This document shows positions 1-64,000 of a DNA stretch of 64,000 bases, piece by piece; the first letter of the stretch is position 1, and every line of letters starts with the position of its first letter. Below the pieces are notes generated by a model. The model worked only from the letters and a program-made list of their open reading frames with translations. It had not been told where the DNA came from and did not search any database. Position numbers and translations under genes: made by a program. Origin of the DNA: Rhizaria sp. SCN 62-66 (Eukaryota). The stretch lies in contig MEDY01000018.1 of the NCBI GenBank assembly GCA_001724265.1, forward strand, positions 1-64,000, read 5' to 3'.

Positions 1-1
1 C

Positions 2-247
2 CCCGACACCGGCATTGCCCGCTCTGCCATGGACATCATGAACTCGTTCATCAACGACATCTTCGAGAAGATCGCCACCGAGGCCGGCCGCCTTGTCCGC
101 ACCACCAAGAAGGCTACCCTCTCTTCCCGCGAGATCCAGACCGCTGTCCGCCTCGTCCTCCCTGGCGAGCTTGCCCGCCACGCCGTCTCTGAGGGCACCA
201 AGTCCGTCACCAAGTACACTGCTGCCAACAAGCCCGCTTCCGCGTAA
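2..247 (+). CDS. H2B: Histone H2B (5'-truncated by the window edge)
   Basis: Translates to [28 protein letters not shown]...[32 protein letters not shown], the canonical H2B histone fold; ends TAA at 245-247. Confidence 0.97.
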
Positions 248-349
248 GTTTGTCAACCGCTCTAGTACCTGACATGACTTGTCTTCACCTCACCGATGAA
301 GATCAAAACTCAAAAAATAATCAACAAAAATCCAAACAAAATTACCCCT

Positions 350-365
350 GGCGTTTTTCAACGCC
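350..365 (+). promoter_or_regulatory. Histone mRNA 3' stem-loop (histone3-like element)
   Basis: GGCGTT-TTTC-AACGCC: a 6-bp stem with a 4-nt TTTC loop, ~100 nt after the H2B stop, preceded by an A/C-rich stretch and followed by TCCCA. Same geometry as the canonical GGCTCTTTTCAGAGCC-ACCCA. Confidence 0.85.
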
Positions 366-1428
366 TCCCATTTTCCTAGCAAACTCTCAAGCATAAAATT
401 TTACTTGAAACGAATACATTGTTGATCCTAGCACAACAAGCCTCCAGTTCTTTTGAAATAAACTATTGCTCTGATATTGTCTGAATGAAGCTGTACTTGT
501 ACTCGCTGGTATTGCTTGCTATATTCATAGATACGTTTGCCATCCTGGGTGAACACTTTGCGAACAGCCTATCTCCGTTACTACGGCGGCGCAGTCCCTG
601 GACTTGTGCGCGCTATGGAACATGACTTGGTAGACGTCGCCATGCGCGCCGCGGTTGCTAAGTTACAATGCCGAGAATATCGCATGTGTTGAGGACTGCT
701 TAGCGAAATTGACAGATCGAACCTGGGTCAGCCGCGAGATTTCGTTCACAAACTTGAAGTCAAGAATTAAAGCGATCAAGCAAAAATACAAAGAGGTAAC
801 ACATGTATTAGTAGTAGTTATACTTAAAAAGGATACGAAATCCATTGTACATACCATAATTTCTTCACCATACTCAATGCAAAGACGCTTCAAGTCATGA
901 CATAAGATACAATATTCAATGCACTCAGCCCATCTTTCATGCAAAGATGTGTTCAACTTATAAAGGCTGTCAATAGCCTTTGGCACCGACATATTGTCTG
1001 GATTTCCTGCGTGAGCACGCCGAGACCTCTCCTCGTACATCTTCAAGGCCCTCCTGCCACACGGTTCACATGACATTTACGGACAACATCCATACACCAA
1101 GACAATCATATGAACTTAGTAAGCTTTTCAGTCAAAGTAAAGAAAATATCACATTAAGTTATCGTCAGATCAGACTGTGTATTAACAGCATGTGCGATGA
1201 TCAAGTTGGAGCAAAATAGTAGTTGCGGCTGAGAAGCGGTTCATGGCGGCGTATCTGCAAAGTTAGCTTGCTATCACAAACAAAAATACTGTTCGCCATG
1301 GTTCAGGCTACAATGTACGTGTACATGTAAATACGTGCCTTCTTAACTCATATAAGTAATTACTTGACCTAGCGGGATTTGTTTTTTGAATGATCCATGC
1401 AATTAATGTTTTCTTGAGTAACTAGCGC

Positions 1429-4400
1429 TCACATCACACGCCGCGCCGGTGTCGCAGCAGAGGACCGCGCCACCGCAGTGACATTGGTCGTCCACCATCC
1501 GTTATTCGCGTTATTCCCAGCGTACCCACCGCCCGCAGCAGCGCCCCCACCATAAACCCCGGCCGCCGCGCCGTACGCAGTGTGTGGGAACGGGTTGGTG
1601 TACGGCGTGGCAGGGACATGGGTGTAATGCTGGTGATGAGAGTGATGACCGTAAGCAACCGCAGCTAAACTACCAGTAGACCCAACAGCAGCGGGGAATG
1701 CGTGTGAGTGCGCTGCGGAGGAGTACATCGGCGTGAAGTGACTGGACGCACCACCGCCATTGACTGCAGCAGAAGCAGTAGAGTGACTGTGCGAGTACAC
1801 ATGAGTAGGTGTGCTGAGAGTCACGTGCTGCTGCTGCTGCTGTTGCAAATACGGATACTGCTGTTGTTGAGAGTGTACTGTCGGTGGCACATACGGCCCC
1901 GTTCTGTAAGTACTCTGCCCCGGCGCAATGTAAGCGCCCTGTCCGGGAGCCATGTAACTCGCTTGGCCATGAGAAATCTCCCTCGTCGTGCACGCTGGCG
2001 GCTGCGCCCACCTGTTTCTACCGCCACCAGCAGCGGCTGCAGTGGCAGACGCAGAATTGCCGAGAGCGGCGGTGTTTGGGCCGAGCCCCACTAGCCCTGC
2101 ACTGGCAGGCAAACCCGTCACCGCTGCCGCGGCGGCTGCGGTGGCGCCCGCGTGGGCGTTGGCGCGTACCGTTGCCCATAGTAAAGAGGCGGGGTCGGCG
2201 GGCTGCTGCGCGGGCCGCGGTTGCGGACGCAGGGGCGGGCCGATCGCAGCGGTGGCAGAGGTTGCGGCAACGGGCGCATGCTGACCATACTGCTGCTGCT
2301 GCTCTTGGTGCTGGTGCTGGTGTTGCTGCTGCTGCTGATGTAAGTGCAGTTGTTGTTGTTGCTGTTGTGGTTGTTGTTGTTGTTGTTGTTGATAGTGCAG
2401 AGTCGAGTCGGTGACGTTGGTAGCGGCCACAGTTGGTTCAGGCAATTGAGTCTCTGGCACGGCACCATGTTCTAGCTGCTGACTGAGCAAGTGGTCGGAC
2501 GCAGGAGTCTCTGCGACTTCGTTCTTAGACTCAAAGTCAAGCCGCCTCTGGATCCCACCGTCCTCGTTGCCCTCAGATGCGGCACCAGGAGGCGCTGCGA
2601 CTGCGGCAGCGGAAGCACGCCGGGGGGACCAGATCACAGCTGCGAGCCCCGGCGCGGGCACAAACGAAGCAGCTGCTCCAGTCGCCACGAGATTAATATC
2701 TCCTGCCGATCGAGAGCTGGAACCGGTGGGGACGCACGTCGACGATGCCGCCGAGACCTTGCCTGGCAAAGTGAAATCGGTCCTGAGGGAACTAGGAACC
2801 GAGGCGAGCTCTAGCGTGAGCGGCACACGGTGCGGTGACAGCGCGCAAAGCGAAGACGTGACCGCGGGCACCACATGTACCGGCCGCGACCCAACGGTTT
2901 CAGCGGGAACACGTGCGAAGCGGTGCGGTGAGTTGCACTCGGTGACTGTGGCGCAGCCGATGCCAGCGGCAAGTGCAGCGGCTGCGGTGGCGCTGTGGTG
3001 GGACGCCAGCGATAAGGCCTGGGTGCCCACGGTCACTGAGTTGCTCACGGTCACGGGCACACCGTTGCGCAGCACAGCCACAGCAGGCGCGAACGCAGAC
3101 GCGGGCTGACTGCTGTGCATGCGGCTCAGGGGAGCATAGCTCTGGGGATATGCAGCAGTTGTCGTGTTCACAGGCTGGCTGGTGTTGAAATGCGGCGTCT
3201 GCATCGTATTGCTGGTGTGACCGCTGTTCGAGAACGGAGCGACAGTTGCAGGCTGTGCCACAAGGCTACTCTGTTGCGGCTGCTGCTGCTGTTGCTGATG
3301 ATGATACGGGTAGCTCTGCGGGTCAGAATGCTGAGTCTGCTTTGAAGCAACAGTTGCAGGCGCATCTGAAGCATACACAGCGTTATTAACACCAGCGCGC
3401 AGCTTAAAGGGACTTTCGAGCGTCGACACAACATATGCAGTACTCCCAGGCACAACATGTGAAGATGCAGTGTTGTTCCTGCTATGAACATGTGCTGCCT
3501 GCGTGTCGGGTGCCGGCATATTAACGTCCTCAACAGGTGTTAGGTCATCAGTGACAATAGCGGTATCGTTGTTCGCGCTGACAGCAAGCGGCACATCATG
3601 CGTTAACGCAGGCACTAGCTTTGGCACACGCGCGCTCTGAGGATCAGGCCCACGGCTGTCAGCAGCCTCGCTCGAGTTCGCCTGCTTGCGGATGTAAGCA
3701 GCTGCAACGGCTTCGTTTGCGGCCTCACTGATCGCTGCCGCGTGATCGAGCGAGCGCTGCACGAGCACGCCGGCCTCGGACGCGACGGTGGCCGCGTGGT
3801 CGAGCGAGCGCTGCACTAGAGCACCGGCCTCGGAGGCAACGACGGCGACGACGGCGGCGGCGCGGATGCCGGCGAGGGCCGCAGCGGAGGCGGTGGCGAG
3901 GTCCGGCACGGGCAGCACGGGCACAGCGGGCATAGTGGGCACAGTCATCGCAGCAGGGGTATGCAGCGCCATTGTGACGGGCTGCTGCGAGACTGTGAGA
4001 GGGTGGGCGCTCGAGACAGAGATAGCTGCAGGGATGGTACTCTGCGCAGCGGCATCAACTGCGGCGTCATTGTTAAGTGTGGGCTTCGGACCTCCATCAG
4101 CCACTTCAGTAGCAGCGGTGGCATCAGCCGTGTCTGGCGCAAACTCGTCATCAAGGGCATAGTTGTAGTAGTCATCGTCCTCCTCTGCATTGTGAGCATC
4201 CGCGTGATCATGCGGCTCATCGACATCAATGACATCAGTCTGCAGCTGAGCGTCAGCACCAATGTTCGCGTCGTGAGCCGCAGGCTCAGTCACCGATGCT
4301 TCAGCCTGAGCGACAACTGCGTCATCGTTGGCACCGTCGCCAAAGCTGTCGTTATCGACAAAAACCTCGGCGCCAATAGCGGGCTCTTCAGCATGATCAA

Positions 4401-6306
4401 GATCGTTGTTGATTAAGTCATCATCAGCGTCGCCATCACCCTCAGCAGCCGCGAACGCTGCTTCAGCGGCAGCAGCGCTAACACCGCTGCCAAACATCCC
4501 GATATCCGGGATGCTGCGCGCAGTCGGCGCGACAGAACCTGTCTGCTTGTCCGTGTGGTCAATGCCATAAGCGGCGCCGGCCTCGGCCTCAGCATCTGCA
4601 TGTGCAGAGTCTGTCACGGGGATGCCGTCGTGGTGAAACTCAGAGTGAACGACAGTGGCCGGGTTTTCGTTCTGGTCAACACGGACAGAATCAACGCCAG
4701 CAACAGCGTCAAAGCCTGTACCAGACGCGTAAGACAGTTTTGAGTCAGCCTCACCTGCAGCAGTCTTGCTGGCGATGGCCGAGTGATCGTTGAGCTTCTC
4801 TGTGTCATTGCTGTTGCTGATGATGTTGTTTTCAATCCGAGGCGACACGCAAGATACACTGTAGTCGGCATCGGCCTCGCACGCAACAGCCGCATCCGCT
4901 GCGTCAACAAAGCCGTCGCTAGTGTAGCTGCCACAGTCGCTCCCGCTGCTGCTGCGGCGGCGGCGGTTCCAGTCGATTCTGTCCCGGTCGTCACTCTCGC
5001 TGGTTTGACGCACGAGCTCGCATGCTGAGTCGGTCAGAGAGAGCATATTGTAGTCGCGCTCGCTGCGAGCCGTGTTGACGTTGCTGTTATAGCCGTGGCT
5101 GTCGGCTCCGTCGCCGCGCGCGCTCGACGGCGGCGGGTTCAGCTCAAACACAAGCGCAGGCACCTTCGAGACCGCGGTGTTTCCGGCGGTATGCGGGATC
5201 GTAAAACCCGCCGGACCGCTCGCGGCGGCGTTAGTCGGCGCAAACACGTTGTTGCTGACAATGTCACCGCCGTATCCGCCCGCGAGTGACGCCACGATGG
5301 CGTTGGCGAGGGCGGAGAAGCGCGCCGACTCCGGCCCCGAGTGGGGATCAAGCGCCGCTGTCGCTTGAGGCAGTGGAGCGGGCGGCGACTGTGACGGCGC
5401 GCTGCTCAGAGCAGAGATGGACCGTGCGCTGGACACAGGGGCGGAGTCGGGACTAACGCGCAGTGCAGGCAGCGGCTGTGGCTGCTGCTTCTGCGGCTGC
5501 TGCTGTGGGTGGGCCGGCTGGTGTGAAGCACTGTGCTGCGAGTTGGATCTGGACATCGCGCGCGAACCGGCTTGCGACTGCACCTGCGACTGTAACTGTG
5601 AGTTTGACGTGCTATTGGCGCTGCTGTTAGAGTTACTTGTCATAGTGTTCGCAGAACGCAGTGGAGCCAGTGTGTTGGCGCGGGTGGTGGGCGCCAAACC
5701 GGCTGACGGCGACGGGGCAGCGCCGCCAGACCCGCTGTTACTAGGACTGGGGCTGTAGGCGATGTTCAAGCCGCTGGCGGGGTGGTGGCTCGAGTTGGCG
5801 GACGAGAAGCTTGAAGCAGGGCCGTACGTTGTTGATGCACCGGTACTGCCTGGACCGGCTCCAGCAGAATTGGGCTGAGCAGGAGAGAACGGAAAGTCCA
5901 CGGTGTAAGACCCGGGGCCCGCGTAGGGCGTCGCGGACTTTGCGGCGGCAGCGCTGAAGGTCGGCTGGCCGCTCACTTCAGGGTTGTTAGTCGAGCTTGA
6001 GAAAGGACGCGAAGGTGAATGAAACTCAATTCTAACGCCGCTCTCAAGCACACGGCGTGCGGACATCGTGGCATCGTCGGGGTCATCGCTGTAGTCCGCG
6101 TCGCAGTACCCGGCGGGGTTGGTATGAACCGAGCCGGTTGCAGGGGCGTTGTTGTAGTGTGACGAGGAAGCGTAGTTTGCATTGTGCGCTGAGAGGTCAC
6201 CGGGAAGAACGCTGGGAAGTGTAAGACTGCGCGGGGGCTCAGACAGAAGCGCGTCTATGTCATATTCGGCCAGTGTGGTAGCGCCAAATACGGAAGAAGA
6301 ACTCAT
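1429..6306 (-). CDS. Hypothetical low-complexity protein (Ala/Ser/Pro/Gln/His-rich, ~1625 aa)
   Basis: Single long ORF; first ATG (MSSSSVFG) at 6306; ends TGA at 1429-1431; poly-Q, acidic and Ala-rich tracts; no recognisable domain. Confidence 0.75.
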   Translation of the reverse strand: MSSSSVFGATTLAEYDIDALLSEPPRSLTLPSVLPGDLSAHNANYASSSHYNNAPATGSVHTNPAGYCDADYSDDPDDATMSARRVLESGVRIEFHSPSRPFSSSTNNPEVSGQPTFSAAAAKSATPYAGPGSYTVDFPFSPAQPNSAGAGPGSTGASTTYGPASSFSSANSSHHPASGLNIAYSPSPSNSGSGGAAPSPSAGLAPTTRANTLAPLRSANTMTSNSNSSANSTSNSQLQSQVQSQAGSRAMSRSNSQHSASHQPAHPQQQPQKQQPQPLPALRVSPDSAPVSSARSISALSSAPSQSPPAPLPQATAALDPHSGPESARFSALANAIVASLAGGYGGDIVSNNVFAPTNAAASGPAGFTIPHTAGNTAVSKVPALVFELNPPPSSARGDGADSHGYNSNVNTARSERDYNMLSLTDSACELVRQTSESDDRDRIDWNRRRRSSSGSDCGSYTSDGFVDAADAAVACEADADYSVSCVSPRIENNIISNSNDTEKLNDHSAIASKTAAGEADSKLSYASGTGFDAVAGVDSVRVDQNENPATVVHSEFHHDGIPVTDSAHADAEAEAGAAYGIDHTDKQTGSVAPTARSIPDIGMFGSGVSAAAAEAAFAAAEGDGDADDDLINNDLDHAEEPAIGAEVFVDNDSFGDGANDDAVVAQAEASVTEPAAHDANIGADAQLQTDVIDVDEPHDHADAHNAEEDDDYYNYALDDEFAPDTADATAATEVADGGPKPTLNNDAAVDAAAQSTIPAAISVSSAHPLTVSQQPVTMALHTPAAMTVPTMPAVPVLPVPDLATASAAALAGIRAAAVVAVVASEAGALVQRSLDHAATVASEAGVLVQRSLDHAAAISEAANEAVAAAYIRKQANSSEAADSRGPDPQSARVPKLVPALTHDVPLAVSANNDTAIVTDDLTPVEDVNMPAPDTQAAHVHSRNNTASSHVVPGSTAYVVSTLESPFKLRAGVNNAVYASDAPATVASKQTQHSDPQSYPYHHQQQQQQPQQSSLVAQPATVAPFSNSGHTSNTMQTPHFNTSQPVNTTTAAYPQSYAPLSRMHSSQPASAFAPAVAVLRNGVPVTVSNSVTVGTQALSLASHHSATAAAALAAGIGCATVTECNSPHRFARVPAETVGSRPVHVVPAVTSSLCALSPHRVPLTLELASVPSSLRTDFTLPGKVSAASSTCVPTGSSSRSAGDINLVATGAAASFVPAPGLAAVIWSPRRASAAAVAAPPGAASEGNEDGGIQRRLDFESKNEVAETPASDHLLSQQLEHGAVPETQLPEPTVAATNVTDSTLHYQQQQQQQPQQQQQQLHLHQQQQQHQHQHQEQQQQYGQHAPVAATSATAAIGPPLRPQPRPAQQPADPASLLWATVRANAHAGATAAAAAAVTGLPASAGLVGLGPNTAALGNSASATAAAAGGGRNRWAQPPACTTREISHGQASYMAPGQGAYIAPGQSTYRTGPYVPPTVHSQQQQYPYLQQQQQQHVTLSTPTHVYSHSHSTASAAVNGGGASSHFTPMYSSAAHSHAFPAAVGSTGSLAAVAYGHHSHHQHYTHVPATPYTNPFPHTAYGAAAGVYGGGAAAGGGYAGNNANNGWWTTNVTAVARSSAATPARRVM
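3737..3843 (-). repeat. 54-nt (18-aa) tandem duplication within the CDS
   Basis: Two copies of VASEAG(A/V)LVQRSLDHAA; the DNA units start at 3737 and 3791 on the + strand. Confidence 0.85.
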
Positions 6307-6775
6307 CGCCGTGAGCGTGAAGTGCTGCGCGAGGCAGGAAAGCCGGGGCAAAGGGGGGGCTGTCGGGAAGGCGCGCTATCAAAGAAAGAAAGATATGTGG
6401 GCTCATGAGTTTGTGGCAAAGGGGTTTCATTTAATTATAAGTACTAAACGTAGTATATAAGTACGTTCACGTGATGAAATCGCAATTGCACGGATGTCGG
6501 TCGACTTCTACATTGTGCAAGGTACGCCTATCATGTGCCCACTCGATGCTGTCGTCTCGTGGTCGCTAGCCGTTGGCCACACTGGCGTTTCATTGGAGCC
6601 TAACTTTGCGACTATGTACAGCTATGTATTGATCGTCAATAGCAACTATATGCTGACATTATTATTTCAACAGTGCCTGCCTATGTTTTCTATATAAGAA
6701 CACTTCATAAGTATATCTATATCTTCGCACCTCATCGCTTTTGTCGCAACCCGATCTACGACAGTTTGCGCGGAA

Positions 6776-7975
6776 ATGTTCCCGGTGTTCACCACGCCCA
6801 TCCTCATTGCCGGCGTCATGGTTCTCGCATACCGTGGCTTCAAGGCCCACAAAAACAACGATGAGGCCGGCCAGACGATGTTCTTGAAGAGCTTCATGCT
6901 TCTGGCTTTCATCCAGTGCGCCGAGACGGCGACGGACATGTTGTCTTGGGTCCCCGGCTACTCCATCGTCAAGACGCTCCTGCTCTTCGCTGTCGTCTTC
7001 CCCACCGAAACCACCCAGCGCATCCTTTACAACGACCGCCTGGCGCCCCTCATTGCGTCTACCTCGGCCAAGATCGGTGACCGCCTGACCGCAGCCCGCG
7101 CCTCCGTGAGCACCGCTGCGCTCTCCCGCGCCACCGCGCTCTGCCACTGGTTGCTCACCGAAACCGACTGTGTTCGCTACGTCTCGGCCGAGGAGCTTGC
7201 GTCGTTGTCGGACGTCACAGCCGCTGTGACGCAGAAGGTGAAGAGCGAGAACACGCGGCGTCTCCGCGCGTCTCTCCCCACCGCCGTCGCTGGTACCTCG
7301 TCTTCTCCAGCCAAAACGACTGTGATCACGATCAGCGCGATCGATAGCAGCATCGGTAGCCGCCCTGCTGCTGCACCCGCTTTCCTTGCTGACAGTGTGA
7401 AGCTCTCGACCGCGCAGTTTGCCGCGGACACCTCTGCCATGCCCGCGTCTGACGCTGCTGCCGTGGCCAACGCTGCTCTATACGCCCGCACCAGCCGCAG
7501 CTCCGGCACTGTCGCTTCCTCCGCCACTGCTCCTTCTTCTGCTGCTGTTGTTTCTGCTGCTGCTGCTTGTGCTGTTGTGGACACCGCTCCTAGTCCTGGC
7601 GACTTATCGGTTGCTGCTGACGTTGTTGTTGCTACTGCTCCCGTCTCAGTGGAGGTCGCGTCCGCTACCGTGGCTGTGGAGGGCGTCGCGGGCCCCGCTT
7701 CCGCTGTCGCTGCGGCGAACACTGTCACCAACACTGATTACGGCAGCGACTACGATGCCGCTGAGCACGACGAGAACGTCGCCCCTCTCCGCCCGCGCGT
7801 CGCCGCTGCGCCGCTGACTGTGAGCAAGCGGTCTGCGTCGGTGCTGAACAACAACGCAAACCCGCCAAGCGCTGCCACTGGTGACGCCAGTGCCGGTGGT
7901 AGTGTTGGCGGTGCGATTGCGGCCAAGAACGTCGCTTTACGCGCTACCCGCCGCACCCGCATGTCTATGATGTAA
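6776..7975 (+). CDS. TB2/DP1/HVA22 (REEP-like) membrane protein with Ala/Ser-rich tail
   Basis: N-terminal hydrophobic segments plus ETATDMLSWVPGYSIVKTLLLFAVVFP...ILYNDRLAP, resembling the HVA22/REEP W-x-P-x-Y-x-x-x-K...P...Y...P pattern; ends TAA. Confidence 0.65.
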   Translation: MFPVFTTPILIAGVMVLAYRGFKAHKNNDEAGQTMFLKSFMLLAFIQCAETATDMLSWVPGYSIVKTLLLFAVVFPTETTQRILYNDRLAPLIASTSAKIGDRLTAARASVSTAALSRATALCHWLLTETDCVRYVSAEELASLSDVTAAVTQKVKSENTRRLRASLPTAVAGTSSSPAKTTVITISAIDSSIGSRPAAAPAFLADSVKLSTAQFAADTSAMPASDAAAVANAALYARTSRSSGTVASSATAPSSAAVVSAAAACAVVDTAPSPGDLSVAADVVVATAPVSVEVASATVAVEGVAGPASAVAAANTVTNTDYGSDYDAAEHDENVAPLRPRVAAAPLTVSKRSASVLNNNANPPSAATGDASAGGSVGGAIAAKNVALRATRRTRMSMM

Positions 7976-8693
7976 CCACCAATTTATTTACACACAATCA
8001 ATATCTTATCCAACATCATGTCCTCTATTTAGCCCAGATATCTCTTGATTTCATTGTTTCTCCCAGCAATAACGGAATGTGAAAGACACTTTGGTGTGTC
8101 CAGACGGTCAGTTAATATTGCTTGAAACGCATTCATCATAGTATCCAACATAACTTTTATTAATACACGAACTTGTCAAATATCTCTTCAAGTTTGATCT
8201 TATTAATATCACATAATGCAACGTGGTCCTCGTAAACAGAACAGCGCATTACTGAGTATGTACGGGTGTCCAAACGTCAAAAAACGCGATCAATCCTTTT
8301 GAGTGACGATGCTGCAAAATAAACGGATATTACTTTATTATCGACGACATAGAAACATACACGAAAAAAAAAGAAACTCCTCCAACTCTTGCTGCACTTC
8401 AACACAAGCCGCAACAAACCCAACATTACTTAACCTATTCACTTTAACACTCAAACATAGTGTCTTGCAAGGAACATACCCCAGCCAAGCCAACAAAATC
8501 AGCACGAATACTGCCTTTTTCATTGGTTGCCTCACATCCTATGTCCTTTCTTTGCTGTTTCCTGCGCTGCTAATCATAAGAGCCTTAAAGAAACTGCTCA
8601 GAAGCAATGAGTCACTCTCAACAACATGATGGTCGTCAGCTGATGAGACATCAAAACAACCTCACGCTTCCAAAGGAACTACGCACGCTCTAC

Positions 8694-9920
8694 TCACAAG
8701 TCGTAGTGCGCGTCAGTGAAATCGTCCGCGTACTGGTCATCGTTGGTGGGCACCATGAGCCGTCCCGCGAAGGACCCGCCCTTGCCGCCGCTCGCCCTGC
8801 TGCAGAACACACTGCGGACGATGCGGCCGGCGGGCGTATGCGGGAAGCAGTTGGCCAGTACCGCGGCAACGGCCGCAAAGGCAACGAGGACGAAGATGAG
8901 GAAAAGCGCGACTTTGCGGCCGCGGCGGTCCTTGCGCTCTTCCTCAGCGCCGGGGAGCACGCCGGCCGAGTCGCCCATCTCCAGGGCCGAAAAAATCTTG
9001 GGCAAGGGGTTGAAGGAGTGGAGGGTGGTCTCCTCAGCGGCCGCGGGGGCAACAGCGGGGCGCGTGCGGGTGTCGCGGCCGGAGCGGACGTCGTTGTTGT
9101 GCTCATCGAGGTGGGACTGCACGTTGTCGACGTACTTGGGCGCCTTGTCGTGGAGGTCCATGGTGGAGACGATGACAGGGGGCCGGACGGCGCGGGCCAG
9201 AGCGCGAACGCAGGTGGGCTCGAGCTTGGCGTGGTTGGCGTCAAAGCAGTCCGCAAGCACGACTTCCTGGATGAAGACGTCGCCGAGCGTGCGCAGGTGC
9301 ATCAGAGGAGTGCAGAACTGGCGCATGTCGGAGGCGCACTTGGACGCGAGCGAAGAGGAGAACTCGCGGCGGCAGTTGCGCGACAGGTGCTGCTGGTTGC
9401 GCTGAAGGCACTCGGAGACGGCGACAAACTGGAGCTCGTCCGACTCGGTCTTGCAGTAGCGCAAGACGTCCTTGGCGCAGACTTGGCCCAGCGGCGCCGA
9501 CGACAGGTGGCCGTGGAGCGTGTTTGCAGTGCCGGCGGCGGCGGGGAGCAGGCCCGCGTCACGCAGAGACGCCTGGAGCGCGTACACGGCGTCCTCGAGG
9601 TTGACAAAGCCGGCGGACTTGGCGAGGGCGTCGCCGCGGGCGGAAATCTCCGGGTCGTCGACATCGAGCGCGTCGCGGTTGTTGTCGTTGGTGATGAATG
9701 GGTGCGGCATCGTCTCGGTGAAGAACGAGTACATGTCCTTCGTCAGGGCGGTGCGGAGACCCTGCTGCGTCGTGAGGGCGTCGGAGTCGTTGCCGATGTC
9801 GTACTGCGCTGCGGTGGAGGCAGCGGCGGAGACTGAGGTAGCAGCGGCGGGAGCGACGAGGAGCGAGCACGAGGCGGCGAGCGCGGCGACCGCGAAAAGT
9901 AGGAATGCACGGAGATTCAT
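8694..9920 (-). CDS. Type I membrane protein with cysteine-rich GLG1-like repeats
   Basis: Signal peptide MNLRAFLLFAVAALAAS (ATG at 9920); repeats CAKDVLRYC...ECLQRNQQHLSRNCR and CASDMRQFC...DCFDANHAKLEPTC; one TM (VALFLIFVLVAFAAVAAVLA); ends TGA. Confidence 0.7.
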   Translation of the reverse strand: MNLRAFLLFAVAALAASCSLLVAPAAATSVSAAASTAAQYDIGNDSDALTTQQGLRTALTKDMYSFFTETMPHPFITNDNNRDALDVDDPEISARGDALAKSAGFVNLEDAVYALQASLRDAGLLPAAAGTANTLHGHLSSAPLGQVCAKDVLRYCKTESDELQFVAVSECLQRNQQHLSRNCRREFSSSLASKCASDMRQFCTPLMHLRTLGDVFIQEVVLADCFDANHAKLEPTCVRALARAVRPPVIVSTMDLHDKAPKYVDNVQSHLDEHNNDVRSGRDTRTRPAVAPAAAEETTLHSFNPLPKIFSALEMGDSAGVLPGAEEERKDRRGRKVALFLIFVLVAFAAVAAVLANCFPHTPAGRIVRSVFCSRASGGKGGSFAGRLMVPTNDDQYADDFTDAHYDL

Positions 9921-10376
9921 CGGCGCTGCGGAAAACACGGAAGACGTAACAAGAAACGAACACCGGTAGAAATAAGGCTTAGAACAAGACGGGGTTCTGA
10001 AGTCTCGAAAGCGTCTAGAAAAAGCAGCACTACACGCCAGTGCAGCCAAGACACACCTAGAAGAAAAGTTGGAGGTAGTTCGATAGGAAGGAAGCAAATG
10101 CGGATGAGTAAGAAAAGCGTTTCAGGTAAAACTCGGTTGTTATTGTACCATAAATCAATCATGCAACTAATGGACGTCTGTGTCAATGTAGAAAATGGTT
10201 GATAGATGTGCGGGATGAAGGAGCGGTCGAAGTGAGCACGGTCAGTGTCAGCCTGTGCCCGCCTCAAGCCACGATGTATCTGAAGCTATATATTGTCTAT
10301 GAATCGTGCCATCAGAATGTATTTGAGTTGTATCTCACTTGTGAACTTGGTTCTATTTAATGTGTTAATTAGAGGG

Positions 10377-21295: not shown

Positions 21296-24200
21296 TTACT
21301 GCTGCTCACCGTCATTGTCTCGATCGCCATTTACGTGATGATGATCGTAGTTCTGTGCATATTGGTGATGTTCGGTTGCATTATCACCATATCCACTCAG
21401 CGTATGCTCGTTGTAGCCGTTACGAACGTCAGTGATGTCGTTGAGTTGATGAGGGAACTGATCATGTTCATCCTCCTCGTCATCGTGCTCATGATGCACG
21501 CCAAACCCGCCAAATCCGCCGCCAAGCTCTGCGCGCTGTTGCGCCTCCCACATCATTTCGCTCTCGTGGTAACCGTGCGCACTCGTGGCGTGACCGTGGT
21601 TGGCGCTGAAGTGACTGTGAGCCGAGTCCACCCCACTGAAGCCGCTTGTGTTGCTGATGTTGTTGGTAACAAAGCCAGGTCCGCCGAAACCGACAGTGTT
21701 AGCAGCAAAGCTGTTGCCGTTGCCGCTGCTGCTGCTGCTACTGCTATTGGTGTGGCTCAGACTCGGAGCGTGGGAGCGTGTATGCGTGTCACTCGCACTA
21801 TCGTCGCCGAAATGCAGCGGAGGCAGCAGATGGGGCTGTTGATACTGCTGTTGCAAATGATACGGTAAGCTACTATTAGTGTGATTAGGGGCAACAGCGG
21901 CATTACCAGCAACGTTATTGTGGCCGCGCATACCAGTGACAGCGCTGCCGGCAGTGGCAGCGTCTGTCATACTTGCATGATAGCTCTCAGTCGCGGTATG
22001 ACTGTAGTAGCGCCCTAACTCTGCCCTGCCAGCAGCAGGCCCGTATAGAGAGTAGCCATTCGGGCCCCCGAATCCAGCGCTGAGTTCGTTTGCGTTAGCG
22101 ACACTGGTGAAACTTGTGACAGGAGCTGGAAGCACCGGGGCAACAGCGCCTTCACTGGGGTCAAACCCGCCTGCATGGGGAACGAACGCGGTGTTATTGG
22201 CAAAGCCACCGTTGCCACCATTGTGGTACATGTTGAAGCTCTGCTGTCCGGATGACTCAGCAGGCAATTCCCACCCCGGCCACGCGGCACCAGCACGACG
22301 CCTACCAGCGCCACCGTGACTAGCACTGTCGTCGTCGTCGTCGTCATCATCATCACCGAACCTGCTCGCGTTCACGCTCGCTGAGTCAGCGGGTCCGGCC
22401 TCAGCAGCGGTGGCTCTCGCGTGTTCCTCGAGCTCCTTGGCCATCTCCGCCTCGAACGCGGCCGCCTCGCGGTCCGCGCGGCGCTTGCGGAACGCTGTGG
22501 TGGCCCTGCGCAGCGCGCGCTGGAACACCGTCGCTGCCAGCACGTACGCCGCCGAGTGGTTCTCCGCCGACAGCTCGCTGATTTCGGGGAAATTGCCACG
22601 TAGAGTCGAGCGGTTGGACTTAAGCTTCTCGTTCTGACGCGAAATAGTAGCGTTTTCGATGCCGAACACGCGGCGCATGAGTCCCATGGCCAGGTCGGCG
22701 TAGTGGATGTAGCCGTTGTACTGCTTGAGGTCAATCTCGACCAGCAGCCGCAGCATCGCGGGGGTGTCCAGCGGGTCCTCAGCGAAGCCCAGCGGCGCCG
22801 GCGCGGTGTTGAGGAAGCCGCAAAGCTTGGTGACGTGCATCCACATTGGTTTTTCGGGCAGAACTTCCGTGTCGTCAAGCGTGAACGTGTTCTTGAGGCA
22901 GGCGATGCACGTTGCGCAGCAGCCGCAGGCGCCGCCCTCTTCGCAGCACGCCGCGCCCGCGCCGTCACCCTTGGCCGAGTCCATCAGACTGTTGAGTCCA
23001 CTGCCGCTGCCGCTGTTACGGCGCGAGTTGAGCGAGTTGCGCCCGCTATCGAGGCCGCTCGCGCTGTTGCGGCGGCTCGAAGCCTTGCTCGTGCTGCTGC
23101 CACGCTTCGGCAGCAGCAGCGCCGCGTTGGCGTTGTTGCCGGTGGTGCTGGTGGCGGCGCCGCCGGCACGGCTGCTGGAGCGCGGCTCGGGCGGGGGCGA
23201 CATAAGTGACTTTAACATGAGCTGATTGAACTGGTCCGCGTTGGCCGCGAGCGTGCGGCGGCGCTCCACCAGCTCCGGGGATAAACTGGAGCCAGGCGAC
23301 GGCGCTGTCGTCGTCGTCGACGTCGTTGTTGTATTGCCGCTGGTGTTGCTGGAGACGGCGGAGTGCGCGGGATCGGTCGACGGGGCAGGGGCCAAGGACG
23401 GCGGGCTGGTCGCCGTCGCCGACACGGTCACTGCCGTGAGATTCACAGTGCTCAGGTTATCAACAATGTTGACTGGAGCGGGGGCGACGGAAGCACGCGA
23501 CCCAGCGCCGCTACGCTGAGTGTCGCCGCGGTTATTCCGGTTACTGCGGTTCTGAGTCTGGATCTGCAATAATGACGACGTGCTGACATCGGTGAGAAGC
23601 GATTGTTGCAGGGCGTGTAGGTTGCGCCTGCCGGACAGCGGAGTCTCGCCACTGTCTGCAGCGTCGCCGCCGTTGGAAACGCCGCTGTCACTGCTGGTTG
23701 GCGCAGGGGGCAGCGGGGGCGGCGGAAGCGGACCCCTGGTGTCGCCAGCGCTTGCGTTTGTGAACGCGTCAACGTCGGAGTTGAGCTGTTGTTGGGTGAC
23801 GGCAGCTGCCGCAGCTGCAGCGAATGCCGCGCGCTCAGCCTTGTTCCGCCGGCGCCTCTCCGCGCGCTCGTCCTCCGCATCGGCAGCAGCCGCTGCTGCA
23901 GCAGCACTGGTGTGAGCCAGAGCGTCGTTGTTGTCACCGCCATTGCCAGAAGCGAACATATCGTGACTGGTCGCGCGACGGGTGTAGTTCTCAAGGTATT
24001 CATCGTCAGCGGCGTCGTCATTGCTACCACGGTCTCGCGCGCGGCTACGATTCGCGTCGTTGTTGCGTCGGTGATGCAAGTCTGTGTGCTGCCTCGTCTC
24101 GTCCTCCTCAATGCTCGCGTCAACGCTCGCTGTCATTTGACCGCTCGCACCAGTGTCGTTCACGTTGATGGAGGTCTTAGTATTGCGTGCCGGGTTAGGG

Positions 24201-27200
24201 TTCTGACTGCGCCTCTTCTCCGCCATCGACAGCGCATGGTGAAGCGAGTTGAGCTGCGACATGTGGACGGCGTCGAACGCGTTCTTCCCACTGTACGCGG
24301 CAGAGGTCAAACCACTGCTGCCTGGCGCGTCGCCGCTGCTCGGGCTGCGCCCGCTCGATGTGCCAGCGCCACTATTAGCATTGCCGTCGCCACCGTTGCC
24401 GTTGTTCCCACTGCTGTTGTTGTTGTTGTTGTTGCCGTTGATGTACGCAGAGTGCTTCTCGCGGCGCAGCTGCAGCTCAACTTGTTGCATGCGGTACGAT
24501 TGGACCTGCCCGCGCCTCCAGTCAGCCCAGGACTCGGCGAAAATCCTGATCTGGTCACGGTTCACGGGCGTATCGGAAGTCGCGGGGTCGTTCAACACTT
24601 CAGACTCGAAGTTATCGACAACGATAGCCACGAACACGTTAAGAATGAGAAACGTGGTGATGACCTGGAAGACGACGAAATACAGCGGCGTCCAGAACGG
24701 GTAGCCGCAGTCGAGCACGGGGGCCGTGTTGTCGCAGAAGGGAGGCTGCACCATCAACGACGACATGATGCCGTTCCACGACTCGCCCGTGGCAGAGCGG
24801 AAGAGCGTGCTGATAGCGCGCGGGAATGTGGTGAAGTTGGCGTTATTGTTATTTTCGGGACCGGGGCGCACGCGGCCGAAGATGTTCATGCCGAGAATAG
24901 CGAAGACGAAGAATGTAATGAACAGCACGAGGCCGACGGAAAGCAGCGATGGGATCGAGAAGGCGACGGTCTGCACCAGCATCTGCAATCCCTGCGCGCG
25001 CTTGAGCAGGCGGAACACGCGGAACACGCGGAACACGCGGAAGATCGTGGGGTCGATGCCCATGAGTCCGTTACCGCTGCGGCGCGCGACGAGGGGCAGA
25101 ATGGAGATGATGATAATGACGCAGTCGAACTTGTTCCAGTTGTCCGCCAAGTACTGCCGCGAGCCGAGTCCGGCGAACTTGAGCATGAGGTCGGCAACGA
25201 AGAGATACGTGCAAATATCGTTAAGCTCGGTCATCACGTTGGCCATGCGCGTGGGCTGGTCGTACCACATCAGGCACATGATGACCATGTTAACGACGAC
25301 GATAATAATCACGCCGATGTCGTACGCAGGGTGCTCGACCAAATTGTAGCAGAGATTGCGCAGCCGTACTTCGATGTACGGCGACTTGTACGCAAACCCG
25401 TCGTTGTGGCGCGCCTTCTCGGCCGCTACGTCCTTGCTTGCACTCGTGTGCGTGACGAACATGTGTGCCGCGTCCTCCCGCGTCATCACCACGGGCGACG
25501 GGGACGACCGCGCCTCCGGTGGCGTCACTGCGGGCTCGGCGGCCTGCGGATCAGACGCAGGCTCGTCATCGGCTGCGTTAGTGTCCATGGGATCAGTCAC
25601 GGCCGAGTCAGCATCAACAGCGTTACCCTTGTCGCTCACACCGCTCTTGTTGAGCGCGCCGAGGTTCGACGACGAGCGGAGAAACGAGGACGCAGAGCGG
25701 TTGAGTTGCGCCTCGTTGGTACGGCCCTTGGCGCGGCGCAGCGACTTCATCAGCGCAGCACGGGGGCTCGCAACACCCTCGTCGACAGTCCCGCCAGCAG
25801 CAGCAGCAGCAGCAGCTGCTGCAGTGCCCGCGGCTGCGCTGGGAGTCGCAGTCGCGGCAGAGTCATTGTTTGTGTCGCTGGGCTCGACAGATGGTGCAGG
25901 CGGTAGCGGGGGCGGCGGAGGCGGCGGCATCGGCGCGACTGAGCTGCTGCTGCCGTGCAACAGCGGCTGCGGCGAAAGCAACGGGTGCGTAACGCTGCTG
26001 TTGTTCGCGCTCACCGGACTGGCGGGGCCAGCAAAGTTGCTGTCGTCATCGTCAACAAGACCGGCTGCAGCGTGCACGGGAGTGAAGTTGGTCGTGATAT
26101 TGTCCTTGTTCGCGGCGTCAGCACCGTTGCTCGTGTCGTCCGAGTCGGTGGTCGTGTCACTCTCGTCCCGCAGCTTGATATCGCCGGTGAACGGGTTGAA
26201 CGCGGTCACCTTGCGCGACAGCCAGCGCGTCTCGAGCCTCCGGTGGAACTCCTCTTCGGCTTCAGTGCGGCGCAGACGGCAAAAGCAGAAGACGGGCTTG
26301 TGCGGCGGCAGCGGCCGCACGGGCGGCTGCGTCGACGCGATGTCCTTGAACGCTTCGAGGTAGTTGAGCTGGTCGTCAGTCATGTTGGCCGAGTCCGTGA
26401 AGGTCTCAAGGTTCTTCTTGTACTCGTCGACGACAACACCGACGAAGAGGGACATGACGAAGAACCCACCGACTAGAATAAACAACACAAAATACACAAC
26501 GGCCCACACAGCGGCGTCGGCGCGCGGTCCGTCGTAGTCGTTGGTGCCGTCCATCACGATCTGCATGATTTGCGGCCACATCTCGAACGTGGAGATCTCG
26601 AACAGCAGCAGGAACGCGTTGGGCACGTCGTCGAAGTTCATACCGTACGGGGATTTCCAGGCGAAGATCGCCTTTTCGGGGTCCAGGTATGCCGCGGTAG
26701 GCATCTTAGGGGTGAGGCCGGCGCCTGAGTTAGCCGCAAACTGTTTGGCCACATTCGTTTCCGCAGAGCCACTGGCAAGAGCTGCGAAAGCATCAGTGGA
26801 GTGAATTTGGGGCGAGAAGCCTTGAGCGCGCCAGTAGAACTCAGTATCACCACCTGAGGGCTCTGTAGCTGACGATGCAGTGACCGAGGTAATTAGCGCA
26901 GTGCGACTGTGAGCAAGGCGTGACTTGATATCGCCACGCGGGATAGCGGCAGCGGCGGCGCGGTGCTTCGAGTCAGCCTGCTGTTGCTTGTATGCGGGCG
27001 TAGCTGCAATCAACCACGGTGCGCTTTCACTGCCAGAAACAGTCGAGGAACGACGCTTGCTAGTCTGGGCAGATGTAGATTGTGACTGACTGTGCGCCCG
27101 GAGTGCCTTGACCGCGTGCGTACGGTCCTCAAGCAGCTCTTGCAGCCGGCCGGTAAAGAACGCTTCGAGAGCGTGGCGCGAGAGCGCCGAGTTGGCAACA

Positions 27201-30200
27201 GACCAGACGCGGGCAAGCGATTGTGAGAGCCACTCGCCGCGGGCGCCGCCGTATAGTGCGGAGTGACTGTGAGCAGCGGAGTCGGTCGAGTCAGTCTCGC
27301 TGCTATTATCGCGCGCAGATGGGGTGAACGCAAGCTTGATATCACTGTCATGACCCTCGTCATCGACTGTCTCATTGTGAGTGCCGCCAGCAGCAATGTT
27401 ACTGTCATCATTCTCGTCAACAAGGTAATCAATATCGTCAAGAGCAAACACGGTGTCGTCGTTGTTGTCTTCGTTGCCTGTGTGTTTGTTGATAGTGTAA
27501 CGCAGTGCGCGCACAGCATGCACTGGCCGGCCGTCAGTCGTCGGCGTGAAATCGACAACGACCTCATCACCACTGCGATCCCCGCCATTCGCACTCGCTG
27601 TCTGAAGCCGTGACTGCGTCTGCAACTCGGACGGTGATGGGGAGGGGGATGCGCGCAGTGTCGTGGTGACGCGGCGGCGCGAGCTATGCAGGAACGCCGG
27701 TCCACCACTAGAGCGCGCAGCAAATGCATTGCTGCCAAACTGCTGTTTTTGTTGCTGCTGTTGGTGTTGCTCGATGAAAAGAGAAGGGTTACGCTTGTAT
27801 GCGTTGCGCGCATCAAGAGTCGTCATAATCATCTCAGCACGCGCCACGGTCTGCTTGTGAGGCGGCTTAGCTTCCGCCGTCGCGGAGGCCTTCGGTGCGC
27901 GAGCCGTGACAGGAGTGACGGGCTGCGTGAACGGGTATAAGTCGATCTCACCACTGGTTTGCTCGCGAACAACATACGCAGACACGCTCGCCGCCGCAGA
28001 AACAGTCGCATCGAGGGCCTGTGTACGGCTGGTCATCGTCGCCTTGACCGGCGCGAACGAGTAGTCGGACTTGAACCCAAGCGCCGCCGTGAGCAGCGAC
28101 ACTGGCGTCTGCCCGCGCGTGACAGCGGCACGTGTCTCCGCAAGCGCTGAGAGCGCGTGCGGCGCGTTGATGGGGTTATTGATGTCCATCAGCACCTGGC
28201 ACTCGTCGCGGTTGACGCCGTAAAGCACCTCGAGCACGCCGTTGCCGTACCACGCCTCGCAGCGGTTGAGACGGCCCTTGAAGAGCTGGACGCCGATGAC
28301 GGCGAAGACGAGATAGAAAAAGCTGCCGACGAGCAGGACCTTGCCCAGCGAGCGGCCAGACGCGGTGATCGAGTCGACGATGATCTTCGCGCGGGGGAAG
28401 TTGGCCACGAGCTTGAGCGGACGCAGCGCGCGAAAAGCGCGAAAGTTGTTGAGCGGCGAGTTGGGGTCCGTACCGAAGAGAATGTAGATGAGCGAGAAGA
28501 TGACAATGCACAGGTCGATGATGTTCCACGGTGAACGCAGGTATGAACCCTTATGCAGCAGGAAACCAAGTGCGAGAATCTTAATTACGGCCTCAAGAGT
28601 GAAGATGGCAGCGACGACAATGTCGGACACGTCGAGCATGGTGTCCAGCGTGGAGCCCTGCGAGATGGTCGAGTCTGATAGCGCGGAAATGACCGACGTG
28701 AACAGGATCGACACGATGACAAAGATTTCGAAGAACCGCGAAGTCATAAGGCGCGCGAGGAACACGCGCACCCGGTGCGTCGGCGGGAGGATGAAGCACG
28801 ACACGCCGTACAGTCGCAACGGGGTCACCGCCACGCTCTCGCGCGAGGACGACTTGAGGTACGGGTGGAAGTGGTCGACCGCGGTGCGGTGGCGTAGGAA
28901 GCTCGGGATCGCGTTCGCGTCAGCGTCGGCGTCGGCATCGGCGTCGGTCTCGCTGGTGTCACCGCTGCCCGGCGCGGACTTGAGCGGGCCAGAGCTGAAG
29001 CTGGAGCTCGAACCAAGGCCAGAGCCAGGGCGCGAGCCAGTGGGGCCGCTGATGTTGGGCGAGATTGAGCCGGAGCGGGACGCCAAGGGACCACCGGGCG
29101 GCGCGAGCAGGCCCGTCGTGTCGTTGCTGTTGTTGAACGACGACGCTGCGAAAGAGGCAGTCTGAGCGTAGCCGGGCGGGTCGGTGTGGTAGCCCTGGGT
29201 TTGCGGCGTCGAGAAATCGGCGAAGCGGGCCATCTTCCTGACTCCGCGCGCGCTACCAGTCAAGCTCGCCTGGCCGGCGATGGTGTTGCTGTTGGTCGAG
29301 GGCGAGCCCTTGACGCCGCCGTTGTCGCCTGGGACGCTGGGAACGCTGAACGGATCGAAGGGCTGTTCTTGGTGGATCGGGTGCGAGTCGAGTCTCTGCA
29401 AGTGTGAGCCCTGGTGGGGGAGGAAGTGGCTCTGCGGCGGCACAAAGAACCCGTGAGTCGGAGCAGGAGCAGCAGCAGCAGCAGCAGCGCCATTGTTGGC
29501 GTGATACACAGCAGCGAGCGCGAGGGCTGCGGCGTGAGTCTCGGCATCAGCAGGGGCAGCAGCGCTGCCGCTGCCGCTGCCACTAGCGCTGTGAGCGCTA
29601 GCGCTGTCACCGCGGGCGTCGTGGACGCCTGTGATCGCGCTGCCCAGGCCGCCCGCGCTGTTGTAGATGTTGATGACGGGGGACGCCGCGTCGGAGCTAG
29701 GAGGAGAGCTCGCGGTAGACAGGAACGACTGCTGCTGCGCGAAGACTGGCAGAGCCGGCAGCGCTGAGAGCGCGGACACAGGCCGCACAGTCACGTCATC
29801 GCCGGCCCCGGCGCTACAGTGGCCGCTGGCGTTGCTATGAGTCGCCGCGCCGGGCACTGTGAGCGTGGAGCCGTCGCCTTTGGATGACGGTTGTGCAGCA
29901 GTGGCCGAGGGCGCCGCAGCAGGGACGGGCATGGACCGAGAGCGCGCCACAGGTGGCGCTGTGCCGTGAGCCCTTGAGCCAGAGCCGGAGCCAGAGCCCG
30001 GGCCAGAGCCGGCGCGGGGCTCCGTGGGTGCTGCTAGCTCGGGGACGGACTCAGGTGCAATAGGCGCGGGCGCATTTGCACCGATAATAGTCTCAACAGC
30101 GGCATCAGGGTGTGCGCGAGTCTCAGGAACATCAGCACTGGCGTCCGCGTTGTTGTGTACACTGTCTGTGGGAGCGGGAGGCAGCGGGGGCGGGGGCAGT

Positions 30201-33200
30201 GGGCTGTAGCCGTTGCCACCGTGGCCAGCACCGGCATTACCGGGGCCACCGCCAGTTGTGCCAGGGTTGAGGTGATTGCTGGACAGGAACGCGGAGACCG
30301 AGGGCAAGAGAACCCCACCGAGCGAAACCTCGCCAGTGATTTCACTGCTGGAACCCCACAGCTCACCGTTATTCCCCCCATTAATACCAGCGCCAGAGGT
30401 GGAGCTACTCGAGTTGCCCCCGTTGTTGTTGCCATTCAAGGTGACGAGCGGCCCGACGACGCTGACGCTGCTACTCGGCACCAGCGCGAACGCGGGGAAA
30501 CCCGTGTTGTGGCCGTGCGCGGCGTCGGTGTGCGGCACCAGTGCCGCGGCGAGGCCCGCAGCGGCAAGCGGGGACGCGGCTGCTGCGGCAGCGTCTGAGT
30601 CATTACGCGGCGACAAAGAACCGTCAGGCAGCTCACTAGAGCTGCCAAGGTTGTTCGCATTAATGCGAAGAGTGGTGGGAGAAACTAGCGGCGCAAGAGC
30701 GGGCGTCGTGGCCGCAGAGGCGGGCACTGATACTGTACCGCGGGCAGAGAGCGGCCGCGCTGACTGTGGCCGCGACGACCGTGCACCGGCAGCAGTGTTC
30801 GCTGTATCACTGTCATTGCCATGACCAGAGCCGGGCGCTGCGCCCGCGGTGGCGTTCGCAGGCGTCGCGTCGGCGGCGGTGGCGGCACGGCGGCCGCGCA
30901 GCTGCTCGTGCTGCTGCTGCTGCAGCTGCGCTTTCTCCACAGCCTCTTGCGACACGCCGAACGGGATGACGTCGTTGAACTGGTCCTCGTTGCGGGTGAA
31001 GCAGCGGCCGAGGCACGCGAGCAGACGCGACACGCAGCCGTCCTCGCCGCCGCACGTCCGGTGCCCGCCGCGGCCGAGCATCCACGGCCGCGCGTTGGCC
31101 ACCTCCGCCAGCTCAACCTGCTCGCCGTCTTCGGCGTTGTCCTCGCCGTCGGCGGTGTCGGAGGACACGTCTTCTTCGCCGGCAGACCGGCGACGCGCGC
31201 GTTCCGCGCGGCGCAGCTCCTGACGCTTCTTGACCGCGGCGCGCGTGCGCAGGCGAGCCATGTGCGTCTCGTACGAGTGCTCGGGGAAGAAACGGCTCGT
31301 CAGGAACGTGCGGCGACGGTCGCCGCCGGCACCCTGGAAAAGAGAAAACAAATTATAAAAGCGATATCATGAGTAAGGTGCACAAAGAACGAAGGTATTT
31401 TGACAAAACAAAACGGTTCGAGATAAATTTGTCATAATATGGTGATATTGCTGAATGGTGCCTACCTGGAACATAATACCGTCGTTCGACGGCGCAATGC
31501 CGAAGCCGGTGCGGGGAGCGCGCGGCGCGATGCCTGACCGCGCGAGCTGCTGCTGCTGCTGTGGGTGCGCAGTCGTCGTCGTGTCATCGGTCCCGCTCTG
31601 GCTCGCGGCCGAGGCAGCGCCTGCACCGCCGGCGCCGGCGTTGTTCGCACCAGCAGCAGCGCCAGTGACGCGCGACCGCGAGTGCGAGTGCGCGTATGAC
31701 CGTGATCGCGAGCGCGGCGACGGCGGGCGTTGTTGCTGCTCATCAGCGCCAGCGTCGCCGCCGTCCTTGGGGACGACAGCGGCGATGCGGGCCTGTGAGG
31801 TCGCGAGGGACGCACGTCTCTGCTTTCCGTGGGTCGCCGCTGCGGGGGGCTCGGTGCTGGACTGCGAGTCAGACCTCGGCATCTGCTGGTACTGCGGTTG
31901 CTGCTGCTGTTGCTGGTGATGCTGCTGATGCGCACGGAGTCGCGACGGCGACGGCGAAGGCACGCGCGAGCCCGCATGGGGCTTGGTCTTGTTGCCACGC
32001 TGCTGTTGGTCCCGCGCGCCGCCAGTGCGGCGACGCTCACCTGCACTTGCGCCAGCGCCAGCGCCAGCTCCAGTGCCAGTGCCAGTGTTGCCGGCGTCCG
32101 AGTCCGAGTCCGAGCTCGAACTCGCGTGCAGCGCGTTGACGAGCTGTCCGCCGAAGAGCGCGCCCCTGTTGCCCGCGGCGCCGGGCCGCAGCATGCGCTT
32201 TGCGCGCATCACGCGCACGAGCACTTCGACGGCCTTGCTCTCAGCTTCGGCGTTAAGGTAGTCCGCCTTGTCATTATCGCCCGCGCGGCGCGCCTTGTTG
32301 GCCGACTTGAGCATGCGCTCGACGTCCTTGATCGCGAGCGGGATGAGGCCCTTGGGGTCCATCAGCACAGGCCCCGCGCTGCCGCCGCCGGCGCCGCCGC
32401 CGCTGCTGTTGGCGCCGGCGCTGTTGAAGGCGGGGTCCATCATAACAGTGTTGATCATACTGCGGATACGGCGGTGGCCGGGGGTAGCCGCACCGGCACC
32501 GGCGCCAACGCTGGCGCTGGCGCTGGCGTTGGCGGCGCTGCCGGCGGGGGCATTGCTGGAGCCGGGTAGCGCCGTGCCCGACGGTCCAAACAGCGCATTG
32601 TTATTGGCATGGCCGTGAGTCGGCGACAGGAAAGCATTCGCACCCTTGTTGCCACCCGCAGCGCGGCTTGTGTGAGGTGCCTGCCTCGCACTATGCGGCT
32701 GCTGCTGCTGCTGCTGCTGTGGGATAGTGATTGTAAGCTCCGGAGAAAGTCCAGGACCCATACCAGTGCCAGAGCCAGTGTGGGCGTGAGCGCCCGAGCT
32801 CGGGTGACCGTGCGGGTATGCGTGCGTGTTTGCGTTGGCGCCAGTAACGATCGTGACCGTGACACCGCCAGGCGCCGGGGACGGCGGCCGCGAGCGCGAC
32901 CGCGCGTTCCGTGGCGACGGCGACGGCGATGGAGACGGGGACCGGCCGGCCAGCGCCAGCGCGTCAGGGGGGTGACCCCCGCTGCCGCCGTCACCGCCCC
33001 CGGAGTTGCTGCGGGCCGGCGAGGCGGCGGACGGCACCGCGAGCGACGACCTGCGGGAGCCCGCGCCGGCACTAGCGGCGGTGCCGCTGTGGCCGCCGTG
33101 GCGGGGGCCATGCGCGCCAGTCGGCATGACGATTGTCGGTCCCGACGCCCCGATCCCGGCCTTGTTGTTCAGGACGGCGGCGGCGGCGGCGGCGGCGAGG

Positions 33201-36200
33201 TCCGGGTCGATCACCACTGTCAGCCCACCCGCGTGCACACTGGTGTTGGCAGCCGTGGCGCTCGCGGCGGCGTTGGCGGCGGCGGCGGAGTCGCCGGTGC
33301 TGTTGACCGTGACGTGTGCCAAGTCGGGCTGGCTGTGAGACTTGGACAGAGTGTGCTCGTGCCCAGTCGCAGCGGTCGCAGAAGCGGCAGCAGCAGTCGC
33401 GTCACTGGAGCCTGGAGCAGCGCCAGTGCCGTCGGCGATCGCGGTGGTCGCGGCCGCAGCGCGGGCGTCGGCAGGGAAGAGAGAGGACAGCAAGTCACCC
33501 TGCAGAGTGTCGCGCCAGCGGTTGAGGCTCAGGCCCTTCATCTCGCTCCGCGCAATCGCGTAGAGGTCGTCCTCGTCGTCCTCGGCAGCGTTCGCGCCGG
33601 CTGCAGCGACGGCGGCGGCGGCAGGCGCGGCGTTGGTGTCAGCGCCAGAGATGATCGCAGCGGGCGACTTGGCGCTGGTCTTAGCGACGCCGTCATCGTC
33701 GCTGTCGTCGTCGTCGTCAGCGCCGCTGCGGCCGCTGTGGTCGGCGTCGTCCGCCGCGTCGTCGTCGTCTTCGTCGCGGTCGCCCTCGCCGTCTTCGGTG
33801 GGCGACGTGTCGTTGTCCGTCGCCGCGACCGAGTGCACGCGATGCTGGCTGTGCTGATAATAATGATACGTGCCGCCCACGGAGTACTCGCCCCCGCCCG
33901 CGCCAGTGCCAGCGCCCGTGCCAGAGGCGCTCACGCCGGCGCCCGCGACGACGATCAACGACCGGCGATTCGCGCTGTTGTAGTCGTCGCCCTGGCTGTT
34001 GTTGGCGTTGGCGCTGGCAGCGGGGGTGGTGAGGCCGTCGGCGATGATGTCAGCGAGGTTTTGACCGAGGTATAGCTCGTCGAACTGCTCTAAGACGTCG
34101 ATCATCTCTTGCTCTTCGGCAGTGGAGTCGACGTTGGAGAGCAGAATTGCGAAGAAAATGGCGATGACGACGTAGTTACCAAAGAACAACAGGATTACAA
34201 AGTAGATCACGGCGGCGTAGTTAGTGCCGCGCACAGCGTTGACGAGGACTTCGTTCCAGTTCTCTGCAGTGAGGATCTGGAACACCGCGAGCATTGCCCA
34301 TCCGAAGTGCTGGAAATTGGTGCGGCAAATCATCGGGTCTCCGGTCTGCGGGTCGTAGCAGTTCATCTTGTCGCGGAACAACTGCATGCCCAGCACGGCG
34401 AAGATGAACGAGAAGAGCATGAGCAGGACGCCGAAGTAGAAGAGCTCTAGCAACGACTCGGAAACGGCCAGGAGCAGGCGACGCAGGAAGGTCCACGTGC
34501 GCAGAAGCTTGAAGACGCGGAAAATGCGGAGCGCGCGGAAGAACACGGTGACATAGTTAAACCCTGCCTGGTTGAGACCAAAGTCAGTCCATGAGAGTAC
34601 GACAATGGCGAAATCAAAGCGGTTAAACGCGTCTTTAAAGTACAGCGAAGGACCGAGTCCGATGAATTTAAGCACGAACTCGATCGTAAAGACACCCGTG
34701 AATATCTGCGTGATGATGGTATTGGCATTTTCCCAAGCAGGTTGAATATTGTAGTGGTCGAAGCAGAGCACGATTGTGTTTGCGATGACGCTGAGGTTGA
34801 TCACCGTGGTAAAGTTCGGATGCGAGATGATCCAGTACATCGGCCACACGAGGTAGCGGAAGTACGCGTTATACACCGCCGCCGCACACCCGTCATCGCT
34901 GCCGCGCAGAGACATCTTCTTGAGCTGCTCCAGCCGCCGCTCCTCGACGCTGCGCGAGTCGACCGTGGCGTCGTCGCCGTTGACGTCGGCGGCGGCGTTG
35001 TGCTCCTTGTAGTACTCTCGCCAATATTGCGCGCTCTCGTCTATGGACCGCGACACCGACGTCGACGCCGTGGAGAAAGACGAGTTGCTGTGCGAGCCGC
35101 GCTGGTGGTACGACTGCGAGCTGCTCATCTCCGTCTCGCTCTCATCGCGCCACTGCGGCCGCCGCTTCACCGGCGCCGCGCTAGCACCTGAGTCGCCGTC
35201 GCTGCTGCCGCCCGCAGCGGTGGGGGCGTCGGAGCTGTGGTGACGGCGGTGCTTGCTCATGTTGCTGAACTTAGCGCCCCCACTCTTGTTGTTATTGTGA
35301 TTATTGGCGTCGTCGTCGTCGTCGTCGCTGTCGTAGGTGTGGGGGTGCAGCGAAACGACCACCGCGCGGCTGCTGCCGCCGAGAGACTGCTGCGCCTTGC
35401 TGAACGCAGTCACGCGGGTCCCTGTGGCAACCGGGTTAGAGTTCGCGTTCTTGTTGCTAGCGTTCTGGTGACTGCTGTGTGGACCTGACGCCATCGAGAC
35501 GGCAGGCGCCGGCCCGCCGCCAAGTCCGCCGCTGCCGCTGGCGGCAATGTCGCCCGCGTTGTTGGGCGTCGACGAAGGCTGCTTCATGGCGGACTTGATC
35601 GGTACGCGGCCCGCGGTCGTCGCCGCAGACCGGCTGCCTCGAGTGCCAGCGCTAGGGGCGGTCGTCGCGCCTGTGTTGGGGCTCGCGGCGGCGCCGTTTC
35701 TCGTGCTGTTAACCGCGCTATTGTTGCCGTTCACTGGAGAGATGGGAGGCAGAGACAGCGGGGCCGGCGCAGAGAGCTGGGTCACCGTCGTTGCAGCAGT
35801 CGCGCTCGCGGGGGCGTTGGCGGCGTTCGCGCTGGCGCGGCGGTGGTTCGCGAAAAAGGTGGCCGCAGCGGCGTCCTCAGGGTTGCTCAGTCTGTTCCTG
35901 TTGCTGCCGGCGCCGCCGCCGCCGCCGCCGCTGGAGCGGGCGTTGGTGTTGCTGCTGGCAGAGCTTTCGTCGGTGTCACCCGTGGGCGTGTGACTGTGTC
36001 CCGGAGCAGAGGGATCATTGGGGACTGGCGGCGGGGGCAACGGACTGCCGCGGTGTTCGCTGCCAGAATTCCCATCATTCGCAGTGTTATTCGCGCCTGT
36101 GTTCGTGTCGTTATTGTAGTTGATGTTGTTGATTGGGCCGGTGAAGCTACTGCTGTGCTCCGAGAGGCGCGCGAGCACGTCTAAGGGGATGTCGGGCATG

Positions 36201-38949
36201 TAAGTAGGCGGCGGCGGAGGCACGTTGTTGCGCGCACGACGCCGAAGCCGCTGCCCCTTAGACGTGCCGCCAGGGGTCGCACTTACATCGCCAGACGCCG
36301 CAGCAGCGTTGGCGGTGCTGTTGTTGCTGGATTGTTGTTGCAGAGAGGGCTGGCGACTCATGTTCTGGCCCTGTAGCTGCGACTGCTGCTGCTGCTGCTG
36401 CTGCAGGAACAGCTGCTGCTGCTGATACAGCGACAACGACGACTGCTGGCGCCCCAGCGACGGCTGCTGCTGCCCGATCGACGGCTGCTGCTGCAGCGAC
36501 GGCTCGCGGGACAGCGGCCCGCGCTGCCCTAATAGCGACTGCGATGGCGTGAGCCCGCCCCCGCTGCCGTACTGCCCAGCGGCGTAGGCCGCGAACGCTG
36601 CCGGCAGCGGCGGCGGCGCCGGGGCCCCGGACGAGTGACCGTGAGCAGCAGAGTGACCGTGGGCGCCCGTGGTGCTGCTCTCCCGGGTGATGCCGCCGAC
36701 GACGCCGCCGCCGGCAGCGCGGCGGCGGCCGAGGCGGCCGCGAGCGTTGGTGCGCGTGGCACTGCTGTTCGCAGCAATAGGGGGGCTGCTACCACCAGCA
36801 ACAGCGCCAGCGCCAGCGCCAGTGACTGTGTTGCTGCTGTTGTCAGCGATGTGCATGGTTGCACCAAACACGCTCTTTCTAGGAGATGCGGTGCTACTAC
36901 TGTTGTTGCCGTTAGTGTTGGTGTTGTTGTTTTGGTCATAATCACGTTCACTATTACGACCAGAGCCAGTGCCAGAGCCAGTGCCAGTGCCAGCGTCGCC
37001 GTTGCCAGCGCCGTTGTCGCCGCCGCCGCGATTATTGTCGCCGTCGTCGTCATCATCGATGCCGTCGTTGTTGTCACCGTGAGAAGCAGCCCAAGACTCC
37101 TGCCTACGCGGCGACGACAGCGCCTCGTTGTTGTTCGTCACGACTGGCGTGGGTGTGAGGGTGTCCGCGTTGACGATCTCAGTGCCGCCGACAATGCCGG
37201 CGCCCGTGAGACCTTTCTCCTCGAGCGCCTGTTTGGCCAGTGCCTCTAAGGCAAACTGCTGCATCTTCTCCAGCTCTTGGTTCTTGCACATCTCGAAACG
37301 GATGTAGACGACGGCCGTGATGAGTGACACCAGGAAGATGCCGCCGATCATCTCCAACAGCACGAAAAAGATCTCTGAGTAGCGCGATGACACGGCGGCC
37401 GTCTCATACATGATATCTGTCCAGCCTTCCTTTGACACGACGATAATAGTGGTGACGAAGGCGAAAAACACGTTATCGAACGTTGTGAGGCCCATGTTGG
37501 GGTTTTGCCCATAGTCAGCGCAGAACTGGTAGCTCTTGTCGCAGTGGTACGCGCCGGCCGTGTGGCCGCACAGCACGCTCGTCTCGGGGATGCCCGTGTT
37601 GATCTCGTAGCAGCGGTTACGGTACGCGCCGGCAAAGAGCTGCATGCCGACAAGCCCGAAGATGAGAAAGATGAACGTCAGTAAGAGGAGGACGTCGACG
37701 AGGTTGGGCATGGTGGCGAGGAGCGCGGTGATGAGAATACGCATGCCCGGCACGGCGCGAATGCTGCGCAGCGGGCGGAGCACGCGGAGGGCGCGGATAG
37801 CAGTCAGGTTGCCGATAGACGGGACTAAGGTGAGATATGATAAAACGACGACGAGGAAATCGATGATGTTCCAAGGGTCACGGATGTAAGAGTGCTTGCC
37901 GTTGTACAGAAAACCCATGGCAATAACCTTGATGATCATTTCGAGCGTGAATAGAGTCGTGAAAACGTATTCGGCCGCCTGAAACACCTCAGCACCTGTT
38001 GTAACATAGCACAAAGAGAAAATATACACCTAGTGAGGATCATGGCAGATGAAACTGAGGTATTGCATTTGAATCAAAGATATATTATAAATTTACGAGT
38101 GACTCATAACAGTGGGGATATATACCTCATCGGACGAAGAGTTTGTTTGTGAAGCGTACCTGTGGAGCCGGCAGGATAGCCGATATCCGCCGCCAAAAAT
38201 GCGCAATTCGCGATGACAACGAGCAGCGAGACAATGTCAAACCAGCGCTGGTCTGCGATGTGCATGCAAACCCTGCGTAGCGGATTTGCCTTGGTGAAGA
38301 AAAACAGCGACCGTGGGCCGAAATGTGTGCGGCGCTTCTTCATCTGCTTGAGGATGCGTTTGAGGTCCTTCTTGCGGGTAGTGTCACTGTTGCGGGAGGC
38401 GGCTGAAAGGCGCGACGAGCCGTGCTGCGACTGGGATCCCGAGTGCGGGGAGTGTGACCGGCTGCGGCTGCCGTTGCCCCCGCCGCCGCTGCCACCGCCG
38501 CCGCCGCCGCTGCCGCCGCTGTTGCGGCTGTTGCGGCTGTTACGGCTGTTGAGGCTGTGAGTGTTCTGCGTCTGCTGCTGGGGGTTGGTGCTGCGACTAT
38601 TGGTATTCGCGGTCGTCGCGGGGTGAGACAGAGAGCCCCCGGGGGACGGTGACCGGTGATCGGAGTCCAACGCCACTGACCCACCACCGGCTGCCGTTGC
38701 ATCAGCGTCACTAGCGCCTGCATTCGCGATTGGGTTAGCGTTTGCATCGAGGGTGCGCGTACGGTCGCGGCCGCGGGTGCGGACGCGCGAGGGTGGCGAC
38801 AGCGGCAGCGCAGTCATCTCAATATCGCCGGCACCGCCGGCGGCGCTACTGTTGCTGCTGCTGCTGTTGGCGAGAAGGTTGCCGCTGTGCTGCGAGTTCT
38901 GGGGGGGAGCGTCGGGGCCCATCGGCGGGCCCTCACCCACGAGCGACAT
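21296..38949 (-). CDS. Four-domain voltage-gated cation channel alpha subunit, Cav-type EEEE filter (~5785 aa; exons 38949-38160, 37995-31466, 31333-21296)
   Basis: Four S4 segments (IRALRVLRPLRSIR, FRALRIFRVFKLLR, FRAFRALRPLKLV, FRVFRVFRVFRLLKR); pore loops SKEGW, TAENW, TFEMW, TGESW; IQ-like AATVFQRALRR; two GT-AG introns join the exons in frame; ends TAA. Confidence 0.93.
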
Positions 38950-39550
38950 CGGGGAACTCGGGGTACGCGCTGCGGAAGTGAAAGTAGTGCGAATGTGTTT
39001 TAAAGTGCGTGTCCAATCTGAAAAAGTGCAATTTGCTTGGCTAGAAGAAAGGAAGGATGCTGCCGAGAGGCGGGAAGTGTGGCGGAGTAAAGGTGTGTCA
39101 AGGGAGGAGGATGAGCGTCTTCGAAAGAGATGCAGTGAGATAGGCATGATAGCTTAGACAATATAATTAAAATAAAACGTAAAAATGCATTATACTATCT
39201 GATTATAATACTCGCACAAACTCTTGACGGATTGAAGCGGGTGTAAATCGACGTCGCATTTGAATTTCAGTCGCGGAGAAACCAACTCCCCTCTCCAACG
39301 CCTCCTCCATGGGTCTCTCTGCACCTCATCAAAAATAACGATATATCCATGTAATAAACGTGGTTTGTTTGTATTTTTGCGTCACGATGGTTAAATTTGC
39401 GTGTACATACTATACTTAAACTATATCTTATTCTGCTACGATCCTCCTCTATTTCTCATCTCTGTCCGACGACGTCGTCGCCTCCCCTTCGCCCCTCGCG
39501 AACACCACACAACAACGCTCCCCCCAGCAGCGCTAACCCGACGTGTCATC

Positions 39551-41134
39551 ATGGTCCGCGGCCAGATTATTTTCGGCGACCGCCTCCTTACCGCGCTGAA
39601 CGCGGCCCTGGCGTCCCCGCCGCCCAAAAACCGTGCGGCTTGGAAAACCTTCAACAAGATCTGTGACGCCGCCTCCGACGAGGACATGACGCGCGTACTC
39701 ACATCAACGGTCATCGCCCGCCTCCACGAGACGCTCCAGAGCGGTGACCTTGACACAGTGCACTGCGGCATTCGCGCGCTGGGTGCCATCGCGCTCACGG
39801 CCGACGCCGCGTGCAAAGACATCATCTGGACCGAGGCGACTCTCACGCTGCTGCGGAACGCCGCTAATACGCGGTGTGACGCCATTCTCAGCAAAGCCGC
39901 GCTCGACGCCGCCGAGGCCGCGCAGCAGAAGCATCGCAAGCGCGGCGGTGGCGGGGGTCTGCTGGTGCTGTCGTCCGGCGCGTGGAACAGTGATCTGAAT
40001 TTCTTCTGCGATTTCTTCTGGCTGGTAAGCAATCTCGCTGCCATCCGCTGCGTTGTGCCGCGGCTGCTCGCGCACTCGGTGTTCGGGGACGCCCCGGCGC
40101 TACTGGCGCGCGCACGGCTGTACAACGCGAAGCGCGGCAAGAAGAACAGCGGCGACAACGGTGGCGATAAGGACGCCGGTGACGACGGTGATGAGGGCAA
40201 CGGCAACTGCGCCGACACCAGTGACCAGTACGATAGCGATGCCGAGCATGACAATGACGACGATGCGACGGTCATGCGGTCTGCGCACCCCGGTTTGCGG
40301 TGCGTTAACGAGCTCGTGTTTGCTGTTTCTAACGCGCTAGAGGTCGATCCTTACGGCAACGACCCATACCAGTCCAACGACACTGACGACAATGATGATG
40401 ACAACAACGACAATGATGATCACGGCGATGATACTGGTGACTGTGCTAGTGGTAAAGAAGAAGACGACGTTGGCGACTGTGGGAGCACTAAGGCTGCCAA
40501 GACTAAGTGGGTTCACTACTTACACTCGAGCGGTGTCATCGCCCTGTTCGCCCGTTTCCTCAGCATTATGTCCCGCCTGCCTGCTGTCGACGAGAGCGAC
40601 TCACACGAGTTTACGGAGTTTCACCTCAAAGCCTACCGCGTTATTGTCCGCGATCTCCTTTCGGGCATTGCGCTGCCAATCGCCAAGGCCGAGGCCGCGC
40701 GCGCTACAAAAAATAGCAAAAACAATAATAACTACAAGAGCATGAGCGGCGCCCCCGAAAACACTAATGGTGAGTCAGCGCCGCCGCCTCAAAACGACTT
40801 GATGGCGGAGTTCGTCGCGCTGGGCGGGCTCGAGACCGTGCGCTTCGCGGTCATGGCCGGGCCCAACGTGGCGAGTGACCGTGAGCGGCTGCTCCGCGAG
40901 GTCGGCTGCGAGGCGCCGGCGGTGGACGCGCTGCGGCCGTACTTAGCCGCGGAGGACGCGGGCCGGCAGCAACAGCAGCGGCTGCAGTTCGGTATGGGGA
41001 ATGATAACGCCGATCTCGTCGGGGACTGCTATATCGCGGCCCGGGAGCTGTTGAGCAAGTTCGTGCTGCCTACCACGGGCGGCTCCGTCGACTCGCTGTA
41101 CAAGACCGTTGTGGCCGGCAGCAAGAGGCGCTAA
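39551..41134 (+). CDS. Divergent armadillo-repeat protein (importin-alpha-like motifs)
   Basis: First ATG at 39551. Helical segments IRALGAIA, WLVSNLA, NELVFAVSNA, EFVALGGLETV and YIAARELLSKF recall ARM/importin-alpha repeats and are separated by acidic inserts; ends TAA. Confidence 0.5.
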   Translation: MVRGQIIFGDRLLTALNAALASPPPKNRAAWKTFNKICDAASDEDMTRVLTSTVIARLHETLQSGDLDTVHCGIRALGAIALTADAACKDIIWTEATLTLLRNAANTRCDAILSKAALDAAEAAQQKHRKRGGGGGLLVLSSGAWNSDLNFFCDFFWLVSNLAAIRCVVPRLLAHSVFGDAPALLARARLYNAKRGKKNSGDNGGDKDAGDDGDEGNGNCADTSDQYDSDAEHDNDDDATVMRSAHPGLRCVNELVFAVSNALEVDPYGNDPYQSNDTDDNDDDNNDNDDHGDDTGDCASGKEEDDVGDCGSTKAAKTKWVHYLHSSGVIALFARFLSIMSRLPAVDESDSHEFTEFHLKAYRVIVRDLLSGIALPIAKAEAARATKNSKNNNNYKSMSGAPENTNGESAPPPQNDLMAEFVALGGLETVRFAVMAGPNVASDRERLLREVGCEAPAVDALRPYLAAEDAGRQQQQRLQFGMGNDNADLVGDCYIAARELLSKFVLPTTGGSVDSLYKTVVAGSKRR

Positions 41135-42078
41135 GCGAGACGCTTATCGGAGTCGTTTGGTCCCGAGTGGGATTGAATGTGTGGGTCGACTAGGTGATGT
41201 CTATATTATTTTTTGAGATGTTGAGATGAATTTCTTGTTTTACTTGTATCTCTTGGGTATGTCTGTGGGTAATGCGTGTGTTTTTAATGATCAATTTTGG
41301 TTTTTGTGTTTTGCAGTCGACAACACAGCGTTTGCATGATTGTAACTGCACTTTTCCCTTTACTCTTGTGCGTGGCACTTTTGTTTTTACAATGTAAGAC
41401 TTCGCGTGTACGAAACAATGACAGCGAAAAGCACTACAATTATGCAGTGTGTAAGACGCGCGACCATTTTCTGTGTGATTGCGTGACAAGCACTGCAAGT
41501 TCATTGCTTGACGTATAAAAGTTGTCCATGAGCTCGCCACCTCGTGTAGAAGAAGCAATTTGTGTTTTTCACCAAATTTAGCATCTATACCGATGATTCT
41601 TTGTGTAATATTACATATTATCACTGTGCTATATTTTCAACATCTAATACTTGTGGTATGGTTTACATTTGCATTCTTTTTGTCTATCTTAGCTTATACA
41701 CGTATTTCTTCTACTTAAAACTGGATGGAACCTGCAACATGTTTAACCTTGAGGTCAAGGAAAATCAAAGAAGCACAACATTAAGAACGCACAGACCTCC
41801 ACGAAATACATCAGCATACAACGCCAACATCTAATAGCTAATCCCCAATGCAAGCCACAACAAGCTAACTTGTTCCCATTGTTACACATTGTAATCATTC
41901 TCGTGTTTATTTTTGCTTAACCCAGGCCAAACATGAAAAGAAACACCAAAAATGAATCTCAAGTCTTAACAAATAGATACACTTCACACCGGAAAACCTC
42001 TCTCAATCCAGAGACTCCACACTAACATTCGCTCTCGCGACGTACTTAGATTCGAATCTAAGCAGTACTTAAACCGGC

Positions 42079-44165
42079 TCACCGCACGATCTCGTCGGCG
42101 TCGAGCTGCAGCAGCTGCGGCAGCGCGGCGGCAACCTGCGCGCGGTACGCCTTGGCGGCCGGTGTGCCCGCGCCCGCGCCGATCTGCGTCGGCTTGTAGG
42201 TCGGGCCGGCGCCGGCGCAGGGGTTTTGCTCCAGATACACCGTAGTGAGGCTGGGAAGGGTGCGGAGCAGGGGCAGGCACGACAGGTCGGCGATGCGGTT
42301 GTTGTTCATCCAGAGGTCCTCCAGCAGGTCCAGGCCCGCGAGGTTCTCGATCTAGAGAAGAGCAGGACGTGTGTGGTTGAGACGGAGCACGTGTTAGCAG
42401 TGCGCTTTGCTGAATCACAATATCATCATTAAATAACAATAAATCCTCGTAGCAAACATCGAGGGTAAAATAAAATGAATATATCGAAGATCTAAAGCCT
42501 ATTCGTACCTTGGTAATGCGGTTGCCTGCGAGGTCGAGGATCTTAAGTTTCTTCAAGTGTTGGAAACCGTCCATGACCGAGATACCTACGGATTAACACA
42601 CACACAAAAACGACACATGGTCAAAACATATGGACATAAAAGTATCTTTACAGACGGGGTATTTCAGAATGAACGAGATAATAAGGCTTCATCAAAATAT
42701 GAGCGATTTTAAAACTTGTTTCATGTTTTCGTACCGTTGTGGCTGAGGTAGAGCTCCTCGATGTTCTCCAACTCCTTCAGCCCCTCGCCAATCTCAGTCA
42801 GCCGGTTCGCCTGCAAGTGCAGCACGCGGAGCTTCTTGAGAGTCTGAATGCCCTCAATGCGCATGATCTTATTGCGGCCGAGATAGAGCTGCTCGAGGTT
42901 CACCAGCGGGAGCAGGTTCTGCATGACGCGGATACGATTAGAGCCCAGCTCGAGCATCTTGAGCGTCGGCGCAAAGTGAGACAGGTCTCCGATTGCCATA
43001 ATCTTGTTCTCGATCAGGTACAGGTTCTCCAGCTTCGTCGACCCCTCCAGGTTGTCAGTGTATCGCAGCTCGTTGAACGATAAGTCGAGCTCAACCAGCT
43101 CGGTCAGCTGGAGGAAAGGCTTGCCGACGGGCTCGGCGCTCTCCCCGTCGCGGATCCGCTCAAGCGCAGCCTTGACCTTGGGCTTGTCGGCGTCGGCGCC
43201 GAAGACGGACCGCGGCATGCCCTTGGTGAAGCCCAGAGCGTTGGGGGCTTTGGCGTTGGCGGGCATGTGCAGCGGCGTGAGGCGGTTCTCGTACAGGTCG
43301 AGCAGAGTGAGGTTTTTGAGCGCCGAGATACGGTGCAGGTTGACGTTACGAACAACGTTGCAGCGCAGGATGAGTTCGGTGACGGTGTCGACGCAGGCTG
43401 ATGTATCGCCCATGTCGTCGATGCGTTCGTTGGTCATGTCGATGTAGTCGGAGTCAGTCGGCAGCTCGCTCAGAGGGTTGAAGTCGTTGTCAGCCTCGGT
43501 AAACTCGTACGTCTCGCCGTCGTCGTCGGCGGGGGCGGCGGAGGGCTCGATCACGGTCACACCGGAGCGGGCGTCATAGTTTGCGGCGGCGGCAGGGCTG
43601 GTTGGGGTACTGTCAGCGGCGGCGGCGGCGACGGCGTCTGCGATGGGAGTGAGGCCCGTGGCGTTGTTGGCGTGCTTTACGAGGAGAGACGTGTCGACGA
43701 CCTTGATAGGCTTGTCAATCTTCGCGCCAGTAACCTAAACATGTCAAAGGAGTACAAACAAGCCAAGAGAGGCAAGAGCGGACTCAAGGTGAGTGGAACA
43801 TCAAAGGCGACATATATATGTGCTATAATCATACATTTGAGACAAAAAACGCGAAGATGAATATGTAAAAACGATTGATATAAGGTAAAATAAGCATTCG
43901 TTTCGAAGGTGCGTTTGACTGTGTTTTTCTTCGTGATATGTATACGGACCTGCTTGTGGGGCGCGGTGGGGGCCGAGGCATGGGGCGGGTGTGTGGGGCC
44001 GCCAGAGTGCATGTCGTCACCCTCACTGTGCTCGGAACCCGGGGAAATGGGAAATATGGCCTGGTCGTGTGCGTCGAAGGCGTCGGTGGTCGCGACGACG
44101 CCGTCCGCCGCGGCGGCGTTGGCGGCGTTGAGCGATAGGGCAGGGTCCTTGGGCTCGTTCGACAT
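42079..44165 (-). CDS. SDS22: Protein phosphatase 1 regulatory subunit SDS22/PPP1R7-like LRR protein (521 aa; exons 44165-43950, 43734-42735, 42585-42509, 42351-42079)
   Basis: 22-aa SDS22-type LRRs (LDLYEN, LDLSFN, LELGSNRIR, LYLGRNKI, LYLSHNGI, LWMNNN) and an LRR cap (LTTVYLEQNP...YR...LPQLLQLDA); three GT-AG introns keep the frame; ends TGA. Confidence 0.88.
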
Positions 44166-44573
44166 CAGGGGCTACAGGGCGGCAAACAGGACGCAAGGCC
44201 GCAAAAAGGTGAGATGCGCAAACAAGAGTCAGTAAAACTACTGAGCAGCAGTGTTGCAGATAGAAGCATTGATAGGGTGAAGACCACCTCGCAGAAAACG
44301 CAAGTTGCACGCTTTGCGAGTGCGTTCGGAAGATTGCAAATTGTGAGAGTCTGGATCACAACAGTTTGACCGTCACATAAAACGTCATTAAGATATAATA
44401 GAAGAAACACAAGCTTAGCAACTATAATAATATATGACTCTCTAAAAGTACGATTGTAACTCGATCGACATTATTTCCTTCGCCGCCGATCCCACTCTCT
44501 CAGCGATCCCACCACCACAAATCCTTCCCAGCTCCAGCTCCGCCACTTGCGCCTCGTGACACGCATCTGCATA

Positions 44574-45809
44574 ATGGCCCAGCACATTCACACGCACAAC
44601 TGCGGCTGTGCCGAGGCCGCCAAGGGTCTGGGCGACCTCTACTCACTCTACTCGCAGGTCAAGATGGACGAAGTCGTCACTCTGAACGAAGACACGCCCA
44701 ACTCTGGCCGCGCCGTTATCAAGCCTTTCGCCACGCGCCTCGACAACACGGCCACCGTGGAGAGCTCATGCGACGGCGAGCTCATTTTCCGCATCCCCTT
44801 TGCCGCGGTCGCCAAGCTGAAGGCGATTGTGGTGCGCGGCGCCGATGGGGCCGACCGGGCTCCGGCCAAGATGAAGCTGTACGTAACACAAAACAAGACG
44901 CCTAGCACTATAAGGATCAACACCTTGCGCTAATGTTGGGACTCTTTGGTTTTAAATGTGTATCACATATGCAATATCTAAATTTTGCTGCCTTTACGCA
45001 TATATGCATGAGATAATCTCCTTTTTGATCAAGCCTTTAAGTTGTTCACGATGACACGGAACTCTTGATTCAGACCTTCCATCCTCACAAATCGATATTA
45101 AATCACCTCTTGTGTCGGCAATACGCGTATAGGTGGGTCAATCGTGACGACATTGACTTTAGCAACGCCACCGGTGTCGCCCCGACTCAGGAGATGGCTA
45201 TTCCCTACGATGCCACTGGTGAGAACAAGGTACATTATCCCGCCGAATCAGCAAATATCTGTAATATACCGCATTATCTTCAGCAAAGTATGAGCTCATG
45301 TTTTCTATTTGTGTTTTTGTTGCTTTTCTTTGACAATAGATCCCCGTGAAGCCCGCTCTTTTCACCAACACGTCCAAGCTCACGATATATCTCGCCCGCA
45401 GGTATGTTGTTTCACCGTCTCAAACAAACTGCTCCTGCACATAGTCGAGACCAGAGTAATTTGTACTGAGTTATATGGGCATGCCACTATTGAATTTAGA
45501 ATATAATACTTTGAGTATCAAGCGATTGGCAAACAAGTTGCACGTGTATTCCAATTTTTGTTTGTCATGCTTCGCTCACACGCACACTCACTCTGACTCT
45601 CTCCACTGCTGTGTTGTTTTGTTTCGCTTTGTTTTGTCTTGCGCAGCGATGAGTCTGACGAAGAGCTCAAGCTCGGCTTCCTTGGCCTTTTTGGCCAGCC
45701 CACCAACATCAAGCACGGCATCGTCAACGTCGTGTACGAAGCACGTGCTAACCCCGCCGACTACGAGGCCGAGGACATCAAGAACAAGACCAGCAACTAC
45801 GCCGTGTAA
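44574..45809 (+). CDS. PITHD1: PITH domain-containing protein (208 aa; exons 44574-44878, 45133-45229, 45340-45401, 45647-45809)
   Basis: YSLYSQV, TLNE, VESSCDGELIFRIPF, KLKAI, WVNRDDIDFSN, YEARANPAD; three GT-AG introns join in frame; ends TAA. Confidence 0.88.
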
Positions 45810-46396
45810 TGCGATAAGTTTTGCATACAACAAACATGCATAGAACAAACATAAAACATATATATTTTTTTAAACACGTGCTAGCAAGCTCCGATGATGT
45901 GCGAGTGTGAACGAAAAATATTGCTGCAGTTAAGTTCATGAGGGATAATTTATTAGTAGGAACATGGTAGTGCATCAATACAGCACAGAAACAAATACAA
46001 TATAATCGCAACATCATTACAACTAAAATATTCCTTGATATCAAACAAGACCGAGAGTCAAAAACAAACCTGCACGTCAAAGTCCAAAAATGACTCAAGC
46101 CTTCTCAAAGTTCTCGTCTGTCACAACTCATGTGAACTAGTCATACAGTCACAATATTACAGCTACAAGATCACATACACAATAAGCGTATCATATTATT
46201 CTCACGCAATGCCGCATTCACACACTGACATGAACTCTTCCGTGAGAGTTAGTCACCCGGTACCCGGTCGCAGCCAAGCAACAAGCAGTCATGATTTTGA
46301 CCGCCAACTACATCGTTTCATGACCACTTTCAGGTAACGGGTCGCACTCTCTCGCACACCCAGCTGTGATACAACAAGAGAGATTTCACTGTCCAC

Positions 46397-49300
46397 TCAC
46401 CGCTTCTTGCTCTGGCAGACGCGCCTCTCGGTGGCGAGCTGCGCCTCGACTGACACGAGTCGCTTCAGCAGCGACTGTAGCGCCAGGTGAACCTGCGACG
46501 CCAGCGGCCGCGCGCGCGGGTCCGTCTGCGTGCATGCGCGGACAATAGCTTGTACTTCCCACGGACAGTACATCGGCAGCTCGAGCCACTCGCCCGCCCC
46601 GCCCGCGCCGCCGTCGCCGCCGCCGCCGCCGCTGTTGTCGGAGCTGGTGAAGCTCGGGGTGCAAAGACCGCCGCTCAGGGAGCTGTGATCGGCGGGGGCG
46701 CTCTTGCCGGCGTCGGTGTCGCTGCCAGCGCGCGCGCGCAGGCGCGTGACGCCGGCGGCCGTGGCCGTGGCATTAGCAGCGCGGATGGTGGCCAGTGCGT
46801 CGAACGAGGGCGCCTGTGAGGCGTATATCTCCCACAGCACGATACCGAGCGAGAAGACGTCCGACGGCAAGCCGTACTCGCCCGTGGCGACCTCGGGGGC
46901 CATCCAAGATGCGGTGCCCATCATGCTCGTCATCAGACTGCTCGAGGTGAAGGTCGAGGAGCTGGGCAGAGTGGGGTACGCACTGCCGCCGCCGCTGGCG
47001 GATAAGGGGCTGACGTACGCTGTGAGACGACTGTGGGTGCCGTTGCCAAGAGCGCCCCCGCCGCCGTTGCCGTTGCCGTTGCTGTTTGAGATAGCGCTGC
47101 CGCTGATGGTGACCGTGGGCGTTAGCGGCGAAAGGGAAGCATTGTCGGGGCTCAGCACGCTGATGCTGCTGCTGCTGGTGCCAGGGTCGCTGCCGTTGTT
47201 CGACGACAGCGGCGCAGCAGTGCTAACGGCAGCGACGGACGCATTGCTGTCCCCTCGGCTATTCCCACTCGAGACGGAGTCAGCGTCGGAGCCGGTCGCC
47301 AAAGCAGATACAATAGGGGTCACCGACGGCTTGCCACCGAGAGCGGCGGCGCTAGAGCTGTCGTTGGGAGAGCTCACTGTGCGCGTATCGGCAGAGGGGG
47401 AAGGGGCGACCTTGCCAGCGCACGCCTCGGCCAGCAGCATCGCTGGCGTCTGGGCCACGGCAACGGCGCTCTGAATCGGACTCGCAGTCGCGGTGAAGCA
47501 GCGCTTGCTGCTCAAGACGGCGCTGGTCTTGGCGCCCTTGTCGGTGACGTTGGACTGCGAGGACATGACGATGCGGGAAATGCCGAAGTCGGTCAGCTTA
47601 AGCGTGCCGTCCGCAGCGACGATGTAGTTGGGGGACTTGATGTCGCGGTGGAGGATGCGGTGCGAGTGAAGGAACGCGACAGCAGCGGCAGCGTCACATG
47701 CCAGCCCCGTCTTGGTCGTGAGGGACCATATGTCGTTCGCGCTGCCCGGGCCGCACAAAGCGGCGATACCGCTCTTGTCGGCAGACGCGTTGGGACCCAG
47801 TCTCAGACTGGCGCTGCCATTGCTGACGGGCGTCGAGGGGGTCGCGTCACTGCCACTGTTGTTGTTGCTGATAATGCTGCTGTTCCCGGGGATCCCGGCC
47901 GGCGCCCCCGCCTGCCCACTATGGCCCGCGGTGGCGCCGGAGACCGCGAGCGAGCCTGTGGCGCTGCCCGAGAAGCTCGGCGAGCGGCTGAACGCGGCGC
48001 TGACCGGCGCGGGCACGGCACCGAGGTTGGGGCTGTCGGTGCGGCTCGTGTTGCGCGCAATACCCTTGCCTTGGGGAATGCCTGTGCCGTTTGCGCTGGC
48101 TGTGGAAGCAAGAGTGAAGTTGTCGCCAGCGGTGGTGGTGTTGTCGGTGGCGAGAGTCACGGAGCCGATTGTGACGATGCTAGATGCAAGGGAGCTTGCG
48201 CTGGGTGACCGTGAAATGGAACGCACACTCTGTTGGTCACTGTTACTGGCGTTGCTGCTGTTGGAAGTGTCGCCGGTAGGAGAAGCAAGCGCGGCTGCGC
48301 TGGGCGTCGAGAGAGTGATGCCGGTGTGCAGGGGAAACCACGAGGCCAGAATCGCCTCGTCCGTGTCGCCCACGCGGTCGATGATCTCGCGCTGCGCCTG
48401 GATGCGGTCAAACAGCGACCCGCCCTCACACAGCTAGGTGACTATGGCGACAGCGGGGGGAATCACGCAGAGCCCGTAGCAGCGGACCACGTTGCGGTGC
48501 TTGAGCGCGACGTGCATGACCGTCTCCATGGAGAACGCGCGGATCATCTCGGGCGTCAGATCCATAAAGCGCGTGAAGAACTTAGTCGCCACGTCGCGGC
48601 CCCTGTATCGCGCGCGAAAGACCTTGCTGAACGCGCCCTGGCCGAGGATCGCGTTCGCGTCGACTTTGAGCAGCGAGAACGGGATGATGTGGGCGCGGTT
48701 GTCTTCGATCAGGTCCTGCACTTCCGCCTGCAGCATCATGTCGTCCGCGTCGGCCAAAAGACCGAGCTCCAGCCGGTTCAGCACGGAGGTCTTGGTCGCA
48801 GGCGCAGGCGCGGGGCTAAACAAAATAAAATGAAACATTATTAGACGGCATAAATGAGTGATTAAAAAAATGAAATGTCGTAATAACGAATAAAACAAAA
48901 ATAAACTGTAAAATGAAGCACTTTTTTTCATGGTATTTGCATTATTTTGATGCATTATTTTGATCTTGATAACGAGACGTACGTTCCCGACTTCGAGCCA
49001 AAGATGCACGATTTGGCCTCGGCCTTGGCGCTACCGCTCGCACTCACAATTTGACTGGGAGTTGGGGACTTAACTCTCTCGCTGCCAATGCTGCCAAAGT
49101 TAGCACTGTCGCTGGTAGCAATTGCCTTATCGTGACTATTGATGCTGTTGTTGCCGGCGCAAGTGGGTGGGAGAGGCGTGATCGAGTTGGCCTTTGCACA
49201 AATGAGTCGACACTTGCCCATGCCTCTGGTCGACGCCGACGGCGACACCATCTCACCGCCATACACCTGCGCGACCCCGCTTTCGTCATGAGGATGCGCG

Positions 49301-50997
49301 GCGGCGTAAGCTGCGGCGGCCGCGGCCTCGGTCGCCGGGTCCAAGTCCGCCAGAGACATGCACTCCGCCTCCGCGCCACAGAGGGCGCCGCCGCAGCCGC
49401 CGTCGTCGTCGCCGTTAGCCGCAGCGCTGGCCGCGGCGTTGGCTGCGGCGACCTGGGGGTCGATGGGGTAGTCTGTGATGACGTGGTTGAGACTCTTCTT
49501 CTTGCCGTGACCCTTCGCGTACCCGCCGCTGCCATCACCACTGTGCGCAACAACGCTGACGACAGATCCAGTGGCAACGCTGCCGTCTCTGCTGCTCTTG
49601 CTGCTCGATTTCTTGCTCAGATGGCCGGAGTAGGTCTGCGGCAAGCCCTGGAACTGCTTCTTGCCCGGCGCATTCGCGTGGCCAGCAGCCGCGTTGTGAC
49701 CGTTGTTGCCCGTGTTGCCGTTGCTGGTGTTTTGGCCGAGCGCGGGGAGACTGCCGACGACGATGGGGGGAACATAGCTCCCCGACTGCGAGCGGGGGAA
49801 CTTAGACCGGCTCAAACCGGACTCCGACCTCTCAAGCCCGCCGCCGCCGCCGCCGCCGTGAGTGTCCAACAAAGCAGCGTCTAAGTTATTGCCATTGCCG
49901 CCGTTGTTGTTGTTTTTGGCGCCAGCGTAGTGGCTGTTGAGGCTGCGGTGACTGTGCGCGTACTTTTGACTGCCGTTGTAGTTAGCGTTGTGACCGTTGC
50001 TGGCGTCGCTGTCATCGTAGTCTGCGTGGTCAAAGCTCGCAGTTTGGGCAAGTCCTTCAGAGCCGCGGGTGCCGGTACCGTCGGCGAGCTGCGCGTACGG
50101 CCCCCACGCACTCTTGTTATTGCTGTTAGTGTTGTTGTTGTTGGCGGAAGCGCCAGGGCGGTTGCTCGGGTGCGTGATTGTGCCGTGGGCTAGCACCTGG
50201 GTACTTACACTGCCGCCCTCCTCAAGCGCCTGGAGAGCCTCTAAGTACCCCGACTTGCGGCGCAGCAGCCAGTCCCAGGCGTTGCCAAACTGCCAGTAGT
50301 AGCTGTCGGCACGGACCACGGCGAAGAGCAGCACGGGGAAGACGACGTCACAGACGCTCGAGGGGATGTAGAACAACATTTCGTTCACGGACACGTCTCC
50401 GAGCAGCAGACAGTAGAAAACGACCCAGAGGAGGCGGTAGAAGAACATGTAGAGCGAGAAGGGCACGATGGCGTCGCGCGGGGACATGGGCAGGGCGGGG
50501 AAGCGGGCCGCGATGAGAATGTAGAGGTGGAATAGTACCGAGATGGCGTGGTACGAGATGCAGTAGATGAGGTCGTTCTTCTTGTCAACTGTCACCATAA
50601 GGCCAAAAAAGATGCCTGTAAGGGGCCAGATGGTGGCGTAGCATAGCCCGCGGCGCAGCGCCGACTTGGCGATCGATTTCTGCAGGAAAAGCGTGGCGAA
50701 ACTGCCGCGTGGAAGCTCAAATGCGAGCCAGGTGATGGATTGAACCCACATCGGGACGGTCAGGTACAGGTACGACGCCGAGCTAAGGATCTCGAGCGCG
50801 ATGGTGAACAGGCACATCACCAGGACCGGTTTATAGAACGGCAGCAGGACATATCGCGCGCCGAGCATCTTGCCAGAGCGGGCGAGCTTCTCCTGGTGGC
50901 GCGTCTGCAGCACCAACGAGAGCCCGATCGCGATGCCGATGATGCGGGCAATCAGCGTGATAAGGAACTTGCGCTCCACAAACGTCGAGAACACCAT
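46397..50997 (-). CDS. Seven-transmembrane domain + TKL-type protein kinase (~1477 aa; exons 50997-48983, 48815-46397; in-frame TAG at 48434-48436)
   Basis: About 7 hydrophobic helices ending in RADSYYW; kinase motifs LGQGAFSKV, VATK, HRNVV, IVT*LCEGGSL, HRDIKSPN, DFG, GTASWMAPE, SDVFSLGIVLWE, DPRARP; ends TGA (a further small 3' exon cannot be excluded). Confidence 0.88.
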
Positions 50998-51644
50998 CGG
51001 GGGTCAGCGGACACGAGCGCAGCGGGCTGCGCAGAGACCAAGACTGTGTTTCGAACAAGGAGAGCGTCGAGATGCGATTGTAGCGCGGGCTGCAAGCGCG
51101 GGGTTAAAGCACGCTGGTTCGCGGTATGTGCGGGCTTCAAAAAGAGCCACGTGCACAAGAAAGCGGCTGCGTTCGGTTTGGACGAAGCTGGGAGAGAATA
51201 ATTGGCGGGGGTCGTCGGGTTAGTGAGTGGGACAGAAGTAGTGGATGAGACAGGGGATAGAAAGAAGGCCGAAAGGATAAAATCAGGGCAATACAATAGC
51301 GTGTTGATGTGTTAAATCTGAATTATAATATTTACACCTAAAGTAGTCGTTTTTTCAGAAGATAGCCTCAGAGACGGAATATACAGTTGACAATTGATCT
51401 CACAAGTTTTCGCGTCGTCGACCCTTTGACGACGACAAACCTCACCACGTAGCCCCAGCTAGCTGACTGGAGAGGAGCAATCCGCACAGTTTTGGACAAC
51501 GATATTAAGTCCTCTAAACGTATAGTTTATTTGTAGAATATAATAGCACGTCTTATGTATTATATCTCATGGGCATATGTATTTGTCGATTGTATCTACT
51601 TTAGTTTAACTTTTCCGACTGACGAACGAGAGCGCGCACTGCGA

Positions 51645-52537
51645 ATGTGGTCACGCTCCTTCGCCTCCCCTGCCGGGGCCAAGGCGCCTCCCGCCGGCAC
51701 TGTCTCTCAGTTCGGACTGACGACCGTTCCTGCCTCGCGCGTGACGGCCGGCCTGGGCGGCATTTGGGGCCGTACCATGCCCTTCGCATCCCCCGCGAAG
51801 CCCGCAGCCGCCCCTGCCTCCGCCGCCGCTGCCCCGGCGGCTGCCCCGGCGGCTGCCCCGGCGGCTGCCCCGGGCCCCGCCCGCGCTGCCGCCAACCAGT
51901 CCGTCTCCTTCCGGGCGTCCCCGCTGCTCGCCAGCCAGTCTAGCGCCGACACCGAGCCGTTGCACGCTGAAGAAGCTGCTGCCAGCAAGCCTGTTCTGAA
52001 TGTTGCGAAGACTGACAAGAAGGACAAGAAGGACAAGAAGGACAAGAAAGATAAGAAGGCCGCCGCCGCTAGCGCTGCTGCTGCTGCTCCTGAAGCTGCT
52101 GATGCTGCTGTCAACGACGTTGTCATCAAGATCGAGAAGGTTGTTGAAGTAGTTGCCAACGACAAGGCTGCCAAGCCTCCCCGGGCTAGCAGCAAGTCTG
52201 CTAAGTCCTCCGTCAAGATCCCTCCCGTCAAGATCGAGCCGAACGAGGTGAAGCAAGCGGACGCCGACGACGCCGCTGCGGTTGCGCGCATCGCCAGCAA
52301 TGCGATCAAGCCCACTGAAGCCGCCTCTGCCGCTGCTGCCGCTGCCGCCGCCGCTGCTGCTGCCGCTGCGATGATTGATACTGACGCTGCCCTGGCGCCC
52401 GCGGCTGAAGCTCCTAACCATGTCGCTGTCGCCGCTGCTGATGCTACGACGAAGACGAAAACGAAGGCGACTAAACGCGCCACAGCGTCCGCCGCTGACT
52501 CACAGTCGCAATCATCCTTTGCTGCTGCCGCCGCTGC

Positions 52538-52570
<33 letters not shown>

Positions 52571-52819
52571 GGCTTCCGAGTCAGCAGCAGCAGCACCTGC
52601 GCCTGTGACATCTGTCCCTGCGACCCCGGCACCCAAGGCCAAGCGTCCCCGCGTTGCCAAGACGGCCAACACACCCGCACCTCCATCTGCGAACAGTAGT
52701 AACGGCAACGCCAACTCTGCCTTACGTGATGACGACGTCATGCTCCCCGCTCCCCCCGCTGCGACCACGACTGCTGCTGCTGCGCATGTTGCTGGCGCCA
52801 ACCAGCAGGCGGCCGCGCG

Positions 52820-52859
<40 letters not shown>

Positions 52860-55682
52860 GCGTCTGCCGCTGCCTCTGCCGTGGCCGCGGCGACCGGGGA
52901 CGCATCGGCCGCCGCCGCTGCCGCGGTCAAGACGGAGGCGGCGATGGCGATGATGCTACAGGCCGTGAACGCGATCGCGAACCTCAGCCCAAACACCATG
53001 GGGAGCTTTCACTCTCACTCCAACTCCAGCTCGAGCTCCAACGGCGGTGGGATGATGGGCACTCCTGGGAAGCAGAGGGGCTCCATTGGCGGGAACCTGC
53101 TCGCAATGATGATGTCGCCTGCGAAGCACGATAAGAAGGACAAAAAGGACAAGAAGGAGAAGAAGGACAAAAAGGACAAGAAAGACAAGAAGGAAAGCAG
53201 CAGTCTTGGCGCGAGCACTCCCGCCCATGTCCACAGGAGTGAGAGCAAGAGCAAGGATAGTAACCGCAACAGCGGCCGCGCAATGAACGATGATGACGAC
53301 GACGACGACGGCTATGCTGACAACGACGGCGACGATAACCACAGCTCTGATTCGGCTTCTGCCTCTGCTGCCGCCGCCGCCGCTGCTGCTGCTGCTGCCG
53401 CTCCCGCTGTAGCTGTTGTTGTTGCCCCTCAGGCCCCCGCAGTGCGTTTGACCCGCGAAGAGTAGCAAGTCCAGCGCGCTGCCGCCAAAGAGGCCGCCAC
53501 CGCCGCCAAGGCCGCCGCGAAGCTTGCCGCGAAGGAAGCCGCCGCCGCCGCCAAGGCCGACGCGAAGACCGCCGCCAAGGAGGCCAAGGCGGCCGCGAAG
53601 GCCGATGCCAAGGCCGCCGCTGCCAAGGCCAAGGCCGACGCTAAGCAGGCCGCCCGGGAGGCCGCCGCGCAGGCTAAGGCCGAGGCGCGCGCGGCGGCCA
53701 AGGCTGAGAAGGCGCGGGCGCGGGCGGAAGCCAAGGCGGCGGTCAAGGCAGCGGTCGCGGGCACGATTGCTGCTCTTGGTGCCTCGAGAGGGGCTAACAG
53801 CCGCGAGTCGGCGGTGAAAGTGAAGCTTGAGCCCGGCGCGATTGCCATCGCCACTGGTAACAAGAATAGCAAGAGTACGAACGCGAGTGCGAGCCATGTT
53901 GCTGGCTCTGGCTCTGGCCCGATTGCTCCCAGTCGTGAGTCAAATGCTGGCGCTGAGACCGAGACTGAGTCTGAGTCAGACTCTGATACGGCGTCTGAGA
54001 CAGAATCTGACTCTGGGTCAGACTCAGACTCAGACTCTGATTCTGAGGCTGAGGCTGAGGCTGAGGCATAGGCTGAGGCGTAGGCCCCTGCTTCTGCGTC
54101 TGCGGCTGCGCCCGCGAAGTCTGGCTCCGAGACTGTTTCTGATTCCGACTTAGACTCCGAGACTGACTCTGACAGCGACAGCGACAGAGACGCTGACTAC
54201 GTAAGCAAGGCTTCTCGCCACAGCTCGGCCGCCGCCGCCGCGATCGCCGCCGCCGACGCCGCGGTGAACAAGAGCAAAAAGGCCCATACCCAGGCCCAGG
54301 CTAAAGCCAAGGCTATGGCGGACGATAGCGAGACCGCCTCCGACACTGACTCAGACACTGGCTCTGTCTCTGGTGCGAAAAGCTCTAAGGCGGCGGCCGC
54401 CAAGGCCACTGCTGCTGGCAAGAATGTGATCGCAGTCAAGAAGGAGCCTGCTGTTGCAGTTGTGACGGTCGTCGAGCCCAAGGCGAAACCTCTCACCAAG
54501 GCGCAGCAACAGAAGGCTGCCGCTGCCGCTGCCGCCGCTGCGGCTGCAAACTCTGAGACTGAGTCCGACTCGGACTCGGACTCAGAGCCCCAGTCAAAGA
54601 CGAAGGCTGCGGCAAAGACGGCTGGCTTGACTGGTGCAGCTGACGCAGCTGCTGCGAAGCCTAAGACTTCTACTCGTTAGACAAGCAACGTCGCTGTCAT
54701 CGCAAGTCCTGTCTCTAGCTCTGCTCCAGGATCCGCTACTACTGCTGGCTCTGCCTCTGCCTCTGCATCTGCGTCTGCGTCTGCGTCAAGGTCATCAGCT
54801 CCTGCGACGGCGGCTGCGGCTACGCTGTCCGTGGTGATCGCGCACACTGCCGCCGACCCAGTCATCGCCTCTCTTCCCTCCGTGTCCTCTGCGCTCTCCA
54901 CCGGTACACATGGGGGTACACATACCATCCCAGCTGGTCACCTGATTGCGTCGCGCCACATCCCGGGCGTCACCAACTTTTTTGGTCCTTGCCTCAGCTG
55001 GGCGCCGCGCCCTGTTTGGCCAGCCCACGACCGCGCGTCGCTGGGCGCCGTGGACGCGGTGCTTCCCGTCACGTCACACAGCTTCGTCGCAAAGTTCAGC
55101 AGTAGCTCGAGCAACAACAACAACAGCAGCAGTGACAGCGCAGTCGGCTCAAACTCTCACTCTAACTCTAGCTCTAGCTCTAGTGCGAGTGCGCGTGCGA
55201 GTATGGGTGATGGTGGTAATGCAGCCTCGTCTGGTGACGCCGCAGTCGCTGTCGCAGGCGGCGCAGGCGCAGGCGCAGTTTTGCCCCCGTTGGTGGCGGT
55301 GTACCGCGCTGTGACCAACGCCGCCCGCGCCGCTGCGACGGCCCCGTCGGTGGTGGCTTTCCAGCGGGAGCAACAGGCCGGGTACCGCAACCAGGCCGAC
55401 CGCGTCACGGGGTTCATGGCGCGCGCCGCGCGCTCCCACAACAGTTATAACAGCGGCAGTAGCAGCAGCGGCAGCAGCAATGTGAGGCCGGCGACTGGAG
55501 TGACCGTGAGCAGGGGGAAGAAGGTGTCCGGCCAGGAGTACCCGTACGGGCGGCTTGACTTGTTGACGGCGCCGGTGTGGGAGAGCGCGCTGCGGGACGG
55601 CGCCAGTGCGGGCGGCAAGGTGTGGGAGGACGCGAAGAAGCTTATGAGTGCAACGGCGTTGACGCAGGCTCGTAACGAGTGA
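51645..55682 (+). CDS. Ala/Lys/Ser/acidic low-complexity protein, probably nuclear (1345 aa; four in-frame TAGs at 53463, 54069, 54081, 54678)
   Basis: Track ORFs 51555-53465, 53814-54071, 54264-54680 and 54831-55682 are all in one frame, separated only by TAG, with continuous composition (poly-Ala, KKD repeats, AK-rich helix, SD/SE tracts); ends TGA. Confidence 0.72.
52014..52059 (+). repeat. 9-nt KKD coding repeat (second array at ~53130-53195)
   Basis: (GAC AAG AAG)n encoding DKKDKKDKKDKKDKK. Confidence 0.85.
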
Positions 55683-56170
55683 AAACGAGTGGCTAGATGC
55701 AGTGAACATGCGAACAATAGACGTTGATAGTGAACTGTTCATGATATAAAAGTGTGGCTCTGTGGAATAATCGCCTAAACTTAATATTTATTGCTTTGTA
55801 ATACATCTATAGTCGAATATATACACCTTGATACCGCGTGTAATTTTGTTTTATGAGTTGAACTCACTGGTCAACGGGCGAGAGGCTCTTGGCAGTCCTT
55901 CAGCCACCTGACTAAATGTGTGTACCATGACTCAGAATGACCGTCAACAGTTGAACCACGAGACACCACATATTATTTATGTAACTAAATATCATTATTC
56001 TTTTTATTCGCTGCTCTAATATCGATTTACCTATTGTACTGCGACCTTTGCGACCGCGCACAGCTCTCGGGAACAAAGCCCGCCAGTCCCGGCTTTCCCC
56101 CTCTGACCCGCCCCTCGGCGCTTCAACCCACCACGAACTCTCTTTGCCTCGCCAACCCCCCGCGCCAAGA

Positions 56171-59100
56171 ATGTTTTCCGCCGGCGCCGTTGTGCGCCAT
56201 ATGCGCTCCTCTCTCGCCACAGCGACTGTGAACACCGCCCGCTCTGTTGCTCTCCCGCAACTCGCAACCACTACAACTGCGGCGACCGCTAGCTCTGCAG
56301 CTTCGCTCCCCGTGACTGCGTCCCGCTCCCGCGTTGTGCCCGCGATTGTCTACATCCCTGCGGCGTATGCGCACTCGTTCACCTCCGTGAACAGCGACTT
56401 ATCAACCCTCCTCGACACTCCCCGCTCCCGCGGCTCAGGTAACAACAACAGCAACAGCAGCAGTGGCGTCAACGTTCGCCAACGGCAGCAGCGCCCCAGT
56501 GGCAACGACCATACCACCGGCTTTAGCTCTGAAGCCGACGTCTACGGCGACAACCCAGCTGACGCGGACGCTGACGCTGAGTCTACGGTCGATGCGACAG
56601 CGACTTCGGATGCGACTGCCGCAGCCGAAGTCGAGGCTGTCGAGCCCGATCTGACCACTGTGCCCCGGCGCCCCGTCCGCGCGCGCCCGTCCCTCGGCAA
56701 CCAGTCCTTCTCTGACCTCAAAGTGCCCGCCCACATCACTGGCATGCTCAAGTCGACTGGCCTCACCGCGCCCAGCGCCATCCAGCGGCTCGCACTGCCG
56801 TTTCTCCTGCGCCGGTGGGACCGCGAGCAGGGCAAGCTCTACGCGCCGCCCACGGTCGCGCTGCAGGACTACACGGGCAGCGGCAAGACGCTGGCGTACG
56901 CGATCCCGCTTGTCTCCGCCGTCGACAACTACATCGACGCGCGCATTCTGCCGCCGCAGGTCGTGGGCGCGATCCACCGGTTGCGCGGGATCCCTTTGCC
57001 GCCGCCGCCCCCGCTGGCCGCCGTGGGGACCATGGCCGACGAGCGGGCGCGGCACGCGAGCGTCGAGTACCGCGCTGATGATGCGTATGACCCTGACGCA
57101 TCCTTCACCAACAACAACAGCAGCAATAACAATGCGAATGGTGATGGCTACGGTGAGGACACGGCGAGCAGCGTCGAGGCGCGCACGCGTGTGCGCCGCA
57201 ACGCTTACCTGCGTCAGAAGCTCCGCGAAGTCTTCCCCACCCTCCCGGACTCGCAACTCGACCCCGAGGCGCCCCAGAGCAGGCTGCAGGGCATAGTCAT
57301 CGTGCCGACCAAGGAGCTCGCGCACCAGGTCGCCGCGACGCTGGGGCAGCTTAACGGCGACGGCAGCAAGGCGCGGCGCAAGAACCCCGTGGTGGTGGCC
57401 ACATGCGCCGGTCGCGTCACGGCCGCGATGCTTCATGACCTCGGCCTGGGGCTCCGCTCGCGGCCCGGACAGGTACGTGCTTGAGACGAAACAAATCCAA
57501 CATCGCTTGATATATCTTGAAGTAAAATGATTATATTTCATTTTATTTTCTTGCTATGTTTCTATTTTACGTGTTTCGTTTTAATGAGAGTCTGTCTTGA
57601 TCACTTATGAACTCACATCACACTTTTCATGTCGCTCTTTGATGTTGTATTGCATTGCAGGACGAGCAGTTGTCGACGCCGGCACCGTTCGTCGAGTTCG
57701 GCAAGGGCCACGCGCTGCACCGCCCCGACCAGGCCGAGCAGCGCTCGCTTGCGGCCGCCGTGGAGAAAGACGAGACGATGCGCGAGCTGTACATGATCGA
57801 GCGCGCGCAGGAGACGGCGCGGCTCGAAACGGTGATGAAGTCCGTCGAGGCAGACCGCGCCGCCGCGCTGTCCGCGTACCGCAGCATGGACCACAGCCGT
57901 CTCGTCACGGCTGGCGTCTCGGCGACGCGGCTGAAGCTCCCCGCCTTCAGCACCGCCGACGCTGCCGACCACTCGGGCTCGAGCAGTGGCGGTAAGGCGA
58001 GTCAGAGGAGCTCGATTGACGGCTTCGCTGAGGCGGACATCGTCGAGGTCTCGGTCGGGTCTGTCAATGCGACTGCGACTTTGGCTAATAGCCGCGAGTC
58101 TGCGGACGCCATCGAGGCCGTGCTTCTGCTCTCGACCGCGGCCGACTCTGGCGACCTGCCCCCGATGCTGCAGGCGCGCGCCAAAGAGGCCGCAGACGGC
58201 GTCCGGGCCCATCACGCGCTTGTCACCTACGAGGACCAGCGCCGCGGCCTCAGCAAGAGCAGCGGGAGCCACAGCAGCAGCAGCGACGGCGAGAACGCGG
58301 TCGTATCACGCGAGGAGCAGGTGCCCCTGAGCGACGATGCGGCGCCCGAAGTCGATATCGCGGTTTCAGTCACGCCGGAGTACGTGGCGCGGCAGGAAGC
58401 CCGCGCGCTGCAGGCCGACCGCCGTCGCAGCGACCGCGAGCACTGGAACGCGCGCTCCGAGTCACACTCGAGCGCGAACGCTGGCAGTGGCGGCGACGGC
58501 GACTCGGCTGGCGAACAGCAGGCACGGCGTGCGTTCGATAAGGAAGAGCTCGAGCGCGAGATGTCGTACGAGTCGGCCGCGTATGCACCGCTGGTGGCGC
58601 AGCTCGGCGGCGCTCCCGACAGTGAGGTCGAGGTGGACCGCAAAAAGCAGCCGCACATCGTCGTCGGCACGCCCGAAACGATTGCGGCGTTGGTGCGGTC
58701 TGGCGCGCTGCAGCTGCCGAGCACCGCGGTGTCCCCGAACCAGCTCCGGTTCATGGTGTTCGACGAAGTGGACCACTTGGCGCGGAATGAGAACAGCACT
58801 GGCCACCGCGCCGTGCTGGAGCTCATGTCGCTGCCGACGGACCAGACGGTGTTCGTGTCTGCGAGCATGACGCGCGAGACGGCCGTGTTCATGACGCGCA
58901 TGTCGCGCCGCCAGTCGCTGTTCGGCTTCACGGCGCACCCCACTCTTGCGCCCACGCTGACGCAGTACACGCTCGACAAGGCGCGCGAGGCCCGCGAGAA
59001 GCGCGAGAGCAGCGACACGAGCAACGTCACGAGTACTGCCGCTGTGGAGGAGTACCCGTGCCCCAGCGCGGAACAGCAGCGCGCGATCGCGAAGCTGGGG

Positions 59101-60597
59101 CTGCCGATCGCGCGGTCGCCCGCCGACGCGGCCGCCGAAGTCTTGTTCCTCACGCCCGAAGACTACCGCGACGGGGAGACGCGCGGCGAGAGCGAGACCG
59201 CCGGCGCGCGCGCGCTGCCGCTGCCGCCGTATCTGAAGCACTACTACATGCGCGTGCCTGCGGGCTCGGACAGGTACAAGGCGCTGATGGACGTCATGTG
59301 CCAGCTCAAGCACAAGTCTGCGAGCAAGCGCAGGCTCAAGCTCAAGAACCCCATCACCGGTCTGTCTGCAAGCGCGAGTGGCGACGCTGCGGCCAATAAA
59401 GATGCTGAGCTGGCGGCGGCGACGAGTGATGACGGCAAGAGCTACGCCGAGCGGGTCAAGGCGCAGGAACTGCGTGAGTTCCTCTCGGCGCAAGACAAGG
59501 CTCCGCTGCGGCCGCTTGCCAACGTCAAGATCAATGAGGAAGACATGATCCCGGTCCACGGTCAGAGCCAGAGTCGCAGCAACAACTTCTCCAAGAGTGC
59601 TGCTGCTCAGTTCGTTGCTGCTGACTCCGAGCCCAATGTTGACGGCGACGGCGACGGCGACTCCACTGCTATCGCTGCCGCTTCGAGTGCGAGTGCAAGT
59701 GTGAATCCTAGCACGACTGCGCTTGCGTCGACTGTCGCCCCCGGTAGCGTGCTGGTGTTCTTCAACAAGTCAGCCCCTGTGCAGCCCGAGCGCGGCGTCG
59801 GCGTCCTCCGCTCGCTGCAGGACGCGGGGCTCGCCACCGGCGCCTTCACCGACAAGTCCACGCGTGGCGAGCGCGCCGCAGTGCTGAAGCAGACCTCCTC
59901 CAACCCGGCGCTGTCCAACTCCAACAACAGCGCTAATTCGACCAACAACGGCAGCTCGGTTGGCGGGTATGTGACCAAGAAGAAGGACTTGCTCGACGTC
60001 ATCCTGGCGACTGAGAGCATCGCCCGCGGCATGGATCTGCCCAATTTGTCTTTGGTGGTTAACGCCGACGTGCCGCGGTCAACTGCGAGCTACCTCCATC
60101 GCGCCGGCCGCGTCGCGCGCCTCGGCGGGCTGTTTCGCCGCAAGGGCGTGGTGCTCTCGCTCATCAGCGACGAGACGCCCGAGGGGCTCGGTAAGCACGG
60201 CGCGCGCGCGCTCGACGACGAGGCGCTGTTGCGGAAGCACGGCGAAGCGCTGGGCATCGCGATCCGGCCCTGGCCCTACAAGGCCGAGCCCGGGCTGCAC
60301 AAGCAGTTCGTGCGCGACGAAGACGCGATCATGCGCGACGTCAAGAGCAAGGAGCTGCGGCAGATCAAGCACTTGCTGCGCGTCGACGCCACTCGCGCCG
60401 CGAACCCGCGAGCCACAGCTGGGATGAAGATGCCGCCGCTGGAGAGCTCGCCGAGGCAGGAGCCGCGGCTGCCGAGCGCGGCGGCGGCGCAGCAGGCCAA
60501 GCGGCAGGCCAAGCAGGGTTCGCGCCGCGGGCAGAGTCTGGCCGACAACAAGAGCTGGATGACCTGGGACGGATCCAAGAAGGCCTGGAAGGTCTAA
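56171..60597 (+). CDS. DEAD-box (DEVD) RNA helicase, possibly mitochondrion-targeted (~1412 aa; exons 56171-57472, 57661-60597)
   Basis: Q motif (FSDLKV...PSAIQ), TGSGKT, PTKELAHQ, GTP, FDEVD, SAS, ARGMD, HRAGRVAR; Arg/Ser/Ala-rich N-terminus without acidic residues; GTACGT...CAG intron; ends TAA. Confidence 0.9.
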
Positions 60598-60945
60598 GCA
60601 AGCTGTGTAGTTAGAGTACCGCAATATTGAGGGATATGTGACAACTGTTTGCCTCTTTAATTAATATTTATGTGCATTGATGTGCCGTTTGAACAATGTA
60701 TGGAAACATTTTGAAAGGAAATACAATTTAAAGTTGTTTGTCTCTTGTGTCTGAGTAGATGCGCATTGAGTATGCTCCTTGTTGAGGTTTAGATATATTT
60801 GCGTGATAAGACTTGTGAGAAAACAACCAAGAGTAATTTATTTATAATATAGTGTCAACAGATACAAAAATAATCTTTTTTAAAACTAATAGCACGACTG
60901 GCTGGCCATTCACTAATCACACGGCACTAGACGCATACTCATCAC

Positions 60946-63782
60946 TCACATGACAGTGCAGCAGCTGTTGCCACCGCTGTCAAGCTTCATGCGAGCAATC
61001 TCGACGGACTGCGCCTCAGTCTGCAGCCGCAGCTTTGCGATCAGCAAGCTACCCTCGGCAATCTGGTCAGTCCAGTGGTTCTACAGAAGCATAACAAAGC
61101 CAGACAAAAGGAGATACAAGTCAGCAAACATACAATATATCATCCCAATGTCATTCTATGAAGATATAATATCGTATAACAAATAAACCAATTCTAGCCG
61201 AGATACGCATTAGTATAAAGTATTGGTATTCAGATCGAGACAATTCAAGTGTTTTACGAGTGTTTTACGAGTGTGTTCGCGTACCTTTTCTGTGGCGTGC
61301 GTGCGCAGCTCCTCGGCCAGCGCCTCCACGGCGGCCCGCTTTGTCTCGAGCGCCTGCCGCACCTCGCTCTGCGCCAGGTCAAGCCGCTCCTTGGTCTGGT
61401 CGATCTCTTCCGTCAGTGTGGCGAGCTGCGCCTTAAGCGCAGCGACCTCTGCGTCGTGCGCCTTGGACTTGGCCTCGAGCTCCTTGGTGCGGACCTCGTT
61501 CTGCTGCTTGTACCGCTCACTCGCGGCGATCGCGGCCTGTGCCTTCTTCTCCCCCGCCTCGGCCTGCGCAATGCGCTCCTTGAGCGACTCCTCGAGCTTC
61601 TTGGTCATCTCGGCGCGCACCTTGGCATCGGCGGTGGCGAGGCACGCGTCCATCACCGTCTGCGTGTGCGCCGGCACGTGGATGCGCAGCGCCGCCAGCA
61701 GAGCTGGGGAGCGCATGGGCCCGCGGGCCTGCGGGTTGTTGATGTAGCCAGAGTCGATCTCGGACCACAGCAGAGACGTGTACGCCTAGGAAAACAGTCG
61801 GAAAAAGAAAAGGAAGTGTAATGGTGGGAAGGAGATGTTAGTGGCATCGTCATCAATCTTGCCGGTATTTCTTGATGGTTTCATAAAAGGAAGGATATCA
61901 AGAGAACATATGCATAAACATAACATTTGAGTTAAATATTTGTTGTTCAACGTTATTCGTACCTGGATCCAGTCGCCCTTGATGCTCGAGAGCTGACTGG
62001 CGACCTTGGCCATGACGTTCGAGATCACAGCGTCGCACAACTTCTCGCTCACAAGCGTGTTTTCCTCCAGCAACCGGTCCAGCGAGAGGTACCGGATGTA
62101 GTACGCAATCGTCGCGGCTTGATCGCCCTTTCCGGTCAGCAGAGCGGCGTTGTAGCGGCTTGACTTTAGGGCAGCCGCAGTCACACCTAGACCCTCTATA
62201 GCATGCAAATCAAAATCGACAAAGAATAGTAAAGATGAGAACAAAGTAGAGTTAACGCAGATTTGTTGATACATTCGATGATGTGTTGCAACCACGTACG
62301 CGAGTTGACGTCGACGACCTCGTCCGCGAGGCGGCCGACGCTGCCGCGCCTGAGCGCCCCTACCCCGTTGCTCGTTTTGGTCGGACTGAGAAAGTTCTTA
62401 TCCGCGCTCGCACTCGCGCTGGCAGCGGAAGCAGCAGCGGCAGCGCCCTTCTTGTTGGGAGGTGACATCGGCGTCGCAGCTCCAGCGGCGGCCGCCGCCG
62501 CTGCGGATCCGCTAGGCGTTGCGCTGATCTGCATGGCGTCCTTGGTCTGGCGGTGCAGCGTGAGCCTGCGCTCGAAGATCTCGAGCCAGAACTGCGAGAT
62601 GGCGCCGTGCAGCCGACACACCTCGGCCTTGTCCATGGGGAGCTTGTTCTTAATCTCGATTGCGAGGTTCTGGGTGAAGTCACGCTTGACGTCTTCGCAC
62701 ACCTGCTGCTCAGGGTTAATGCTGAACGTGCGGTCAATCAGCAGGTGCATTTGCGGCGAGGACGAGGCCCACTGGCGGAACTGGAGCGACGACATGCGCA
62801 ACTTCGGCCGCGGGCCAGAGAGCAATGAGCTAACACCCGCGCCAGCCCCGTCGCTCTTCTCATCGCTCTCGGTCGCGGTCTTGCTGTCGCCGTCCTTGCC
62901 GCCCTTGCCGCCCTTGCCCTTCGCGCCGTTTTTGTCGTCTTTGCCGTCTTTTGCGCTGCCGTCTTTGCCCTTGGCGCCGGCGCCTGTAGCGGCCTGTTTC
63001 ACAGCGTCAGCCTCTTTGCGCGTGAGTGTGGCGGCGCGTTTCAGCAGCCGCGTCTCAGGGTCGTTGTTGTTGAGCGCGGCGGCGGCGTTCTCGTCGTTGT
63101 CGACGCTGAGCCCGAGTCCGACCGACGAGGACGAGGACGAAAACGACTGCGACTGCGAGACGTCCCCCCCGGCACCGCCGCCGCCGCTGCTGCTGTGGGC
63201 GCCGGCACTGGCGCCGGGCGCGGCAGAGGTGCCAGTGGTGTACACGACCGCGTCACCACTGCCGCCCGACGACGAGGATGACGATGATGACTGTGAGTCA
63301 CGGATAAAGAGAAACGCCTCATCGAGAAACGAGTCGACGTCGGTGGCGAGCTTTCCGCCCTGAGCAAGCGACTTGAAGTGGTCGGGATCCAGGTATTCAG
63401 ACAGCCGCTTGACGGAGCCGATGACTTTTTCGGCAAAACCGCGGAGCTCGTCTTCGTCGACGTAGTTGTCACCGTTGGAGTCGAGGATGCGGAAGAGCGC
63501 GTCAGCCTTCTTGTCCACCGTGCCCTGGGTCAGCAGCAGCACGCCGACCGAGAACTCGTTGAAGTCAATGCTGCCGGAGCCGTCAATGTCGAAGATCTCG
63601 AACAGAGTCTTGCCGAAAAGATCCTTGCTGGCCATCTTGGGAAATTGCTTCTCAATCGCTGACTTGGATAAGGTGCGCTCACCGCTCGAATTCTTGGTGG
63701 CGAGGGAGTCGAAGACCGTCTGCAGGTCCTCGAGGGTCATGTTACCCAGCTTGTCCTCCAGGACGGAGTTGCTCGCACCCAT
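60946..63782 (-). CDS. EF-hand calcium-binding protein (NCS/calcineurin-B-like N-terminus) with coiled coil and C-terminal CaaX (783 aa; exons 63782-62300, 62195-61963, 61785-61285, 61080-60946)
   Basis: MGASNS myristoylation-type start; EF-hands FDIDGSGSIDFNEF and LDSNGDNYVDEDEL; three GTACG...AG introns keep the frame; ends SCCTVM-TGA. Confidence 0.8.
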
Positions 63783-64000
63783 GGTCGCTCAGCGTGGGGG
63801 ACTGCTGATGGCAAGCAGTGCGCGCGAAAGGCAGGGGAAGTGGTGGGAGAGAGCGCGCGGGTGTGACGGTGCGTTCAACTTAAAGACGCCAGAAAGTGTC
63901 TTTTGGTGAGGACTACAAAGGTACAAGCAGCAACACACAATAAATAATAGCACAGGTTAGCTAGGAAGTGACATTTTGTGATATGCGACTTGTGCTGGGA

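Follow-up and report, generated by a model that had tools for sequence, protein, structure and literature searches.

Peritrich ciliates read both UAR codons as Glu (NCBI table 30). Reassignment of UAG alone is rare in nuclear genomes; the excerpts of the published record drawn on here report Leu or Gln as its residue (PMC5304391, PMC11687900), and give Glu only alongside a changed UAA (PMC10553269, PMC12153298). In the UAG-only group, UAA is still a stop while UAG encodes Leu in the rhizarian exLh or Gln in Iotanema spirale (PMC5304391), and changes to Leu and to Gln are listed for phyllopharyngean ciliates (PMC11687900). In the other group, the ciliate Oligohymenophorea sp. PL0344 uses UAG for Glu, UAA for Lys and UGA as stop, and carries suppressor tRNA genes (PMC10553269), while Blastocrithidia nonstop uses UAR for Glu and UGA for Trp, with UAA serving also as a stop (PMC12153298). 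No code with UAG as Glu and UAA as stop was found among the matches listed in a limited literature search.

We analyzed a single 64-kb stretch of DNA (hereafter the window; Rhizaria sp. SCN 62-66, GCA_001724265.1, contig MEDY01000018.1, positions 1-64,000) together with three short contigs (L001-L003). The window is best explained as nuclear DNA of an uncultured, GC-rich, intron-bearing protist from bioreactor and wastewater metagenomes. In this DNA, TAG is probably a rare sense codon, most likely for Glu, with TAA and TGA remaining stops.

The starting point was an in-frame TAG at the hinge of a protein kinase, reported in an initial annotation. Reading the reverse complement of 48410-48460 bore this out: the minus-strand codons are GCC ATA GTC ACC TAG CTG TGT GAG GGC GGG TCG CTG (AIVT-stop-LCEGGSL). 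GC3 in the same frame was 0.89 over the 80 codons before TAG and 0.75 over the 80 after. The annotation's further statement that an intron could not remove the codon agrees with a local GC of 0.60-0.70, lacking any AT-rich stretch of the kind seen in the window's three introns, and with an alignment to the orthologue L002 that passes the site free of gaps.

The hinge TAG is real and common to several populations. Runs X2 and X3, which resemble one data set filed twice, each yielded one contig over 47820-49525 with 0 differences from the window, TAG included. Run X4, from another study and another year (2025 population), yielded a contig at 47424-48643 that differs from the window at 47681, 47782 and 47905 and leaves TAG unchanged. 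The separately assembled metagenome contig L001 carries the same codon, and the protein collection lists the ORF terminated by this TAG from 7 contigs. For the poly(A) RNA run X5, in which DNA carry-over is possible, contigs fell on three parts of the gene (46372-46678, 47098-47408 and 49289-49678), none of them spanning TAG. A tryptic peptide spanning the hinge would read ...CYGLCVIPPAVAIVT-?-LCEGGSLFDR, in which Glu, Gln, Lys and Leu are distinguishable by mass.

Table 1. Features of the kinase gene and positions of in-frame TAG codons in the 64-kb window.
Feature	Position	Strand	Context
Exon 1: N-terminal multi-pass membrane domain (about 6-7 hydrophobic helices) and low-complexity linker	48983..50997	-	
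Intron, GT..AG, 167 nt, GC 0.25, phase 2	48816..48982	-	
Exon 2: TKL-type kinase domain with two long low-complexity inserts	46397..48815	-	
Kinase N-lobe, upstream of TAG	48437..48700	-	GQGAFSKV, VATK Lys, alphaC Glu, gatekeeper Thr
In-frame TAG, kinase hinge, right after gatekeeper Thr	48434..48436	-	AIVT-TAG-LCEGGSL
Catalytic core, downstream of TAG, with long activation-segment insert	46889..47716	-	
Terminal stop of kinase gene	46399..46397	-	TGA
TAG in SRAP-domain gene	11685..11687	+	between MCGR N-terminus and C-terminal half of domain
TAG in gene 18008-20299	19481..19483	-	AFAK-TAG-LYQSLF
Second TAG in gene 18008-20299	19172..19174	-	just ahead of P-loop GLRHSGKST
TAG in low-complexity gene 51537-55679	53463..53465	+	TREE-TAG-QVQ
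Two TAGs (54069, 54081) in gene 51537-55679	54069..54083	+	substituting for GAG within a GAG-GCN repeat
TAG in gene 51537-55679	54678..54680	+	frame open 333 further codons, GC3 up to 0.88

The kinase gene consists of two exons and fuses a multi-pass membrane domain to a TKL-type kinase (Table 1), and the hinge TAG is the sole internal stop in the spliced CDS. One frame across TAG holds GQGAFSKV, VATK, SMETV, HRDIKSPN (from 47650), TDFG (DFG from 47590) and MAPE (WMAPEV from 46906, minus strand), which we take, from general knowledge, to be the Gly-rich loop, VAxK Lys, alphaC Glu, HRD, DFG and APE motifs. The N-lobe and the HRD, DFG and APE elements had been described as intact, and all of them do lie in the same frame on the two sides of the codon. 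With TAG read as X, the protein matched the Pfam families Pkinase (122.9 bits; cut-off 31.7) and PK_Tyr_Ser-Thr (118.1 bits; cut-off 23.1). By profile and motifs, the predicted product is classed as a TKL-like eukaryotic protein kinase. Values of pN/pS against L002 were 0.34 upstream of TAG; the three blocks downstream gave 0.25, 0.37 and 0.41 (0.25-0.37 in the catalytic core). These ratios show purifying selection on both sides of TAG, which bears indirectly on a predicted kinase activity.

Relatives of the kinase were obtained by an exhaustive search; a word-based N-lobe search among longer proteins gave none, and a scan of genome contigs with the single kinase protein found no relatives. 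A metagenome scan returned 5 loci, two of which (L004 and L005) belong to other, lower-GC organisms. Among named proteins, the closest are two oomycete kinases, OQS07301.1 from Thraustotheca clavata and OQR86743.1 from Achlya hypogyna; the kinase matches saprolegnialean proteins at 35-39% identity. Motifs of the kinase fold are common to this gene and the TKL-group kinases (KSR2/KSR1, TNNI3K, CTR1, TAK1 and RAF being the nearest solved structures), and the gene and its relatives share the subfamily signature ...YGLCVxPP....(T/S/M)ELC..GSL. In P0003, P0004, P0005, P0006 and L002 the kinase likewise follows this N-terminal membrane domain. Such an architecture presumably resembles the oomycete 'GPCR-TKL' fusion proteins. 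Unlike these known kinases, the gene carries a pair of low-complexity inserts, each about 200 residues long, and its identity to named proteins is confined to the range given above. L002 lacks the intron that separates the two exons.

The hinge column was read from 203 aligned domains, taken from the 150 closest representative proteins and the other members of their clusters. It contained Glu in 190, Pro in 4 and Tyr in 1; the remaining 8 domains had a gap, which in 3 cases was the window's own truncated ORF. Glu therefore occupied 190 of 195 residues, and Gln, Leu, Ser and Lys were each found 0 times. Alignment to the orthologue L002 and the paralogue L003, in line with the check proposed at the outset, gave GAG at the hinge codon in both. 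The original restriction of TAG to Glu or Gln thus stands and narrows to Glu, and Leu (0) and Tyr (1) are as unlikely as had been expected. KSR2 and KSR, the closest kinases of solved structure, hold Ser at the position; the site therefore varies across distant TKL kinases, and a nearly invariant Glu is a property of this gene's subfamily only. The kinase ORFs of L002 and L003 contain no TAG and are therefore uninformative on the code of those genomes. The hinge site by itself is insufficient to establish translation of TAG, because a plain GAG-to-TAG nonsense mutation would also give a Glu column and GAG relatives. It is the pattern across the window that argues for translation.

Among 17,163 codons in about 13 genes there were 8 in-frame TAG, 0 TAA and 0 TGA, and a search of the sense frames of the window found no in-frame stops beyond these 8. 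The TAGs fall in 4 of the genes (about 0.5 per 1000 codons overall), and frames remain open and coding past every one of them, with no frameshifts seen. In a small sample of 13 gene ends, the terminators were 7 TGA and 6 TAA, with AT-rich sequence after each, and 0 TAG. Reassignment of UAG is recognized by its presence in frame within intact conserved genes and its absence from gene ends, and both were found here; in the kinase and SRAP genes, parts of a conserved domain flank TAG on both sides. The TAGs lie mostly in genes of lower GC3, a bias that could also reflect relaxed selection, and the channel gene of roughly 5,500 codons, whose product has distant matches (31-37%) in Thecamonas, Fabomonas, Apiculatamorpha and Diphylleia, contains 0. 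TAG is followed by C at 4 of the 8 sites, 3 of them TAG CTN; this is a weak termination context, and leaky readthrough would also fit. A tRNA scan and an Rfam scan of the 64-kb window gave no tRNA gene and no Rfam match.

Several other candidates were rejected. The giant channel gene has an in-frame TGA at 31369 that was weighed as a further recoded stop, but it sits in a 132-nt AT-rich GT..AG intron. The TAG at 61788 supplies the AG of an intron acceptor, and that at 62198 falls between two exons, in sequence that is AT-rich and resembles an intron; neither was kept as exonic. Three TAG-ended ORFs, 9460-9969 (+), 39436-40350 (-) and 61214-61747 (+), have AT-rich sequence downstream and run antisense to longer genes.

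Only 3 of the 8 sites, the hinge and the two TAGs in the repeat, are informative on the residue, and homologues can be aligned at the hinge only; for five sites alignable homologues are lacking. Gene 18008-20299 gave just a weak Pfam match to AAA_16 (E 0.022) and no homologue in a search at lengths of 420-1337, so its two TAG sites are unalignable. The informative sites match Glu or GAG, and the GAG-GCN repeat would acceptably tolerate Ser or Gln at the TAG positions as well. A neighbor-context log-likelihood summed over the 8 sites favored Glu (+5.56), followed by Lys (+1.74), Leu (-1.59), Gln (-3.42), Tyr (-3.61) and Ser (-5.81), a score that assumes independent positions and is hence over-confident.

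The most serious competitor keeps the standard code and treats each TAG as a fixed or segregating nonsense mutation, the four TAG-bearing genes being young pseudogenes or truncated alleles. The orthologous GAG is precisely one step from TAG, and given how codons are used in the window, 56-64% of nonsense changes would yield TAG, more than any other stop; TAG-bearing genes also tend to lower GC3. Yet under a random-nonsense model on the same codon usage the probability that all 8 would be TAG is 0.009-0.028 by itself, and eight such mutations in four genes, unaccompanied by a frameshift, TAA or TGA, are improbable. Gene 51537-55679 would need four nonsense mutations although a single frame stays open for 1,381 codons. 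The kinase TAG is moreover common to populations that differ by SNPs and were sampled years apart, all catalytic motifs are intact, pN/pS downstream is 0.25-0.41, and TAG ends none of the 13 genes. We regard this account as unlikely. A false TAG, arising from sequencing or assembly error or from a chimeric contig, has in its favor the low contig depth in X2-X4 (about 5-7). Against it, the same codon recurs across runs and studies, in one case with true SNPs close by, and in L001, and errors would not yield TAG alone. For the hinge TAG this explanation is largely refuted, and we assign it a negligible probability overall.

If TAG is translated, the residue could be other than Glu. When UAG is reassigned, it most often comes to mean glutamine, which near-cognate readthrough would insert too. 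In the excerpts cited, UAG-only changes to Gln occur in Iotanema spirale (PMC5304391) and two phyllopharyngean ciliates (PMC11687900). In the window CAG is abundant (470 codons) and CAG to TAG is a transition, one of the 8 TAGs precedes Gln (in gene 51537-55679), and Gln had the top context score at two single sites. These points are outweighed by the hinge column, where Gln is absent and L002 and L003 have GAG, not CAG, by the repeat TAGs, which stand at GAG positions, and by the summed score, negative for Gln and positive for Glu. Gln stands beside Gln in 199 of 606 cases (33%) vs 1 of 8 TAGs, a difference that is not significant alone. A glutamine codon is therefore improbable in our judgment. 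Harder still to credit is another residue (Leu as in exLh, Lys, Ser or Tyr) or ambiguous reading by several near-cognate tRNAs. Precedent exists in the UAG-only Leu codes, with UAA as stop, of a rhizarian (PMC5304391) and of phyllopharyngean ciliates (PMC11687900), as excerpted; Ser occurs at the hinge of KSR kinases and makes the repeat read naturally (...EAEA-S-AEA-S-APASAS); and Lys ranks second by context. The hinge column, with a single Tyr as its only instance of any of these residues, and the GAG of the relatives speak against them, as do the negative context scores of Leu, Ser and Tyr.

With TAG as a Glu codon, an ancestral GAG at the hinge would have become TAG through one G-to-T change. 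In the proposed code this change would be synonymous, and a full-length receptor-like kinase would still be produced. Decoding would fall to a tRNA-Glu with anticodon CUA, alongside a release factor that no longer recognizes UAG efficiently. We place at about even chances the broader proposal that this non-ciliate, GC-rich wastewater protist has an unlisted nuclear code at an early stage, with UAG as Glu, found mostly in genes whose codon bias is weak, and UAA and UGA as stops, and that its sister lineage L002 keeps GAG. If true, this would be an independent non-ciliate case in which the combination of codon meanings is new; the low frequency of TAG would offer a rare look at early codon capture, and with L002 keeping GAG, the pair would form a natural setting in which to study stop-codon capture. 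On the practical side, gene callers split genes at TAG, with the kinase on record as a 191-residue fragment, and the organism's proteins are therefore truncated in public metagenome catalogues.

Like PL0344, the window appears to use UAG for Glu while UAA means something else; PL0344, however, reassigns UAA, whereas TAA closes 6 of the 13 genes here, in a GC-rich protist whose GT-AG introns look ordinary. Like Blastocrithidia and the peritrichs, it would read a UAR-box stop as Glu, yet these lineages reassign both UAA and UAG (and Blastocrithidia UGA as well), in contrast to TAG alone here (8 vs 0 vs 0). With exLh, Iotanema spirale and the phyllopharyngeans it would share a change to UAG alone and a UAA that remains a terminator; the retained UAA stop implies that the CUA anticodon is unable to read UAA. 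It departs from these UAG-only systems in the residue, Leu or Gln there vs most likely Glu here, and in frequency, UAG being common in the exLh data as excerpted (384 in 71 genes; PMC5304391) and rare in the window (8 in about 13).

The minus-strand kinase gene contains a TAG at its hinge (48436..48434), the sole internal stop in the spliced CDS. The string in the initial annotation is the reverse complement of 48410-48460, and the minus-strand frame reads GCC ATA GTC ACC TAG CTG TGT GAG GGC GGG TCG CTG. Two stop-to-stop ORFs, 48434..49030 and 46397..48433, meet at this codon in the same frame. With TAG read as X, the frame scores 122.9 bits against the Pfam profile Pkinase (cut-off 31.7) and 118.1 bits against PK_Tyr_Ser-Thr (cut-off 23.1). 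In one frame, the TAG is preceded by the Gly-rich loop, VATK, alphaC Glu, and gatekeeper Thr and followed by HRDIKSPN, DFG, and WMAPEV, as expected from the earlier description of an intact N-lobe upstream and intact HRD/DFG/APE downstream. Of two long low-complexity inserts in the kinase, one follows the hinge/alphaD region and the other lies within the activation segment. GC3 is ~0.8 in both exons (0.89 just 5' of the TAG, 0.75 just 3'). The membrane-domain-plus-kinase layout recurs in the related database proteins P0003, P0004, and P0006 and in the orthologue L002, and occurs twice in P0005 from the oomycete Thraustotheca clavata. An RNA contig at 46372-46678 (run X5) has an 18-base gap and a DNA contig at 44797-46659 (run X4) has 19 gap positions, which may represent a length polymorphism that keeps the reading frame, close to the C-terminal or 3' end of the kinase gene.

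Features of the kinase gene and in-frame TAG codons of the window
Feature	Position	Strand	Description
Kinase gene exon 1	50997..48983	minus	~6-7 hydrophobic helices, then long low-complexity linker
Kinase gene intron	48982..48816	minus	GT..AG, 167 nt, GC 0.25, phase 2
Kinase gene exon 2	48815..46400	minus	kinase
Kinase gene terminal stop TGA	46399..46397	minus	
In-frame TAG	11685	plus	SRAP-domain gene; MCGR N-terminus before, Pfam-matched C-terminal half after
In-frame TAGs	19483, 19174	minus	gene 18008-20299
In-frame TAG	48436	minus	kinase gene hinge
In-frame TAGs	53463, 54069, 54081, 54678	plus	low-complexity gene 51537-55679

Contigs from DNA runs X2 and X3 showed 0 differences from the window over 47820-49525. 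These runs are filed under different studies and years, and their contigs, depths, and joints are identical on 31100-51050; they are probably duplicate deposits of a single data set and count as one witness. A contig from X4 (47424-48643), from another study ten years later, carries SNPs at 47681, 47782, and 47905 with the TAG unchanged, and the metagenome contig L001, from a separate assembly, agrees in its codons at the site. The recurrence of the TAG in X2/X3, the SNP-bearing X4, and L001 makes an assembly error extremely improbable. An ORF ending at the hinge TAG was also recorded from seven contigs in the protein collection. Contigs from the poly(A) RNA run X5, where DNA carry-over is possible, covered 46372-46678, 47098-47408, and 49289-49678, none of those listed crossing the TAG. 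The three introns recognized in the window are all AT-rich with GT..AG ends. GC is 0.60-0.70 in the 180 nt surrounding the TAG, and L002 aligns through the site ungapped (AVAIVT-X-LCEGGSL versus AVALVS-E-LCDRGSL). Splicing therefore does not explain the codon, bearing out the proposal that no intron can remove it.

When the 159-residue N-lobe/hinge segment, with X for the TAG, was searched exhaustively, 3,183 proteins matched at E <= 0.001. Realignment of the best 150 with five cluster members gave 203 aligned domains, in which the hinge column held Glu in 190, Pro in 4, and Tyr in 1; the other 8 are gapped there (3 of them the window's own ORF, ended at the TAG). Neither Gln nor Leu occurred in this column among the 203 domains. 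The closest relatives (52-55% identity) read LVTELCAKGSL and LVTELCEGGSL. L002, from a metagenome scan, shares the N-terminal domain and 74% identity in its best segment; its hinge codon is GAG, as is that of L003, a paralogue that the scan also recovered, in the metagenome of L001. The initial annotation had proposed Glu or Gln, with Leu or Tyr unlikely, and had suggested reading this column in orthologues and paralogues; both the column and the GAG codons agree with it. The L002 ORF (230-4642; 1,470 codons, TAA end) has no TAG anywhere and is intron-less, so the window's intron is either specific to its lineage or was lost in that of L002. Among solved structures, KSR2/KSR1, TNNI3K, CTR1, TAK1, and RAF are the nearest, and the aligned KSR2 and KSR chains have Ser at the hinge position. 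Judged from these alignments, this position is variable across distant TKL kinases and Glu is nearly fixed within the gene's own subfamily.

A Glu column and GAG in relatives are also what nonsense mutation would leave if the code were standard and the TAG-bearing genes young pseudogenes, so the whole window was examined. Across 17 ORF pieces of ~13 genes (17,163 codons, of which ~7 at the splice sites of the kinase gene are intronic), in-frame stops comprised 8 TAG, 0 TAA, and 0 TGA. A second scan, for any stop flanked on each side by 80 stop-free codons, found no TAA or TGA in sense frames of the window except TGA 31369, which was rejected as a recoded stop because it lies within a 132-nt AT-rich GT..AG intron of a giant channel gene. 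TAG 61788, an intron acceptor, and TAG 62198, in intron-like sequence, were rejected as in-frame codons. Genes ended in TGA (7 of 13) or TAA (6 of 13) and never TAG (0 of 13), with AT-rich sequence after each; three TAG-ended ORFs with AT-rich downstream sequence were antisense frames of longer genes. Relative to L002, pN/pS was 0.34 in the N-lobe 5' of the TAG and, 3' of it, 0.25 in the alphaE-HRD-DFG block, 0.37 in the APE block, and 0.41 at the C-terminus (0.75 in the short 23-codon piece directly after the hinge). These values indicate that the downstream part has been maintained as coding sequence. The frame of gene 51537-55679 is open over 1,381 codons, with GC3 up to 0.88 past its last TAG. 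Given the codon usage of the window, the chance that a random nonsense change creates TAG is 0.56-0.64, which gives 0.009-0.028 for eight of eight. With this value, no frameshifts in the four TAG-bearing genes, and no TAG terminators, young pseudogenes are an unlikely explanation.

Within gene 51537-55679, positions 54045-54083 read GAG GCT GAG GCT GAG GCT GAG GCA TAG GCT GAG GCG TAG GCC, a GAG-GCN repeat in which both TAGs occupy GAG positions. A naive likelihood test on residues at offsets -3 to +3 of the eight TAGs, with proteins encoded in the window as the training set and over-confident because positions are assumed independent, favored Glu (log-likelihood ratio +5.56) over Lys (+1.74), Arg (+0.53), Ala (+0.49), Leu (-1.59), Gln (-3.42), Tyr (-3.61), and Ser (-5.81). 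Glu stayed on top without the kinase site, and likewise without one of two adjacent sites. No alignable homologue was found for 5 of the 8 sites. Gln is quite doubtful, given its score against that of Glu and its absence from the hinge column. The base after the eight TAGs is C in four (three TAG CTN, one TAG CAA), G in three, and A in one. C after TAG, as in TAG CTN, is a weak termination context and would suit ambiguous readthrough; such readthrough, or another residue, is improbable. We consider it fairly probable, from one 64-kb window and three short related contigs, that UAG is a rare codon for glutamate in this organism, with UAA and UGA retained as stops. A GAG-to-TAG change at the hinge would then be synonymous. 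By analogy with other UAG-only codes, decoding may involve a tRNA-Glu(CUA) together with a changed eRF1 (PMC5304391). Scans of the window for tRNA genes and Rfam families returned no match.

Other genes of the window also bear low-complexity inserts. The SRAP (HMCES-like) gene (10374-13076, plus) has one of several hundred residues, with its TAG inside, between the MCGR motif and the C-terminal domain half. A giant voltage-gated cation channel gene (21299-39153, minus) with huge inserts comprises ORFs of 2,220 and 3,356 codons, each with an Ion_trans match, linked by an in-frame intron (31465..31334) in which TGA 31369 is the sole stop; ORF 38107-39153, ending in a GTGAGT donor, is probably an upstream exon. 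Gene 18008-20299 (minus) has GC3 of 0.54 in a region of GC 0.49, much below neighboring genes. Its His/Cys pair, which we take to be reminiscent of caspase/CHAT-type proteases, had no Pfam match and is followed by a P-loop (weak AAA_16 match, E 0.022); a word-based search found no homologues of 420-1337 residues. An EF-hand ORF (62202-63788) and a coiled-coil ORF (61210-61785) at 61210-63788 (minus) look like exons of one gene with AT-rich introns between, one ending in TAG 61788.

The runs containing the window sequence are, by their labels, metagenomes of bioreactors, wastewater, and activated sludge. Even the closest named matches are distant: Thecamonas trahens (the channel's best, 36%), Fabomonas tropica, Apiculatamorpha spiralis, and Diphylleia rotans for the channel (31-37%), and Thraustotheca clavata and Achlya hypogyna for the kinase (35-39%). 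We place the organism no finer than as a GC-rich eukaryote whose introns are AT-rich and of spliceosomal type.

Peritrichs read UAR as Glu. Blastocrithidia is reported to do so too (PMC12153298), and a ciliate to read UAG as Glu alongside UAA as Lys (PMC10553269); the UAG-only reassignments described are to Leu or Gln (PMC5304391; PMC11687900). A limited full-text literature collection yielded no code in which UAG is Glu while UAA stays a stop. Stop-codon reassignment as such is known; if confirmed, UAG as Glu with UAA as a stop would be a new code variant.
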